IMG/VR virus record: IMGVR_UViG_3300045988_122807
DNA from: a virus
Length of the DNA stretch: 51,093 nucleotides
Direction: 5' to 3' (one strand)
Of this stretch, positions 1-51,093 are shown one piece after another (position 1 is the stretch's first letter; the number at the start of each line of letters is the position of its first letter). The translations under genes were made by a program, and so were the position numbers. The notes below the pieces were generated by a model, which was given only the letters and a program-made list of their open reading frames with translations, was not told the origin of the DNA and did not search any database.

Positions 1-77
1 CCTGGGGGCGACTACCAAATCACCACTGATGCGCGGGAGGCCTTCACCAATTTTGCTGAGGTGGAGGACGGGTACAG
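1..77 (+). repeat. Terminal overlap copy 1 (identical to 51017-51093)
   Basis: Compared base by base: cctgggggcgactaccaaatcacc...gaggacgggtacag occurs at both ends. The length of 77 is typical of a de Bruijn k-mer overlap on a circular contig. Confidence 0.9.
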
Positions 78-408
78 GGTCCGCTACCCTGACGGATACG
101 AGAGCTGGAGCCCCCTGGAGGCCTTCCAGGAGGCGTACCGCCCCACTGAGCACATGAACTTCGGCCTTGCAATCGAGGCTGCCCGGAAGGGCAAACGCAT
201 TGCCCGCAAGGGGTGGAACGGAAAGGGCCAGTATGTGGAGCTGGCGTCCGCAATCTCCTATACCTCCCCCGGCGGGGAAACCGTCAATGCCAACCATGAG
301 GCTATCGGGAACCACGCTTTTGCCTTTGTCGGGACCTCTGGCGTCCAGATGGGGTGGCTGGCCTCCCAAGCTGATATGCTGGCGGATGACTGGACCATCG
401 TAGAATGA
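1..408 (+). CDS. DUF2829 / Tad2-like (Thoeris anti-defence 2 family) protein, 3' part; the ORF starts at 50957 and crosses the circular junction
   Basis: The frame is open from base 1 and continues in frame from the ATG at 50957. The C-terminal half, MNFGLAIEAARKGKRIARKGWNGKGQY...GWLASQADMLADDWTIVE, matches the DUF2829 signature as I recall it. Confidence 0.75.
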   Translation, partial: PGGDYQITTDAREAFTNFAEVEDGYRVRYPDGYESWSPLEAFQEAYRPTEHMNFGLAIEAARKGKRIARKGWNGKGQYVELASAISYTSPGGETVNANHEAIGNHAFAFVGTSGVQMGWLASQADMLADDWTIVE

Positions 409-689
409 GCTGCCAAAACTGCCTCTGTCTCACCTGTGCCAATAATGGGGAGAGCCTGAACACCAGGCCCGGCGAGGCCTCTTTCCCTTGCTATTACTGC
501 GACGCTTGTATCATGTTCATAGGGTCTATTCCCGGAGCTGTCCATACGAAGCGCCTGAACTGTGAGCACTACAAGATGTCTGAGCACTCGAAGGAGGCCA
601 AGGACAAAGCTGATGACCGTAAGGCCAGGAAGTTCCGGGCCTCCTTCAGGGTCATCGTGGGTGGAGCTGGAAAGGCCCCGGAGGAATAA
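405..689 (+). CDS. Cys-rich small protein (putative zinc-binding), function unknown
   Basis: The start overlaps the upstream stop (ATGA). The 94-aa product has CxxCxCxxC, CxxCxxC and CxH clusters followed by a Lys/Arg-rich tail. No family recognised. Confidence 0.5.
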   Translation: MSCQNCLCLTCANNGESLNTRPGEASFPCYYCDACIMFIGSIPGAVHTKRLNCEHYKMSEHSKEAKDKADDRKARKFRASFRVIVGGAGKAPEE

Positions 690-761
690 AAAAAGCCGCC
701 CCCTCCGAGGAGGGAACGACCTGTGGCAAGGAAACTATACCACGAAGGGGGCACATAGTCA

Positions 762-1283
762 ATGGGGAGCCGAAAGACCGTTGAACAGAATAGCGTGGAG
801 GAAATCATCCGGCGGGCCGTTGAAGCTGGCCGCCAGTCTGCTGAGAGGTCCGCAAAGGACGCCTTCAAAGCCACCGAGCGCCGTCTGTACGGCCTCCCCA
901 CGCTGGAGCTGAAATACAGGGATGACCTGGAGAAGCTGGCCGAGCTGAAGGCCTACGGGCCCAGGGAGCGCGATAAGAGCATTACCCGCTTCTTCAAGAC
1001 GGGGGTGCGCCTGACCAAGGAGGAGATATTCGAGGCCCAGGTCATTGACCTGGAAGCCAAGATTGCCTCCGATAAGTATGAAATCGACGCACTCCACGGG
1101 GCCCTGCGGACCGTCCAGGAGGATGAGTATTACCCCGTTATCCCTGGCCGCTATTTCAAAAATCTGCCCGACGATGCCGTGGCCGATGGGCTGCACTGTG
1201 ATACCTCCACCGTATGGCGGAACCGCAAGCGGCTGGTGCAGCGTATGGCTGTTTGGCTTTACGGGGCTGAGGCTGTTCGATAG
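762..1283 (+). CDS. Late-gene transcriptional activator, ArpU/RinA-like (sigma-70 region-4-like C-terminal HTH)
   Basis: 173 aa. The C-terminus ADGLHCDTSTVWRNRKRLVQRMAVWLYG looks like a region-4 HTH. It sits just upstream of the late promoter and packaging genes, as in RinA/ArpU phages. Confidence 0.6.
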   Translation: MGSRKTVEQNSVEEIIRRAVEAGRQSAERSAKDAFKATERRLYGLPTLELKYRDDLEKLAELKAYGPRERDKSITRFFKTGVRLTKEEIFEAQVIDLEAKIASDKYEIDALHGALRTVQEDEYYPVIPGRYFKNLPDDAVADGLHCDTSTVWRNRKRLVQRMAVWLYGAEAVR

Positions 1284-1303
1284 GCCTCCTCGGTGCCCCT
1301 TCC

Positions 1304-1362
1304 GTGCAATTTATCGGTGCAAAAAAGATGCAATAGACTGGTGCAATTTACTGTGATATAAT
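1304..1362 (+). promoter_or_regulatory. Candidate late promoter: four phased (G/A)TGCAA(T) repeats plus an extended -10 (TGaTATAAT), with no -35
   Basis: GTGCAAT at 1304-1310, GTGCAAa at 1317-1323, aTGCAAT at 1328-1334 and GTGCAAT at 1341-1347, spaced 13/11/13 bp. TG at 1354-1355 and TATAAT at 1357-1362. This is the first large intergenic gap before the late operon. Confidence 0.55.
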
Positions 1363-1374
1363 CTCAGACAATAG

Positions 1375-1432
1375 AGAAATAGCACACAGCGGCAGAAAGG
1401 CCTTCGGGCTTTCTGCCGCTGTTGCTATTTCT
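1375..1432 (+). promoter_or_regulatory. Long leader stem-loop (about 26 bp stem, TTCG loop) between the late promoter and the first late gene
   Basis: AGAAATAGCAcACAGCGGCAGAAAGgCC-TTCG-GGCTTTCTGCCGCTGTTGCTATTTCT. The GC-rich core is followed by the T-rich TTGCTATTTCT, which can also pair with the upstream AGAAATAGCA. Confidence 0.6.
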
Positions 1433-1456
1433 GAGCCCGGAAAAGGAGGTATAGCC

Positions 1457-2200
1457 GTGGACATCGTATGGAAAAGGCTGGACGAGATTACCCCATACGA
1501 AAATAACCCCAGGGACAACGACCAGGCCGTGGACGCTGTGGCCTCCTCCATCAAGGAGTTTGGCTTCAAGGTCCCAATCGTGATAGATGCCCAGGGGGTC
1601 ATCGTAGCCGGTCACACCAGACACAAGGCTGCCAAAAAGCTGGGCCTGGAGAAGGTCCCTTGCATCGTGGCCGATGACCTGAGTGACGAGCAGATCAGAG
1701 CTTTCCGGCTGGCTGATAATAAGACGGCGGAGCTGGCAGACTGGAACGAGGACCTTCTGGCCCAGGAGCTGGCCGAGATTGAAGACATCGACATGACCCT
1801 ATTCGGTTTCGGGGATGAGGAGAGCGACCTTGCCGACGAGCTGGAGGATAACCCCTACACCATGGCCACGAACGTCCCCCAGTATGAGCCCACCGGGGAG
1901 AAGCCCTCCCTCTCCCAGCTCTATGACGCCGATAAGACCGATGACCTCATAGCCGAGATTGAGGCCTCCGGCCTGAGCAAGGAGGAGAAGGGCTTCCTGC
2001 TGCGGGCCGCCGGCCGGCACACGGTTTTCAACTATGGCCTGATAGCTGAGTATTACGCCCACGCATCCCCGGAGATGCAGGAACTCATGGAGAAGTCGGC
2101 CTTGGTCATCATCGACGTGGACAATGCCATTGCCAATGGCTATGCCACCCTCATGGGTGAGGTCCTGGACGCTATGGGGGAGGCTGGGGACGATGCGTGA
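1457..2200 (+). CDS. ParB-like nuclease (ParB/Srx N-terminal) domain protein
   Basis: GTG start 7 nt after AAGGAGG. The N-terminus LDEITPYENNPRDNDQAVDAVASSIKEFGFKVPIVID..GVIVAGHTRHKAAKKLG...VADDLSDEQIRAFRLADNK is a classic ParB N-terminal domain. Confidence 0.85.
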   Translation: MDIVWKRLDEITPYENNPRDNDQAVDAVASSIKEFGFKVPIVIDAQGVIVAGHTRHKAAKKLGLEKVPCIVADDLSDEQIRAFRLADNKTAELADWNEDLLAQELAEIEDIDMTLFGFGDEESDLADELEDNPYTMATNVPQYEPTGEKPSLSQLYDADKTDDLIAEIEASGLSKEEKGFLLRAAGRHTVFNYGLIAEYYAHASPEMQELMEKSALVIIDVDNAIANGYATLMGEVLDAMGEAGDDA

Positions 2201-3053
2201 TGACTTTGCCGTGCTCATCCTGACCCATGGGAGAGCCGATAACGTGGTCACCATGAAAACCCTTCAGCGGCAGGGGTATTCCGGGAAGTGGTACATGGTC
2301 ATTGATGACGAGGACGATATGGCCGATGACTACCGCCGGAACTTCGGAGAGGAGCACATCGTCACGTTCTGCAAGCAGGAAGCCGTGGACCGAGCGGACA
2401 CCATGGACAATCTGGATGAGCACCGGGCCATCCTGTATGCCCGCAATGAGAGCTTCCGTATCGCGCGGGACCTGGGCCTGAAATACTTCCTCATGTTGGA
2501 TGACGATTACAGCGACTTCCTGTTTCGTTTCCCTGAAGGGAAGAAGATGGCCTCCAAGACCCCCAGGGGAAAGACCCTGGAGAGGATTTTCGAGGCCATG
2601 CTGGGCTTCCTGGACGCTTCCGGGGCCGCAACCGTGGCCTTTGCCCAGGGCGGTGACTTTATCGGAGGTCTGAGGGGCGGGAACTTCAAGAAGCGCCTCC
2701 TCCGTAAGGCCATGAACAGCTTCTTTTGCAGAGTGGACCGCCCCATCCAGTTCCGGGGGACCATGAACGAGGACGTGACCACCTACACCACCTTGGGGAG
2801 CCGCGGGGAGCTGTTCTTCACCTTCGTTGATGTCCATATCATCCAAATCCCCACACAATCCCTGGGCGGCGGCATGACGGCTGCCTACCGGGAGAGCGGG
2901 ACATACCTGAAAACCTTCTATTCAGTCATGTCCATGCCGTCCTGTATCAAGGTCGGGATGATGTACAGCAAGAACAGCCGGATACACCACCGCATCGACT
3001 GGGAGTGCTGCGTCCCCAAGATACTGAACGAGAAATACCGAAAGGAGAGATAG
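2193..3053 (+). CDS. GT-A-fold (GT2-like) nucleotide-sugar glycosyltransferase-like protein
   Basis: The ATG at 2193 overlaps the ParB stop. The beta1 strand AVLILTHGRAD, the YMVIDDEDD segment and the DxD-type YFLMLDDDY are spaced as in GT-A transferases. No exact family could be assigned by eye. Confidence 0.5.
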   Translation: MRDDFAVLILTHGRADNVVTMKTLQRQGYSGKWYMVIDDEDDMADDYRRNFGEEHIVTFCKQEAVDRADTMDNLDEHRAILYARNESFRIARDLGLKYFLMLDDDYSDFLFRFPEGKKMASKTPRGKTLERIFEAMLGFLDASGAATVAFAQGGDFIGGLRGGNFKKRLLRKAMNSFFCRVDRPIQFRGTMNEDVTTYTTLGSRGELFFTFVDVHIIQIPTQSLGGGMTAAYRESGTYLKTFYSVMSMPSCIKVGMMYSKNSRIHHRIDWECCVPKILNEKYRKER

Positions 3054-3057
3054 CTTC

Positions 3058-4017
3058 ATGCAGGGCATAGCTGGCGATAAGATGCTGGCCCATATTGGAA
3101 GGGTGGCCGGAGATCACCGGCCCATTACTGCCGACATCTTCCTGACGAACTACTGCAACAACCGATGTCCCTACTGCACATACAGGCGGTGGGACCTGGA
3201 GGGCGGGGCCTATTCCATGACCCTGGCCGAGTTCAAAACCTATGCCGAGCGGCTGAGGGCCCTCGGAGTGCTGGGCTTTATCCTCACTGGAGGAGGGGAG
3301 CCCACGGTTGCCCCTGACTTTCCCGCCATTGCTGGATGGCTGGAGAGCCAGGGGCTTCATTATGGCGTCAACACCAACTTCAATGAGCTGCACTTCATCA
3401 AACCCGACTATCTGAAGGTCAGCCTGGATGGGTGGGACGAGGAAAGCTACGAATGGCGCCGGGGGGTGAGGCGCTACGATACCGTCCGGGAGAATATCCA
3501 GCGTTATGCCTCCTGGAAGGAGGAGCACAGCCCCGGCACCTCCCTGGGGGTCCAGTGCGTGGTGGAGAGCGTGGGGGACGTTCTGAAGTTCTACCAGGCC
3601 AACCATGGGCTGAAGGTCGATTACATGGTATTCCGTCCCAAGGAAAGCACCGGGGGCAAGGCGTATTCTGGGGAAGCTGGGAAGGTCATCGCCTCCAGTA
3701 TTATCCGGGCCGTGAATGAGCTGGCCGCTCAAGACCCTCGCGTGGTGCTCAACTTCAAGTGGCACCTGCTGGGGACGCAGGAAACCTCTTGCGTTGCTTC
3801 CTGGGCCCAAATCGCCCTGAATGAGCGAGGCGAGGTCATGTACTGCTGCCACAAGCCCTATCAGGTCATCGGCCATGTGCTTGATGAGGATATTCTGGAA
3901 AAGAAGGCCGCCGCCGTAACTGATATGCGGACCTGTGACATACCCTGCCGGATGACCGCTCCCAATGCTTTTGTAGCCCGGACTATGGCCGAGCGTAAAG
4001 ATGTCTGCTTCATCTGA
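3058..4017 (+). CDS. Radical SAM enzyme with a Cys-rich C-terminal (SPASM/twitch-like) extension
   Basis: The CxxxCxxC motif FLTNYCNNRCPYCTY lies near the N-terminus, followed by the GGGEP SAM-binding motif (ILTGGGEPT). C-terminal cysteines: SCVASW, YCCHKPY, TCDIPC. Confidence 0.8.
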   Translation: MQGIAGDKMLAHIGRVAGDHRPITADIFLTNYCNNRCPYCTYRRWDLEGGAYSMTLAEFKTYAERLRALGVLGFILTGGGEPTVAPDFPAIAGWLESQGLHYGVNTNFNELHFIKPDYLKVSLDGWDEESYEWRRGVRRYDTVRENIQRYASWKEEHSPGTSLGVQCVVESVGDVLKFYQANHGLKVDYMVFRPKESTGGKAYSGEAGKVIASSIIRAVNELAAQDPRVVLNFKWHLLGTQETSCVASWAQIALNERGEVMYCCHKPYQVIGHVLDEDILEKKAAAVTDMRTCDIPCRMTAPNAFVARTMAERKDVCFI

Positions 4018-4043
4018 GCGGGCACCTGACCAAGGAACGAGAG

Positions 4044-4547
4044 GTGGTGAGAGTGGCCCATCAGAACAACGAGCAGAACCTTATCCCCTTCAATGAGCGA
4101 ACCGAGGACGAACGGAGGGAACTGGCTTCCAAAGCTGGGAAGGCCTCTGGAGCTGCCCGCCGGAAGAAACGGACCATGAAGGCCACCGCCAAAATGCTGT
4201 TTGACCTCCCTATCACCTCCAAGGAGCTGAAGCAAAAACTGGCTCTGCTGGGCGTTGACACGGATGATGCCACATACCAAACCGCCGTCATGGTGGCTAT
4301 GCTCAACCAGGCCATGAAGGGCAATGTCAAGGCTGCCGCCTTCTGCCGGGAGCTGCTGGGAGAGGACCCGTCCATCCAGCTCCGCCGGGATGAGCTGAAG
4401 CTGTCCCGGGAGAAGTTCCAGCATGAGAAGGCCATGGACGAGCGCACCGTGGCCGCAGACGAGCAGAAGGCGTCCCTGGCTGATGCTATCCAGGCAGCCT
4501 ACCAAATGCGGCTCAAACGTGAGCAGACGGGCGGTGACGATGAATGA
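4044..4547 (+). CDS. terS: Terminase small subunit
   Basis: Lies immediately upstream of terL and overlaps it. The N-terminus NLIPFNERTEDERRELASKAGKASGAARRKKR is typical of Firmicute-phage small terminases. Confidence 0.65.
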   Translation: MVRVAHQNNEQNLIPFNERTEDERRELASKAGKASGAARRKKRTMKATAKMLFDLPITSKELKQKLALLGVDTDDATYQTAVMVAMLNQAMKGNVKAAAFCRELLGEDPSIQLRRDELKLSREKFQHEKAMDERTVAADEQKASLADAIQAAYQMRLKREQTGGDDE

Positions 4548-5986
4548 TAGACCCGGAGGCAATCCTGTACTATGCGGACAACCCTGTGGACTTTGTGGAG
4601 GACATCATCCGGGCAAAGCCTGACCCCAACCAGCGGGACATACTCAACTCCATTGCCAAGTATCCTATGACCTCTGTTCGGTCCGGCCACGGCATCGGCA
4701 AGTCTGCTGTGGAGAGCTGGGCCGTTATCTGGTTTCTGGCAACCAGGCCCTTCCCCAAGATACCATGCACAGCCCCCACTCAGCACCAGCTCTGGGACAT
4801 TCTGTGGGCTGAAATCGCCAAATGGTTGAGGTCCAACCCCGTACTGAGCAACGACCTTATCTGGACCCGCGAAAAGGTCTATATGAGGGGCTACCCGGAA
4901 GAATGGTTTGCGGTAGCCCGGACCGCCAGCAAGCCCGACGCCCTCCAGGGCTTCCATGCTGACCATGTGCTCTATATCATCGACGAGGCCTCCGGCGTCC
5001 GGGATGATATTTTCGAGCCTGTCCTGGGCGCCCTCTCCACCGAGGGGGCCCGCCTGGTTATGTGCGGGAACCCTACTAAAATCACCGGCTTTTTCTATGA
5101 TAGCCACCACAAGAACCGGGCGCAGTACAGCACCCTCCACATTGATGGCCGGAACAGCAGCCGGGTAGATGAGGAGTTCATCCGAACCATCATTGAGATG
5201 TTCGGGGAGGACAGCGACGTTTTTAGGGTCCGCGTGGCCGGGGACTTCCCCAAGGCCCTGCCCGATAGCTTCATAGCTATGGAGTGGGCGGAGAGGGCCA
5301 GCGAGGGTGAACCCCCCGCCATTGAGCGTGTCCTGAGAGTGGACATCGGCATTGACGTGGCCCGGTATGGAGATGACAGCAGCGTACTTTCCCCCGTGCT
5401 GGATAAAGCCGTTCAGGGTGAGCCTCTGGTTTACCACCACAACGACACCATGGAGCTGGCCGGGAGAGCTGTTCAGGCCATCAAGACCTATGCCAGGGCC
5501 CACGAATGGGCCTCTATTTTCGTCAAGGTGGACTGTGACGGCCTGGGTGTGGGGGTATATGACCGCCTGGCAGAGCAGAGGGCTGAAATCGTGGGGGCTG
5601 TCGAGGCTGACCGGGCCGCTCGGTATGAGGGCGAGGACCCGGACAAAATCCCCCCTCCGTTTCATCTGGAGGTCCTGGAGTGCCACTTCGGGGGCGAAGG
5701 TGGGCGGATTACGGATGATGACCCTATCGAATACCAGAACAGCACCGGGCTCATGTGGGGCGCCGTGCGGGAGGCCCTGAGAACCGGCAGCCTTCACCTC
5801 TGGTATAACGACCAGCAGATCAGTCAGCTATCCAACAGGAAGTATTCCGTCAATAGCTCTGGCCGGATTGAGCTGGAGCGCAAGGAGGCCATGAAAAAGC
5901 GGGGGCTTTCCTCCCCCGATATGGCCGACGCCCTGGCCCTGGCCCTCCACGACCCCGTCGTGAGCGACTGGAGCCTTGAATTTTGA
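4544..5986 (+). CDS. terL: Terminase large subunit
   Basis: Walker A-like SGHGIGKS and Walker B LYIIDEASG, with a C-terminal nuclease-like region (DIGIDVARYGDDSSV). Sits upstream of the portal. Confidence 0.9.
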   Translation: MIDPEAILYYADNPVDFVEDIIRAKPDPNQRDILNSIAKYPMTSVRSGHGIGKSAVESWAVIWFLATRPFPKIPCTAPTQHQLWDILWAEIAKWLRSNPVLSNDLIWTREKVYMRGYPEEWFAVARTASKPDALQGFHADHVLYIIDEASGVRDDIFEPVLGALSTEGARLVMCGNPTKITGFFYDSHHKNRAQYSTLHIDGRNSSRVDEEFIRTIIEMFGEDSDVFRVRVAGDFPKALPDSFIAMEWAERASEGEPPAIERVLRVDIGIDVARYGDDSSVLSPVLDKAVQGEPLVYHHNDTMELAGRAVQAIKTYARAHEWASIFVKVDCDGLGVGVYDRLAEQRAEIVGAVEADRAARYEGEDPDKIPPPFHLEVLECHFGGEGGRITDDDPIEYQNSTGLMWGAVREALRTGSLHLWYNDQQISQLSNRKYSVNSSGRIELERKEAMKKRGLSSPDMADALALALHDPVVSDWSLEF

Positions 5987-6004
5987 CATCGAGGAGGAAA
6001 CACC

Positions 6005-6196
6005 GTGAAGAAGTTGAACGGGTATCTTGTGGGAGGCAAGGGCCTCCCGATGAAGTTCATCCGGGCCGAGAATGTGAAGGACGCCCGCCGGCTGTGGAGA
6101 GCCAAGACTAACTCCGGCAAATCCACCGCCCCTGCCGTCTCCCAAGTGACCTGGAGGAAACCCCGCCCCCGGCAGAAGAAGGGGGTCGAGGAGTAA
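6005..6196 (+). CDS. Small basic hypothetical protein
   Basis: GTG start 6 nt after GAGGAGGAAA. Fills the terL-portal gap. 63 aa. Confidence 0.4.
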   Translation: MKKLNGYLVGGKGLPMKFIRAENVKDARRLWRAKTNSGKSTAPAVSQVTWRKPRPRQKKGVEE

Positions 6197-8401
6197 ATGG
6201 CGTTTTGGGATAGATGGAGGAGGACCCAGGGGACCGCCTCCCGTCCGTATCGGGAGGGCGGCTTTATGGTCCCCCGGTGGTCTACTCCCCCGGAGAGAAA
6301 CACCGAGGAATGGGTCCAGGCCTTCAAGACCAACCCCCGGCTGGCCGTGGTGGAGCGTATCGCCTCCGACCTCTCCTCTGCCGAGGGAAAGCTATACCGC
6401 ATTGGGAAGGATGGAGAGGAACAGGAACTTGACGAGCACCCCTTCCTGGAGTTCTGGGACAACCCCAACCCTCTGCACGAAATGAGCAATGCCGCCCTCT
6501 GGCGGCTGCTGGAAATCTATCTCGCCCTCAAAGGCGAGGGCTATTTTATCATCGAGAAGGATATGTTCGGGCGGCCTGTGGAGCTGTGGCCCGTTCCTGT
6601 GCATTGGGTCCAGATGACCCCTTACCTCGACCACCCCTACTACACCGTCCGGGCTACCTCCGGGACCCTCATGCAGGTGTCCGTGGATGATATGTTCGTG
6701 ATGAAGGACCTCAACCCCTATGACCCGTTCAGGCGGGGCCTGGGCCAGTCTGAGGCCCTGGCGGATGAGATTGAGACGGACGAGTATGCCGCCAAATTCC
6801 AGAAGCGGTTCTTTTTCAACGACGCTACCCCGAACCTGGTCATCTCTATGCCAAAGTCTACCCCTGAACAGCGGCAACGGTTCCGGGCTGAATGGCTGGA
6901 GCGGTTCAGAGGCCACTTCAATTCCCACGGCGTTGCCACCGTAAACGGTGAGGTGGTGGTGAATAAAGTCGGGGACACCATGAAGGACATGGACATGGTG
7001 AATGGGCGCATTTTCCTCCGGGACGCCGTGCTGGAGCATTTCGGGGTCCCCCGTGAAATTATGGGCATTACTGAGAGCAGCAACAGGGCCACCTCTGAGG
7101 CCGCTCAGTATATCTATGCCCAGAATGTCCTTATGCCGAGGCTGAAGCGCCGGGAGGAGGCCATCAACAAGCAGCTCCTCCCGATGTTCGGCCCCGACCT
7201 GATATGGCGGTATGAGGACATCGTACCCCGCAACCAGGAGTTCGACAAGGCTGTGGGTCTGGATGGCTGGAACGCTGGTCTGCTTACCAAGGACGAGGCC
7301 CGCGAGAAGCTGGGTATGCCCCCGGCACCTGTGGGTGGAGATGTCTACAAGACCACCTTCTCTGACGTGTTCGTCCATGAGGATGACGACCCCGCCGCCC
7401 TCTCCGTTGCCGCCGCCAACCTCCAGTATGCAGACGGCGCTCCGCCGCTCCAGGAGAGCGGAAGCGAGGACATAGAGATAACACAAGGGGGCGACCCCAT
7501 CCAGGGCTCAGGCGTTGACGTAGGGGGCGATACGGCGGTGGAAATCACCGACGGGAAGAAGCGGCCCACACCAGAGGAGAAAAAGGCCTCCCTGGTCCAG
7601 GCCGCCCAGCGTGCCCTCCTCCAGGCCGAGCGGGAGGAGAGCCGCCGGTTCGAGATTGCAACGGCGAAGTTCTTCCGGGAGCAGTCCAACCGGATCACCG
7701 CCGCCATGGGCGGCACTGAGAAGGCCGAAAGGACCGTGTGGGACATTCTGCTGGATGGTGTCCCCGAGTATGATGTGGACCCGTCCGGGGCCTGGATGAA
7801 GCTCGACGAGGCTGAGAGAGCCCAGCGGGTAGACAACTTCGTGCTGGGGCTCATCGACTGGCCCGGAGAGGCTGCTGTCCTGGCTTCCATCTTCGACCCT
7901 CTCTGGAAGGAGAGCTACGCCAAGGGCGCAGAGGTAGCGTCCAGGGTGTACGGCCTTCAGGCTATTCAGAGGCCGGAGCTGTTGTCTACCGCCAAGCTGA
8001 GGGGCGGCGTCAGGGTGAAGAATATCACGGAAACCACCCAGAAGGAAATCGCCCGTATTGTCTCCTCTGGCCTGGAGCACGGGGACAGCAGGGCCACGAT
8101 TGCCTCCCAAATCCAAGAGGAGATGCAGACCACCAGCGCACGGGCCCGGACCATTGCCTCCCAGGAGTGCAACAGCAGCCTCCTCACCGGGAGCCATGAC
8201 ATGATGAGAAGGGCCGGGGCTGAGTGGAAAATATGGCACGTCACCAATATGGCCGTGGCCCGTGATAGCCACAAGAGGCTGAACGGGAAGCGGTGCCCCA
8301 TTGATGGGAAGTTCGAGAACGGGTGCCGCTATCCATGCGACCCTGATTGTGATGACCCTGCAGAGGTGGTCAACTGCCACTGCTTCCTGACTTACGAATG
8401 A
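6197..8401 (+). CDS. Portal protein (HK97-type) fused to a C-terminal SPP1 gp7 / Mu F-like minor-head domain
   Basis: The N-terminal 400 aa is portal-like (ALWRLLEIYLALKGEGYFII..., DEYAAKFQKRFFFNDATP). The C-terminus ITETTQKEIARIVSSGLEHG...RTIASQECNSS...HKRLNGKRCPIDGKF...VNCHCFLTYE is MuF-like. Confidence 0.8.
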   Translation: MAFWDRWRRTQGTASRPYREGGFMVPRWSTPPERNTEEWVQAFKTNPRLAVVERIASDLSSAEGKLYRIGKDGEEQELDEHPFLEFWDNPNPLHEMSNAALWRLLEIYLALKGEGYFIIEKDMFGRPVELWPVPVHWVQMTPYLDHPYYTVRATSGTLMQVSVDDMFVMKDLNPYDPFRRGLGQSEALADEIETDEYAAKFQKRFFFNDATPNLVISMPKSTPEQRQRFRAEWLERFRGHFNSHGVATVNGEVVVNKVGDTMKDMDMVNGRIFLRDAVLEHFGVPREIMGITESSNRATSEAAQYIYAQNVLMPRLKRREEAINKQLLPMFGPDLIWRYEDIVPRNQEFDKAVGLDGWNAGLLTKDEAREKLGMPPAPVGGDVYKTTFSDVFVHEDDDPAALSVAAANLQYADGAPPLQESGSEDIEITQGGDPIQGSGVDVGGDTAVEITDGKKRPTPEEKKASLVQAAQRALLQAEREESRRFEIATAKFFREQSNRITAAMGGTEKAERTVWDILLDGVPEYDVDPSGAWMKLDEAERAQRVDNFVLGLIDWPGEAAVLASIFDPLWKESYAKGAEVASRVYGLQAIQRPELLSTAKLRGGVRVKNITETTQKEIARIVSSGLEHGDSRATIASQIQEEMQTTSARARTIASQECNSSLLTGSHDMMRRAGAEWKIWHVTNMAVARDSHKRLNGKRCPIDGKFENGCRYPCDPDCDDPAEVVNCHCFLTYE

Positions 8402-9408
8402 TGGAGGGCAGGCCTATGGAGTTCACGATAGACCAGGCAACGGCTGCTGCTGAGGCGGCCGGCATTGACCTGAAGAAGGAGCGGTTTACCGCTGAGGCCC
8501 TGGCCGCCGGTATGACGGCGGAGCTGGAGCATGGGGCTGAGAGCCCCGATACTGACATCACCAATAATGACCCCATACTGACGGCGAAACTTGCGGTGGC
8601 TCACCTCCGCAAATCGCCGTTTTATTATGCCCCGAAGAAGGGGCTGAAAGCGTGGGAGGCTTCGCTCGGGAAGGGGGTGAAAACCAAGAGCATGAAAACC
8701 GAGTACAAGGTCCTTCAATTCAAGGCGGACGAGTACGAGGAAGATACTGGCATTTTCAGCGGCTACGCCGCCGTGTTCGGGAATGTGGACAGCGGCGGCG
8801 ACATCATAGAGCCCGGAGCCTTCACGAAGACAATCGCCGAAGGCTGGGAGCGGGTCAAAATCCTGGCCCTGCATAACGACTGCTGGCTTCCCATTGGCCG
8901 CCCTCTGGAACTGAGGGAGGACAGCAACGGCCTTTACATCAAGGCCAAGGTCAGCGACACCTCGATGGGGCGCGACATCAAGGTGTTGCTGAAGGATGGC
9001 GTCCTCAATGAGCTGTCCATCGGGTATGACCCTGTCGTATTCGACTACGACAAGGACAGCGGGGTCCGTCATCTCCGCGAGGTGAAGCTGTGGGAGGTGT
9101 CCGTTGTCACCTGGGCTATGAACCCGGAGGCAGTCATCACCGACTACAAGCAGGCTGCTGAAGCCGCCGAGAGAGCCAACGCCATGGCCGCTGAAGCTGC
9201 AGCCGACGTAAAAGCCGGCCGCAAAATCAGTGCCGCCAGGATGAAGGCCCTGAAGGAGGCGAGCGCCAGTATGAAGGCCGCCACCAAAGCCCTTGACAGC
9301 ATCATCCGTGAGGCTGGAGAGGAGAGCACACCCAAGGGGGCCCCGGCCCCTGAAGCCGGTAAGGGAGCGCACCCTGCCGGAGCTACCACCATCGAAATCT
9401 TACTTTGA
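8398..9408 (+). CDS. Prohead serine protease (HK97 / S78 family) with an N-terminal extra domain
   Basis: FSGYAAVFGNVDSGGDIIEPGAFTKTI...LALHND..PIGRP...GLYIKAKV...LSIGY. The start could instead be the ATG at 8416. Confidence 0.85.
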   Translation: MMEGRPMEFTIDQATAAAEAAGIDLKKERFTAEALAAGMTAELEHGAESPDTDITNNDPILTAKLAVAHLRKSPFYYAPKKGLKAWEASLGKGVKTKSMKTEYKVLQFKADEYEEDTGIFSGYAAVFGNVDSGGDIIEPGAFTKTIAEGWERVKILALHNDCWLPIGRPLELREDSNGLYIKAKVSDTSMGRDIKVLLKDGVLNELSIGYDPVVFDYDKDSGVRHLREVKLWEVSVVTWAMNPEAVITDYKQAAEAAERANAMAAEAAADVKAGRKISAARMKALKEASASMKAATKALDSIIREAGEESTPKGAPAPEAGKGAHPAGATTIEILL

Positions 9409-9424
9409 CAGGAGGAACACCAGA

Positions 9425-11014
9425 ATGAGCAAGTACATTCCCAAGACCAAGAACTCCCCCGCCCCTGCTGGCCGCAAGTCTGTGAAGATGGAGGCCGACG
9501 AGCTGACCGAGAAAATCAAGGCTTGCGTCAAGGAGGCCCTGGAGGAGCAGTCCGAGGCCAAGGCTGAGGGCGAGGGCGAGGAGGGCGACCCCACTGTGGA
9601 GGCTGCCCCCACTGACATCTCCGCCCTGATTGAGCAGGCCATGGACGTAGTGGCCCAGAAGCGCAAGGCCCGCAAGGACGCTGGCGAGGAGCTGGGCGAC
9701 GTGAGCGCCGACGAGGTCCTGGAGGCCGTGGGCGAAATTATGGAGGCCCAGGAGGAAGCCAAGGCCGATGACGGCGTGGAGGATGAGGAAGCCAAGGAGG
9801 ATGAAGGCATGGAGGAGAACGAGGCGAAGGGCCGCAAGGCTGCCGCCCGGCCCACCAGCACCAAGTCTGCCCCTGGCCGTAAGGCTGCCCCTGCTCCCGT
9901 GCAGCGGAAGTACAGCGGCATCTACATGAGCCGGGGCTCCGGGGCTCCTTCCTCCAAGAAGTCTGTGCCCCCCGCTATCCAGCTCGCCCGCGCCATCAAG
10001 TGCCTGGACGTGTTTGGCCGCCACGACCCCGATATGGCCTCCTTCTATGCCCGGAAGAAGTACGACGATGCGGATATGGCCCGCGAGTTCAAGGCCCTGT
10101 CCGCCACCAACCCCTCCGGCGGCGGCTACCTCATCCCGGAGGTTTACCTGGATGACATCGTGGAGCTGCTGTACGCCAAGACCGTCATCTTTGAGCTGGG
10201 CGCTCAGAAGGTCCCCATGGCAAACGGCAACCTGAACATCCCCAAGATGACCTCCGGGGCCCGTGCTACCTGGGGCGGTGAGGGCCGCAAGATTGCCAAG
10301 AGCCAGCCCGCCTTCGGCAACATTAAGCTGTCCGCCAAGCGCCTGGAGGCTATCGTCCCCCAGACCCGCGAGCTGCTGATGTCTACCAACTTCTCTGCCG
10401 ACCAGATGTTTGCCAACGACCTGACCCGCCGGATGGAGCTGGGCCTGGACTTCGGCGCTATGTTCGGCAAGGGCGGCGAGTTCCAGCCCCTCGGCGTGTT
10501 CACCGACAAGGAGGTTGAGCACGTAGACGCCAAGACCCTGGGCAACACCGACCTGTCCTCTGCTGAGGGTGCCATCACCGCCGACTTCCCCGTGTATATC
10601 CGCTCCAAGGTCCTGGCCAAGAACGTGGATGACAACAAGCTCGGCTGGGCCTTCAACTCCGTGCTGGAAGGCTACCTCATGAATATGAAAACCACCACCG
10701 GCGCCTACATCTACCGGGATGAGATGAACAGCGGCAAGCTGCTGGGCTTCCCCTACCGGGTGTCCAATCAGATCACTACCGACGGCACCGGCCTCACTGA
10801 GCTGGCCTTCGGTAACTGGTCCGACCTGCTTGTGGGTGAGCAGCTGGGCCTGGAGACCTACACCACCCTGGACGGCTCCTGGACCGACGAGGACGGCGTT
10901 CAGCACAATGCCTTCGAGGAGAACCTGGCGGCCACCCGTGCCCTGATGTACGTTGACATCGCCGCCCGGCACAAGGAGAGCTTCATCCACGTCAAGAACA
11001 TCAAGGCTTTTTGA
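9425..11014 (+). CDS. Major capsid protein, HK97 fold, with a long acidic N-terminal delta/scaffold domain
   Basis: ATG at 9425 follows GGAGGAACACCAGA. GGYLIPEVYLDDIVELLYAKTVIFELGA...NIPKMTSGARATWGGEG...IKLSAKRLEAIVPQTRELL matches Phage_capsid. Confidence 0.9.
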   Translation: MSKYIPKTKNSPAPAGRKSVKMEADELTEKIKACVKEALEEQSEAKAEGEGEEGDPTVEAAPTDISALIEQAMDVVAQKRKARKDAGEELGDVSADEVLEAVGEIMEAQEEAKADDGVEDEEAKEDEGMEENEAKGRKAAARPTSTKSAPGRKAAPAPVQRKYSGIYMSRGSGAPSSKKSVPPAIQLARAIKCLDVFGRHDPDMASFYARKKYDDADMAREFKALSATNPSGGGYLIPEVYLDDIVELLYAKTVIFELGAQKVPMANGNLNIPKMTSGARATWGGEGRKIAKSQPAFGNIKLSAKRLEAIVPQTRELLMSTNFSADQMFANDLTRRMELGLDFGAMFGKGGEFQPLGVFTDKEVEHVDAKTLGNTDLSSAEGAITADFPVYIRSKVLAKNVDDNKLGWAFNSVLEGYLMNMKTTTGAYIYRDEMNSGKLLGFPYRVSNQITTDGTGLTELAFGNWSDLLVGEQLGLETYTTLDGSWTDEDGVQHNAFEENLAATRALMYVDIAARHKESFIHVKNIKAF

Positions 11015-11041
11015 GCCTGAGAAACAGGAGGTAAAAGAACC

Positions 11042-11455
11042 ATGAAGCGTGAACTCATTCAGAACGTGAAGGTCACTCCCTATACCAGCGAGGACGCTAT
11101 TGACCGTGACGGCTTCCTGTCTGCTGTCCTGGGGGTCCTGGTGGGCACTCCCACTGGGTCCCCCACCGGCCTGGCTGTTAAGCTGACCGTGACCGAGTGC
11201 GATACCGAGAGCGGGAGCTATACCCCCGCCGCCGATAAGCTCATCCCCGTGGACAAGGCCCTGGACGCTGACGGCTCCATTTCCCTGGATACTGATGCCG
11301 CCGGCGGCGCCCTGGTGAACTTCGACCTTGACCTGGTGGGCTGCAAGCAGTTCATCAAGATTAAGGTCGAGGTCGTTTGCACCGGCGGCTCCTCTGCTTC
11401 CTGCACCGCCACCGCCGCCCTGGTGCTGGGGGATAAGGCCTACACCCCCGCGTAA
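11042..11455 (+). CDS. Hypothetical head-associated protein (possible decoration protein)
   Basis: Strong RBS AGGAGGTAAAAG. Lies right after the capsid gene. 137 aa, no motif recognised. Confidence 0.55.
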   Translation: MKRELIQNVKVTPYTSEDAIDRDGFLSAVLGVLVGTPTGSPTGLAVKLTVTECDTESGSYTPAADKLIPVDKALDADGSISLDTDAAGGALVNFDLDLVGCKQFIKIKVEVVCTGGSSASCTATAALVLGDKAYTPA

Positions 11456-11491
11456 TGCCGTGTAGAGAAGCGTACAAAGGAGGTTTTCACT

Positions 11492-11620
11492 ATGGCAAGG
11501 GTATATGACCCCCCGAAGGCAAAACCGGCTGAGAATAAGCTGGAGCGGCCCGTAAAGGAGCGCAAAGGGACCACCTCCAAGAAAACCGAGAAGGAGCAGA
11601 AGGAGGGGGAGGGCGAATAG
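11492..11620 (+). CDS. Candidate 42-aa Lys/Glu-rich peptide
   Basis: Not in the ORF track (below 60 aa). ATG lies 7 nt after AAAGGAGG and the frame is open to the TAG at 11618. Confidence 0.3.
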   Translation: MARVYDPPKAKPAENKLERPVKERKGTTSKKTEKEQKEGEGE

Positions 11621-11653
11621 CCTTCCCCCTCCCCGCTGAAGGGAGGCGAGTTC

Positions 11654-12304
11654 ATGTCCGAGGCAACCGTGGCCCTGGCCCCTAATGCCATGACCACACT
11701 GGAGGACACCATGGAGCGGCTGGGCATCTCTGAGGAGGCGGCGGACCAGGCCACCAAAAACAACCTTGTTCGCATCATCAATGCCGCTTCTGCCTGGATT
11801 GAGACCATCACCGGGCGGCACTTTGGAAAGGCCACCTATACTGACCGCTACGCTGGCCCCGGCGCTCAGGAGCTTGTCCTTCGGGAGTACCCCATCCGCT
11901 CTGTTGAGTATGTGAAGGACACCGTGACCGGGGGGCTTATTGACCCCGGCACCTATGACTTCTCTATGAGTGGCGACATCGGGGTATTGTATCGGGACAT
12001 GGGCTGGACCTTCCGGGGCTACCCCTACGGGCTGGCAAATGACTACCGGGCCGCCAGCCGCTATCTGGAGGTCAAATTCACCGCCGGTTATGTCCTGCCG
12101 AAGGACGCCACAGAGGATGAGCCCTCCGACCTGCCCGCCGACATCATCTCCATTGTCTGGGGTATCGCGGAACAGGAATACTCCATCCTTGTGAACGGGT
12201 CCCAGGGGCTTTCCGCCTTCTCTATCTCCGACGTGTCCTGGACCTTCGACAAGGAGCCCAGGGCGTCGTGGATGGAAACCCTCAGCCACTACATGAGGTG
12301 GTGA
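11654..12304 (+). CDS. Head-tail connector (gp6-like DNA-packaging/connector) protein
   Basis: The N-terminus TTLEDTMERLGISEEAADQATKNNLVRIINAASAWIETITGRHFGKATY resembles the Phage_connect_1 signature. Position after the capsid. Confidence 0.55.
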   Translation: MSEATVALAPNAMTTLEDTMERLGISEEAADQATKNNLVRIINAASAWIETITGRHFGKATYTDRYAGPGAQELVLREYPIRSVEYVKDTVTGGLIDPGTYDFSMSGDIGVLYRDMGWTFRGYPYGLANDYRAASRYLEVKFTAGYVLPKDATEDEPSDLPADIISIVWGIAEQEYSILVNGSQGLSAFSISDVSWTFDKEPRASWMETLSHYMRW

Positions 12305-12307
12305 GCC

Positions 12308-12970
12308 ATGAAACTGAGCGACCGCGTGACCCCTGAGCTGCTGCGGATAAAGGGAGAGCTGGAACAGCTCCAGAAGCTCCGTATCAAGGTGGGTATCCAG
12401 GGCGACGCTGACAGCGAGATACTGACTATCGCCCGTGTCCATGAGTATGGGGCCGTCATCCATGCAAAGCAGGCCAAAAATCTGTGTATCCCAATTAGCC
12501 AAGAGAGCTACGACAAGAGCCCCAGGGACTTCCCGGACCTGTTCTTTATCAGGTCCAAAAATGGGTATCTGCTGGGGGTGACCGCCAAGAAGCCCCGCAA
12601 GCGGAGAAAGAAGGGAGAGGAAGGCCAATCCGATGACCTCAATCTCCTGTTTCTGCTTCTGCCTTCCGTGACCATCCCGGAACGGTCCTTCATCCGCGCT
12701 GGGTATGATGCCAACCGCAACCGCCTGGCTGAGGTGTGCCGGGAGGCGGTCTCGGATATTGTCCGGGGAAAGAAGGACGCCCGAACCGCCGCCGAATGGA
12801 TAGGAGGAAAGGCCGTGGATTTTATCCACGAGTTCATGTCTGATGCGTCGAACTTTGAGCCAAAGGGCCGTATCCAGAAGGAGCGGGCCCCAAGCTGGGC
12901 CAACAGCCCCCTGGTGGTTACCAAAAGGCTGTTCAATTCTGTCACCTGGAAGGTGGAGGAGGGCGACTAA
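12308..12970 (+). CDS. HK97 gp10-like head-tail joining protein
   Basis: IPERSFIRAGYD motif and position in the head-tail joining block. Confidence 0.45.
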   Translation: MKLSDRVTPELLRIKGELEQLQKLRIKVGIQGDADSEILTIARVHEYGAVIHAKQAKNLCIPISQESYDKSPRDFPDLFFIRSKNGYLLGVTAKKPRKRRKKGEEGQSDDLNLLFLLLPSVTIPERSFIRAGYDANRNRLAEVCREAVSDIVRGKKDARTAAEWIGGKAVDFIHEFMSDASNFEPKGRIQKERAPSWANSPLVVTKRLFNSVTWKVEEGD

Positions 12971-13345
12971 ATGAGTGCGTTCAAAATGGCGCAGCCTGTT
13001 ATCCCCCGCGGGCTGCTGCACACCATGTACGACCTGAAGGCTGGGAGCAAGTTCGACCAGTCTAAGGGCGGCCAGTATATCCCCGGGGGAGCTACTGAGC
13101 GGACCCCCTTCCAGGGGGCCGTGCTGCCGGTCAGCGATAAGGACCTGGTGAGGGAAATCACCGGCACCGTCTCTGACCACAGCGAGAAGATTTACACCAA
13201 CGGCTATGCGCTGAGGGTCGGGGCCCAGGTCTTTGACCCTCAAACTCAGATCACCTACACCGTCACCCAGGAGCTGGGCCACAACAGTATCCACCCCATG
13301 AAGCGGTATCTGGTGGAAGCCAGAGGGGAGGCGGCCACAAAATGA
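12971..13345 (+). CDS. Hypothetical head-tail joining protein
   Basis: Tightly coupled to its neighbours (TAAATG). 124 aa. Call based on position only. Confidence 0.45.
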   Translation: MSAFKMAQPVIPRGLLHTMYDLKAGSKFDQSKGGQYIPGGATERTPFQGAVLPVSDKDLVREITGTVSDHSEKIYTNGYALRVGAQVFDPQTQITYTVTQELGHNSIHPMKRYLVEARGEAATK

Positions 13346-13881
13346 GGTCCTATATCGAGAAGCGCAATGCGCTTATCCTGGCCCTGAGCAATTTCGTCGG
13401 CTGCCCCGTCCTGATGGCCTCCCAGGTGGAGCCGGAGATGGAGCCGCCGTTCATCGTGTACTCCATCACCTCTGACTACACCCCCGACAATGGGCTGGGC
13501 AACTACTCTCTGGAGGACGGGAGTACGGAAGGAACAGCGGTGGAGGTCCGGGAGGAGCAGCCGACCACCACCATGTCGTTTACTGCTTGCAGTATCAACC
13601 GAGTTGAGGAGAAAGACGGCGAACAGGTGTCTATCCTGGGCGCTGACGAGGCCCTGGAGCTGGCTACGCTGGCCCAGGGCTTCTTCCTTCATGGTGGGCG
13701 TTACGCCATTCAGAAGGCTGGTTTCGTGGTGGTGGACGTGACCAACGCCACCAGCAGGGACGCCCTGGAGCTGGACGAGATGGGCCGTCGGTTTGGCTTC
13801 GATGTCCGGCTGAGGTACACGCGCACCGACCTTGCCGAGGTTGATACTGTCACCAATGTAATTACCAAACAGAAGGAGTGA
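13342..13881 (+). CDS. Hypothetical neck / tail-terminator-position protein
   Basis: Overlapping start (ATGA). Immediately upstream of the sheath. Confidence 0.4.
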   Translation: MRSYIEKRNALILALSNFVGCPVLMASQVEPEMEPPFIVYSITSDYTPDNGLGNYSLEDGSTEGTAVEVREEQPTTTMSFTACSINRVEEKDGEQVSILGADEALELATLAQGFFLHGGRYAIQKAGFVVVDVTNATSRDALELDEMGRRFGFDVRLRYTRTDLAEVDTVTNVITKQKE

Positions 13882-13887
13882 TAACGA

Positions 13888-14964
13888 ATGCCGAATGATG
13901 TCATTGTTGTTGTCAACATCGACGCCCGGCCCACCGGCACCGAGAACCTGGACATTCTGCTTCTCTCCACCGAGGGAGAGAAGGCCATCGACACTTACCG
14001 GGACCTGGAGGTCATCCAGACCACCTTCACTGGAAAAAAGGTCGCGGCAATGGCTGAGAAGCTGTTCAACCAGGGGGACACTACCCTGGCCGATACCCTT
14101 ATCCGAAAGGTGAAAATCGCCGGTATCGAGGCCCCTACTGGGACCGGCGAAAGCGACAAGGCCACCGCTCTGGTCCAGGCCATCGAAACCCTCCGGCAGA
14201 CCGACGATGACTGGTATATCCTGCTCACCGACCAGACCGGGGCCGAGGCTGTGGAGGCCCTGTGCGCCTGGGCTGAGGGCACCGAGCCCACCGAGGCGGA
14301 GCTGGGGGCCGGTGAGGAGGACCACCGCAAGCTCTACTTTGGGCAGACCTCCAACAAGGAGCTGGCCCTGACCAATGCCCGGAGCATTGTCATTTATACC
14401 GATGACCCCACCGAATATGCCGACGCCGCCTATGTGGGCAACGTGGGCCCCTTCTACCCTGAGAGCGTGACGTGGAAGTTCAAGCGGCCCCAGGGCATTG
14501 CTGTCCCCGACCTGACCAAGGCAGAGCGGGACGCTCTGGAGGAGGCTAACGTCAACTTCCTTACCGTGGAATATAAGCGGGAGTATGTGAAGAACGGGAC
14601 CTGCCTCAACGGTGAGTTCATCGACGTGCAGATGGGCGCTGACTATATCGCCAAGACCATGCGGGAGAACCTGTACGACATCTTCCTGGAGAACGCCAAA
14701 ATCGGCTACACCGACGAGGGCTTTGCCATCATTGCCGATGGTGTTTTCCAGGCCCTCAACCGGGCTGTGGACCTGGGCATCATTGCCCTGGATACCGAGA
14801 GCGGCCAGGGGGTCTACACCGTCACCGTGCCCAAGCGGTCTGAGGCTACCGACGAGCAGGCCCGTAACCGGCAGATGCCCGACATCACCTGGGAGGCCCA
14901 GCTTGAAGGGGCCGTTCATGGTGTGAAGGTCAAGGGGACCCTGCGGGCCACCCTGAGCGCGTAA
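13888..14964 (+). CDS. Tail sheath protein (DUF3383-like)
   Basis: 358 aa, directly before the tube gene. DDWYILLTD...YADAAYVGNVGPFYPESVTWKFK...EEANVNFLTVEY resembles the DUF3383 sheath family. Confidence 0.7.
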   Translation: MPNDVIVVVNIDARPTGTENLDILLLSTEGEKAIDTYRDLEVIQTTFTGKKVAAMAEKLFNQGDTTLADTLIRKVKIAGIEAPTGTGESDKATALVQAIETLRQTDDDWYILLTDQTGAEAVEALCAWAEGTEPTEAELGAGEEDHRKLYFGQTSNKELALTNARSIVIYTDDPTEYADAAYVGNVGPFYPESVTWKFKRPQGIAVPDLTKAERDALEEANVNFLTVEYKREYVKNGTCLNGEFIDVQMGADYIAKTMRENLYDIFLENAKIGYTDEGFAIIADGVFQALNRAVDLGIIALDTESGQGVYTVTVPKRSEATDEQARNRQMPDITWEAQLEGAVHGVKVKGTLRATLSA

Positions 14965-14980
14965 GAAGGGAGGAAAATCC

Positions 14981-15388
14981 ATGTCTATCGAGGTCCAGAG
15001 CTATGACCCCAAAAAGGTAAACGTCATCGTCGCTGGCCGGGCCATTACTGGCTTCGCCTCTGATGGTGTCGTGACCCTGAGCAAGAACGAGGACAGCGTG
15101 ACCCCATCCGTGGGGGCCAAGGGCGACGTTGCCTATTCTGAGAACGCCAATGAGAGCGGGACTATCGCCCTCACCCTCATGTCTACCTCCTCCAGCCTCC
15201 CTTATCTCCGGGAGCTGGAGGCAAAGCGGCGCCTCATCACGGTATCCGTGCAGGACGCCAATGATGCGGACAGCTTCGCCATGAGTGCGGATAACTGCCG
15301 CATTCTGAAGATGCCCGACGCGGCCCGCCAGAAGGAGCAGAGCACCGTCACCATCAACATCTATGTGCCTTCCATGGTGCTGAGATGA
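14981..15388 (+). CDS. Tail tube protein (DUF3277-like)
   Basis: 135 aa. SYDPKKVNVIVAGRAITGFASDGVVTLSKNEDSVTPSVGAKGDVAYS matches the DUF3277 pattern. Position after the sheath. Confidence 0.7.
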   Translation: MSIEVQSYDPKKVNVIVAGRAITGFASDGVVTLSKNEDSVTPSVGAKGDVAYSENANESGTIALTLMSTSSSLPYLRELEAKRRLITVSVQDANDADSFAMSADNCRILKMPDAARQKEQSTVTINIYVPSMVLR

Positions 15389-15414
15389 CCCGGCGGCGGT
15401 GAGCTGCAAGGACT

Positions 15415-15741
15415 ATGAGCAAGAAATGGCTGGAGAGGCCAAAGTCGCTGAGTGAAAGGAGCTATCGAAAGTATATGGCAAAGCAGAAGAAGGTCACCGT
15501 AAACGGCCAGGAGTTCACCCTTCAGAGTGTGTCCCCCACCTGGTATTTCCAGACCAACGACGAGTGCGGGATGACCGGCGGCAAGAAGGACACCACCAAG
15601 TATCTGGATACCATGTTCAAGAACGTGGTCATTGCCCCTGCTGAGGTGAAAACCGACGGCATGGGCTACTTCGACGCCCAGGAGGACGTAAAGACCCCGG
15701 AGAAGCTGATCGCCGCCATCGAGAAGTTTCTTCGAGAGTGA
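15415..15741 (+). CDS. Tail assembly chaperone
   Basis: 108 aa, between the tube and the tape measure. Confidence 0.6.
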   Translation: MSKKWLERPKSLSERSYRKYMAKQKKVTVNGQEFTLQSVSPTWYFQTNDECGMTGGKKDTTKYLDTMFKNVVIAPAEVKTDGMGYFDAQEDVKTPEKLIAAIEKFLRE

Positions 15742-15793
15742 GTATTCACTGGAAGCGGCCCACCGGCGGGCCGTCCGCAATAAGGCATTCTGG

Positions 15794-15928
15794 ATGATGG
15801 TCTACGGTGGCAATGGCCTGTCCTATCAGGAACTCCGCGAAATGGACATGGCCGACTACCGGGAGGCTGTCGAGGCCAGGATACTCTACAACACAGAATG
15901 GACCAAAAAGAGGGGTGGGGCCACATGA
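15794..15928 (+). CDS. Second tail-chaperone ORF: either 44 aa from the ATG at 15794, or the frameshift extension of 15415-15741
   Basis: The +1 frame is open from 15710 to the TGA at 15926 and reads ...FFESEYSLEAAHRRAVRNKAFWMMVYGGNGLSYQELREMDMADYREAVEARILYNTEWTKKRGGAT. See findings. Confidence 0.4.
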   Translation: MMVYGGNGLSYQELREMDMADYREAVEARILYNTEWTKKRGGAT

Positions 15929-15967
15929 GCCTCCCCCTCTTTTTGCGTGTAAGGAGGTGAGGAAAAA

Positions 15968-18457
15968 ATGGCGGACAGTAGAGAGATGACCTTCGGGCTC
16001 GACTTCGGCCTGAAGGACGCTATTGACCAGCTTGAGGATATTGTCACCCGTCTGGAGCAGGCCGTGGACAGCGCCAGAGATGCTGAAGAAGCAGGGCGCG
16101 ATATGGGAGCCGGTATCCAGGCCGGGGCTGACACCGGGGCCGCAGGGCTTCGGAATATGCGTGACGAAGCCGAGGACGCCGGGGACAGCCTGGATAATAT
16201 CGGAACCAACTTCCGGGCCATGGGCCGGGAGGCTGACAGCTTCGGGTCCGCCGTCGCCAAATCTATGGGGACCGCCGCAAAGGAAAGTGGCAGCGCCTCC
16301 AAAACCATACGCGCTGGCTTTGATGGAGCCATTGGCTACACGGAAAAGAAAATCTCCGGCTTCACCGGGAAGGTGCAAAAGGGTGTCAAGGGCATTGGGA
16401 CCGCCTTCACTCACCCGATAGCCACCATCAAGGGGAAGTTCCTGGGGGCCGTGGAGGAGGCCGCCAACAGGCTCAATGGCCTGGGGGATGATGCCGACGA
16501 TGCCCGAAGGGACCTCGACGATATGGGGGACGAGGGCGAGAAGGCTGGCGGAGAGGTCAAGGAGGCCATCAAGGGGGCCCTGGCCGCCTTTGTCGGCTTC
16601 GAGGCAATCCAGGCCGGTATTGATATGCTGAAGGAGCTGGGGGCCGCCGCAATCGAGGCCGCCGGTGCTGCTGAGAACAGCGGGAAGAAGTTCGAGGCCA
16701 GTTTTGCCGGGACTGATGCGGCCGCATGGGTGGATAACTATGCGGCCTCTGTCCACCGGAGCACTGCTGAGGTGCAATCCTTCATGGTATCCAACAAAGC
16801 CATGTATGGGGAAATGGGTATCACCGGGGATGCCGCCGCCGAGCTTTCCAAGGTCACCACGTCCCTGGCCTATGACTTCGGCAACGCCTTTTCCATGGCT
16901 GATGCTGACGCCCTGGGGGTGGTCCAGGACTACCTCTCCGGCAACAGCGCCGCCCTGGAGGAGTACGGCATACATATCGACGATACTGTGCTGAAGAATA
17001 AGGCCATGGAAATGGGCCTCGGTAGCCAAATCGACGAGCTGGACGATGCTGCTATGGCTCAGGTCCGGCTTAATGCCCTGCTGGATAAGAGCGGGGACAT
17101 TCAGCAGGCGGCCATAAAGGACACCGGGGGTCTGGTGAACAGCACCAAAAATCTGAACGGCGTATGGTCTGAGTTCATGGCGGATGCCGGGGCTCAGTTT
17201 ACCCCCGTCCTGGAAGGGCTATTCGGCACTATTCTGGAGAGCTGGCCCACAATCGAGCCCATGCTGATGGACTTTGTGAGTATGCTTTCCGAGGGGCTGG
17301 GGGAGGCCATCCCCGTGGTCATGGAGCTGGGCCAGACTCTCCTCCCGGTGCTGACGGATGTGCTTGGAACCCTGTTCCAGGCGGCCACCCCCCTTATCTC
17401 TGTTTTTTCCAGCCTGGCCCAAACTATCCTGCCGCCCCTGGCAAATATCGTCGGCATGATAGCCGAAACCGTCATGCCGCCCCTGGTGGATATTCTGAAC
17501 ACGCTGACCACCAGCATTATCGAGCCCCTGATGGGCCCCCTTCAGAGCATAGCCGAGGCCCTGCTTCCCCCAATCGCGCAACTGCTGGGGCTGGTGTCTC
17601 CCATCCTGGAGGCCATAAGCCCGGTCCTATCCACCATCGGGGACGTGCTGGGGGTCATTGCTGATGTCTTGGGGTCCGTAGTCGGCTGGCTGGCTGATGG
17701 TGTGGGTAAGGTGGTCAACTTCTTCAGCGGCCTGTTCGGTGGTGCCTCTGAGAGTGAAAGCGCTGTGAATGACCTCAGCGGGGCCGTAGAGAACCTGGAC
17801 GGCGTGACCTCCAAGGAAACCTCTCTCGCTGTGGATACCTCCGAATATCAGGAGAAGGTCAACGGAGCCGCCGAGACAGCCACCAAAGCTGTGGAAGAAA
17901 GCTCCAATGCGGCCGCTGAAATCACCGACGTAAACTTTATGGCAATGGGGACCTCTGCCGAGGTCGCCTACGGCCAAATGCAGACCGACGCAGAAACGGC
18001 CTGGAGCGCCATGACAGCCGCCGCAGATGCCGGGGCTACTTCTATTGTCGATGACTTCAAACGCATCACAGCGGCGGCGAGAGAGGCCAATACAGCGACC
18101 TCCGGGACAGTCGGCACAAATATCCCGCACAATGCCAGCGGCACGGATAATTTCCCCGGCGGCCCGACCTGGATGAACGAGGAGGGCGGCGAGCTTGCCA
18201 TCCTGCCTGGGGGGTCCGCCATTATCCCGGCGGACCAGACCGAGCGCCTGGTGAACTCCTTCAGCACCACCAACCAGCAGAATAACACCCGTACCATGAG
18301 CTTTAATCCCCAAATCAGCATCGTGGTCAATGGCGGTGCCGACGGCGGGGCCGTAGATGAGCTGGAGGCCCGCGTCCGGGCCCTATTTGGCCAGCTCTTT
18401 GCTGAAGCTCAGGAGAAGGACTACGCCGAGAGAGCTATGCAGCACGGCTTTGCGTAA
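15968..18457 (+). CDS. Tape measure protein
   Basis: 829 aa, Ala/Gly/Leu-rich and helical, with hydrophobic central segments. Lies between the chaperones and the baseplate genes. Confidence 0.85.
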   Translation: MADSREMTFGLDFGLKDAIDQLEDIVTRLEQAVDSARDAEEAGRDMGAGIQAGADTGAAGLRNMRDEAEDAGDSLDNIGTNFRAMGREADSFGSAVAKSMGTAAKESGSASKTIRAGFDGAIGYTEKKISGFTGKVQKGVKGIGTAFTHPIATIKGKFLGAVEEAANRLNGLGDDADDARRDLDDMGDEGEKAGGEVKEAIKGALAAFVGFEAIQAGIDMLKELGAAAIEAAGAAENSGKKFEASFAGTDAAAWVDNYAASVHRSTAEVQSFMVSNKAMYGEMGITGDAAAELSKVTTSLAYDFGNAFSMADADALGVVQDYLSGNSAALEEYGIHIDDTVLKNKAMEMGLGSQIDELDDAAMAQVRLNALLDKSGDIQQAAIKDTGGLVNSTKNLNGVWSEFMADAGAQFTPVLEGLFGTILESWPTIEPMLMDFVSMLSEGLGEAIPVVMELGQTLLPVLTDVLGTLFQAATPLISVFSSLAQTILPPLANIVGMIAETVMPPLVDILNTLTTSIIEPLMGPLQSIAEALLPPIAQLLGLVSPILEAISPVLSTIGDVLGVIADVLGSVVGWLADGVGKVVNFFSGLFGGASESESAVNDLSGAVENLDGVTSKETSLAVDTSEYQEKVNGAAETATKAVEESSNAAAEITDVNFMAMGTSAEVAYGQMQTDAETAWSAMTAAADAGATSIVDDFKRITAAAREANTATSGTVGTNIPHNASGTDNFPGGPTWMNEEGGELAILPGGSAIIPADQTERLVNSFSTTNQQNNTRTMSFNPQISIVVNGGADGGAVDELEARVRALFGQLFAEAQEKDYAERAMQHGFA

Positions 18458-18471
18458 GGGAGGGAAAGCGA

Positions 18472-19089
18472 ATGTATGTACTCCAGGGGGCCAAATGCGG
18501 AAGTGTTCGCTTTGAGCCCTTCGTCAATGGCGTCATCAACAAGGAGACCGTCAGCCGGCAGAGCACTATAACCGATAACCCAATAGAGGGTGGCGGCAGT
18601 ATCAACGACCATGTTTTCAGGTCCCCCCTGAGCTTCCAGCTTTCCGGGACCGTGACCGACGGGGCCGCGGCTATCGCCACCCTCCAGCAGATGTGGATGA
18701 AGGGCGACGTCCTGACCTATACCGGGCGGAACCAAATCAATAACCTGGTCATCCAAAACCTTCAGTCCACCCATGACGCTACCAATCGGAAGGGCTTCAC
18801 CTTCACTGCGACCCTGAAGCAGATCACCATAGGGAGCAGCGAGGACAGCGGTACGGCAAGCATGATGTCTGACCAGGATAGCACCGCCGCTTCTCAGACT
18901 TCCTCCAGCTCCAGCAGTAAGGCATCGTCTCAGACCTCCAAATCGTCTGCTGCTGGGCTGAAAACCACCGTATCCGAGACTATATCCAGCTCGGCTTATG
19001 CCGCCTATGTGAATACCTACAACACCAAACCCGCAAGCAGTTCCGGGCCTTCCTCCCGGTCCACGCCTACGAATACCGGGAGGAGGTGA
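18472..19089 (+). CDS. Tail/baseplate protein (positional equivalent of Mu gp43 / XkdP) with a Ser-rich C-terminal tail
   Basis: Position after the tape measure. The C-terminus is SSSSSKASSQTSKSSAAG... low complexity. Confidence 0.4.
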   Translation: MYVLQGAKCGSVRFEPFVNGVINKETVSRQSTITDNPIEGGGSINDHVFRSPLSFQLSGTVTDGAAAIATLQQMWMKGDVLTYTGRNQINNLVIQNLQSTHDATNRKGFTFTATLKQITIGSSEDSGTASMMSDQDSTAASQTSSSSSSKASSQTSKSSAAGLKTTVSETISSSAYAAYVNTYNTKPASSSGPSSRSTPTNTGRR

Positions 19090-19095
19090 CGGAAA

Positions 19096-19452
19096 ATGCT
19101 TCAGCTCATAGAGCTGGGCGCCGAGGTTGAGTATATCGACATCGACACCAGCAAAATTCCCTATACCTTCAGCATAAAGCTGACCGATAAGACCTACTCC
19201 TTCACCGTCCGCTACAACGACGTGGGGGGCTTCTTCACCATCGACCTGAGCGTTGCCAATACTGGCGAGGTCCTGGCCTATGGGGACCCCGTGCGGTATG
19301 GCCGCCCCATGTTTGGCCCTATCGAGGACGAGCGGTTTCCCTTGCCCGTCATCATTCCCCTGTGTCTTACCGGGGACGAGGTGGACGAAGTGACCTGGGA
19401 GAACTTCGGGAAGCAGGTCAAGCTCTACCTGTACGAGAGGAGGTCTGAATAA
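19096..19452 (+). CDS. Hypothetical tail/baseplate protein
   Basis: 118 aa, tightly packed in the baseplate block. Confidence 0.45.
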   Translation: MLQLIELGAEVEYIDIDTSKIPYTFSIKLTDKTYSFTVRYNDVGGFFTIDLSVANTGEVLAYGDPVRYGRPMFGPIEDERFPLPVIIPLCLTGDEVDEVTWENFGKQVKLYLYERRSE

Positions 19453-20298
19453 ATGCCCTTCTGGATGAGGGAGGCCACCCTCCAAATCGGCTCTAAGGTC
19501 TACCAGATGGACGACCTGTATTTTGAGTTCGAGGTCCCCTTCGAGGACAGCGACACCCTCCAGAGCGCCACCTTCAAGGCCTATAATCTGGCCGAGAGCA
19601 CCCGGAAGGGTATCAAGCGGGGAAGCGTTATCATCCTGAACGCTGGCTATGAAGGGGACATCGGGGCCATTTTCGTGGGAAAGGTCTCCGCCTGTTCCCA
19701 TAAGCACGACAAAACGAACTGGATAACCAGCATCACGGCCACCGCCGCTATGGATGAATGGCTCAGCTCCAAGGTCACCAAGACCTATGCCAAGGGGAGC
19801 ACCGGGCAGGAAATCGTCTCCGACCTGCTGAACATCTTCGGCCTGGAGGTGGGCGAGTTCACCCTGGCTGTGAACAAGGTATATGACCGGGGCCTGGTGT
19901 GCAATGGGAAGGTCAAGGACCTGCTGAAGCAGGTCGTGGTGAATGACTGCAAGAGCCGGTTCCTCATCAGGACCGGCTCCGTCATAATCAATGACCCTTC
20001 CAAGGGCATATCCAATGGCCTGGTGCTGACCCCGGAAAGCGGGCTCCTCATGTCTGGTGACGAGGTGGAGGAGACCGTCATAGCGGTGGGGTCTGATAGC
20101 CAGAAAAGCACCGAGGCCAAGGACGAGGAGGGGAACTACGTCACCAGGGAATGTCTCCTCAACTACCATATCGGCCCTGCTGATGCTGTCACAGTGAAGT
20201 CTCAGAGCCTCAACGGGAAGTTCGTCGTGGTGAGTGGGAAACACGTCGGCAGCCCAAAGGGAGACTGGAAAACCACCATCCAAATGAAGCCGGCGTAA
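19453..20298 (+). CDS. Baseplate hub protein (late control gpD / XkdQ-like)
   Basis: 281 aa. Position and overall resemblance to the gpD/XkdQ family (ATFKAYNLAESTRKGIKRGSVIILNAGYEGDIGAIFVGKV). Confidence 0.5.
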   Translation: MPFWMREATLQIGSKVYQMDDLYFEFEVPFEDSDTLQSATFKAYNLAESTRKGIKRGSVIILNAGYEGDIGAIFVGKVSACSHKHDKTNWITSITATAAMDEWLSSKVTKTYAKGSTGQEIVSDLLNIFGLEVGEFTLAVNKVYDRGLVCNGKVKDLLKQVVVNDCKSRFLIRTGSVIINDPSKGISNGLVLTPESGLLMSGDEVEETVIAVGSDSQKSTEAKDEEGNYVTRECLLNYHIGPADAVTVKSQSLNGKFVVVSGKHVGSPKGDWKTTIQMKPA

Positions 20299-20309
20299 GG
20301 GGGGATAGC

Positions 20310-20846
20310 ATGGCACGGCAAAGCAAAAAGCGGGCCTTTGAAGATGCCCAGGCCCAGTCCATGGCCTCCTCCATCTGCGTGGCTGACATCGTGAAGGTGG
20401 TAGCCTTCGACGAGGCCAACATGACTGTTGATGTGCAGCCTATCACCAGATACCCGGACGAGGACAGCTTCCAGACGAAGCCCCAGGTCCTGGCCGTCCC
20501 TGTTGCCATGATTTATGGCGGAGGCTGGGCCTTCCGGCCCGTGTACCAGGCCGGGGACATCGGCGTGGTGCTGTACCTGGACCGGGACAGCGACGCGGTG
20601 ATAGCTGGCGGGGCTGAAGCTGACCCCAATACGGAACGGCTCCACAGCGGGGATGACGCCATCTTTCTGGGGGGCGTCCGTGTCGGGGCCAATACCATTT
20701 CCGGCTTTCCCTCTGGGACCCTCTGCATGGGGACCACCGACGGGAGTGTTTACTTCTCCATGACCAAGAGCGGCATCGACATCAAGGGGAATGTGACCAT
20801 AACCGGGAACCTGACCACCACCGGCGGCGTGGTCAATCTGAACTGA
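20310..20846 (+). CDS. Baseplate central spike (gpV / gp45-like OB-fold spike)
   Basis: VKVVAFDEANMTVDVQPI...QVLAVPVAMIYGGGWAFRPVYQAGDIGVVLYLDRD is typical of gpV-type spikes. A PAAR gene follows. Confidence 0.6.
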   Translation: MARQSKKRAFEDAQAQSMASSICVADIVKVVAFDEANMTVDVQPITRYPDEDSFQTKPQVLAVPVAMIYGGGWAFRPVYQAGDIGVVLYLDRDSDAVIAGGAEADPNTERLHSGDDAIFLGGVRVGANTISGFPSGTLCMGTTDGSVYFSMTKSGIDIKGNVTITGNLTTTGGVVNLN

Positions 20847-20864
20847 GAAAGGAGGGCCCGAGCT

Positions 20865-21203
20865 ATGCCTGGAGCCGCCAGACTGAATGACAGCATACAG
20901 GGGACTACCGGCGGAGAGCACACCGGCCACGTCCCCCCTCATGGTCCCCTGCCTATCTCTGGACAAATCTCCGGGGGGTGTTCCGGGGACGTGAATATCA
21001 ACGGGCAGCCAGCGGCTACGGTGGGAAGCACCACCACGGAGCTGGACGCTTGCTGTGGGTCTAATTCTGGAGCCGTTGCCGCTGGCAGCGGCTCCGTTTT
21101 TATCAATGGGAAACCGGCGGCCCGCCTGGGGGACGCTCTGGCCCCCCATAGTGGGACCGGGTCCATCTCCTCCGGCAGCTCCGATGTCCTGATAGGAGGG
21201 TGA
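20865..21203 (+). CDS. PAAR-domain spike-tip protein
   Basis: AARLNDS...INGQPAATVGS...FINGKPAARLGDALAPH...VLIGG. Repeated PAAR-like motifs in 112 aa. Confidence 0.75.
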   Translation: MPGAARLNDSIQGTTGGEHTGHVPPHGPLPISGQISGGCSGDVNINGQPAATVGSTTTELDACCGSNSGAVAAGSGSVFINGKPAARLGDALAPHSGTGSISSGSSDVLIGG

Positions 21204-21206
21204 ACC

Positions 21207-21581
21207 GTGGAGGAAAACTATACGCTGAAAATTGACCCTGAAAGCAGAGACATCACCTTTGATGCCGACGGCATGATGGAAACTGTGTCCGGGGATGATA
21301 CGACGGCTCAGGCGGTCCGCCTGACCCTCCAGACCTGGCTCGGTGAGTTTGCCCTTGTCCCGTCCCATGGGACCGACTACGAGGCGATCATGGGGAAGAA
21401 GCCGAAGGACCTGACCGAGGACGAGATACCAGAGGTCATCCGGGCTGCCATCTTCCAGGAGCCGGAGGTCCAGGAGGTGGAGGAAGTAAACTATACGCAG
21501 ACCGGGCGGGCCCTTGACATCTCCTTTGTGGGGCGCCTCGCCAACGGAAATACCATCAGTGCGGAGGTGACGATGAATTGA
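21207..21581 (+). CDS. Baseplate wedge protein (gp25/W or XkdS-like)
   Basis: GTG start. 124 aa, immediately upstream of the baseplate J gene. AQAVRLTLQTWLGEFALVPSHGTDY pattern. Confidence 0.5.
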   Translation: MEENYTLKIDPESRDITFDADGMMETVSGDDTTAQAVRLTLQTWLGEFALVPSHGTDYEAIMGKKPKDLTEDEIPEVIRAAIFQEPEVQEVEEVNYTQTGRALDISFVGRLANGNTISAEVTMN

Positions 21582-22759
21582 ACAACGAAGAATGGGGCGT
21601 GACCGAGCGAGGCTTCCACCGCCCGACCTATGTTGAACTCCTGAACGCCATCGAGTATAAGGCGCGGGAGCTGTTCGGGGACAGGGCCAACCTGACCGTC
21701 CGCTCCCCCCTGGGGCTTTTCCTCCGGGTGTTCGCCTGGATACTCAATATCCTGTTTTCCCTGATGGAGGACGTCTACAACAGCCGCTTTGTGGATACGG
21801 CGGTGGGCACGAGCCTCTATAACCTGGGGAAGGCCATCGGCCTGTCCCTTCTCCCGGCGCAAAAGGCGACCGGCTATGTGACCTTCACCGGGACCGCAGG
21901 GACGGTTATCCCATCCGGCTTCCTGGTCAAGACTGTGGCCGGCCTTCAGTATGCCGTGATGACTGAGGGGCGCATTGAAAGCTCCGGGACCGTGACCCTC
22001 CCCGTTCAGGCCGTGGATACTGGCTCCGACTACAATGCCTCTGCTGGTACGGTGACGGAAATCGTGAACCCCCTGGACGGGGTGGCTTCCTGCTCGAACT
22101 CTGCCGCTGTGGATGGTGGCCGGGGCCGGGAAACCGATGAGGAGTTCCGGGACAGATACTATCAGTCCGTGGACTATGCCGGCGGCGTGAACGCGGACGC
22201 CATCTCTGGTGAGCTCCTTCAGAATGTGGAGGCCATCTATTCTGTCATCTGCTATGAGAACGACACCGACGAGACAAACGACCTGGGCCTCCCCCCGCAC
22301 AGTATCGAGGTGGTGGCCTACGGAGGGCTTGACGAGGAGGTGGCGGCGGCCATCTACCGCCGCAAGGCCGCCGGTATACAGACCTATGGAGGGAAAACCA
22401 TTGCCGTGCTGAGTGCCAGCGGCCAGAGCATCGACATCAATTTTTCCAGGCCCACCACCGTCCCCGTCTACCTGAAAATCACGAACCTTCAGACCAACAG
22501 CAATTTCCCTTACAACGGGAATGACCTCATCAAGGAGGCTCTTATCAACTACATCGGGGGCGATACCTGGGGCGGCCTGACCATCGGGCAGGACGTACTC
22601 TATATGGCTATCCCTGGCGTTATTCTCGGCGTCTCTGGCGTGGTAGACTTTGACCTCCTTATCAGCAAGGACGGGGCAGATTATAGCCAGAACAACATCG
22701 AGATAGGTACCAGGGAGAAGGCCGTCACCGATGGGGAGAAGGTGAGCATCGAAGCATGA
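21578..22759 (+). CDS. Baseplate J-like protein
   Basis: 393 aa. GYVTFTGTAGTVIPSGFLVKT...GTVTLPVQAVDTGSDYNA...RGRETDEEFRDRY is typical of Baseplate_J. TTG start. Confidence 0.75.
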   Translation: MNNEEWGVTERGFHRPTYVELLNAIEYKARELFGDRANLTVRSPLGLFLRVFAWILNILFSLMEDVYNSRFVDTAVGTSLYNLGKAIGLSLLPAQKATGYVTFTGTAGTVIPSGFLVKTVAGLQYAVMTEGRIESSGTVTLPVQAVDTGSDYNASAGTVTEIVNPLDGVASCSNSAAVDGGRGRETDEEFRDRYYQSVDYAGGVNADAISGELLQNVEAIYSVICYENDTDETNDLGLPPHSIEVVAYGGLDEEVAAAIYRRKAAGIQTYGGKTIAVLSASGQSIDINFSRPTTVPVYLKITNLQTNSNFPYNGNDLIKEALINYIGGDTWGGLTIGQDVLYMAIPGVILGVSGVVDFDLLISKDGADYSQNNIEIGTREKAVTDGEKVSIEA

Positions 22760-23415
22760 GTTACGGATATTTGTCTCAAATGCTGGACCAGCTCACCAGC
22801 GCCTATGCGCGGGAGGATATTCGGAACGACCGAAAGGGGCTGCCCCTGGAGACCAATATCGGCCGCCTGTTCGAGACGCTGGCCTGGGGCCTGGAGTTCG
22901 TCCATGAGCACGCAGAGCGCATGAGGGTATGGGATGACCTGGACAACGCGAAAGGGGCTGTGCTGGACCGCTACGGGGCAAATTTTGGCGTTGATAGAGG
23001 CGGGGCCACTGATACCGTGTACCGGCTCCTCATCAAGGTCAAGATGATTGCCCTCATGTCTGGTGGCGACATCGACACCATTATCTGGGCCGCCGCAAGC
23101 CTGTTCGACGTCCAGCCCACCGATATTGAAATCCAGGAGAAATTCCCCTGTAAAATCCGCATCTGCGTGGACGAGGCCCTTCTGAGTTCTGAGCGCCTGA
23201 CCTCCATCGAGGTCATTGCGGAGCTGATGAAACGTATTGCGGCCGCCGGTATCGAGGTCCATATCCTGCTCAGGAACCGAAGGACGTATCAGTATGAGGT
23301 CATCATCTCCCGCGGCTGTGCTTTCGAGACGGTGGTATCTGGGGCGCCCGCTGTGGGCTCCTCCACCTACACTGTCTCCCGTATCAAAGGAAAAAGAATA
23401 GACAAGGAGGCTTGA
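22756..23415 (+). CDS. Baseplate/tail-fibre attachment protein (positional equivalent of P2 gpI / Mu gp48)
   Basis: Overlapping start. Lies between baseplate J and the tail fibre. Confidence 0.45.
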   Translation: MSYGYLSQMLDQLTSAYAREDIRNDRKGLPLETNIGRLFETLAWGLEFVHEHAERMRVWDDLDNAKGAVLDRYGANFGVDRGGATDTVYRLLIKVKMIALMSGGDIDTIIWAAASLFDVQPTDIEIQEKFPCKIRICVDEALLSSERLTSIEVIAELMKRIAAAGIEVHILLRNRRTYQYEVIISRGCAFETVVSGAPAVGSSTYTVSRIKGKRIDKEA

Positions 23416-23419
23416 AGCT

Positions 23420-25705
23420 ATGTCCCTATTCACCGATGGCTGCTACCAGTGCGCGCCTGCTGAGGCTCTTATTGCCAAGGTGCTTGCTGGTCGCTGTACC
23501 ATGCACTATACGAGGGTCGCCGTGGGAAATGGGAGTATCCCAGAAGGGAGCACCCCGGCCACGATGACTGAGCCCGCCGGATATGTGATGGACGCCAAAC
23601 TCAGTGGGGTAACGAACCCGGTCGATGGAGAGTGTCAGGTCACCGCGCAGATCACCAGCGACGATGTGACGGCTGACTTCTCCGCGACCGGCGTTCTTTT
23701 GTATGCTGAGGACCCGGACCTGGGAGAGGTGCCCTATACATATCTCGTTTTGGAGGCCGCCCCTGAGCCTATCAAGGGCAAGACCTCTACCGTCGGTAAG
23801 ATTGCCATTTTCGAGCTTGTGGCCGCTGTGGGAGCTGTGGACAATGTGACCGCAGATATTGACCTCGAAACTTTGGTGACCGTCGAGAAGGTGGCCGAGA
23901 TGATTGCCGCCCATAACGTGGACGAGGAGGCCCACCCGGACATCAGGCAGATTGCCCAGGACGCCCTTGACCAGGTGGAGGCCCTGACCCATACCATCAG
24001 CACTATCCCCACCCAGAACGGCAGCCTGACCTACACCGGGTCCCCGCAGTCTCCGAGCTGGAACGGCTACGACCCGGCCACCTTGACCCTGGGCGGAACC
24101 ACGGAGGCCACCGACGCAGGGACCTACACGGCCACGTTTACGCCGAAGGACGATTACCAGTGGGCTGATGGCACGAAAGACCCGAAGTCGGTCCAGTGGA
24201 GCATCGGCAGGGCGAACATTGCCAGTGTGCCTACCCAGACGGGCAGCCTGACCTATAACGGGAGCACCCAAAGCCCTACCTGGTCCGGCTATGATACCTC
24301 CAAGATGACCCTGGGGGGAACCACCAGCGGCACCAATGCTGGAAGCTATGCCGCCACCTTTACCCCGAAGGCAAATTATCAGTGGACTGATGGGACCACG
24401 GCGGCCAAGGAAGCGACCTGGACCATTGGAAGGGCTACCGTCTCCACTCTCCCAAGCCAGTCTGGGTCCCTGACCTATACCGGCTCGGCGCAGTCTCCCA
24501 CCTGGGCCAATTATGATACCACGAAGCTGACTATCGGCGGGGCTACCAGCGGTACCAATGCCGGGACCTATACCGCAACATTCACCCCCACCTCCAACTA
24601 TCAGTGGGATGGTGGCGGCATCGGTCCTCAGAGCGTTAACTGGAGTATTGGGAAAGCCGCCGGCAGTTTGACCCTGAACAGGTCCAGTCTGACCCTGAAT
24701 AATGCCACCAGGACCGGGACAATCACTGTTACCCGCCCCGGGAATGGTGTTGTTACTGCATCCTCCAATAAGACCAGTATCGCCACCGTGAGCGTGAGCG
24801 GCACCACCATCACTGTGACTGCCGTTGCCTATGGCTCCGCCACGATCACCGTCAACGTGGCTGAGGGGACGAACCACACAGCCCCCTCCAGTAAGACGTG
24901 CAGCGTCACTGTGAACCTTTTCAACGATACCCTGAACTCCAACACCTGGGCCGCGATTAAGGCCGCCAGCGACGCCGGAGACGCCGCCAACGTGTGGAGC
25001 GTGGGAGATACTAAGAGTATCCGCCTTAATGGTAGGGTGGGCAACTTTACCTTCTCCAACCAGTCTATTGATGCCTTTATCGTGGGCTTTAACCACAACA
25101 GCAGTAAAGAGGGCGGAAAGAGGACCCACTTCGCTATCGGGAAAATCAGCGGGAAACTGGTGGCCCTGTGCGATAACCAGTACAACAACGAGCAGACCTC
25201 CAGCGGCTATTTCAACATGAATACCAGCCGGACCAATTCTGGAGGGTGGAACAACAGCAACATGAGGCGGAATATCCTGGGCAATACCGGGACCCCCTCC
25301 AGCCCCCCGGCCAACACTCTGCTGGCGGCCCTGCCCTCTGACCTCCGCGCCGTGATGAAGTCTGTGACCAAGTACACGGATAACACCGGCAATGCCAGCA
25401 ATGTGGCCGGGAATGTCACAGCGACCACCGATTATCTCTGGCTCTTTGCTGAGTTCGAGGTCTTTGGTACACGATATATTGCCAATGAGTATGAGAAGAA
25501 CAGCCAGGCCCAGTATGCCTACTTCTCCGCTGGCAACTCTCGTGTAGCGTACAGACATTCGTCTACCGGCACGGCCGTCTGGTGGTGGCTTCGGTCCGCC
25601 TATTACAACGGCAACAATCACTTCTGCTATGTGTACACCGACGGCAGCTGCAGCGTCACCAATGCTTCCTGGTCTGCCGGCGTCGTGGCCGGCTTTGCTG
25701 CCTAA
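23420..25705 (+). CDS. Tail fibre: collar-type N-terminus, three 74-aa tandem repeats, Big_2-like Ig domain, C-type-lectin-like tip carrying the DGR variable repeat
   Basis: The N-terminus is like tail-collar fibre proteins. The C-terminus ...TAVWWWLRSAYYNGNNHFCYVYTDGSCSVTNASWSAGVVAGFAA is the classic DGR-target ending (WWLRS...GFR/A). Confidence 0.85.
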   Translation: MSLFTDGCYQCAPAEALIAKVLAGRCTMHYTRVAVGNGSIPEGSTPATMTEPAGYVMDAKLSGVTNPVDGECQVTAQITSDDVTADFSATGVLLYAEDPDLGEVPYTYLVLEAAPEPIKGKTSTVGKIAIFELVAAVGAVDNVTADIDLETLVTVEKVAEMIAAHNVDEEAHPDIRQIAQDALDQVEALTHTISTIPTQNGSLTYTGSPQSPSWNGYDPATLTLGGTTEATDAGTYTATFTPKDDYQWADGTKDPKSVQWSIGRANIASVPTQTGSLTYNGSTQSPTWSGYDTSKMTLGGTTSGTNAGSYAATFTPKANYQWTDGTTAAKEATWTIGRATVSTLPSQSGSLTYTGSAQSPTWANYDTTKLTIGGATSGTNAGTYTATFTPTSNYQWDGGGIGPQSVNWSIGKAAGSLTLNRSSLTLNNATRTGTITVTRPGNGVVTASSNKTSIATVSVSGTTITVTAVAYGSATITVNVAEGTNHTAPSSKTCSVTVNLFNDTLNSNTWAAIKAASDAGDAANVWSVGDTKSIRLNGRVGNFTFSNQSIDAFIVGFNHNSSKEGGKRTHFAIGKISGKLVALCDNQYNNEQTSSGYFNMNTSRTNSGGWNNSNMRRNILGNTGTPSSPPANTLLAALPSDLRAVMKSVTKYTDNTGNASNVAGNVTATTDYLWLFAEFEVFGTRYIANEYEKNSQAQYAYFSAGNSRVAYRHSSTGTAVWWWLRSAYYNGNNHFCYVYTDGSCSVTNASWSAGVVAGFAA
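24011..24676 (+). repeat. Three tandem 222-bp (74-aa) repeats inside the tail-fibre gene
   Basis: Units start at 24011, 24233 and 24455. Example unit: TQ.GSLTY.GS.QSP.W.GYD...(L/M)TLGGTT...AG.Y.ATFTPK..YQW.DGT. Confidence 0.85.
25573..25696 (+). repeat. DGR variable repeat (VR)
   Basis: 124 nt aligned to 26638-26761. There are 13 mismatches, all at positions where the TR has A. Confidence 0.9.
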
Positions 25706-25733
25706 TCCTCCGCAGAGCTATCCAGGCCCCATC

Positions 25734-25753
25734 CCGCCCCCGCAAGGGGGCGG
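25734..25753 (+). promoter_or_regulatory. GC-rich hairpin (8-bp stem, GCAA tetraloop) 37 nt downstream of VR; candidate DGR target-recognition stem-loop
   Basis: CCGCCCCC-GCAA-GGGGGCGG. A comparable element is known downstream of the VR in the Bordetella phage BPP-1 DGR. Confidence 0.55.
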
Positions 25754-25799
25754 TCCCCCGGTAGAAGAAGGCGGCTCCAGGGAGCGCCGAAAAAATAAT

Positions 25800-25828
25800 G
25801 TCGGCGCGAAGCGCCGACGCGATTTTTT
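25800..25828 (+). terminator. Rho-independent terminator after the tail-fibre gene
   Basis: GTCGGCGC-GAA-GCGCCGAC, then GCGA and TTTTTT. An upstream GCGCCGA (25784-25790) could pair with the left arm instead. Confidence 0.65.
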
Positions 25829-25936
25829 GAAAATGCCTCCCTTGAAAAGTGCTATCACTTGCCTGTCTTTAGACTGCATACATGGAGAAAAAATAGCCAT
25901 AAAATAGCTCTATGCCAATCAGTCTGGGGGTATTCT

Positions 25937-26119
25937 ATGGCAACCAACAAAAGAGTGTTCACCCTCCGCCTCTCCGATGAAGTGTTTGAGAAAATCGGAA
26001 TACTGGCTACCAATGAGCACCGTTCCGTGACGAACTATATCGAGTTCGTGCTACTGAAGCACCTGGAGGACGTGGAGAGGGAACACGGAGAAATTAAGAC
26101 CGGCGGAACTGAGGTGTAG
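25937..26119 (+). CDS. Ribbon-helix-helix (Arc/CopG-like) DNA-binding protein inside the DGR cassette
   Basis: MATNKRVFTLRLSDEVFEKIGILATNEHRSVTNYIEFVLLKHLE shows the beta-strand-helix-helix pattern of RHH proteins. The ATG follows a GGGGG RBS. Confidence 0.6.
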   Translation: MATNKRVFTLRLSDEVFEKIGILATNEHRSVTNYIEFVLLKHLEDVEREHGEIKTGGTEV

Positions 26120-26121
26120 CT

Positions 26122-26583
26122 ATGTCGGTTCTAAAATCCAAAAGAACTACCAGCAAGGCCGAGTTCGTGAACACGGCCCATCAGATTTTTGTCGAGACCC
26201 TGGGCTTTCTCACCCGGCTGTCTGCCCGGTACTCCCGGCTCCTGGCCGAACCTACCGCAAAGCTGGCCGGAGAGGTCATCGACCATGCGGAGAAGGCCAA
26301 CAGCATCTTCCCGTCTGACCTTCAGCGGGTGGAGCTGAGAAAAGCCCATCTCCTGGAGGCCAGGGCCTCCCTCATGGCCCTGGACGTGAGGCTCACCCAT
26401 TGCTATACGCTGATGAGCCAGAACCCCCAGGGCTGTTTCACGGATGGAAAAGGGAAAAGCCTTCCTCCGTCTGAAGCGATGGAGAAGCTGGACCGCATGG
26501 CCCAAAGCCTTGGAGAGAAGATAGACCAGGAGAACGAGCTTCTGAAGGGGCAAATCAAGGGCTTGGCGAAGAAGAAAGAATAG
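26122..26583 (+). CDS. avd: Accessory variability determinant (Avd-like four-helix-bundle protein)
   Basis: 153 aa, helical and basic, placed immediately 5' of the TR as in canonical DGRs. Confidence 0.6.
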   Translation: MSVLKSKRTTSKAEFVNTAHQIFVETLGFLTRLSARYSRLLAEPTAKLAGEVIDHAEKANSIFPSDLQRVELRKAHLLEARASLMALDVRLTHCYTLMSQNPQGCFTDGKGKSLPPSEAMEKLDRMAQSLGEKIDQENELLKGQIKGLAKKKE

Positions 26584-26637
26584 CTCAATATTGGGTGTAT
26601 GTCTGATTATTCCAGGCGCGGTGTTTTCGGCCCTTCG

Positions 26638-26761
26638 GGCCGTCTGGTGGTGGCTTCGGTCCGCCAATTACAACAACAACAATAACTTCTGCAATGTGAA
26701 CACCGACGGCAACTACAACAACAACAATGCTTCCTGGTCTGCCGGCGTCGTGGCCGGATTT
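26638..26761 (+). repeat. DGR template repeat (TR)
   Basis: A non-coding copy of the VR, rich in AAC/AAT codons (AATTACAACAACAACAATAAC...AACTACAACAACAACAAT). The track ORF 26591-26788 is an artefact of this repeat. Confidence 0.9.
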
Positions 26762-26983
26762 TGCGATATGCGGGGTCAAATGGAGTAGCAAGAGAGCGAA
26801 AGACGACCCACGCAAAAGGAGACATACTTCCCTGGGTGAAAATCCCTAAAACTGCCCTCTGACGGCTCCGCACGGACGCTTCTTGCATGGCAGGGGATTG
26901 CGCTGAACCTGTTTCATGTGCTGGGCCAAAGTAGTTTAGAGGCGCACCTACAACTTAACTATGCGGAGGCGCGAATACTTATT
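26638..26983 (+). ncRNA. DGR RNA (TR plus structured spacer up to the RT start)
   Basis: 220-nt non-coding spacer with a long-range helix: AATCCC/CTGCC at 26841-26856 pairs with GGCAG/GGGATT at 26889-26899. The true ends are unknown. Confidence 0.5.
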
Positions 26984-28153
26984 ATGACGAGCCAAGAGCG
27001 CCGCGAGGCGCGATACCAACGCCGCTGGGCCCGGCGGCTGGAAAAGAAGCGGGCCCGCTGTGATCACCTTGGAGGCCTGGAGAAATCTTTCGGCTATCGG
27101 AAAATGTTCTTCTGGGGAAAGAAGTGCTGCAACGGGGTGCGCTGGAAGCAGAGCACTCAAAATTTTGAGCTTCATCTGTTCTCTGGCACCGCCCGGAGAC
27201 GGCGGGACATACTGCTGGGGCGGCATAAGTTCAAGAAATGCTCACACTTTACCCTCCGGGAGAGGGGAAAAGTGCGCCCGATTGACGCTCCCCACGTGAC
27301 AGACCGGCAAATCCATAAGACCTTGTGCAACGAGGTCCTGATACCCCTTTATAGCCCGTGCATGATATATGACAACGGAGCCAGCCAGAAGAAGAAAGGC
27401 CTTCACTGGGCCTATGGCCGTTTGGAGGAACAGCTTCACTGGCATTTCCGCCGGTATGGGCGCCAAGGGGGTGTGTTCCTGCTGGACCTGAAGGGCTTTT
27501 TTCCGAATGCCCCTCACGCTTCCCTGTACCAGAGGCACCAGCAACTCATTTTTGACCCTGGCCTCCGGGCCCTGGCCGATTCCGTCATTGCCAGCTCTCC
27601 TTGCCCTACCCCTGGGCGTGGGATGCCGCTGGGGGTGGAGCCGTCACAACAGGAGATGGTGGCCCTGCCCAGCAGCGTGGACAACTGGATAAAGTGCCAG
27701 GCCGGGGTCCATGTGGCTGGTCACTACATGGACGATTATTATATCGCCCTCCCGGACATCGAGGAGCTGAAGAAGCTGGCCCGCGAGATAGTGCGCCGCT
27801 TCGAGGCCTTGGGTATCCGGGTAAACAAGCGCAAGTGCAAAATTGTCCCCCTTACGAAGCCCTTCCGCTTCTGTAAGGTCCGCTTCACCTTGACTGAGAG
27901 CGGAGCCGTCAAAAGGAATGGCTGCCGTGATGGGATGAAGCGGAGCCGCCGGAAGCTGAAATTTTTCCAGCGGGAGGTCGCCGCAGGGCGGCGCACCCTT
28001 GCTGAGGCCGCCGAATATATGCAGTCTCAGCGGGCCTACTACCGCAGTTTCGATGACCACGGACGGCTTCTCCGCCTGGAGAGGCTGGCATACGCTATTT
28101 TCGGAGGTGCTTTATGTTCAAAATCATCAAAGACGGAGCCCTTATCGGCATGA
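26984..28153 (+). CDS. DGR-type reverse transcriptase
   Basis: FTLRERGKVRPIDAPHVTDRQIHKTLCNEVLIPL (RT motifs 1-2), GMPLGVEPSQQEMVAL (the position of the DGR IGNLTSQ motif), HYMDDYYIAL (YxDD). I prefer the ATG at 26984 over the GTG at 26918. Confidence 0.85.
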   Translation: MTSQERREARYQRRWARRLEKKRARCDHLGGLEKSFGYRKMFFWGKKCCNGVRWKQSTQNFELHLFSGTARRRRDILLGRHKFKKCSHFTLRERGKVRPIDAPHVTDRQIHKTLCNEVLIPLYSPCMIYDNGASQKKKGLHWAYGRLEEQLHWHFRRYGRQGGVFLLDLKGFFPNAPHASLYQRHQQLIFDPGLRALADSVIASSPCPTPGRGMPLGVEPSQQEMVALPSSVDNWIKCQAGVHVAGHYMDDYYIALPDIEELKKLAREIVRRFEALGIRVNKRKCKIVPLTKPFRFCKVRFTLTESGAVKRNGCRDGMKRSRRKLKFFQREVAAGRRTLAEAAEYMQSQRAYYRSFDDHGRLLRLERLAYAIFGGALCSKSSKTEPLSA

Positions 28154-28800
28154 CCGAGGCCCCAAAGTACATCAAAAAGGCCGCGAATGGCTGCTTCAAC
28201 CTTTGCCCTGAGCTGGAGGCTCAGGGCATTTCTTTTGCCGGAAATCCATATCACCTGCTGGGGCGGGATGAGCTGGACGGCCTGGAGACGGTAAGCCTGG
28301 AGGAGGCGGACGCCGGCGTGGAGCTGCAGGCTATGTCTGAGACTGTGACCTCCTCCGCGAAGCTGTCTGGGCAGATGCAGACCGCCGCCCGGCTCTATGT
28401 TCGGAAGGCTACCGACATCTCCGATGACAACGCCCTCCAGATGCCTGACCTGTTCACTACCTGGAAGGAGGCCCTGGCCGCCGGGGAACAGCTAGAGGCA
28501 AACACCGTGCTGAACCTGGACGGGAAACTCTATCGGGTGGTCCAGCCCGTTACCCCCCAGGAGCACCAGCCCCCCAACGGAGAGGGGATGACGGCCATTT
28601 ACCGCCCCATCGACCAGACCCACGCCGGGACCCTGGAGGACCCTATCCCCTGGGCCTATGGCATGGACAGTGAGCAGGGGAAGTATTACAGCTACAATGG
28701 CAAGGTGTACCTCTGCAACCTGACCATGCCGGGGTGTGTGTATGCCCCCGACACTCCTGGGCTGTGGCAGTGGTCCGAGGCTGAGGAGGTGTCCGAATAA
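28114..28800 (+). CDS. Hypothetical tail-associated protein with a CBM5/12-like C-terminal motif
   Basis: RBS GGAGGTG. The C-terminus YYSYNGKVYLCNLTMPGCVYAPDTPGLWQWSE resembles small carbohydrate-binding modules. Overlaps the RT 3' end by 40 nt. Confidence 0.5.
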   Translation: MFKIIKDGALIGMTEAPKYIKKAANGCFNLCPELEAQGISFAGNPYHLLGRDELDGLETVSLEEADAGVELQAMSETVTSSAKLSGQMQTAARLYVRKATDISDDNALQMPDLFTTWKEALAAGEQLEANTVLNLDGKLYRVVQPVTPQEHQPPNGEGMTAIYRPIDQTHAGTLEDPIPWAYGMDSEQGKYYSYNGKVYLCNLTMPGCVYAPDTPGLWQWSEAEEVSE

Positions 28801-29204
28801 TGGGGCAGTATGTAGCCCGGAAGCGGGCCAAGTTCAAGGGCTTTAGTGGCCCTGTCAATATCCCGTGGGGGGCCGTCCTGGAGGAGCAGGACGGCCTTCT
28901 TTTTTGGCGTGGAGCTGCCGTCTGTGGGGTGACCAGCCAAAATGCCTACGACTACTTCTCCAGAGATGATGACAGCCATGGGAAGCTCCGGGGCAAGCTC
29001 GTGACTTCCATCAAGGCCAAACTGGAGAAGCGGGACGCCGGGTATCAGGCCCGGTGGAACAAGGTATGGGGGGACGCCCTCTGCCAGAAATACCGGCGGC
29101 CTGAACACGAGGACTGGTGGCTCTGGAATTATGACTTTTTCAATGCCCCCATCCCGGACCTTCGGTATATCGCTGGACTGGTCGGGGCCCCCTCTGTCTG
29201 GTAA
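28800..29204 (+). CDS. Hypothetical protein
   Basis: TAATG coupling to the upstream gene. 134 aa, Trp-rich. Confidence 0.5.
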   Translation: MGQYVARKRAKFKGFSGPVNIPWGAVLEEQDGLLFWRGAAVCGVTSQNAYDYFSRDDDSHGKLRGKLVTSIKAKLEKRDAGYQARWNKVWGDALCQKYRRPEHEDWWLWNYDFFNAPIPDLRYIAGLVGAPSVW

Positions 29205-29218
29205 GGAGGCGGTGGACT

Positions 29219-29419
29219 GTGAGCGGCTTCCAGATCATCGAAAGCCTCTGCGCCCTTGCTGAGGAGCAGAACGCCATCATCCGGGCCATGAACTTGCGCC
29301 TCGGTGAACTTGGCGTCGCCTTTGGTGAGGATGAGCTTGCCGCCGCCGACGAGCATTACAGGCGGCTCCTCGGCAGAGAGACCAGCCGGAAAGGGGGTGA
29401 TACCAGTGATACAGATTGA
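29219..29419 (+). CDS. Small hypothetical protein
   Basis: GTG start 9 nt after TAAGGAGG. 66 aa. Confidence 0.4.
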   Translation: MSGFQIIESLCALAEEQNAIIRAMNLRLGELGVAFGEDELAAADEHYRRLLGRETSRKGGDTSDTD

Positions 29420-29753
29420 CATCGGTGAGATGTTTCTGGCCTTTATTGCCGCAATGGGCATTCCGAGCGCCATCATGGGGCTTGTTGTCTGGCGGCTGAA
29501 AGGCCGCATCGAGGAGAAGGAAGTCGCCCAGGCAGAGAGAACCAAGGCACAGCAGGACCTATTCCTCATCATTGTCCAGAGCACCAGGGCCTCCATTGCC
29601 CTGGGAGAGGCTACCGCCAAGGCTGTCCAGCGTATCCCGGACGCGCATTGCAACGGAGATATGCACTCTGCCCTGGAGTATGCGACCAGTATCAAGCACA
29701 AGCAGAAAGAATTTTTAGACAAGCAGGGCATTTCCGCCCTGCTCGATGACTGA
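29406..29753 (+). CDS. Membrane-anchored lysis-cassette protein (one N-terminal TM helix)
   Basis: MFLAFIAAMGIPSAIMGLVVW transmembrane segment followed by a helical domain. Upstream of the holin. The start (GTG at 29406 or ATG at 29430) is uncertain. Confidence 0.5.
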   Translation: MIQIDIGEMFLAFIAAMGIPSAIMGLVVWRLKGRIEEKEVAQAERTKAQQDLFLIIVQSTRASIALGEATAKAVQRIPDAHCNGDMHSALEYATSIKHKQKEFLDKQGISALLDD

Positions 29754-29767
29754 AAGGAGAATTTACA

Positions 29768-30115
29768 ATGACTTTTGACATCACCCCTATTGTTGAGGCC
29801 GTCGCCGCCGTGCTGTGCGCCGTCGTTACCTGTGTCCTGGTCCCCTACATCAAGAGCAAGACCACCACCGAGCAGCAGAAGGAAATCAATGCGTGGGTGA
29901 AGATTGCCGTCGCCGCCGCCGAGCAGATTTATACCGGCTCCGGCAGGGGTGAGGAAAAGAAGGCCTACGTCCTGGAGTGGCTGCGGGCCCACGGGGTCAC
30001 CGTGGACGATGAGAAACTGGACGCTATGATTGAGGCCGCCGTTTATGAGCTGTCCCAGGGGATCATCCCTCTGGAGGGCGCGGCCGTCGTGGAAGGTGGG
30101 GGCAAGGATGAGTAA
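29768..30115 (+). CDS. Holin (LL-H type, holin superfamily 6-like)
   Basis: N-terminal TM segment IVEAVAAVLCAVVTCVLVPYI, then ...KKAYVLEWLRAHGVTVDDEKLDAMIEAAVYEL, typical of LL-H holins. Directly before the endolysin. Confidence 0.65.
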   Translation: MTFDITPIVEAVAAVLCAVVTCVLVPYIKSKTTTEQQKEINAWVKIAVAAAEQIYTGSGRGEEKKAYVLEWLRAHGVTVDDEKLDAMIEAAVYELSQGIIPLEGAAVVEGGGKDE

Positions 30116-30902
30116 CAGCCCTCTTGCTACCGTGACCCAGCTCAGCCCAAACCGGAATAGCCCCCGAAACCACAAAATCGACCGCATCACTATCCACTGC
30201 TTTGTAGGACAGGTTACCGCCAAGCGCGGCTGTGAGGTATTCCTTCCTGCCAGTAAGAAGGCGTCCTGCAACTATGTTGTCGGCTATGATGGCAGTATCG
30301 GCCTATGCGTAGACGAGGGGGACCGCTCCTGGTGTTCCTCCAACTCTGCCAACGATAACCGGGCCGTGACTATTGAGACGGCCAGTGATAATAAGCACCC
30401 CTACGCTGTGACCGAGAAAGCCTACGCCGCCCTTCTGGACCTGGTGACGGACATCTGCCGCCGGAATGGTGCGAAGCGTCTCCTCTGGTTTGCTGATAAG
30501 GAGCGGTCGCTGGCCTATGAGCCCCAGGATGGTGAAATGGTGATGACTGTTCATCGGTGGTTTGCCAACAAGAGCTGTCCCGGAGATTACCTATACGAGC
30601 GCCACGGTGCTATTGCCGCCGAGGTGACAAAGAGACTTTCTGAGGAGGACGAGGATATGGACGAGGAAAAATTCTATTCGATGTTCAAGGCTGCCCTGAG
30701 CAAGTTCCGGGGGGAGCTTCGAGACAACGATAGCGGCGACTGGAGCAAGGAGGCCCGCGACTGGTGCGTGTCTGTGGGTCTGTTCGCCGGCAATGGGACC
30801 GCGGACGGCGGCGAGGCGAATATGATGTGGGAGGACTTCCTGACCCGTGAGCAGGCCGCCCAGCTCTTTTACCGCTTCGCCAAGACCCACGGCCTGGTCT
30901 GA
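30108..30902 (+). CDS. Endolysin, N-acetylmuramoyl-L-alanine amidase (Amidase_2/PGRP fold)
   Basis: IDRITIHCFVG...CNYVVGYDGSIG...NDNRAVTIETA...TVHRWFANKSCPG. ATG at 30108 is preferred over the track start at 30030. Confidence 0.85.
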   Translation: MSNSPLATVTQLSPNRNSPRNHKIDRITIHCFVGQVTAKRGCEVFLPASKKASCNYVVGYDGSIGLCVDEGDRSWCSSNSANDNRAVTIETASDNKHPYAVTEKAYAALLDLVTDICRRNGAKRLLWFADKERSLAYEPQDGEMVMTVHRWFANKSCPGDYLYERHGAIAAEVTKRLSEEDEDMDEEKFYSMFKAALSKFRGELRDNDSGDWSKEARDWCVSVGLFAGNGTADGGEANMMWEDFLTREQAAQLFYRFAKTHGLV

Positions 30903-31264
30903 TGGACGGCGGCAAGCGGCTGGCCGCTAAAAAGGGCGGCTTCTTTGCCCTCCTGGAGCGTATGGGCGTCACCAACTGCCTCGGCTTCCTGCTGGTGTTT
31001 CTGCTGCTTCTGGGGCTGGTCGGGGGCTTCGTTCTGGCCGTCCTGAGCATCAAGTACCAGTACACCGGCGCCCTGGCCTGCTGGACGGTGGTATTTACCC
31101 CCATCGGCACGGCCATCTCCATTGTGCTTGTCCGCATCGTGGATAAGAGCAGGGCGGAGAATACGGGGCCCGACGGGGAGGGCATTAAGTATGCCGCGGC
31201 GAAGGCCTCCAACTTCCAGCAGCCTGGAGCTGTAACCGGGAGCGAGAACAGCCCCGGAATTTAA
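30902..31264 (+). CDS. Two-TM membrane protein (possible second holin or lysis accessory)
   Basis: LGFLLVFLLLLGLVGGFVLAVL and ALACWTVVFTPIGTAISIVLV. The start overlaps the endolysin stop. Confidence 0.5.
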   Translation: MDGGKRLAAKKGGFFALLERMGVTNCLGFLLVFLLLLGLVGGFVLAVLSIKYQYTGALACWTVVFTPIGTAISIVLVRIVDKSRAENTGPDGEGIKYAAAKASNFQQPGAVTGSENSPGI

Positions 31265-31473
31265 GCCGCCCCCAGGACGGCGCTGAAAGCCCTTAAACAG
31301 GTCCTTGTTTTTCCGTGGGTCTTTTCCTGCCTTGGAGGAGAAAGCGGCTTGTGCGGTCAGCGAGGGGGCAAGGCGAGGCCTTCCGCCGTTCCTTCCCCTT
31401 GCGCCCTGCCCCCCCGATATGATATACTCAATCCGAGGCACCGGCCCCCAGCCGCCCCTCTGGTGGCTCCCCA

Positions 31474-31497
31474 TTTTTGCCCGTGGCTCTATTATGG
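31474..31497 (+). repeat. 24-bp direct repeat, copy 1 (candidate attP / integrase-binding element)
   Basis: TTTTTGCCCGTGGCTCTATTATGG. Copy 2 at 31718-31741 differs by one base. Confidence 0.7.
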
Positions 31498-31674
31498 GGG
31501 CACGGGAACCGTGGACGAGATGGACCACAAGGAAAGGGTAGCACAAGGGCAAAACGGAGGGACGAAAAATGAGGAAAAAGACGGCAGAACACCCTTCGCC
31601 GGTAGAGTGGGAATAATAGACGCTTTCAAAAAAGCCCGAAAAATCATTTGAAATTCCGCGAAATACCATGAAAT

Positions 31675-31722
31675 AAGCCCCTGTCCGAGTTGAAAAAGTT
31701 CGGACAGGGGCTTTCTTTTTTT
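31675..31722 (+). terminator. Strong rho-independent terminator closing the late/lysis operon
   Basis: Perfect 14-bp stem: AAGCCCCTGTCCGA (31675-31688) pairs with TCGGACAGGGGCTT (31700-31713). It is followed by TTCTTTTTTT. Confidence 0.85.
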
Positions 31723-31741
31723 GCCCGTGGCTCTACTATGG
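31718..31741 (+). repeat. 24-bp direct repeat, copy 2, abutting the integrase stop codon
   Basis: TTTTTGCCCGTGGCTCTACTATGG. Confidence 0.7.
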
Positions 31742-31743
31742 CT

Positions 31744-32796
31744 CTACGGCATCAAATCATCGAGCTTTTTGACCACTTCGCTGGTCGTGGATGGGTACAG
31801 GTGGCCGTAGGTCCTCAGGGTGGTTTCTACGTCCTCGTGGCCCAGCCTTTCGGACACCAGAAGAATGGGGGCGCCGCTGTTGATGAGGAGCGAGGCGTGG
31901 GAGTGTCTGAGGTCGTGCAGCCGAATGCGCTCCACCCCGGAGGCCTTGCACCCCTGGTTCATCTGGTGGTGGAAATAGTGCTTCGTGAAGGGGAACAGCC
32001 TATCGTCCGGCTGAGGCTCATACATGGCGGCCTCATACTGCCGGATCATGTCGCATAGCTTCTTGGGGAGGGGCACGGTGCGGTTTCCCTTCGGCGTCTT
32101 GGGCTCCGTGACCACTTCCTTCCCGTCTATCGTCTGGAAGCTCTTATTCACCGTCAGGGTGGCGGCCTCCAGGTCTATGTCCTCCAGGGTGAGGGCCAGC
32201 AGCTCCCCGATGCGGAGGCCCGTCCAGAACAGGACCGAGAAGCCCACCCTGGCCGGGAACTTCGGGACGCACTCGATGAACTGGTTGAACTGCTCCAGCG
32301 TCCAGAAGTGCATCTCCTGGGCCTTCTTCTTCCCGATGGAGCCGGCGACCCTGGCCGGATTTTCCCGGAGGCCATAGTACCTGACGGCGTAGTTGAAGAT
32401 GGCCGAGAGCTGATTATATATCGTCTTTACGTAGGTGGGCGAGTAGTTCTTCGACAGCAGCTCGGATTGCCATTTCCGCACATGGGCCGGGGTGATGTCG
32501 TTCACCTGGAGGTCCTGGAAGTAAGGCAGGATTTTCAGGTTTATCAAATACTCCTTGCTTCTCATGGTCGTTTCCCTGAGCCTCGGGCGCATATCGTCCA
32601 TGTAGAGCTCCACCATGGAGCCGAAGGTCATGCTGCAGGTCCTGGACCCCTTTTTCAGGAACTCCTCCTCGTAGGCCTCGGCGTCCTTCTTCCTGGCAAA
32701 GCCCCTCTTTTTCTTCTTCTTACGCTTCCCGGTCCAGTCCACATAGTAGAATTGGCAGTACCAGGTGCCGCGCTCCTGGTCTTTGTAAGCTGGCAT
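31744..32796 (-). CDS. int: Tyrosine recombinase / phage integrase
   Basis: N-terminal SAM-like domain. The C-terminus has ...RIGELLAL..., HDLRHSHASLLINSGAPILLVSERLGHEDVETTLRTYGHLY (the R..HxxR..Y catalytic set). Confidence 0.92.
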   Translation of the reverse strand: MPAYKDQERGTWYCQFYYVDWTGKRKKKKKRGFARKKDAEAYEEEFLKKGSRTCSMTFGSMVELYMDDMRPRLRETTMRSKEYLINLKILPYFQDLQVNDITPAHVRKWQSELLSKNYSPTYVKTIYNQLSAIFNYAVRYYGLRENPARVAGSIGKKKAQEMHFWTLEQFNQFIECVPKFPARVGFSVLFWTGLRIGELLALTLEDIDLEAATLTVNKSFQTIDGKEVVTEPKTPKGNRTVPLPKKLCDMIRQYEAAMYEPQPDDRLFPFTKHYFHHQMNQGCKASGVERIRLHDLRHSHASLLINSGAPILLVSERLGHEDVETTLRTYGHLYPSTTSEVVKKLDDLMP

Positions 32797-32851
32797 TTCA
32801 ACCCACCTCCGAGCCCCCGGACAGGCCTCTAAAATAATAACTTAAAAGATA

Positions 32852-32880
32852 TTGACAGGGCAATAACTTTTAAGTATAAT
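32852..32880 (+). promoter_or_regulatory. Consensus sigma-70 promoter (TTGACA-17-TATAAT) for the toxin-antitoxin operon
   Basis: TTGACA at 32852-32857 and TATAAT at 32875-32880. Flanked by AATAACTTAAAAG (32836-32848) and AATAACTTTTAAG (32862-32874). Confidence 0.7.
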
Positions 32881-32902
32881 GGAGCCAGAGGGGGGAAAGA
32901 TA

Positions 32903-33262
32903 TTGCACGAGATAATCTTCTACGAGGACCGTTCCGGCAGAGTGCCAGTCCTGGAGTATATGCAGGAACTCAGCAAGAGTAAGAGCAAGGACAGCCGTAT
33001 CAAGCTGTCCAAAATCCAGGACTATGTGAAGGTCCTTCGAGAGCATGGAACGTATGCCGGCGAGCCCTTTGTCAAGCATCTGGACGGCGAAATCTGGGAG
33101 TTACGCCCCCTCCGGGACAGGATACTTTTTGCCGGGGTGGTCGGCGGGCGGTTCGTCCTGCTGCATCAATTTTTGAAGCGGACCCAAAAGACCCCAGCCA
33201 GAGAGATTGAGCAGGCCAAGCGGGAGCTGGCCGACTTCAAGGAAAGGAGCGGTTTACAATGA
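32903..33262 (+). CDS. higB: HigB-like toxin (RelE/ParE superfamily; phage Gp49/DUF891-type)
   Basis: [20 protein letters not shown]...[51 protein letters not shown] prefer the TTG at 32903 (RBS GGGGGAAAG), because the ATG at 32879 lies inside the -10 box. Confidence 0.75.
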
Positions 33263-33564
33263 GTGTTGAGTTAGGCGGAACCAAGTGGACTACTTGGGAC
33301 GATGTGGAGAAGGAGATGTTCACCCCGGAGGAAATCGCGGAAAGCGACCTCCGTGTGGCCCTCATTGGTGAGCTCATCAAGGCCCGCCAGGAGAAGGGCA
33401 TCAGCCAAAAGCAGCTGGAGGAGCTGAGCGGCGTCAAGCAGCCGGTCATTGCACGGATGGAGAAGGGCTACACCAGCCCCCAGCTCGACACCATCCTGAA
33501 GCTCCTCCTCCCCCTTGGGAAAACCCTGGCAATCGTCCCCCTGGGGAAGCCCCAGAAGGGATGA
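33259..33564 (+). CDS. higA: HigA-like antitoxin (XRE-family HTH)
   Basis: Overlaps the toxin stop. [32 protein letters not shown] is a canonical HTH_3 motif. Confidence 0.75.
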
Positions 33565-33583
33565 GCCACTCGTTTAGATCACT

Positions 33584-33610
33584 GCCGCCCCGTGAGGGGC
33601 GGCTTTTTTT
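33584..33610 (+). terminator. Rho-independent terminator after the TA operon
   Basis: GCCGCCCC-GTGA-GGGGCGGC followed by TTTTTTT. Confidence 0.85.
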
Positions 33611-34076
33611 ATTTCCCCGCCTGGTCCCTCTCGTAGACCTCCTCGGCCCATTTATGAAAGACCTGATAGCCCGGCGCCTCCGGCACTCCCTCTGCCGGGT
33701 ATTCTGGCAAGTCGCACTTCCACCCCTGGCTGGAGCTGAAGGCCGGGACCATGTCCAGGCAGAAAGGGGCCCTGTGGTTTGCCCTTCCGTGGTTGAGGTA
33801 AAAACGTCCATCCACAAGGGTGAAGCACTTCCCGATGAGAGGAGCGCATAATTCGCAGGGCTCTACTCCCTCTGCTGAGACTATGCGGACCATCTGTACG
33901 TCGTAGTTCTTCCACTCATCCTGTGGGATGGCAAGAAGGTCCTCATAGGATACCGTCTCCTTCTTGGGGGCTGCTTTGATGGCCTCGACCTTCTCTGCCA
34001 GCTCCTTGTCGCTCAGTTCGCTGGGGTCCTTCCCAAACATATCCCGTAGGATACCCCCAAGGTCAATTCCTGCCAT
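33609..34076 (-). CDS. Hypothetical Cys/His-motif protein in the lysogeny module (moron position)
   Basis: I prefer the ATG at 34076 (MAGIDLGG...), which is preceded by GAAGGAGG. It contains PCELCAPLIGKCF...HRAPFCLD. Same orientation as the repressor. Confidence 0.55.
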   Translation of the reverse strand: MAGIDLGGILRDMFGKDPSELSDKELAEKVEAIKAAPKKETVSYEDLLAIPQDEWKNYDVQMVRIVSAEGVEPCELCAPLIGKCFTLVDGRFYLNHGRANHRAPFCLDMVPAFSSSQGWKCDLPEYPAEGVPEAPGYQVFHKWAEEVYERDQAGK

Positions 34077-34247
34077 GTGGAAAACCTCCTTCGCTTTCCT
34101 CTCCCAGCTAGGAGAGGAGAACATAATAATCATTGTCTATATACATACACTGTCTTAATAATTAAATAAGGTGTGAGGGGCGTATTCGTGGATAAAATGT
34201 CCAGGAATAGCCCGAAATACGGGGATAAATTATCCTCGTATTTTTGC

Positions 34248-34279
34248 AAATAGGTGGATTTTTTGTCCACCTATTTTTT
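34248..34279. terminator. Hairpin with flanking A/T tracts (bidirectional-type terminator) between the repressor and the downstream minus-strand gene
   Basis: AAATAGGTGGA-TTTTTTG-TCCACCTATTT followed by TTT. The T-tract is stronger on the + strand. Confidence 0.5.
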
Positions 34280-34356
34280 ATGCCTTCCTGCCCGTGTGGA
34301 AAACAATGTGGACGAAATGTGGAAAACTCAGCGGCCCTTCCTGAAGTCCACTCTGA

Positions 34357-34761
34357 TTATACGGCCTTCCCCTCGTCGTGGCGGGGGGCTGCCGTCTCTA
34401 TGGTATCGTCCGGAGCCATGGGTGCCACCATCTCCTGAAGGCGGCCAATCAATATGAGCTGCTGGCGCTCCGGGAGCTGTTCAAAAAGGGTTAGCATCTC
34501 CCTGGAGTTCTCCGGGAGGCTGGGGGCCTGCTGGCCTGTCCCCGCCGTCGGTATTTCCTCTGTACGCTCCAGAAGATAGTCAACAGAGCATTGGAGATAA
34601 TCGGCTATTTTTGCCAGAGTATCGGCCCTCGGCATGGAGTTTTTCATATGGACAAGGGTATTAAGGCTCATTTCCAGCTCCATCAACATGGCCTTGACTG
34701 AAGTATCGCGCCTCTTTGCCATATCTTTGATTCGGTCTGCGACGTTTGATGATTTATACAT
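34357..34761 (-). CDS. XRE-family HTH repressor (CI-like)
   Basis: Start at MYKSSNVADRIKDMAKRRDTSVKAMLMELEMSLNTLVHMKNSMPRADTLAKIADYLQCSVDYLL (HTH_3). Divergent from the early operon. No S24 peptidase domain seen. Confidence 0.75.
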   Translation of the reverse strand: MYKSSNVADRIKDMAKRRDTSVKAMLMELEMSLNTLVHMKNSMPRADTLAKIADYLQCSVDYLLERTEEIPTAGTGQQAPSLPENSREMLTLFEQLPERQQLILIGRLQEMVAPMAPDDTIETAAPRHDEGKAV

Positions 34762-34786
34762 AAAACGATACCCCCATTTGTTGATT

Positions 34787-34815
34787 ATTCCAAAATATGA
34801 AAATTTGTATATCAA
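34787..34815 (-). promoter_or_regulatory. Candidate repressor promoter (TTGATA-17-TGGAAT on the minus strand)
   Basis: The -35 is the reverse complement of 34810-34815 and the -10 is the reverse complement of 34787-34792. Lies about 20 nt upstream of the repressor start. Confidence 0.45.
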
Positions 34816-34818
34816 CGC

Positions 34819-34847
34819 TTGACGGTATCCCTATTTTGGTATATAGT
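34819..34847 (+). promoter_or_regulatory. Candidate early lytic promoter (TTGACG-17-TATAGT) overlapped by an inverted repeat
   Basis: TTGACG at 34819-34824 and TATAGT at 34842-34847. The inverted repeat TTTTGGTAT (34834-34842) / ATACCAAAA (34854-34862) spans the -10 and the start site. Confidence 0.6.
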
Positions 34848-34907
34848 AAGGCCATACCAAAACTTGTACACCGTTTTTAAGTAATATGAAAAAAAGGAGA
34901 AATAACC

Positions 34908-35549
34908 ATGAACACCTACAAAATCTCTTACCAGTTCCCCGGCAGCTCCTATGAGGACGCCGTGGTAACTGCCCCTGACCAGCGGGCGGCGGAGAAGGCT
35001 TTCAAGGCCTCTTTCAAGGGCACAGGCCTGAAGGCCCCCGACATCTTCAATGTGGAGCTGGTGGCTGAGAACACCCCGGCCACCAAGGACCAGGAGCGTG
35101 AGGCCCTGGAGAAAATCAAGGCCATCCTGGATACCCTGGGCCTGGACAGCTATGTGGGGACCGCCTTTGAGGGGTGCCTGGAGATTGCCGAGGAGAACAT
35201 CGAGAACGACTTTGCTTTCTCTATGAAGCAGAGAGTTGAGGCTGCGGTGGTCGAGAACAGCCGCCTGAAGGAGAGAGTCAAGGAGCTGGAGGATAAGCTG
35301 GCCGAGAGCGAGAAGGACTACGAGGCCGCCCACGCCGCCGCCCATCTGGTGGCCGATGAGAAGGACGCCGAAATCCAGAGGCTCAAAACCCAGGTCCAGG
35401 AACTCTCTGAAAAGCTGGCCTCTGCTGAAGAAGCCCTTGAAGATGCAAACGAGGAGGCCGGAAGTGCAGAAGCCCGGTCCGGGGAAGCCCAGGCAGAAAT
35501 CGTCCGCCTGAAGGCGAAGCTGTATGACTACATGACCGCCGGGGCCTGA
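34908..35549 (+). CDS. Hypothetical early protein with a C-terminal coiled coil
   Basis: First gene of the early operon. RBS cassette AAGGAGAAATAACCATG. Heptad-rich C-terminal half. Confidence 0.6.
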   Translation: MNTYKISYQFPGSSYEDAVVTAPDQRAAEKAFKASFKGTGLKAPDIFNVELVAENTPATKDQEREALEKIKAILDTLGLDSYVGTAFEGCLEIAEENIENDFAFSMKQRVEAAVVENSRLKERVKELEDKLAESEKDYEAAHAAAHLVADEKDAEIQRLKTQVQELSEKLASAEEALEDANEEAGSAEARSGEAQAEIVRLKAKLYDYMTAGA

Positions 35550-35580
35550 GAACCCCGGCCCCCTGAAAGGAGAAATAACC

Positions 35581-36042
35581 ATGTTCGATAAGAGCGGCGT
35601 AGAAATCCGCACCGGCCAGGTCGTGAAGGTCACCGGGGCCTTCTTCAAGAACGACAACGGCCTGTATTTCGTGGACAACTCCCCCGGCGACCCCTCCTGG
35701 AGTGGAAGCGACTACTCCCTGAAGAAGGTGTGCAGGAACGGGCGCCTCAGCAGCTCCGCGAGGAACATCTGCTTCTGGCCTATCGCTGTTTTCACCAATG
35801 ACCGGGCCAAGAACGCCCAGGCCGATGCCTGGAACCGGGAGCACTCCGAGATTGAGGTCGTGGCCCTCCCGGATATGTCTGGGGTCCTGGGCCACTTCCG
35901 GGAGAAGCTGGAGCAGATCACCACGACCATCCAGCGGCATATCTGGGACTTTGGAGAGGACGCCGAAGTGGTCCAGAGGGAAAAGGGCATCGCGGCCCAC
36001 TATGAGAACGTCATCCGCTTTATCGAGGGAAAGGAGTTTTAA
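35581..36042 (+). CDS. Hypothetical early protein
   Basis: RBS cassette GAAAGGAGAAATAACCATG. 153 aa. Confidence 0.6.
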   Translation: MFDKSGVEIRTGQVVKVTGAFFKNDNGLYFVDNSPGDPSWSGSDYSLKKVCRNGRLSSSARNICFWPIAVFTNDRAKNAQADAWNREHSEIEVVALPDMSGVLGHFREKLEQITTTIQRHIWDFGEDAEVVQREKGIAAHYENVIRFIEGKEF

Positions 36043-36044
36043 TC

Positions 36045-36335
36045 ATGGCGAAGAAGAAGGCCGAGCCCGTCATCACCTATACCGAAATCCTGGCTATCGC
36101 CGGGGAGTATATCCGGGGCACCGTGCTCAACCTCCGCAAGGAGGTTGAGCGGGTGGAAGGAATGGCGAATACTCCTGAGCGGAAAAAGATTGCCATGGAC
36201 ACTATCCGCATGAACAAGGACCAGCAGCTCTACCACATGGAGCGCCTGAAGGCCATCGAAACCCTGTACCGTATCCAGACCGGCACGGAGCTGGGCATCA
36301 CCGAGGAGCTGGGAGAGGAGGACGAGGACCAATGA
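36045..36335 (+). CDS. Hypothetical early protein with an acidic C-terminus
   Basis: Tightly coupled to neighbours. 96 aa. Confidence 0.55.
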   Translation: MAKKKAEPVITYTEILAIAGEYIRGTVLNLRKEVERVEGMANTPERKKIAMDTIRMNKDQQLYHMERLKAIETLYRIQTGTELGITEELGEEDEDQ

Positions 36336-36574
36336 GAGCCTGCGAGCTGCTGGAGCTCCTGGAGGAGCTTTGCGACCATGACCCCGATATGGAGGTCAAC
36401 ATTGCCTACCAGCCCCACTACCCCCTGGCGGCCCCTGTGTCCCACCTGAAGGTCCGGGGCGGGGAGGCCTACATCTGCGAGAGCGGCTACGGTGGTAACT
36501 GCTACGCCCCCGGGCACCTGTTCGATGACAACGAGAGCAGCATGGAGGACTACTACGGGGAGGACGAGGACTGA
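36332..36574 (+). CDS. Hypothetical acidic protein
   Basis: Overlapping ATGA start. 80 aa, ending DDNESSMEDYYGEDED. Confidence 0.5.
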   Translation: MRACELLELLEELCDHDPDMEVNIAYQPHYPLAAPVSHLKVRGGEAYICESGYGGNCYAPGHLFDDNESSMEDYYGEDED

Positions 36575-36786
36575 TGAGCTACCAGGAGGAACTGAGCGCC
36601 CGGTACGGCTGGCCCCTGGAGATACACAGCCGGGGATATGACGCCCACCTGGTAGACCTCCAGCCGCTGACCGGCGGCGAGGTGGCCGCCATCTACCGCT
36701 TCCCTGGAGGGGACAGCGTAGTGTTCGATGATGAAATCCGGGCCAGTTTGCCCGCTGAGGAAGGAGAAAACCATGGGACTGTATGA
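36574..36786 (+). CDS. Hypothetical protein
   Basis: TGATG coupling. 70 aa. Confidence 0.45.
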   Translation: MSYQEELSARYGWPLEIHSRGYDAHLVDLQPLTGGEVAAIYRFPGGDSVVFDDEIRASLPAEEGENHGTV

Positions 36787-37000
36787 GCTGTACCGCCTGG
36801 ACCGCCCGGAGGCGGTTGTCCAGACCGTGGAGGCCCGGACCTCTGAGGAGGCCCTGGAGCTGGCCGGGAACCGGCTGGCGCCCCTGTTTGGGGGAGCCGT
36901 TCAGGTATCCGTCCCCCTGTTGACCCTGGCCGCCCCCGTGGGGCTGCTGGGGGTCCGCCGGGGGGCCTCCCCCAGAAGGGAGGAGACGGACGAATGGTGA
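36773..37000 (+). CDS. Hypothetical protein
   Basis: ATG at 36773 follows GAAGGAGAAAACC. 75 aa. Confidence 0.45.
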   Translation: MGLYELYRLDRPEAVVQTVEARTSEEALELAGNRLAPLFGGAVQVSVPLLTLAAPVGLLGVRRGASPRREETDEW

Positions 37001-37170
37001 CCGCCGAAGCTCTGGACGCCGCTGTGGTGTTCCTGTTCTATGTGGCCGCCATCCTTCTGACCCTTGGCATCGGTGGCCTTGTGGCCGATTACATATTCCC
37101 CCACATCAAACCCCTGGAGCGGTTTCTGGACAGCCTCCCCATGATGGATGACGAGGAGGGCTCAGAGTGA
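36994..37170 (+). CDS. Candidate 58-aa single-pass membrane peptide
   Basis: Not in the track (below 60 aa). ATG follows GGGAGGAGACGG. VVFLFYVAAILLTLGIGGLVADYIF TM segment. Start and stop overlap the neighbouring genes. Confidence 0.4.
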   Translation: MVTAEALDAAVVFLFYVAAILLTLGIGGLVADYIFPHIKPLERFLDSLPMMDDEEGSE

Positions 37171-37463
37171 GCCGGTGCAAGTTCTGTGGGGGCCAAATCG
37201 ACTGGATATGGAGCCAGGAGCGCGGAGGCTATGTGAAGGTCGATGCCGAGCCGGTATTCGTGGACCTGAGCGGCGGAGAGGTCACCTTCATTACGGACGA
37301 GGGTGGAATACTCCATGGAAGGCTTGCGCCGGCCACCGGCGACCATACCGGCCAGGACGTGGCTTTTCTTCCCCACCATTGCGGTGGACATTCCAACTAT
37401 ACCAAAAACAAGACCAAAAAACAAGAGAAGGAGGCGAGACGGCGTGAAGAAGCCGAGAACTGA
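37167..37463 (+). CDS. Hypothetical protein with a CxxC...HHC motif
   Basis: GTG start overlapping the upstream stop. 98 aa with a Lys/Arg/Glu-rich tail. Confidence 0.45.
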   Translation: MSRCKFCGGQIDWIWSQERGGYVKVDAEPVFVDLSGGEVTFITDEGGILHGRLAPATGDHTGQDVAFLPHHCGGHSNYTKNKTKKQEKEARRREEAEN

Positions 37464-37653
37464 GTTCGGTGTGGAGTGCAAAATCTTTATGGCCGAGACG
37501 GGAATGACCGTCCGGGAGCTGGCCCAGGCCTCCGGCGTCAAGGAGAACACCCTTGTTGCGGCCATGGTCGGCAAAACCCCCGGCCATGACCTGGTGCCGG
37601 TGGTCAAGGGCTACATGGAAAAGCACCGCGGCGGAAAGGAGGCTGCCGTATGA
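37444..37653 (+). CDS. Small HTH (XRE-like) DNA-binding protein
   Basis: GTG follows AGGAGG. FGVECKIFMAETGMTVRELAQASGVKENTLVAAMVGK. Confidence 0.5.
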   Translation: MKKPRTEFGVECKIFMAETGMTVRELAQASGVKENTLVAAMVGKTPGHDLVPVVKGYMEKHRGGKEAAV

Positions 37654-37871
37654 GGACCGCCAAGGAAACCTTCTACTTCGTCGAGGACGTAATGAAGATG
37701 CTCGGCCTGTCCAGGTCGAAGGCCTATTCCATCATCAAGCAGTTCAATTCTGAGCTGGAGGAGCAAGGCTATTTCACCGTCCCTGGGCGTGTAAACCGGC
37801 GGTATTTTGATAGCCGCATGAACTATGAGCCGGAGCCGAAGTCGGCCCGCAAGCGGGCGCGGACGGCCTGA
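37650..37871 (+). CDS. HTH DNA-binding protein (excisionase/MerR-like HTH_17 type)
   Basis: FYFVEDVMKMLGLSRSKAYSIIKQFNSELEEQGYFTVPGRVNRRYF resembles Xis-type winged HTH proteins. Confidence 0.5.
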   Translation: MRTAKETFYFVEDVMKMLGLSRSKAYSIIKQFNSELEEQGYFTVPGRVNRRYFDSRMNYEPEPKSARKRARTA

Positions 37872-37894
37872 GAGAACCGAAAGGAGAAATAACC

Positions 37895-38272
37895 ATGTCA
37901 ATTTTCAAGGAGTGCCCCGTGTGTGGGGCTCACCTGGACCCCGGGGAGACCTGCAACTGCCGGGAGCCGAAACTGGTCACCTACGCCGACTGGGAAGCTG
38001 CCGGGAGCTTCGAGAAGGCCGCCTCCCCTGGTGACGCTGTGGAGGAGCGCATCGTGGACGAGTTCCTGAACTGTCTGCCGCCGGTGCGCCAGGAGAGGGG
38101 CTTCATCCAGTGCGGGGAGCCGTACAGCCATGAGTATGACCCGGAGACGGGACACTGGAAGGCCACCTTCGCCACCTTCCAGAAGCAGGGCGACACCTGG
38201 CATTACTGCGGCAACTGCTTCGCTGGGAAGTCTACCGAGCCGAAGAAGGCTCAGATCAGGGGGGTGCTGTGA
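37895..38272 (+). CDS. Hypothetical Cys-containing protein
   Basis: RBS cassette GAAAGGAGAAATAACCATG. CPVCG...CNC at the N-terminus and YCGNC near the C-terminus. Confidence 0.55.
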   Translation: MSIFKECPVCGAHLDPGETCNCREPKLVTYADWEAAGSFEKAASPGDAVEERIVDEFLNCLPPVRQERGFIQCGEPYSHEYDPETGHWKATFATFQKQGDTWHYCGNCFAGKSTEPKKAQIRGVL

Positions 38273-38315
38273 GGTGCACCGATACTATGTTACCAAACTA
38301 AATAAGGATGGCATC

Positions 38316-39377
38316 ATGGAATATCCTCCCCGCCCCATCCCTGATACCGTGGGCCACTATGGGGAGAACGGGATTGCCTTCGAGGGTATCTGCGGCCGCT
38401 TCTATGGCTTCGTGGAATACGAGAAGGAGCTGCCTGCCTTCGATGTAACCAACTTCGCCCTGGTCCCCGGACCGTCCCCCAGCTACTACCCCATTGACGA
38501 GGAGGCTGCCAGAAGGGCCCACGAGATGATGTCTTTCAGGGACTACCAGAAGGGGTCCAAGACGTGGCAGTACAGGGTCCGTGTGGACGAGGCCTCTATG
38601 ATTGCTGACCGCCAGAAGAAGCGCATCGACCCCATGTACCACGAGAAGGTGGACCGTCTCCTCGCCAGTTTCTCCCGGCGGCTGGCTGAGAACCTGAATG
38701 CAGAGAGCCGTATCGGGACCATGTGCCCCTCGGTCCTTATCTCTGGAGGGTCTAACTTCCCTGTCAGGAAGAAGCAGCGCCAGAATGAGGCATCCGAGCG
38801 GAACATGAAGGAGTACCAGGAAATCATGGGCCTTATTTCTCGAATCTGCTCTGTGGGTACCGGTGGCATCTCCTCTGATGAGCCACAGGCCATTGAGAAG
38901 CTAAAGCTCAAACTGGAGAAGCTGGAGAAGCACCAGGAACTGATGAAAGCGGCCAACGCCGCCATCCGAATGAAGGACCGGGGCAAGGGGGATGCCAAGC
39001 TGAAGGAGTTGGGCTACGCCCCTGACGAGATTACCGAGCTGCGGGCCCCTGACTTCTGCGGGAGGGTCGGCTATCCGGCCTATGAGCTGTCCAACAACTT
39101 GGCGAACATCAAGCGTATCCGGGAGCGCATTGCCTCCCTGGAGAAGCTGAAGGAGGCTCCGCCTGAAGGGTGGACCTTTGATGGGGGCCAGGTGGTGGTG
39201 AACACCGAGGAGAACCGGGTCCAGCTCATCTATGACGAGAAGCCTGATGCGGATACCAGGGCGAAGCTGAAGGCAAACGGCTTCAGGTGGGCGCCGTCCC
39301 AGAAGGCGTGGCAGAGGCAGCTCAATTCCGCTGGAATGTATGCCGCCCGTGAAGTGGCGCCGCCCGTCGAGGGCTGA
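38316..39377 (+). CDS. DUF3560-like protein
   Basis: The C-terminus RVQLIYDEKPDADTRAKLKANGFRWAPSQKAWQRQL matches my recollection of the DUF3560 ending. The start could be the ATG at 38316 or the GTG at 38274. Confidence 0.45.
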   Translation: MEYPPRPIPDTVGHYGENGIAFEGICGRFYGFVEYEKELPAFDVTNFALVPGPSPSYYPIDEEAARRAHEMMSFRDYQKGSKTWQYRVRVDEASMIADRQKKRIDPMYHEKVDRLLASFSRRLAENLNAESRIGTMCPSVLISGGSNFPVRKKQRQNEASERNMKEYQEIMGLISRICSVGTGGISSDEPQAIEKLKLKLEKLEKHQELMKAANAAIRMKDRGKGDAKLKELGYAPDEITELRAPDFCGRVGYPAYELSNNLANIKRIRERIASLEKLKEAPPEGWTFDGGQVVVNTEENRVQLIYDEKPDADTRAKLKANGFRWAPSQKAWQRQLNSAGMYAAREVAPPVEG

Positions 39378-39422
39378 CCCCCTGCAACCATTCCCATGAT
39401 ACCAGAAAGGAGGCTCTGCACT

Positions 39423-39914
39423 ATGCCTGTGACAGAAGCAAAAAAGCCCCCCGCGTATCTGCGGGAGGCACGTTCAAGGGCTGGATATGCAAACCGGGTG
39501 GCTGCGTCTATGGCTGTACCCTTTTCCCCGGAGACCATAGGCCGGCATGAGCGGGGCGACGTAGATATGGAGCCGGAGGACGCCATCCTCTACTCCGAGA
39601 AGTACCGGGACCCGTCAATCCTGGTCCACTACTGCGCGGACTGCCCCATCGGAAAGAGGACCGGGAAGGCCGTCACCGACCGCCCCCTCCCGTTCGCCAC
39701 GCTGAGGGTCAGCCGTATGCTGGATGAGGCCCAGCAGATTGCCGACCGGCTGGAGGACATTGCCTTTGATGGGCAAATCGACGCCGGGGAGAAGGCGGAC
39801 TTCGAGAACGCCCTGGCCTTCCTCCGGGAGCTGGACCAGACCATAAACGATATGTTGCTGCTCGGTATGCGGGCGGGAATGGCTGAAGCCGCCACACCCG
39901 CCGGGAACGGGTGA
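39423..39914 (+). CDS. HTH-domain regulatory protein
   Basis: ATG lies 8 nt after AGGAGG. YLREARSRAGYANRVAASMAVPFSPETIGRHERG is an HTH_3-like segment. Confidence 0.5.
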   Translation: MPVTEAKKPPAYLREARSRAGYANRVAASMAVPFSPETIGRHERGDVDMEPEDAILYSEKYRDPSILVHYCADCPIGKRTGKAVTDRPLPFATLRVSRMLDEAQQIADRLEDIAFDGQIDAGEKADFENALAFLRELDQTINDMLLLGMRAGMAEAATPAGNG

Positions 39915-39998
39915 AGCGGCTCCATGAAGAAATAACCACATTTACTGTACCACACCGACCTGCCGCTGTCAAGCGGCTGCTGAAAGGAGAAATAACCC

Positions 39999-40232
39999 AT
40001 GCTGAAAGTGACCGTTCAGGAGAAAGAGGACGAGCTGGAGTGCTCTTGCGAGGCGGAAGGGAACCTCAATGACATCTGCAACCAGACCCTCAATGCCATC
40101 CAGTGCATTTACGATACCCTGCGTCAGACCTGCAGCCCGAGTGAGCTGTTTTTCTTCCGTGAGATGGTGAAGGCTGGCGTCCAGCGGAAGGATTCGCCCG
40201 TCTGGCGGAAACCTGAAAAGGAGGAGAAATAA
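39999..40232 (+). CDS. Hypothetical protein
   Basis: RBS cassette TGAAAGGAGAAATAACCCATG. 77 aa. Confidence 0.5.
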   Translation: MLKVTVQEKEDELECSCEAEGNLNDICNQTLNAIQCIYDTLRQTCSPSELFFFREMVKAGVQRKDSPVWRKPEKEEK

Positions 40233-40234
40233 CC

Positions 40235-40498
40235 ATGATTGAAGTCAATGTAAACCCCAAGGGAGAGGGCCACGACGTAATGGTGGCCGTCAATGGAAAT
40301 TTCAAGGAGCTGCTCACCGAGGCGTTTTTGGCTATCGGGACCATCTGCGCCAGCATCAGGGAGATTGGACCGGTGGAGGGCGCTATCTTCGACGGCCTGC
40401 TCGAAAAGGCCGTTGTGGATAAGACCTCCCCTCTCTGGAACCTCAATAGCGCAGACCAGACCAAAATCACCTTCGACCCCTCCCTCCACAAGAAATGA
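40235..40498 (+). CDS. Hypothetical protein
   Basis: RBS cassette GGAGAAATAACCATG. 87 aa. Confidence 0.5.
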   Translation: MIEVNVNPKGEGHDVMVAVNGNFKELLTEAFLAIGTICASIREIGPVEGAIFDGLLEKAVVDKTSPLWNLNSADQTKITFDPSLHKK

Positions 40499-40701
40499 GC
40501 AGATGGGACGTGCCGGACCACCCCGTTATCGTGGCCTGTGAGCGGACGGGCTACCCGCCGGGGATGGAGCCGAAGGCCTACACCTGCCCTATCTGCGGCG
40601 AGGAGTGCGAGACGGTTTATCTGAACTTTGTCCGGGAGCCCGTGGGCTGTGACGTTTGCCTGACGGCCAAGGACGTGTACGACTACTACGAGGAGGAGTG
40701 A
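40495..40701 (+). CDS. Small zinc-ribbon-like protein
   Basis: CPICGEEC...CDVC in 68 aa. Overlapping start. Confidence 0.45.
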   Translation: MSRWDVPDHPVIVACERTGYPPGMEPKAYTCPICGEECETVYLNFVREPVGCDVCLTAKDVYDYYEEE

Positions 40702-40704
40702 CCA

Positions 40705-41652
40705 ATGCGAGGTATCAAGAAAGTGTCCACTGCTGGTATGAGCCGGGAGGACTGGCTGGAGCAGCGGAGGCACACCATTGGCGGGTCTGACGCCGCCGGC
40801 ATCATCGGCCTGTCTAAGTGGTCCAGCCCCGTGAGCGTGTGGGCTGATAAGACCGGGAGGCTGCCAGATAAGCCGGACACCGAGGCCATGAGGCTGGGCC
40901 GGGACCTGGAGGGCTACGTTGCCCGACGGTGGATGGAGGCCACCGGGAAGAAGGTGCGGCGGCTCAACGCCATGCTCTACAACGAGCTCTATCCCTTCGC
41001 CCATGCTGATATTGACCGGGAAGTTATTGGGGAACGGGCTGGCCTGGAGTGTAAGACCACCTCCACCCTGGACGTGAAGCAGTTCCAGGGGGTGGAGTTC
41101 CCGGTGAAGTATTACGTCCAATGCGTCCACTACCTGGCCGTCACCGGCTACGACCGCTGGTATCTGTCCGTTCTGGTGTTTGGCCGGGGCCTGTTCAACT
41201 TCGTGCTGGAGCGGGACCAGGCCGAAATCGACGCCCTGATGAAGGCCGAAGGGGAGTTCTGGGAGCTGGTGGAGAAGGACACCCCACCATCCGTTGATGG
41301 GACCGAGCCCACCTCTGAAACCCTCCAGACCATTTACCGGGAGAGCTCGGACGCTGATATTGTCCAGCTCTTTGGCCGGGAGGGGCTGCTTCAGGAGTGG
41401 AGCGGCATCAAGGAGCAGATGGAGGCCCTGAAGGGCCGGAAGGAAGAAATCGAGAACACCATCAAGCTGGACCTGAAGGAGGCCGAGCGGGGGGCCTGTA
41501 AAGGCTACGGGATTACCTGGAGGCCCCAGACCCGCCGGACCTTCCAGACCGCGGCCTTTGAGAAAGCGCACCCAAATATTGACCTGTCCCCGTTCTATAA
41601 GACCAGCGAATCTAGGGTGCTTCGGATCACTGTTAACAAGGAGGCTATTTGA
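40705..41652 (+). CDS. YqaJ-like recombination exonuclease (lambda Exo family)
   Basis: REDWLEQRRHTIGGSDAAGIIGLSKWSSPVSVW...GRDLEGYVA...HADIDREV...GLECKTTS...YYVQCVHYLAVTG. Confidence 0.85.
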   Translation: MRGIKKVSTAGMSREDWLEQRRHTIGGSDAAGIIGLSKWSSPVSVWADKTGRLPDKPDTEAMRLGRDLEGYVARRWMEATGKKVRRLNAMLYNELYPFAHADIDREVIGERAGLECKTTSTLDVKQFQGVEFPVKYYVQCVHYLAVTGYDRWYLSVLVFGRGLFNFVLERDQAEIDALMKAEGEFWELVEKDTPPSVDGTEPTSETLQTIYRESSDADIVQLFGREGLLQEWSGIKEQMEALKGRKEEIENTIKLDLKEAERGACKGYGITWRPQTRRTFQTAAFEKAHPNIDLSPFYKTSESRVLRITVNKEAI

Positions 41653-41654
41653 CC

Positions 41655-42548
41655 ATGGCAGCTAATAATACCATCCAGCGGCGCGCCCAGGAAACCGCCG
41701 CCGCCCGGACCTCTGAAGGCCCGACCATGCAGCAGTACATCAAGCAGATGCAGGGGGAAATCAAGAAGGCTCTGCCCGCCGTGATGACCCCGGAGCGGTT
41801 CAGCCGCATTGTGCTGTCTGCCCTCTCTACCAACCCGAAGCTGGCAGAGACCACCCCGCAATCCTTCCTGGGGGCTATGATGACCGCCGCCCAGCTCGGC
41901 GTGGAGCCCAACACCCCCCTGGGTCAGGCCTACCTCATTCCCTTCTGGAACAGTAAGGCTCGCGCCCTCGAATGCCAGTTCCAACTCGGATACAAGGGCC
42001 TCCTCGACCTGGCCTACCGTTCCGGGGAAGTCTCCACCGTCATGGCCCAGGTGGTCTATGAGAACGACGAGTTCGAGTATTCCTTCGGCCTGGAGCCGAA
42101 GCTGGTACACCGGCCGGCCATGGAGGACCGGGGCAACCCGAAGTATGTCTATGCTATGTTCCGCACCAAGGATGGGGGCTACGGATATGAGGTCATGTCC
42201 ATTGCTGATGTCCGGGCCCATGCCCAGAGATACAGCAAGTCCTTCCAAAATGGCCCGTGGCAGACCAACTTCGAGGAAATGGCGAAAAAGACCGTGCTCA
42301 AACGGGTGCTAAAGTATGCCCCCCTGAAGTCTGAGTTCATGCGGGCGGTGACCCAGGACGAGGTCATCAAGAATGACCTCAGCGCCGATATGTACGAGGT
42401 CCCCAACGTGTATGTGGAGGCCGACTACGACGTGGACCCGGCTACCGGGGAAATCGTGAGAGGGCCGGAGGAGCCCGCCAAGGATGGGGAGCCCAAGCCC
42501 CGCGAAGATAAGGGCACGGAGGACGGCCAGCAGCGCATGACGGTGTGA
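41655..42548 (+). CDS. recT: RecT single-strand annealing protein
   Basis: SFLGAMMTAAQLGVEPNTPLGQAYLIPF...QLGYKGLLDLAYRSGEV...PWQTNFEEMAKKTVLKRVLKYAP. Confidence 0.88.
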   Translation: MAANNTIQRRAQETAAARTSEGPTMQQYIKQMQGEIKKALPAVMTPERFSRIVLSALSTNPKLAETTPQSFLGAMMTAAQLGVEPNTPLGQAYLIPFWNSKARALECQFQLGYKGLLDLAYRSGEVSTVMAQVVYENDEFEYSFGLEPKLVHRPAMEDRGNPKYVYAMFRTKDGGYGYEVMSIADVRAHAQRYSKSFQNGPWQTNFEEMAKKTVLKRVLKYAPLKSEFMRAVTQDEVIKNDLSADMYEVPNVYVEADYDVDPATGEIVRGPEEPAKDGEPKPREDKGTEDGQQRMTV

Positions 42549-42596
42549 CCTCCTGGGCTGACGCCAAAGCAATGATACGGAGGGAGGGGCTGCCGG

Positions 42597-43307
42597 GTGC
42601 GCTATCTGACCGAAATCAATGCTTTCGAGCGGCTGATGGACCGGCACCCCCTCCCTGGAACTGCCCAGCTCCTATGGTACAAACTGATGCGCGAGGCGAA
42701 CCGGCAACGCTGGCCTGAAGCAATAGCACTGGACAATGATACGGCCATGGGGCTTGTGGGCGTGACTGTGCACGCCTTTAGAAAGGCCAGGACCTCCCTC
42801 TCCGACGCCGGCCTCCTGGAGTTCTCCCAGGGGGTGAAGGGACAGCCGAGCACATACAGGCTCATACCTCCCTCTCTGGTGGAGCTCCAGGAGAGCCAAG
42901 GGGACGCCGCAGGGCTTCCCTATGAGGAGGGCGCCGAGTACATGGAGGACGTGGAGGCCCCGGAGCGTTACTTCGGATGGACTGAAGCCGCCGGGAGGGA
43001 GCTTGCGAAAATCACCCGTGACCTGTTCGCCGCGTACTGGCCTGGGCGGTCCCCTGATGACCGGGACCGCCAGCGGGTGTTTTTCTACATCAAGGACCAG
43101 AGGCAGGACGAGGACGGCGAGTGGACCATGAGCTTCCCAGAGGAGCGGAAGGCTCTGCTTGCCTATGCGTTCGAGGCGGCGTCAAGGGCTGGGGCCGTCA
43201 ACTGGAACTATATCGCCGGAGTATATAGGAACCTGGGGGCCAGGGGCATCAAGACCGTGGAGCAAGCGCATGAATACGACGAGAAAAGGAGTTCTCAATA
43301 CCGATGA
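42597..43307 (+). CDS. Replication protein with a DnaD-like C-terminal domain
   Basis: GTG start. N-terminal wHTH-like segment. The C-terminus AGAVNWNYIAGVYRNLGARGIKTVEQAHEY is the DnaD-domain signature. Confidence 0.65.
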   Translation: MRYLTEINAFERLMDRHPLPGTAQLLWYKLMREANRQRWPEAIALDNDTAMGLVGVTVHAFRKARTSLSDAGLLEFSQGVKGQPSTYRLIPPSLVELQESQGDAAGLPYEEGAEYMEDVEAPERYFGWTEAAGRELAKITRDLFAAYWPGRSPDDRDRQRVFFYIKDQRQDEDGEWTMSFPEERKALLAYAFEAASRAGAVNWNYIAGVYRNLGARGIKTVEQAHEYDEKRSSQYR

Positions 43308-43984
43308 GAAATCAGATCAGACCGAGAGGGGGACGAAGGCTGGCAAAGCGCCGCCGCCCCATGCTGGGCGTGGTGCTGGTGGTGGCCCTCTCCTCCCTGG
43401 CCCTGCTGTCATTTTCTTTCCCTGCTGAGGGGGAGAACTACCAGGGCGTCCAGAAAGGGGCCCAGCAGAGCGCACAAGCCGTGCTTCCGTCTCCTGGGTG
43501 GGAAATTACCCTCGTTCAGGCAGAGCCCTCCAGCGGGCGGGAAATGGCCCAGGCAGCGGAAGTAGAAGCCGAGGCGCCGATACTCTGGACCGAGGCCGAG
43601 CTGGAGCTGATAGCTCAGACCGTGTGGGCCGAGGCCAGGGGCGTGGAGAGCCGGGCGGAGCAGGCCGCCGTGGTGTGGTGTATCCTCAACCGAGTGGACG
43701 CCGGGACCTGGGGAGACACCATCTCCCAGGTGGTTACATACCCCAGCCAATTTGCCTGGGACCCTGCCAGCCCCGTGGAAGCTGAGTTCGTGGAGCTGGC
43801 CGAAGATGTGTGCCGCCGGTGGGCAGCTGAGAAGGCCGGGGCCTCTGATGTGGGCCGGACCCTGCCGGCCGGATACCTGTACTTCGAGGGGGACGGAGAG
43901 CGGAACCACTTCAGAACGGAGTGGGAGAAGGACTGGGGGCGCACCTGGGACTGGAGCCTCCCGGACCCGTATCTGGAGGGGTAG
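43304..43984 (+). CDS. Secreted or anchored cell-wall hydrolase (SleB / Hydrolase_2 family)
   Basis: N-terminal basic and hydrophobic signal/anchor (RRRPMLGVVLVVALSSLALLSF). ELIAQTVWAEARGVESRAEQAAVVWCILNRVD...TISQVVTYPSQFAW. Confidence 0.75.
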   Translation: MRNQIRPRGGRRLAKRRRPMLGVVLVVALSSLALLSFSFPAEGENYQGVQKGAQQSAQAVLPSPGWEITLVQAEPSSGREMAQAAEVEAEAPILWTEAELELIAQTVWAEARGVESRAEQAAVVWCILNRVDAGTWGDTISQVVTYPSQFAWDPASPVEAEFVELAEDVCRRWAAEKAGASDVGRTLPAGYLYFEGDGERNHFRTEWEKDWGRTWDWSLPDPYLEG

Positions 43985-43985
43985 T

Positions 43986-44432
43986 ATGCTCGAACTTATT
44001 CCGATGACCCTCCGGGAGGCCAATGCCTTTGTGGAGCAGCACCACCGTCACCACAAGCCTGTGGTGGGGCACAAATTTTCCATAGGGGTATCCGACGGGG
44101 AGAAGGTCGTGGGAGTTGCCATCGTAGGCCGCCCGGTGGGACGCTTTCTGGACGACGGCTGGACCCTGGAAGTCACCCGCCTTTGTACTGATGGCACACA
44201 CAATGCCTGCTCAATGCTCTATGCGGCCGCCTGGAGAGCTGCCAGGGCTATGGGGTACAGGCGTGTGGTGACATACATTCTGGAGAGTGAAACAGGGGCA
44301 AGCCTGAAGGCCGCCGGGTGGAAGTGCGTCGGGAAGGCCGGGGGCCTGAGATGGACCGGGAGACGGCGCCCAGAGGTGGACCTGTACCCGGCACAAATGA
44401 AAATCCGTTTCGAGCGGACCGAGGAGGAATGA
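43986..44432 (+). CDS. Small GNAT-fold-like protein (resembles the prophage 'XF1762-type' family as I recall it)
   Basis: MTLREANAFVEQHHRHHKPVVGHKFSIGVSDGEKVVGVAIVGRPVGRFLDDGWTLEVTRLCTDGTHNACSMLYAAAWRAARAMGYRRVVTYIL..E.GASLKAAGW. Family name and fold are recalled, not searched. Confidence 0.45.
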   Translation: MLELIPMTLREANAFVEQHHRHHKPVVGHKFSIGVSDGEKVVGVAIVGRPVGRFLDDGWTLEVTRLCTDGTHNACSMLYAAAWRAARAMGYRRVVTYILESETGASLKAAGWKCVGKAGGLRWTGRRRPEVDLYPAQMKIRFERTEEE

Positions 44433-44713
44433 CCGTGCCGCTGTTGATTTATTACCGCAAGGACGGGGCTATCGTCCACCACCACCTTGCCCCTGCAGCC
44501 TGGGGGCCGGAGGAGTTGAAGAAGAAAATCGAGGAGTACAACGCCGAGCACCCGGAGCGCCCCGCCTACTCCCTGGAGGTGGAGCCCGGAAGCCTGACCG
44601 AGTACCTTCTGGGGAAAATTCAGGCTGAGGCCCGCCGCTCCGATGAAGCAATCGAGGAGGCCCTGGACGCCCTGGACACCGCCAGGGATTGTGTGAGGAG
44701 CCTTCAGAAGTAG
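44429..44713 (+). CDS. Hypothetical protein
   Basis: ATG overlaps the upstream stop and follows GAGGAGGA. 94 aa. Confidence 0.5.
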   Translation: MTVPLLIYYRKDGAIVHHHLAPAAWGPEELKKKIEEYNAEHPERPAYSLEVEPGSLTEYLLGKIQAEARRSDEAIEEALDALDTARDCVRSLQK

Positions 44714-44723
44714 GGGGCAAGGT

Positions 44724-44912
44724 ATGGGGAGATTATTTCCGAGAGGCTGCACCATATTCAACTGTGACCGCCGGCGTGGGAATGTCTGCTGCGCTGATTG
44801 CGGCTTTAAGTCAAGCGGGGCCTGCAAAAACCCCTGCCTGAATGGGCCGGACCGTTGCGGCCAGGTCCTGCCGAGAGCTAAAACCAACCAGACCAAGAAC
44901 GGGAGGAAATGA
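44724..44912 (+). CDS. Small Cys-rich protein (9 Cys in 62 aa)
   Basis: CTIFNCDRRRGNVCCADCGFKSSGACKNPCLNGPDRC. Confidence 0.4.
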   Translation: MGRLFPRGCTIFNCDRRRGNVCCADCGFKSSGACKNPCLNGPDRCGQVLPRAKTNQTKNGRK

Positions 44913-44914
44913 CG

Positions 44915-45247
44915 ATGGAATTTGAACTTGTGGAGATGACCCCGGAGCAGCGGGAGATGGCCCTTTATGAGGAGGCCGTGGAGCATTTTGGAGAGAAGGC
45001 CCAAATCCTCCAGACCGTTGAGGAGATGGCCGAGCTCACCAAGGCCCTGCTGAAGTATATCCGCTATAAGGACTTCGGCCATGGGGACCTGGGCGACATT
45101 CTGGAGTGCATCAATGAGGAACGGGCCGACGTGTCCATCATGCTCAACCAAATGGAGGTCATCTTCGGTGACAACAGTGTGGACGAGTGCTTGAAGCTGA
45201 AGCACCTTCGGGAGTTCCTGGACGAAGATGGACGAGCCGAGGAATGA
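44915..45247 (+). CDS. MazG-like nucleotide pyrophosphohydrolase
   Basis: EExxE...E..D pattern: QTVEEMAELTKALLKY ... NEERADVSIMLNQM. The ATG at 44915 has better RBS spacing than 44909. Confidence 0.6.
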   Translation: MEFELVEMTPEQREMALYEEAVEHFGEKAQILQTVEEMAELTKALLKYIRYKDFGHGDLGDILECINEERADVSIMLNQMEVIFGDNSVDECLKLKHLREFLDEDGRAEE

Positions 45248-45437
45248 AGTTTTCACCATCCCCGCCCGCCGGTGTAAGCGGTGCGGCGGCCTCCTGACCA
45301 GCAAGCAGGGCCTCCGGGACGGATACGGGCCCTGCTGCCTCCAGAAGATGCGCCGGGAGGAGGCCGAGCGGAAGATGGCCGAGAACCAATACAGCCTGTT
45401 TGATACCGGCGGGCTGAATGAGACGGAGGAGAAATAA
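45228..45437 (+). CDS. DUF6011-like small protein
   Basis: CKRCGGLLTSKQGLRDGYGPCC matches the CxxCGRxLT..S...GiGPxC pattern. Confidence 0.45.
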   Translation: MDEPRNEVFTIPARRCKRCGGLLTSKQGLRDGYGPCCLQKMRREEAERKMAENQYSLFDTGGLNETEEK

Positions 45438-45439
45438 CC

Positions 45440-46255
45440 ATGAACCTTCACAAAACGAAAATCGAGTGGGCGACGCATACCTGGAACCCCGTTACCGGGT
45501 GCCGCCATGGGTGCGAATACTGCTATGCCAGGCGCTTCATTGCCCGCTTCGCTCCCCATGTATGCGAGAGGCCGGAGCCTGAGCCTCTGGAGTTCCTGCC
45601 CAAGGGGTCTGGCCTCTTTGTGGCCGATACCCCCTCCCGTCTGGTGGATGAGGCCGAGGCCTATGTGCGAAGCACCCCTTACCCAAAGGGCTTTGCCCCT
45701 ACTTACCACACCTACACCCTGAGCTATCCCGAAAAGCGGTTTATCCCCTCTCGGGTGTTTGTGTCCAGCATGGGGGACCTATTCGGGGAGTGGGTCCCGG
45801 AGGCCTGGATAGAGGAGATTTTCGAGGCCTGCAAGCGGGCGCCCCAGCATACCTATCTGTTCCTCACAAAGAACCCCCGGCGCTACTGCGACCTCGCCAA
45901 CGCCGGGAAGCTCCCGGCGGAGCCGAACTTCTGGTACGGAACGACGGTGACAGGGAAAGGGGCCCCGGCCTTTGCTGAGAGTGTCCACTTCAACACCTTC
46001 CTGAGCATTGAGCCTCTGCTGGAGGACATCGACCCCGGCCTGGGGAGCTTCGGCGGTGTCCGCTGGATTATCGTCGGGGCCATGACTGGGCCGGGCAGCC
46101 GAGATCACCAGCCCCGCCGGGGATGGGTGGAGAAAATTGTGGAGGCTGCCGCCCTGACTGGCGCCAAGGTCTTTATGAAGGACAGCCTCAAAGACGTGTG
46201 GGGCCCGGAGCTTATCCGGGAGCACCCGGAGGGCATGGTATGGCCGGAGGGATGA
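45440..46255 (+). CDS. Phage Gp37/Gp68 family protein (DUF5131)
   Basis: KIEWATHTWNPVTGCRHGCEYCYA...VFVSSMGDLFGEWVPEAWIEEIF...YLFLTKNP...FLSIEPLLEDI...WIIVGAMTG. RBS cassette GGAGGAGAAATAACCATG. Confidence 0.8.
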   Translation: MNLHKTKIEWATHTWNPVTGCRHGCEYCYARRFIARFAPHVCERPEPEPLEFLPKGSGLFVADTPSRLVDEAEAYVRSTPYPKGFAPTYHTYTLSYPEKRFIPSRVFVSSMGDLFGEWVPEAWIEEIFEACKRAPQHTYLFLTKNPRRYCDLANAGKLPAEPNFWYGTTVTGKGAPAFAESVHFNTFLSIEPLLEDIDPGLGSFGGVRWIIVGAMTGPGSRDHQPRRGWVEKIVEAAALTGAKVFMKDSLKDVWGPELIREHPEGMVWPEG

Positions 46256-46425
46256 TTACCGCCGCGCGGATAGAGTGCGAGAAGGCAGAGGACCGGGACG
46301 CCCTGGTGGTCATTCTGGCCCGGAATGGGTATGCCGTCCGGCAGGTAAGGGAGAAGCCGAACCCGAAATCTACCAAGTACGCCTACTTCGTCGAATACTG
46401 GAAAGGGGGCGCGGCCCGTGAGTAA
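46252..46425 (+). CDS. Small hypothetical protein (57 aa)
   Basis: ATGA overlap with the upstream stop. In-frame sub-ORF of track ORF 46123-46425. Confidence 0.4.
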   Translation: MITAARIECEKAEDRDALVVILARNGYAVRQVREKPNPKSTKYAYFVEYWKGGAARE

Positions 46426-46603
46426 GAAAAAGAACCTCCGCCGCCTGAGCGTGCTCATCACCGCTCAGACCATGGGGAACCTGGAGAAGCTGGCCGACAT
46501 GGAGGGCTGCGGGAGCACTGGGCGGGTCATTGATAAACTGGTGCGGGACCGTATGCTCGCCCTCCGGCTGGGGTGCAAATGGGAAGGAGGTGGGCGCAGA
46601 TGA
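46418..46603 (+). CDS. Small RHH-like protein
   Basis: RRLSVLITAQTMGNLEKLADMEG..GRVIDKLVRD strand-helix-helix pattern. GTG start. Confidence 0.4.
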   Translation: MSKKKNLRRLSVLITAQTMGNLEKLADMEGCGSTGRVIDKLVRDRMLALRLGCKWEGGGRR

Positions 46604-46872
46604 GTGTCAAGGCTGTATTTCTGTATCCCAAGTGCGGGACCGAGTTCGACCAGGAGAGGGCCCAAAGCTGCGGCCTTGAAGTAAAGAGGGAGTATGAGGT
46701 ATCTCACTTCGTAATGGGGCAAAGCAGTACGTCGGTTTACCTGGAGGGGTACACCTTGCCATTCAACTCTATCCATTTTGAATTTCTGGAGGATGGAAAG
46801 CCCCTGGACATTTTCCGGGACCCCCGCTTTAATCCCTATCTGAGAAGAATGGGAGGAGGTGGCCGACGGTGA
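46601..46872 (+). CDS. Hypothetical protein
   Basis: ATG follows GGAAGGAGGTGG. 90 aa. Lower-GC segment. Confidence 0.5.
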
Positions 46873-47240
46873 AACCGATTGATGGGGACGCTCTTTTCTG
46901 CAAGTTTTGGAGCTTGGCAGACCCTTATGTAAAACAGAAAAAAGTGTTCCCCTCCCAGGTTTGGAACCAAGCCGCCACAATGGTAAGAGAAGCGCCCAAC
47001 CTACATACTACGAATGAGATGTTGACGCTGGAGGAAATAGAAAGAGCGTATGAGACGCCTGCATGGTATCAAGACCTTTACCGAAAAACAGGATACTATG
47101 TGCTCATCGGGGAAGTTGGTAAAACTGGGCTTTTCCTGACAGACCTGGATAATACCAACGAGTTTTACAGCACCGTAGACTATGGAGCAAGATGGGCCCT
47201 ATACCGCCGCCCTCCTGATGGAGAGGAGGCCCAGCCATGA
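46869..47240 (+). CDS. Hypothetical protein
   Basis: GTG follows GGAGGAGGTGG. 123 aa. Lower-GC segment. Confidence 0.5.
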   Translation: MKPIDGDALFCKFWSLADPYVKQKKVFPSQVWNQAATMVREAPNLHTTNEMLTLEEIERAYETPAWYQDLYRKTGYYVLIGEVGKTGLFLTDLDNTNEFYSTVDYGARWALYRRPPDGEEAQP

Positions 47241-49060
47241 GCACCGGCCAAATCAACCTCCTCGATGAAATTATCGTTGACAACTTCGCGGGCGGTGGTG
47301 GGGCCTCCACTGGCATGGAGCTGGCGACGGGCCGGGTGGTTGACATAGCCATCAACCACGACCCGGACGCAATCCTGATGCACCGCACCAACCACCCCCA
47401 CACCACCCACTACCAGGCCAGTGTTTGGGACGTGGACCCTGTGGAGGTCTGCCGGGGGCGCCCGGTGGGGCTGGCCTGGTTTTCCCCTGACTGTAAGCAC
47501 TTCAGCAAAGCCAAGGGCGGGAAGCCCGTGGACAAGAACATACGGGGGCTTGCCTGGATTGTGCTGCGGTGGGCCGGAACCGTCCGCCCCAGGGTCATCA
47601 TCCTGGAGAATGTGGAGGAGTTCCAGACCTGGGGGCCTGTCCGTAAGGGCAAGCCCGTGAAGAAGCTCACCGGCCAGACCTTCAGGAAATGGCTGGACCA
47701 ACTCCGCAACCTGGGCTACGACGTGGAGTGGCGGGAGCTGGTGGCCGCCGACTATGGAGCCCCCACCACCCGCAAGCGGTTCTTCCTGATTGCCAGGTGT
47801 GACGGGCGGCCCATTGTGTGGCCTACCCCCACCCACGCCCCGGCGGACAGCCCGGAGGTAAAGGCTGGGCTGAGGAAGCCCTGGAGGAGCGCCGCCGAAA
47901 TCATCGACTGGAGCCTCCCCACGCCCTCCATCTTCGATACCAAGGAAAGTATCCGGGAGAAGTATAACCTGGCCGCACAGCGTCCCCTACGGCCCAATAC
48001 GATGGCCCGCGTAGCCCGCGGGGTGGATAAGTTCGTCATCAAGACCGCTTCCCCCTTCCTGGTGGTGGTCAATCACTCGGGGGAGTTCCGGGGGCAGGAC
48101 CCCGGGGAGCCCCTTCAGACCGTGACCGCCAAGCACGGGTATGGGGTGGCTATGCCGGTTATGGTGGCGATAGGGCAGACCGGCGGCGGGAACAGATGCA
48201 GAAGCGTGGAGAGCCCGACGCATACGCAAGTGTCCAAGGCTGAGGAGTGCGTAGCCTCCCCCTTGCTGGCCCCCTGGACAGTGACCAACACCACGAACTC
48301 CACCGGGCACCCTGTCCCTGAGCCCGTGGACACCGCCCGGACCGGGGGCGGCGGGGGCCAGATGTTCCTATCCGCAAGCCTGGTGCAGTACCACACGGAG
48401 CAGGGGGAGCGAGTGAGGGGCCAGGGGCTTGACACCCCTCTCCTGACCGTGGACGCCTCCAACCGCTACGGCCTGTCTGCTGTCTGCCTGGAGAAATACT
48501 ACGGCACGGCCACCGGGCAGGGCGCCGGGGAGCCCCTGCACACCATCACGGCAAAGGACCGCGAGGGGGTGGTGGCCGCCCACATGGTCAAGCTGAAGGG
48601 CACGAACCTGGGCGGCCCTGTATCCGAGCCGGTTCAGACCATCACCGCCGGGGGCGGGCACTTCGGCGTGGTCACGACTATGATTGCCCCTGTATCCCCT
48701 GGGGCTGACCTGAAGAACTGGCCCAAAATCCGGGAGCTGCTGAATACCTATTGCGGATATGGTCTGAAGGAGGACGAGGTCATCTTGTTTCAGATCACTG
48801 GCGGCCTGTACTTCATGGCGGACATTGGCCTCCGTATGCTGACCCCCAGGGAGCTCTACCGGGCCAATGGCTTCCCTGATGACTACATCATCGACCGGGA
48901 CTATACCGGGAAAGAGTACGGGAAGGCCAAGCAGGTGGCGAGGTGCGGGAACGCCGTGCCCCCTCCCTTTGCCACGGCCCTGGTCAGGGCCAACATCCCG
49001 GAATGGTGCGGCCAGACCATCACGACGATGGAAGAACTCGAAAAGGCGGTGGCGGTATGA
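47237..49060 (+). CDS. dcm: DNA (cytosine-5)-methyltransferase with an unusually long variable region
   Basis: Motif I DNFAGGGGAS, motif IV FSPDCKHFS, motif VI ILENV, motif VIII GAPTTRKR, motifs IX/X RMLTPRELYRANGFPDDY...GNAVPPPFA. About 300 aa lie between motifs VIII and IX. Confidence 0.92.
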   Translation: MSTGQINLLDEIIVDNFAGGGGASTGMELATGRVVDIAINHDPDAILMHRTNHPHTTHYQASVWDVDPVEVCRGRPVGLAWFSPDCKHFSKAKGGKPVDKNIRGLAWIVLRWAGTVRPRVIILENVEEFQTWGPVRKGKPVKKLTGQTFRKWLDQLRNLGYDVEWRELVAADYGAPTTRKRFFLIARCDGRPIVWPTPTHAPADSPEVKAGLRKPWRSAAEIIDWSLPTPSIFDTKESIREKYNLAAQRPLRPNTMARVARGVDKFVIKTASPFLVVVNHSGEFRGQDPGEPLQTVTAKHGYGVAMPVMVAIGQTGGGNRCRSVESPTHTQVSKAEECVASPLLAPWTVTNTTNSTGHPVPEPVDTARTGGGGGQMFLSASLVQYHTEQGERVRGQGLDTPLLTVDASNRYGLSAVCLEKYYGTATGQGAGEPLHTITAKDREGVVAAHMVKLKGTNLGGPVSEPVQTITAGGGHFGVVTTMIAPVSPGADLKNWPKIRELLNTYCGYGLKEDEVILFQITGGLYFMADIGLRMLTPRELYRANGFPDDYIIDRDYTGKEYGKAKQVARCGNAVPPPFATALVRANIPEWCGQTITTMEELEKAVAV

Positions 49061-49263
49061 GTAACTTGTGGAGATTTTACGATGGGACCTTTAGCGGCGT
49101 GGTGGTGGCATGGACCGAGAAGGAAGCTCTGGCACGGGCTAATCTCTACCTGAAAATCCACTTCGACGGCTATGAAGAAAGCGCCGGCATGAAAGTATGG
49201 CCCTGCAAGAGTGACGATGACTTTGACGAGGCTGTCCCCTGGGCCCTGGCCGTGTCCTACTGA
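49057..49263 (+). CDS. Small hypothetical protein
   Basis: ATGA overlap with the methyltransferase stop. 68 aa. Confidence 0.45.
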   Translation: MSNLWRFYDGTFSGVVVAWTEKEALARANLYLKIHFDGYEESAGMKVWPCKSDDDFDEAVPWALAVSY

Positions 49264-49279
49264 AGGGAGGGCCCCGCGC

Positions 49280-49633
49280 ATGGCAAAGCAAAGCGGATAC
49301 CTGAAGCGCCAGAAGGCCAGGGACGATGTTCTGGAGCGGGCCTACAAGCAGACATACCAGCAGTACATGACGGATATGTTCATAATCGCCCTGAATGACC
49401 CCGCCGTGATGGGGAAGGACGTGTTGGGGTACAAGCGCCTCATGCGGGTGCTGCTGGCTGTGGAGGCCAACTACGACCGCTTCTTTGATGCCCTGACCAA
49501 GAACGCCGAGGCCGACTATGCCAGGGTGAAGATGGACGCCATCATACAGAATATCTGCCCGCCGGAGAAGTTTATCCCCTTCGAGAAGCGGTATGAATGG
49601 CTTCCGAAGATAACCTACGAACCGAGGAAGTGA
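49280..49633 (+). CDS. Hypothetical protein
   Basis: ATG follows GAAGGGAGGG. 117 aa. Confidence 0.5.
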   Translation: MAKQSGYLKRQKARDDVLERAYKQTYQQYMTDMFIIALNDPAVMGKDVLGYKRLMRVLLAVEANYDRFFDALTKNAEADYARVKMDAIIQNICPPEKFIPFEKRYEWLPKITYEPRK

Positions 49634-49637
49634 GCGC

Positions 49638-50174
49638 ATGACCAAGACAGAGAAGGCCCTTCTCCTCCGCCGACAGAACCAGCTCAACCGGCATCGGGGA
49701 GCCCAGTTCGAGGACCTGATAAGGGCGGCCTGTGACTATTACCGGGGGCGGGGCGTGGCTGACATCGAAAAGACCCCGGAGGAGATGAAGCCCATCAAGA
49801 ATATGGGGAAGGGTCACTTTGTCGCGGTCTATGTGAAGAAGGCCCAGGCAGACTTCAAGGGCTTTCTCCGGGGCGGCCTGGCTGTCAATTTCGAGGCCAA
49901 GCACACTGACACCCCCAGGATGGAGCAGGACCGGGTGACCTCCGAACAGGCCGACCGCCTGGAGAGGGCCTTCAGATATGGGGCCGCCGCCTTTGTGGTC
50001 TGCTCCTTCTCTGGGCAGGACTTCTTCCGGGTCCCCTGGGAAGTCTGGCGAAGCATGAAAGCCCGGTATGGGCACAAATACATAACTGTCCAGGAGGCAG
50101 AGCCCTTTCGGATCACCTTCGGGGGGCCGGGGGTCCTGCTGTTCCTGGAGGGACTGGAGGAGAGAAAATGCTGA
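49638..50174 (+). CDS. recU: RecU-like Holliday junction resolvase
   Basis: RGAQFEDLIRAACDYYRGRGVADIEKTP...ADFKGFLRGGLAVNFEAKHT...EQADRLE...GAAAFVVCSF follows the RecU layout (catalytic D...E.K). Confidence 0.6.
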   Translation: MTKTEKALLLRRQNQLNRHRGAQFEDLIRAACDYYRGRGVADIEKTPEEMKPIKNMGKGHFVAVYVKKAQADFKGFLRGGLAVNFEAKHTDTPRMEQDRVTSEQADRLERAFRYGAAAFVVCSFSGQDFFRVPWEVWRSMKARYGHKYITVQEAEPFRITFGGPGVLLFLEGLEERKC

Positions 50175-50452
50175 TTGTATCCCAAAACAAAACTGTCCTT
50201 CTGAACGTGGACCATATCGTCCGCATTTTCAATGCCGGGTCCGAGGTCCTGGCCGTGGACCTGAACAAGGACACCAATTTGCTGGGGGAATATGAGGACA
50301 CCACTCGCGCCGTGGCTGTTTTAGCTGAAATCGCGGAAGAGTATGCGAAGTATTACAGATGCTCGGGCGGCCCTATCCTTACCCATCCAGGCGGCTATGT
50401 TCAGCCGATGATGTTTGAGCCGCCCAAGCTGTTTAAGATGCCAGAGAAATGA
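50168..50452 (+). CDS. Hypothetical protein
   Basis: ATG follows GGAGGAGAGAAA. 94 aa. Confidence 0.5.
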   Translation: MLIVSQNKTVLLNVDHIVRIFNAGSEVLAVDLNKDTNLLGEYEDTTRAVAVLAEIAEEYAKYYRCSGGPILTHPGGYVQPMMFEPPKLFKMPEK

Positions 50453-50466
50453 GGAGGACGAGAACG

Positions 50467-50718
50467 ATGGAGTTCAGAAAGAAGAAGCCGGAAAAGATGA
50501 GCGACGGGGAGCTGCTTCAGGAGCTCGACAGGATGATTGCCTCGGCTGAGGCCCAGGCCCACCCCAACCCTGCCGCCTCTGCCATCCTGGAGAGCCTGCA
50601 CCCTGCCATGAAAGCGGCCATGCCTGAGACCGTGAAGAAGGCCAAGCAGAACCTTCGAGCCCTGAAGCAGGCCAAGGAGCGGTTGATGGACCTCATGGTG
50701 GAGGTGGCGAAGAAGTGA
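50467..50718 (+). CDS. Hypothetical helical protein
   Basis: ATG at 50467 lies 8 nt after GAGGAGG. 83 aa. Confidence 0.45.
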   Translation: MEFRKKKPEKMSDGELLQELDRMIASAEAQAHPNPAASAILESLHPAMKAAMPETVKKAKQNLRALKQAKERLMDLMVEVAKK

Positions 50719-50954
50719 GCGCACGTCGGGAAAAGCGCCTCCGGGCCCTGGAGCGCCGGGTGTCGGAACTGGAGGGCATTGCCTATATGGGGCTCGTTCC
50801 AGCGCGCCCCCTGGAGAAAAGAGAGCGGGCCGAGGTCATGGACGCTCTGTGGGCACGTCTCCCGGAGCCTGGCCCTGCCCCTGCCTTTAGTGTGGAGACC
50901 GCCTACCGGGGCCTCTGGCAACGGCTGGTGGATATTTTCAGAAAGGACGATTGA
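50715..50954 (+). CDS. Hypothetical protein
   Basis: GTG follows GGAGGTGG. 79 aa. Confidence 0.45.
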   Translation: MSARREKRLRALERRVSELEGIAYMGLVPARPLEKRERAEVMDALWARLPEPGPAPAFSVETAYRGLWQRLVDIFRKDD

Positions 50955-50956
50955 CC

Positions 50957-51093
50957 ATGAAACAGTACATCGGAACCAAGCTCATTGAGGCTGAGCCCGC
51001 ATACCGTGTGCGGAACCCTGGGGGCGACTACCAAATCACCACTGATGCGCGGGAGGCCTTCACCAATTTTGCTGAGGTGGAGGACGGGTACAG
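50957..51093 (+). CDS. 5' part of the junction-spanning DUF2829/Tad2-like gene (continues at base 78 after removing the overlap; same gene as 1-408)
   Basis: ATG at 50957. MKQYIGTKLIEAEPAYRVRNPGGDYQITTDAREAFTNFAEVEDGY..., in frame with 1-408 through the 77-bp overlap. Full product about 155 aa. Confidence 0.75.
   Translation, partial: MKQYIGTKLIEAEPAYRVRNPGGDYQITTDAREAFTNFAEVEDGY
51017..51093 (+). repeat. Terminal overlap copy 2 (identical to 1-77)
   Basis: Identical bases to 1-77. Confidence 0.9.

Follow-up and report, generated by a model that had tools for sequence, protein, structure and literature searches.

A ParB-like, TAGT glycosyltransferase and radical SAM gene set upstream of viral terminase genes: a candidate packaging-linked DNA glycosylation module

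Described phage DNA hypermodification systems

The described systems closest to the locus considered here are the ParB-dependent phage clusters that contain 5mYOX dioxygenases of the TET/JBP type (Burke et al., 2021, PMC8256090; O'Toole et al., 2026, PMC13229309; NEB preprint 10.1101/2023.12.21.572611). The genes most often seen next to 5mYOX encode glycosyltransferases, ParBs and terminases, and in a related system ParB activates the DNA-modifying enzyme on double-stranded DNA. Phage GT-A enzymes act on 5hmC and have JGT as their closest structural match, and R...DDD...ED(Y/F) has been given as the GT-A active-site motif (NEB preprint 10.1101/2023.12.21.572611).

The Pfam family PF20691, termed TET-associated glycosyltransferase (TAGT), includes the kinetoplastid base-J glucosyltransferase, the second glucosyltransferase of T2/T6 (beta-glucosyl-HMC alpha-glucosyltransferase) and phage 5hmC transferases. 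The T2/T6 enzyme glycosylates a DNA-bound acceptor; in the T2/T6 and base-J members the sugar goes onto a hydroxyl already present on the DNA, either that of 5hmU/5hmC or that of a first glucose. A radical SAM enzyme is also known from a phage hypermodification cluster: gp53 of phage M6 is a spore-photoproduct-lyase (SPL)-like isomerase of thymidine hypermodification, which tailors a group already on the DNA (Lee et al., 2021, PMC8989533).

The window, i.e. the whole 51,093-nucleotide stretch of viral DNA that was analysed (IMG/VR record IMGVR_UViG_3300045988_122807), resembles the 5mYOX clusters in several properties. Its ParB appears to have an N-terminal nucleotide-binding domain and a C-terminal domain with no obvious DNA-binding domain, which would agree with the published description; a GT-A (TAGT-like) DNA transferase is common to both; terminase genes are frequent neighbours; and action is presumably post-replicative. 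The window differs in that TET_JBP was not found in it or in the sampled ParB-TAGT neighbourhoods of its clade. It has a radical SAM enzyme instead, and the hosts are strict anaerobes.

The gene set and its setting

Three translationally coupled genes on the + strand encode a ParB-like protein (1457–2200), a TAGT glycosyltransferase (2193–3053) and a radical SAM enzyme (3058–4017). All three reading frames are present where the preliminary description of this DNA had placed them, between a promoter-like site and the small terminase gene, and its domain assignments (ParB/Srx, GT-A and radical SAM) are correct by Pfam and PHROG profile searches. The motifs it had pointed to, YMVIDDEDD, LMLDDDY, CNNRCPYC and GGGEP, are likewise all there.

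The ParB gene starts with GTG at 1457 and has AAGGAGG ahead of the start codon. The TAGT start (ATG, 2193) overlaps the ParB stop codon (ATGcgTGA, 2193–2200), and the radical SAM start (ATG, 3058) is 4 nt past the TAGT stop, with AAGGAGAG upstream. A small terminase-like gene (terS; 4044–4547, +; phrog_2412, E = 6e-30; weak DUF5681 match) begins with GTG 26 nt past the radical SAM stop and is directly upstream of terL, the large terminase gene (4544–5986, +; phrog_2 terminase large subunit, E = 5e-45). The TAGT gene is thus upstream of terS/terL and one gene away from them, and the module opens the late/structural operon.

Upstream of the enzyme module and outside it is a gene for a putative late-gene transcriptional regulator (762–1283, +; phrog_36 'transcriptional regulator', E = 1e-12), which is co-linear with the trio in close relatives. 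The 173-nt gap after this gene holds a sigma-70-like promoter candidate with an extended −10 (1334–1362, +; TAGACT-17-TG-TATAAT, 10 of 12 consensus matches) and a hairpin. A late promoter had been claimed before the trio; the site exists, but it is weak evidence on its own (the consensus scan found 3 such sites in 4.1 kb versus 1.6 expected). The hairpin, seen by direct reading of the sequence, is strong and GC-rich (1387–1425, +) and lies in the leader between the promoter candidate and the ParB start. It has the form CAGCGGCAGAAAGGCC-TTCG-GGCTTTCTGCCGCTG followed by a T-rich stretch, and might be a regulated terminator or an RNA structure.

The glycosyltransferase and the ParB-like protein

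The glycosyltransferase matches PF20691 over its entire length (profile positions 1–205 of 205) with E = 6.4e-52 and 176.9 bits against a cut-off of 27.5, and phrog_842 with E = 2.6e-66. The catalytic pattern is present, although its last position is V and not Y/F; R (in THGR), DDD (in LMLDDDY) and NED(V) are kept across 11 diverse TAGT members. The protein is basic (pI 8.5), as is the family (pI 8.6). The preliminary description had allowed that profile searches could put the enzyme in a well-characterised non-DNA pathway. They did not: by sequence it is a bona fide member of the TAGT family, a predicted DNA glycosyltransferase, and this strengthens the DNA-modification reading. The window protein is therefore in the same Pfam family as the T2/T6 and base-J enzymes and shares their active-site pattern, but unlike in those systems no enzyme that makes a hydroxylated acceptor was found encoded in the window.

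The ParB-like protein consists of an N-terminal ParB/Srx (CTPase-fold) domain, an acidic linker and a C-terminal domain, and has a pI of 4.2. ParB_N (PF02195, E = 3e-9, residues 10–88) is the sole Pfam domain and no HTH was detected in the protein; phrog_620 matches over the full length (E = 3e-66). The N-domain most resembles the ParB domains that occur as fusions with phage DNA methyltransferases (phrog_498, ParB-MTase, E = 2e-45; PADLOC MTase_II, PDLC03229, E = 1e-27, residues 9–132). These fusions are encoded upstream of phage terminases, a position shared with the window trio. In the window, however, ParB is a separate polypeptide and its partner is a glycosyltransferase, with a radical SAM enzyme in addition, and not a methyltransferase. 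By analogy, this implies a common logic, whereby a ParB domain may bring a DNA-modifying activity to phage DNA.

The radical SAM enzyme

The third protein matches Radical_SAM (PF04055) with E = 2e-13 and 51.2 bits against a cut-off of 29.5, and belongs to an uncharacterised family. It remains under the thresholds of Pfam SPASM (13.4 bits versus 21.5) and of the NCBIfam twitch model (39.6 versus 170). In an alignment of 50 family sequences the cluster cysteines C33-x3-C37-x2-C40 and GGGEP are invariant, as are five C-terminal cysteines (C245, C263, C264, C293 and C297), which confirms the extra cysteines noted earlier. The signature C245-x12-G258-x4-C263-C264...C293-x3-C297 is of the C-x12-G-x4-C twitch/SPASM type, and the seven-cysteine SPASM set is absent from the alignment. 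The C-terminal domain thus looks twitch-like or partial-SPASM, with one predicted auxiliary Fe-S cluster.

An AF2 model (pLDDT 88.8) has a partial TIM-barrel core. Its best Foldseek matches in the PDB are DesII (E = 4e-13, TM 0.64), SuiB, BlsE (E = 2e-10), viperin (E = 1e-9) and anSME; BtrN and SpeY rank lower. The radical SAM core is thereby upheld, but the nearest folds include sugar- and nucleotide-modifying enzymes and not DNA-acting ones. It should be pointed out that the peptide maturase SuiB nearly equals DesII in score, and a TM of about 0.6 is the general level of the SPASM/twitch fold. Profile-sequence searches link the enzyme to its relatives through the common radical SAM core only. 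Identity to the DesII/BlsE/BtrN/SpeY/viperin type is only 12–18%, and NCBIfam holds no characterised equivalog, so the substrate is not transferable by homology.

An SPL-like enzyme of the SplB or M6 gp53 kind was also considered and rejected, as SPL is not found among the top 50 Foldseek matches in the PDB; M6 gp53 and the window enzyme belong to different families, SPL-like and twitch/SPASM-like, respectively. The window enzyme has no match to the PHROG 'DNA repair photolyase', unlike the radical SAM enzyme of one other locus (L125), where an SPL-like enzyme follows ParB-TAGT.

Viperins are without conserved auxiliary-cluster cysteines. Identification as a viperin or pVip was rejected: PADLOC pVip gives only 27 and 24 bits (E = 6e-7), far below family level, the 25 listed NCBIfam matches (of 35) include no viperin model, and the auxiliary cysteines are conserved. 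The broader proposal that the protein is a viperin-like or nucleotide-directed counter-defence enzyme, which shares a slot with ParB-TAGT and has no mechanistic coupling to glycosylation, appears unlikely for the same reasons. It draws on the weak pVip matches, on viperin structures among the Foldseek matches, on 'viperins' annotated in glycosyltransferase neighbourhoods (NEB preprint 10.1101/2023.12.21.572611), and on a Tad2-like gene that Pfam searches place just upstream in the window. In addition, some orthologues reside in a slot between MuF-like and scaffold genes that, in the P0102 lineage, is occupied by a Tad2-like anti-Thoeris gene. Yet the trio is tightly coupled translationally and co-inherited before unrelated terminases, and one lineage sandwiches the radical SAM gene between the other two (ParB-rSAM-TAGT).

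Distribution and gene order

ParB-TAGT pairs are found directly upstream of the terminase genes of very many tailed phages and of one haloarchaeal virus, usually in the order ParB-TAGT-terS-terL-portal, and they occur in isolates as well (phi jlb1, HHTV-2, and Salmonella/E. coli, Nocardia and Porphyromonas phages). ParB adjoins TAGT in 78 of 80 sampled TAGT loci, but only 6 of the 80 have the radical SAM gene. When the search starts from the radical SAM gene, the trio is kept in about 60 of 76 IMG/VR loci, ahead of at least four unrelated terminase sets. As these are independent viral contigs with radical SAM identities of 42–100%, the arrangement is not due to chance. Co-occurrence with ParB and terminases, which had been suggested as a check, is seen in most of the loci that have the radical SAM gene, and these are a minority of the sampled TAGT loci. 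The combination of ParB, TAGT and radical SAM was not found described in the literature searched, which fits the earlier claim of an undescribed module, but the ParB-glycosyltransferase pair beside the terminase is a known and very common core. The radical SAM enzyme is a lineage-specific add-on to this widespread core.

Other genes take the third slot elsewhere: an NAD epimerase/dehydratase (8 loci), PseB with a DegT aminotransferase, a CofD-like protein with an NTP-transferase, or additional TAGT paralogues. Polymerase-encoding phages have the order ParB-rSAM-TAGT, within the replication module between DNA polymerase and sliding clamp, and relatives in this lineage that do not have the radical SAM gene have a TAGT 57–61% identical. 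The TAGTs adjoining a radical SAM gene are mostly of one clade, and could thus have a distinct acceptor that depends on the radical SAM enzyme.

Radical SAM orthologues with 50–60% identity are also seen with a GT2 family transferase and without ParB. In five head-module loci the gene is between MuF-like and scaffold genes, and the GT2 gene comes right after the major capsid gene. A distant homologue in MW202801 also follows a capsid gene, in a glycan-type cluster with GT, NodB and methyltransferase genes. Capsid glycosylation is known in mycobacteriophages. These arrangements, together with the position of the module at the start of the late/structural operon and the SuiB-type peptide-modifying enzymes among the best fold matches, raise the question of whether glycosyltransferase and radical SAM enzyme glycosylate or cross-link virion proteins (capsid, portal or terminase) and not DNA. 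This is improbable. The characterised TAGT-family members named in the literature act on DNA-bound acceptors, the TAGT is basic, as expected of a DNA enzyme, and the ParB N-domain is of the type fused to phage DNA methyltransferases. Moreover, the ParB-rSAM-TAGT set of the polymerase-encoding phages is far from head genes.

The radical SAM proteins fall into 597 protein clusters, and one lineage is indexed in 241 blocks of the assembly collection. All identified hosts of true orthologues are strict gut anaerobes (Muriventricola, Blautia, Clostridia, Lachnospiraceae and Phascolarctobacterium); a prophage of Muriventricola aceti has a gene 99% identical to that of the window.

Origin of the acceptor

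The absence of a visible TET/JBP dioxygenase, hydroxymethylase, kinase or DpdA, as first described, agrees with the present searches of the window. At the Pfam level, neither TET/JBP (PF12851) nor a ThyS-type hydroxymethylase was found in the window ORFs scanned, which are all plausible ones but the tape-measure gene. PF12851 was likewise absent within 10 kb either side in the P0102 lineage. The 78 neighbour-gene clusters of the sampled ParB-TAGT loci include neither TET_JBP nor thymidylate synthase, and no acceptor-making candidate was seen in the whole phi jlb1 genome. Pfam TET_JBP does miss some divergent phage dioxygenases, as 5–17% of contigs from phage-specific profiles are without the annotation.

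The window does encode a C5-cytosine DNA methyltransferase (47237–49060, +; 607 aa; PF00145, E = 9e-28), and the radical SAM enzyme had been suggested to act on the 5mC it lays down. This is unsupported: the methylase is found with the trio in the window's own lineage only, and no DNA_methylase is present within 10 kb either side in the very abundant P0102 lineage. Since the methylase is not a conserved partner, the substrate of an acceptor-generating enzyme would have to be thymine.

Such an enzyme is at the centre of the main alternative, possible if doubtful, in which the radical SAM protein replaces the Fe(II)/2-oxoglutarate 5-methylpyrimidine dioxygenase (TET/JBP, 5mYOX) of aerobic ParB/GT-A systems. 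By taking a hydrogen from the C5-methyl of thymine (or 5mC) in DNA it would create a radical, to be oxidised by the auxiliary cluster; addition of water, or directly of a nucleophile, would then yield 5hmU/5hmC for the TAGT to glycosylate, with ParB helping the radical SAM enzyme on double-stranded DNA. The set of ParB, oxidising enzyme, GT-A and terminase mirrors the ParB-dependent 5mYOX neighbourhoods, no other acceptor-making enzyme was found in the window, and the conserved auxiliary-cluster domain could accept electrons. The hosts are also in keeping with the proposal: an O2-dependent dioxygenase could not function in strict anaerobes. Radical SAM genes in head modules without ParB/TAGT, two of them without a visible glycosyltransferase, fit an enzyme that modifies DNA alone, the radical SAM-linked TAGTs are largely one clade, and M6 gp53 is a precedent for radical SAM action on a DNA base adduct.

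However, 72–74 of the 80 sampled ParB-TAGT modules have neither a radical SAM gene nor a detectable dioxygenase; complete genomes are among them, as are phages of aerobes and of anaerobes alike. Their acceptor is evidently found otherwise, which weakens the need for a radical SAM enzyme in acceptor creation. The polymerase-phage relatives keep a closely similar TAGT without it, the fold is nearer to that of sugar/nucleotide enzymes than to the DNA-acting SPL/M6 gp53 type, and an acidic family (median pI 5.9) is unusual for a double-stranded DNA enzyme. A methyl hydroxylase of this kind is not known among radical SAM enzymes. In its specific form, as an anaerobic, ParB-assisted TET/JBP counterpart that activates the thymine C5-methyl, or another canonical-base position, in phage double-stranded DNA, the proposal is somewhat more doubtful still. 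If true, this would be the first case in which radical-SAM chemistry leads to a hydroxymethyl or glycosylated pyrimidine in DNA, and it would explain J-like bases made without oxygen in phages of strict gut anaerobes.

Proposed function

The explanation tentatively preferred here is that the three genes make up a two-layered DNA glycosylation module linked to packaging, in which the radical SAM enzyme most likely tailors the sugar. In the core layer, ParB would direct or activate the TAGT on double-stranded phage DNA late, just before packaging. The DNA glycosylation core is supported by the strong PF20691 membership, the retained catalytic motif, the conservation of the ParB-TAGT pair before terminase genes and the use of DNA-bound acceptors by characterised members; the role of ParB is proposed from the parallel with phage thymine dioxygenases that depend on ParB and with the ParB-methyltransferase fusions. 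The conservation of the trio in about 60 of 76 loci before unrelated terminases ties the radical SAM enzyme to this core.

In the add-on layer, the 5'-deoxyadenosyl radical would abstract hydrogen from a sugar carbon, and the enzyme would then oxidise, dehydrate, deoxygenate or decarboxylate the sugar, while the auxiliary cluster would take up electrons. DesII, BlsE, BtrN/SpeY and viperin perform such radical chemistry on nucleotide- or base-linked sugars. The enzyme might act on the NDP-sugar donor ahead of transfer, or on the sugar once it is bound to DNA. As the window encodes no other sugar-nucleotide enzyme, the substrate would either come from the host as an NDP-sugar or be the sugar already on the DNA. 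Virion DNA may as a result bear an unusual glycan and escape restriction, including by enzymes that recognise ordinary glucosylated DNA.

Sugar tailoring is favoured because most ParB-TAGT modules do without a radical SAM enzyme or any oxidase and because sugar enzymes occupy the third slot in other loci. The top fold matches include enzymes of nucleotide- or base-linked sugars, with SPL missing from the top 50, and the contrast between the acidic radical SAM family and the basic TAGT points the same way, as do the orthologues found with GT2 and no ParB and the distant homologue in a glycan cluster. Against it, the fold similarity is of a general level and SuiB scores nearly as well as DesII. 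A purely sugar-directed role is also awkward for two head-module loci on partial contigs (L054 and L055), where the radical SAM gene is present and no glycosyltransferase is seen in the available sequence.

Significance

Glycosylated and hypermodified bases are a main means by which phages escape restriction and CRISPR, and the enzymes concerned are a source for epigenetic sequencing chemistry. Known post-replicative routes start from an O2-dependent TET/JBP dioxygenase or from pre-replicative hydroxymethylases. In the trio module neither was found, and it has a radical SAM enzyme of a family without a characterised member. The survey also sharpens a broader question, that of the glycosylation target of thousands of ParB-TAGT pairs without any dioxygenase.

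The trio is widespread among the phages and prophages of strictly anaerobic Firmicutes from the human and animal gut. Whether the radical SAM enzyme tailors the sugar or generates the acceptor, the virion DNA of abundant gut phages with the trio probably carries an undescribed modification, which would have consequences for sequencing bias, host-range prediction and phage engineering.

Organization of the module

The window (about 51 kb) is a temperate myovirus-type phage genome, with an integrase, a holin/amidase pair, baseplate and sheath-initiator genes and a portal-MuF fusion. Three translationally coupled genes stand ahead of its terminase genes. The first encodes a ParB-like protein (1457–2200; GTG start, with AAGGAGG upstream), the second a TAGT glycosyltransferase (2193–3053), whose ATG overlaps the ParB stop codon as ATGcgTGA, and the third a radical SAM enzyme (rSAM; 3058–4017), whose ATG is 4 nt past the TAGT stop. 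A terS-like gene at 4044, terL at 4544 and then the portal gene follow. The preliminary description had placed this trio directly before terS, and gene starts, overlaps and spacing all agree with it in every particular.

A gap of 173 nt separates the trio from an upstream phrog_36 regulator (762–1283). It contains a sigma-70-like site (1334–1362) and, between this promoter-like site and the ParB start, a strong hairpin (1387–1425) with a perfect GC-rich 16-bp stem, a TTCG loop and a partly T-rich tract after it. The hairpin may be a regulated terminator that controls the late operon. The gene for a Tad2-like (anti-Thoeris) protein (61–408; PF11195, E = 8e-22) stands two genes ahead of the late regulator. 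A Tad2-like gene is also found in the head module of P0102, an abundant trio-bearing lineage (contig L208, 15574–16089), in the slot that holds rSAM in other phages.

The window also has a complete diversity-generating retroelement (23420–28153). Its variable repeat (25573–25696) is at the C-terminus of a 761-aa tail-fibre gene, and 12 of 12 mismatches with the template repeat (26638–26761) are at template adenines. An Avd-sized ORF (26122–26583) lies between the two repeats, and the reverse transcriptase (26918–28153; RVT_1, E = 5e-13) is downstream of them.

The association of ParB, glycosyltransferase (GT) and terminase, as well as TAGT itself, are already known from work on 5-methylpyrimidine dioxygenases of the TET/JBP type (5mYOX; 10.1101/2023.12.21.572611), and there is one radical SAM precedent in DNA hypermodification, M6 gp53 (Lee et al., 2021; PMC8989533). 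However, M6 gp53 belongs to a different radical SAM family from the window rSAM, and 5mYOX systems are defined by their dioxygenase, whereas the window module has no dioxygenase. The module is thus a variant outside the 5mYOX systems, not a categorically new one. No description of a ParB-TAGT-rSAM module was found in the searchable literature.

The ParB-TAGT pair

The ParB-like protein has a ParB_N domain (PF02195) at residues 10–88, and a phrog_620 match spans its full length. In phages, ParB domains also occur fused to DNA methyltransferases, and these are the nearest to its N-domain (phrog_498, E = 2e-45; PADLOC MTase_II, E = 1e-27). With a pI of 4.2 the ParB-like protein is highly acidic, and no HTH was detected in it. 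The second gene, first described only as GT-A-like, can now be placed more sharply: its product is a full-length member of Pfam TAGT (PF20691, 177 bits) and has the R...DDD...ED catalytic pattern. This family, reportedly defined by Iyer et al. in 2013, comprises 5254 protein clusters at E ≤ 1e-5. Among its members is the T2/T6 enzyme by which glucosyl-5hmC receives a second glucose. Phage GT-A enzymes that glycosylate 5hmC are TAGTs, and their nearest structural relative is the base-J glucosyltransferase (10.1101/2023.12.21.572611).

A diverse TAGT alignment was used to sample 80 IMG/VR loci: ParB adjoins TAGT in 78 of them, and rSAM is present in six only. The usual gene order is ParB-TAGT-terS-terL-portal. 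Cultured phages with the pair include L. gasseri phi jlb1, haloarchaeal HHTV-2, Salmonella/E. coli siphophages, Nocardia NTR1 and a Porphyromonas phage. A third gene after TAGT often encodes a sugar enzyme: an NAD epimerase/dehydratase in eight loci, and elsewhere PseB with a DegT aminotransferase, a CofD-like protein with an NTP-transferase, or further TAGT paralogues.

Several TAGT paralogues per contig are seen in L151 (at least five in a row, 6249–11218) and in L152, where a CofD-like/HAD protein and an NTP-transferase are also encoded. These arrays suggest multi-sugar glycan assembly. In some loci an ORF lies between ParB and TAGT (cluster c236); a homing endonuclease was considered and rejected, as the ORF is an N-terminal TAGT fragment of a split or frameshifted gene. 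Contig L125 shows that ParB-TAGT has been paired with a radical SAM enzyme a second time and independently: the gene directly after the pair encodes a different, SPL-like enzyme (3287–4129; PHROG ‘DNA repair photolyase’, E = 5e-8).

The ParB-TAGT pair would be a DNA glycosylation unit that acts late, near packaging. Within it, ParB might be the activator or loader, a role it has with ParB-dependent thymine dioxygenases on dsDNA and one that the ParB-methylase fusions also suggest.

Genomic contexts of rSAM

The rSAM family has 597 protein clusters. ParB-TAGT-rSAM is kept in about 60 of 76 IMG/VR rSAM loci (42–100% identity), and since it is found ahead of at least four unrelated terminase/head modules, the trio moves as a unit. 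The order in the P0102 lineage is ParB-TAGT-TAGT-rSAM-terminase. Phages that encode their own DNA polymerase have ParB-rSAM-TAGT, located between the polymerase and the sliding clamp and always preceded by a protein of 390–400 aa (L059:6432–7616, 394 aa; also L053, L060 and L063). The 394-aa protein has no Pfam, PHROG or PDB-sequence matches. This companion is absent from the rSAM-less relatives L130 and L136, and it may be a further component of the polymerase-phage variant. TAGTs of rSAM-less relatives of the polymerase-phage backbone are 57–61% identical; otherwise, the primary TAGTs beside rSAM form one clade. In four loci (L035, L046, L073 and L078) the TAGT beside an intact rSAM is split into an N-terminal part of 118–173 aa and a C-terminal part of 121–165 aa, a split that frameshifts or misassembly could explain, as could a decaying transferase.

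A third context has neither ParB nor TAGT. In seven loci rSAM (50–60% identical) lies between MuF-like and scaffold genes, with a GT2 gene after the capsid gene in five and no visible GT in the other two, which are partial contigs. A search for fuller genomes of this variant gave no new contigs. In MW202801 a distant homologue (26% identity) comes after the capsid gene, within a GT/PhyH/methyltransferase/NodB/GT cluster. A lesser alternative is that virion proteins, not DNA, are glycosylated or cross-linked.

The radical SAM enzyme

CNNRCPYC and GGGEP are invariant in rSAM, as are five C-terminal cysteines (C-x12-G-x4-CC...C-x3-C). Judged from sequence, this arrangement resembles a twitch or partial-SPASM signature with one predicted auxiliary cluster. 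There is no NCBIfam equivalog. Assignment by homology failed, as NCBIfam, a PDB sequence search (single sequence and 50-sequence profile), PHROGs and a BFVD fold search gave generic radical SAM core similarity only; by sequence, solved structures likewise show core-level similarity only. The AF2 model is confident (pLDDT 88.8). Among its best 50 fold matches the nearest are DesII, SuiB, BlsE, viperin and anSME, with BtrN and SpeY ranking below them; spore photoproduct lyase is absent from these 50.

The favoured reading, which we hold tentatively, is that rSAM tailors the sugar. It would catalyse radical oxidation, dehydration, deoxygenation or decarboxylation of an NDP-sugar donor or of the DNA-bound sugar. 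This is preferred because most ParB-TAGT modules need no rSAM, the third slot typically holds sugar enzymes, several of the nearest folds belong to enzymes whose substrates are sugars linked to a nucleotide or base, rSAM orthologues are also found with GTs of an unrelated family, and rSAM is acidic and TAGT basic. An independent viperin-like counter-defence enzyme is a lesser possibility, to which weak pVip matches point; the ‘viperins’ that the preprint on 5mYOX systems (10.1101/2023.12.21.572611) mentions near GTs are probably accounted for by such matches.

Search for acceptor-making genes, and other candidate modification genes

A Pfam scan of concatenated window ORFs, covering every plausible ORF except the tape-measure gene, gave no hit to TET_JBP, a thymidylate-synthase-type hydroxymethylase, a kinase or DpdA, which upholds the initial impression that no TET/JBP enzyme or hydroxymethylase is visible. 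TET_JBP and thymidylate synthase also gave no matches among 78 neighbour-gene cluster representatives from 84 TAGT loci, where 25 of 26 families per batch were among the matches listed. No candidate oxidase is encoded in the complete phi jlb1 genome, whose only unannotated gap (1.4 kb) contains two tRNA genes. A dioxygenase hidden beside rSAM-less ParB-TAGT pairs is rejected by this neighbour-gene scan and the phi jlb1 genome. The finding agrees with the report that about 65% of GT-containing contigs have no 5mYOX or ThyS neighbour (10.1101/2023.12.21.572611).

The main rival to sugar tailoring, somewhat less probable than it, is that rSAM is an oxygen-free replacement for TET/JBP that makes the acceptor on thymine. 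The gene set parallels 5mYOX clusters, no acceptor-making enzyme was found, the hosts are anaerobic, the predicted auxiliary cluster is a possible electron sink, and rSAM also occurs without visible GTs; however, many ParB-TAGT modules are oxidase-free, and the fold relationships of rSAM argue against this role.

The window has three further candidate modification genes. The C5-cytosine methyltransferase (47237–49060) has 607 aa, about twice the usual size, and its Pfam match is in two stretches, the best at residues 14–193, leaving much of the remaining protein unassigned. An XF1762-family gene (43752–44432; NCBIfam NF045478, E = 3.5e-66), a second candidate for DNA modification, has a near-threshold match to Pfam Mom (26.9 versus 27.1 bits). 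Since the ORF before it (43304–43984) overlaps it, its true start is probably internal. The third gene encodes a DUF5131 (phage Gp37/Gp68) protein (45440–46255) that weakly matches radical SAM at its N-terminus and strongly matches PADLOC candidate systems (PDC-M41B, E = 4e-39). This gene and that of the C5-methylase, about 1 kb further downstream, stay together in the close relatives L006, L009 and L149.

It had been proposed that rSAM activates 5mC laid down by the C5-methylase, followed by glycosyl transfer. Co-occurrence rejects this route as a general mechanism: the methylase accompanies the trio in the window's own lineage only, and in the P0102 lineage neither DNA_methylase nor TET_JBP is found within 10 kb on either side.

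Hosts

In bacterial data with one genome per species, true rSAM orthologues are found in strict gut anaerobes only (Blautia, Clostridia, Lachnospiraceae and Phascolarctobacterium). The rSAM gene is 99% identical in Muriventricola aceti H5_61 (NZ_JAOQKF010000001, a 398-kb contig; locus L174, 105508–118464), which points to a prophage of the window phage or of a near relative. M. aceti H5_61 is the likely host, and this cultured strict anaerobe provides a cultivable host for experiments.

Follow-up and report, generated by a model that had tools for sequence, protein, structure and literature searches.

A BPP-1-type diversity-generating retroelement, very probably functional, targeting the tail-fibre tip of a temperate gut phage

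The window analysed here is the whole 51,093-nt stretch of viral DNA in IMG/VR record IMGVR_UViG_3300045988_122807; its carrier is a temperate phage of ~51 kb with a contractile tail, whose hosts are gut Oscillospiraceae and bacteria of Faecalibacterium type. Sheath and baseplate genes are found in the phage, in agreement with the GC-rich Firmicute-type myophage proposed by an earlier sequence-only reading, and the locus described below has tail-module surroundings. The parts of a diversity-generating retroelement (DGR) occupy 25573-28153 and the target gene upstream, in the order target, RHH gene, accessory gene, TR, spacer RNA and RT (Table 1).

Table 1. Features of the DGR locus, numbered from the first nucleotide of the window
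Feature	Position	Strand	Remarks
DGR target gene, 761 aa	23420..25705	+	tail-fibre N-terminus, tandem repeats, C-terminal DUF6273 holding the VR
VR	25573..25696	+	target aa 718-759; mutable tract 25601-25662; pi 0.153
IMH-like VR 3' end	25676..25696	+	GC-rich GCCGGCGTCGTGGCCGG (25676-25692), then discriminator C25693, then TTT
Post-VR DNA hairpin/cruciform	25734..25753	.	CCGCCCCC GCAA GGGGGCGG; 8-bp stem, 37 nt past the VR
Intrinsic terminator of tail-fibre transcript	25799..25828	+	9-bp GC-rich stem, then T-run
RHH (Arc/CopG-like) protein, 60 aa	25937..26119	+	first gene of the operon; optional cassette member
Accessory protein, 153 aa, pI 9.3	26122..26583	+	phrog_30516; predicted basic four-helix bundle
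Stop-duplex upstream strand	26593..26604	+	GGGTGTATGTCT; pairs with 26820-26832, bracketing the TR
TR	26638..26761	+	non-coding; 31 A, 30 mutable; 13 AAY codons in the VR frame; pi 0.006
Discriminator and primer-duplex template strand	26758..26765	+	A26758 predicted first template nt; TTTTGCG 26759-26765
DGR spacer RNA, 222 nt	26771..26992	+	Rfam RT-2 (RF03077); cmscan 170.4 bits vs gathering score 40
DGR RT, 389 aa	26984..28153	+	LGVEPSQ 27629-27649; YMDD 27725-27736

The target gene is preceded by baseplate J-like and gpI-like genes, and its product matches the tail-fibre family phrog_7037 at aa 16-227 (E 3e-30), continues through three 74-aa tandem repeats (222 nt each; aa 194-400) and ends in the Pfam domain DUF6273 at aa 599-750 (E 6e-13). 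The repeats had been read as Ig-like, which is not confirmed, as a Big_2-like domain scores 22.5 bits against a Pfam cutoff of 22.8. The usual C-type-lectin DGR scaffold claimed for the fibre tip is not supported either; the scaffold is DUF6273 and not the C-type lectin of Mtd or FGE type, and for it Foldseek returns weak and local C-type-lectin matches and none to Mtd or TvpA, and the modelled domain appears just loosely C-type-lectin-like. A segment of the target gene at ~24600-24850 is variable between near-identical genomes, as is the ORF at 28114-28800.

A repeat finder recovers VR and TR as a 124-nt direct repeat of 90% identity with a spacing of 1065 nt; a search with the TR adenines as wildcards found no further VR-like copy elsewhere in the window. 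Gapless alignment of the pair gives 13 mismatches, 13/13 at TR adenines and none at other TR positions, as had been claimed; the chance of such a distribution is P ~1.5e-9 (hypergeometric; 31 A in 124 nt). The TR is indeed built from AAY codons, and 12 of the mismatches change the first or second base of an AAY or TAC codon. Through randomisation, 17 codons of the DUF6273 receptor-binding domain, 13 of which are AAY, are recoded, with a reachable repertoire of up to ~5e17 proteins and no possibility of a stop codon. The earlier count of 13 sites of adenine divergence needs one correction: all 13 lie at A, but one of them (C25693 in the VR, A26758 in the TR) is a fixed discriminator, so 12 changes are mutagenic. 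This pair is the IMH/IMH* discriminator rather than a product of mutagenesis because C25693 is fixed in all genomes; VR GGCTTT stands against TR GGATTT in 11/11 near-identical genomes and 16/16 diverged loci.

Two further elements seen in the sequence-only reading, the GC-rich end of the repeat and the 8-bp GC stem with a GCAA loop beyond the VR, are confirmed at the positions listed in Table 1. The hairpin is kept in 17/17 loci at 34-41 nt past the VR, with GC-rich, co-varying stems of 6-9 bp and loops of GCAA, GGAA or GAAA. The terminator that follows sets the target gene apart from the operon of accessory gene, TR and RT. The RHH gene, between target and accessory gene, had been overlooked; it has weak Pfam matches to RHH_7 and Arc and resembles the Arc-like repressors of phrog_582 (E 5e-6), and it is present in 9/16 loci and missing from 7/16.

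The RT is matched by Pfam RVT_1 (E 2e-14) and phrog_1423 (E 1e-66), and its sole PDB sequence match is 8ub7_A, the bRT of BPP-1, at 26% identity. Besides the YMDD motif noted earlier, it carries LGVEPSQ, which fits [I/V/L]GxxxSQ and aligns with bRT I181-Q187 (for the DGR RT signature motif see PMC7826257); R98 aligns with bRT R74.

The structured spacer of ~220 nt reported before the RT gene proves to be an RT-2 RNA with covariation; the cmscan match spans the full-length model, the RNA lies 3' of the TR in 18/18 loci, and 20/42 pairs are compensatory (RNAalifold, own locus set). It consists of a stem-loop (26773-26809), a primer strand (26811-26817) ending in the predicted priming nucleotide A26817, GG, the stop-duplex strand (26820-26832), a short stem-loop (~26833-26846), UAAAAC (26847-26852) and a multi-helix domain. 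The stop duplex is paired in 198/198 cells over 18 loci, with double-sided changes in 7/11 pairs, and the observed values were reached in 0/500 shuffles; it is the analogue of the avd:Sp 'cPRT Stop' duplex of BPP-1, a stop function being predicted. The primer duplex, TTTTGCG with CGCAAAA, is paired in 122/126 cells (97%) over 18 loci, with 5/7 pairs compensatory; from this covariation and the BPP-1 analogy, A26817 and A26758 are predicted to be the priming nucleotide and the first template base, and the two duplexes are arranged as in the BPP-1 ribonucleoprotein. When RT-2 was described, upstream of an RT gene, no function was assigned to it, and RT-10, the motif of BPP-1, was the only one tied to DGRs (Weinberg et al. 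2017, PMC5737381); no paper connecting RF03077 with DGRs was found in the literature searched.

Variation was followed in a near-identical set of 11 genomes (the window and ten others), which share an identical accessory protein and have a pi of ~0.01 over other sequence. One TR sequence is common to 10/11 of these genomes while every VR is different, with 148 VR/TR mismatches at TR adenines vs 2 at other bases, although metagenome consensus VRs may be mixtures; pi in the VR is ~11x that in the rest of the target gene (0.014). Each of 16 diverged loci has its own VR/TR pair, and here 213 mismatches lie at A vs 7 elsewhere. One genome, L004, has a variant TR whose specific non-A changes are repeated in its own VR, which shows that transfer runs from TR to VR. 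The TR, itself non-coding, serves as the master: its sequence moves to the VR and is randomised solely at adenines. Since VRs differ between otherwise ~99% identical genomes, turnover has been very recent, and judging from these differences the DGR is recently active. Decay is seen in some relatives: the VR of L005 is frameshifted, and L009 carries an RT deletion.

The adenine-specific hypervariability, the DGR RT signature and the conserved post-VR hairpin support the claim of a complete BPP-1-type DGR on the tail-fibre C-terminus, and the element is genuine and very probably functional. Descent from a DGR would also fit a copy silenced recently, its VR pattern recording past activity only, and the decay in L005 and L009 sets a precedent; however, all parts are intact in the window, including a full-length RT with catalytic motifs, a consensus TR, the discriminator, the hairpin and two perfect RNA duplexes, and together with the very recent turnover this makes a relic quite unlikely. 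Ordinary diversifying selection or recombination at a receptor-binding tip, acting without reverse transcription, could be invoked because tail-fibre tips are commonly hypervariable and because the other target segment and the ORF named above vary too; it can hardly explain why variation is restricted to the A positions of a non-coding copy 1 kb away, why that copy is itself invariant, or how a TR variant came to be copied into its VR, and is given almost no credence. The same scepticism applies to the RT and RT-2 RNA being a retron or group II intron to which the VR/TR repeat is unrelated. The best NCBIfam match of the RT is a group II RT/maturase, and the original description speculated on a retron or group II nature for most RT-associated motifs, retrons being favoured (PMC5737381); the match, however, reaches 46 bits against a cutoff of 300, the RT carries LGVEPSQ rather than QGxxxSP, and Rfam at E<=1 returns neither RNA domains of group II introns nor msr families of retrons. 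The RNA moreover pairs, with covariation, with the TR 3' end and with sequence 5' of the TR, and the adenine-specific transfer of sequence from TR to VR testifies directly to DGR function.

The identity of the accessory protein is less firmly settled, as it could be an unrelated syntenic helical phage protein or a convergent replacement of Avd. The AF2 model is a confident four-helix bundle (pLDDT 93) with an extended C-terminal helix; its best PDB fold neighbours are five chains of 2gsc, a PF05635 representative (PMC10053308), and among BFVD matches ranks 2-5 are 'Avd-like protein' and ranks 13 and 21 are likewise annotated Avd-like or bAvd-like, all with the weak E-values (0.003-0.05) usual for helical bundles. 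Sequence comparison points the other way: Pfam, NCBIfam, a profile search of the PDB and hhalign gave no Avd match, PF05635 and PF22296 matched 0 of 41 family members at E<=1, and hhalign, run with bAvd by itself and with a bAvd family of 38 sequences, put the probability at 0.3%; about a quarter of DGRs are also without a recognisable avd (Wu et al.). On the other side, very poor conservation is a known feature of avd genes, size and charge are Avd-like, the spacer 5' stem-loop sits where BPP-1 RNA binds Avd, and the gene (344 clusters at 50% identity in its family) adjoins the TR on its 5' side in all loci examined, including those lacking the RHH gene. A non-Avd origin is therefore regarded as unlikely; the earlier Avd-like assignment stands for fold, charge, size and position and fails for sequence similarity.

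As a functional DGR, the element would be expressed from an operon behind its own terminator, comprising the optional RHH protein, the basic four-helix-bundle accessory, the TR, the RT-2 RNA and the RT. In the transcript, pairing of 26593-26604 with 26820-26832 would bracket the TR, and spacer CGCAAAA would pair with TTTTGCG just 3' of the TR; in this arrangement cis-priming would be from A26817, and A26758 would be the first base to serve as template. From there the RT would copy the TR 5'-ward, misincorporate opposite A and halt at the bracketing duplex. From BPP-1 genetics, the cDNA is expected to replace the VR by means of the GC-rich IMH and the hairpin downstream, and the C/A discriminator to keep the TR from being a target.

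The mtd-avd-TR-brt architecture of BPP-1, to which the locus had been assigned, holds for gene order and class, however the accessory protein lacks Avd sequence similarity and the target is not of Mtd type. Much is shared with BPP-1. Both elements run from target through accessory gene, TR and spacer RNA to RT; in both, a tail-fibre gene carries the VR at its 3' end, VR and TR differ at adenines only, and a GC-rich IMH is distinguished from IMH*. Beyond the VR, each has an 8-bp GC stem closed by a 4-nt loop, and the RT motifs [I/V/L]GxxxSQ and YMDD are common to the two. Like the spacer in the cryo-EM ribonucleoprotein, the spacer here opens with a 5' stem-loop, after which come a primer strand with A at its end, 2 nt, the strand of the stop duplex, a second, short stem-loop, adenosines and a large domain of stems. 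The element differs from BPP-1 in that the RT is only 26% identical, the spacer belongs to RT-2 rather than Phage_DGR (RF03022), DUF6273 behind tandem repeats replaces the Mtd fold, a single fixed nucleotide separates IMH from IMH*, an RHH gene is added, and templating is predicted to begin at A instead of G. The BPP-1 hairpin provides a functional precedent, with a published loop consensus of GRNA and a distance range of 4-34 bp (PMC3240598); the GCAA loop is off this consensus and 37 nt is just beyond the range. The accessory protein resembles the Avd/23S rRNA-intervening-sequence family (PF05635, PF22296; 4DWL, 2GSC) in being small and basic, in its modelled four-helix-bundle fold and in having its gene next to the TR on the upstream side, but it shows no HMM or profile-profile similarity, is 153 aa long vs ~110-130, and has the extended C-terminal helix. 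The RNA has the same place 5' of the RT gene as Rfam RT-2 (PMC5737381), unlike which it makes two long-range pairings reaching outside the model (26593-26604 and 26759-26765).

Tentaclins and the nd4/nd12 DGR targets (PMC10743442) offer a further comparison. In tentaclins DUF6273 and the VR are N-terminal; here both are C-terminal, on a baseplate-attached fibre, and RT identity to nd12 is only 28%. The closest named relatives are the Faecalibacterium phages Pioen, Roos and FP_Taranis (RT 65-67%, accessory protein 73% aa identity), whose DGRs are published (PMC11792537; Cornuault et al. 2018 as cited there) and whose VR hypervariability was shown in cognate genomes and reads (PMC11792537). Their targets likewise hold the VR at the C-terminus of DUF6273, and in Pioen baseplate J, target, a small ORF, accessory gene, TR, RT-2 RNA and RT follow in the same order; the phage is nevertheless distinct from all three, with one short megablast match only (INPHARED). 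The element class is well known already, and the novelty first claimed for this example was overrated because DUF6273-target DGRs of Roos and Pioen had been published (PMC11792537). The text of PMC11792537 leaves the accessory protein, spacer RNA, hairpin and IMH unmentioned ('avd' occurs 0 times); new in the lineage are the unannotated helper protein and the RT-2 RNA family, which previously had no tie to DGRs.

[quoted passage not shown] The variable repeat (VR) forms the 3′ end of the coding target gene (residues 718-759 of 761 aa) and was recovered by a repeat finder as a direct repeat of 124 nt with 90% identity, 1065 nt from its template repeat (TR); the latter is intergenic and non-coding, with 13 AAY codons in frame. 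Ungapped alignment gives 13 mismatches, all 13 at TR adenines, and 12 of these change the first or second base of an AAY or TAC codon; the TR contains 31 A per 124 nt, and the chance of adenine-only mismatches is 1.5e-9. The repeat pair with strictly adenine-specific differences proposed in the sequence-only reading is therefore upheld by a formal alignment that holds no non-adenine mismatch, and the GC-rich repeat end, the GCAA-loop stem, and the YMDD motif were all found at the positions that reading had assigned to them. Thirty adenines are mutable, allowing 1.15e18 DNA variants and ~5e17 protein variants with stop codons impossible. A scan of both strands of the window with the TR adenines as wildcards found no further VR-like copy. 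Gene callers mark the TR of one relative, L004 (4500-4667 in that locus, equivalent to window ~26621-26788), as a protein of 55 aa that weakly matches DUF6273; here the non-coding template copy is misannotated.

Coordinates of the DGR and neighboring features in the window
Feature	Coordinates	Strand	Remark
Terminal repeat	1-77 / 51017-51093		exact, 77 nt
Target gene	23420-25705	+	761 aa
Smaller diversity peak	~24600-24850		pi ~0.10
DUF6273 domain segment	24920-25705		aa 501-761
VR	25573-25696	+	124 nt
Conserved post-VR segment	25700-25718		across stop codon
Post-VR hairpin	25734-25753		8-bp GC stem, GCAA loop
Terminator	25799-25828		
RHH gene	25937-26119		60 aa
Accessory gene	26122-26583		153 aa
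Stop duplex, upstream strand	26593-26604		GGGTGTATGTCT
TR	26638-26761	+	124 nt
Primer duplex, TR-side strand	26759-26765		TTTTGCG
Spacer (RT-2)	26771-26992		RF03077
Spacer 5′ stem-loop	26773-26809		
Primer duplex, spacer strand	26811-26817		CGCAAAA
Stop duplex, spacer strand	26820-26832		AGACATACTTCCC
CCUCUG strand of closing helix	~26857-26862		pairs with CGGAGG
GGAGG	26965-26969		14 nt upstream of ATG 26984
RT gene	26984-28153		389 aa
ORF overlapping RT 3′ end	28114-28800		228 or 205 aa
Second variable segment	28196-28790		pi 0.13-0.23

The exact accessory protein was found on 817 public contigs, and ten of these loci were fetched for comparison. Among the resulting eleven near-identical genomes the TR is identical in ten while the VR differs in each; the flanks are ~99% identical while every VR is unique. 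Ten ungapped VR/TR pairs from this set carry 148 mismatches at TR adenines versus 2 elsewhere, with a mutation spectrum of A>G 71, A>T 43, and A>C 24; across 16 diverged loci the corresponding counts are 213 and 7. Nucleotide diversity (pi) is 0.153 in the VR versus 0.014 in the rest of the target gene, 0.006 in the TR, and 0.003 in the spacer. The TR of L004 carries a variant, TGCAAT to GTAAAC, and the same non-adenine changes appear in its VR, where the newly acquired adenine has been mutated; because this TR variant was copied into its own VR, transfer runs from TR to VR. Diversification between genomes is thus demonstrated, in agreement with the earlier description of the element as apparently active. 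The phage is abundant (817 contigs), so a natural population exists from which the fixed template and, beside it, hundreds of independent VR outcomes are directly readable. Defects and exceptions were seen among the relatives: in L005 the VR (3450-3575 in that locus) has gained 1 nt, which frameshifts the last 11 codons and yields a 781-aa product; the RT of L009 lacks roughly 235-265 bp (about 5535-5800 in that locus); and the VRs of L006 and L008 each have one non-adenine change (T>A and T>G, respectively) between the mutable tract and the IMH, the 3′ end of the VR.

The 3′-most mismatch, TR A26758 against VR C25693, behaves differently from the others. A GC-rich tract of 17 nt is followed by C in the VR versus A in the TR, an arrangement fixed in 27/27 loci (C in 11/11 near-identical genomes and in 16/16 diverged loci); being fixed in all of these loci, the pair is the discriminator between IMH and IMH*, the 3′ ends of VR and TR, and the window therefore shows 12 mutagenic changes rather than 13. 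A single nucleotide separates IMH from IMH* here, whereas five do so in BPP-1. The hairpin that follows lies 37 nt past the VR, is separate from the terminator, and is kept in 17/17 loci, where it stands 34-41 nt past the VR with a GC-rich stem of 6-9 bp and a GCAA, GGAA, or GAAA loop; across these loci its stems vary by compensatory changes (for example, CCGCCCCC/GGGGGCGG, ACGCCCGC/GCGGGCGT, GGGGTGC/GCACCCC, and CCGCCCAT/ATGGGCGG). Published DGR hairpins have a stem of 7-10 bp and a 4-nt loop of GRNA consensus, 4-34 bp after the VR; the GCAA loop of the window departs from that consensus and its 37-nt distance falls just past that range. The hairpin matches the element required for BPP-1 retrohoming (PMC3240598). 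Straight after the VR a segment CTAATCC[T/C]CCGCAG is kept in most diverged loci (equivalents in L012-L028); it lies outside the TR/VR homology and may be part of the target-recognition region.

The N-terminus of the target matches a tail-fibre family (E 3e-30), and its gene stands directly behind the baseplate genes; the DUF6273 domain (PF19789) is matched over residues 599-750 with 49.3 bits versus a gathering threshold of 23.5, and PF19789 is carried by all 120 target homologues listed. In PDB the DUF6273 domain has just one significant structural match, an IgA peptidase domain of Thomasclavelia ramosa (9qa6, E 2.6e-8, 279 columns), which indicates a phage receptor-binding module common to a bacterial host-interaction enzyme. 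Compared with the C-type-lectin-fold variable proteins of DGRs (Mtd, TvpA type), the VR-bearing domain gave weak local Foldseek matches to C-type lectins and none to Mtd or TvpA. The 74-aa repeats of the target had been described as Ig-like; this identity is not borne out, as the sole match in a PDB sequence search, to the lambda gpV Ig domain, was not significant. Just past the three tandem repeats the target gene has a smaller peak of diversity, which is probably due to recombination among repeat or Ig-like modules. Another variable segment lies beyond the RT gene, between genomes that are otherwise near-identical; it was weighed as a second DGR target and rejected, as a TR match is absent and the ORF there exists in two allelic gene forms, the 205-aa one carrying a CBM_5_12 match. 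This ORF seems to vary by allelic replacement rather than through the DGR.

The RT matches RVT_1, and its gene adjoins the TR region. DGR RTs carry the signature [I/V/L]GxxxSQ in place of the QGxxxSP of intron and retroviral RTs, and R74 of the BPP-1 enzyme bRT promotes adenine mutagenesis (PMC7826257); here LGVEPSQ (residues 216-222) aligns with IGSLTSQ of bRT, YMDD stands at residues 248-251, and R98 aligns with R74 of bRT. The sole PDB sequence relative at E<=0.01 is bRT itself (8ub7_A, E 7e-8). A group II intron or retron RT was considered and set aside, the group II intron model TIGR04416 scoring 46 bits versus a cutoff of 300, and an Rfam search of the region found no intron or retron RNA families.

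For the accessory protein no Avd match was obtained in Pfam, NCBIfam, or by phmmer against PDB; none of 41 family members matches the Avd models at E<=1, the family profile finds no Avd chains in PDB, and hhalign yields a probability of 0.3% both with the BPP-1 protein bAvd and with a bAvd family alignment of 38 sequences, while bAvd as positive control matches PF22296 at E 7e-36. The family (344 clusters at 50% identity; phrog_30516) is represented here by a basic protein (pI 9.27) whose AF2 model (pLDDT 93) has four long helices. The best PDB folds for this model are five chains of 2gsc (probability 1.00, TM 0.72 normalised by target), and in BFVD ranks 2-5 are named 'Avd-like protein', with ranks 2-5, 13, and 21 annotated as Avd-like or bAvd-like, all of these fold matches being weak by E value (0.003-0.05). 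The entry 2gsc is the structural representative of PF05635, which is homologous to bAvd (PMC10053308). Two other affiliations were weighed: a Mce/MlaD match in PDB (E 2.5e-5) was treated as coiled-coil or low-complexity similarity and is not reproduced by the family profile, and the CH1 accessory class of Wu et al. was rejected, its proteins being acidic (pI 4.7) and the protein here basic. The protein is concluded to be Avd-like by its predicted fold, size, charge, and position, and to be a sequence-orphan; the earlier label 'Avd-like' thus holds for the modeled four-helix fold, the basic character, and the position, but not for membership in an Avd family by profile. An Arc/CopG-type RHH gene ends 2 nt before the accessory gene and lies just past the tail-fibre terminator; it is present in 9/16 loci, where it is highly conserved, and since it is cleanly missing from the other 7 it is considered optional. 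The RHH protein may regulate the DGR operon.

Between TR and RT lies a spacer that matches the Rfam family RT-2 over the full model (1-222) with 170.4 bits versus a gathering threshold of 40; RT-2 follows the TR in 17/17 related loci with scores of 137-181 bits, and 20/42 predicted pairs are maintained through double changes among 16 diverged sequences. Rfam covariance models gave no match to Phage_DGR (RF03022) in 25500-27200 at E<=1, while the BPP-1 spacer, as positive control, matches RF03022 at 104.7 bits. The 2017 description of RT-2 gave it no function, and of the RT motifs in that work only RT-10 was tied to a DGR (PMC5737381); no link between RF03077 and a DGR was found in the literature searched. 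The 5′ stem-loop of RT-2 varies in length, with ~10 to >35 nt of extra helix in six loci (L014, L015, L018, L020, L024, and L029), and two loci have large insertions elsewhere (L020 at 4240-4295; L019); such variable sites are tolerated expansion sites that could be protein-free surfaces. Before the RT start, GGAGG alone resembles a Shine-Dalgarno sequence; it is base-paired in the RT-2 closing helix of the consensus fold, which suggests a coupling of RNA folding with RT translation.

Two long-range duplexes outside the Rfam structure were found with the BPP-1 ribonucleoprotein as guide. The upstream strand of the stop duplex lies 34 nt upstream of the TR; pairing holds in 198/198 cells over 18 loci, with double-sided changes in 7/11 pairs, and 0/500 shuffles attain the observed values while slid registers give 0-2. 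The TR-side strand of the primer duplex directly follows the discriminator A on its 3′ side; 122/126 cells are paired, with misses at the outermost pair only, compensatory changes occur in 5/7 pairs, and covariation scores 0.556 versus 0.246 in shuffles. An alternative primer pairing looked for by eye, between the conserved TR 'CCGGAUUU' and spacer 'AAAUCC', was rejected because AAAUCC forms the 3′ side of a hairpin and shows no covariation; RNAduplex on long upstream and spacer segments was uninformative, returning over-extended structures. Covariation thus supports a spacer that provides a cis-priming duplex and a stop duplex as in the BPP-1 RNP model, the biochemical roles being assigned by analogy. 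By the same analogy A26817 would be the priming nucleotide and A26758 the first template base; this would account for the lack of transfer to the VR at A26758 and at the nucleotides 3′ of it.

Given its exact terminal repeat, the window is a complete circular assembly of 51,016 bp, with a GC content of 59%; many public contigs of the same phage measure 50.7-51.9 kb. PHROGs upstream of the element include terminase, portal, tail sheath, tape measure, baseplate hub, PAAR, gp25-like, and J-like wedge proteins, with holin and endolysin downstream; this gene set marks a contractile-tailed phage, the myophage type noted earlier. One relative lies within a 471-kb bacterial contig, and the phage is therefore temperate. 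Muriventricola, other Oscillospiraceae, and Faecalibacterium harbor genome relatives, the nearest species-representative genome being Muriventricola aceti (93%); the nearest named phages are the Faecalibacterium phages Pioen, FP_Taranis, and Roos, at 65-67% aa identity in the RT and 73% in the accessory protein. A preprint on Mushuviridae was set aside, since it concerns a different phage family. DGRs with DUF6273 targets have been published for Roos and Pioen, with VR hypervariability in cognate genomes and reads (PMC11792537); that paper does not discuss the accessory protein, RNA, IMH, or hairpin.

Taken jointly, the element might be read as an RHH-repressed, gated DGR cassette that belongs to a second class of DGR ribonucleoprotein, made of an orphan Avd-like protein and RT-2 RNA; this combined reading is considered rather unlikely. 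Under it the RHH protein would act as repressor of the accessory-TR-RT operon, whose first gene encodes it, the GGAGG would be locked in the RT-2 closing helix, and hypermutation would be gated (e.g., to lysogeny or induction) rather than constitutive; the second ribonucleoprotein class would keep the BPP-1 RNA architecture with neither cofactor similar in sequence.

DGRs are the most extreme natural protein diversifiers, with gut phages as their richest reservoir; the definition of a DGR is unchanged by the present findings. What is added is the assignment of RT-2 and phrog_30516 to DGR function, which gives an orphan Rfam family and an orphan PHROG a function, together with the fixed single-nucleotide discriminator and the covariation-backed primer and stop duplexes, which carry the RNA model of BPP-1 over to a lineage whose cofactors are unrelated in sequence. 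Concrete predictions follow for a second, distant DGR, namely priming at A26817 with A26758 as first template base. The spacer here runs from the 5′ stem-loop through a primer strand ending in A, GG, and the stop-duplex strand to a short stem-loop, UAAAAC, and a large multi-helix domain; the order of elements is equal in BPP-1, where the stem-loop that binds Avd comes before the primer strand (Sp47-56, A56), the cPRT Stop duplex follows after two nucleotides, and then come a short stem-loop, the A-minor adenosines, and the stem that binds bRT. The BPP-1 RNA logic of priming duplex, TR-bracketing stop duplex, short stem-loop, and adenosines is thus regained by covariation in a lineage whose spacer RNA and helper protein are without sequence similarity to those of BPP-1.
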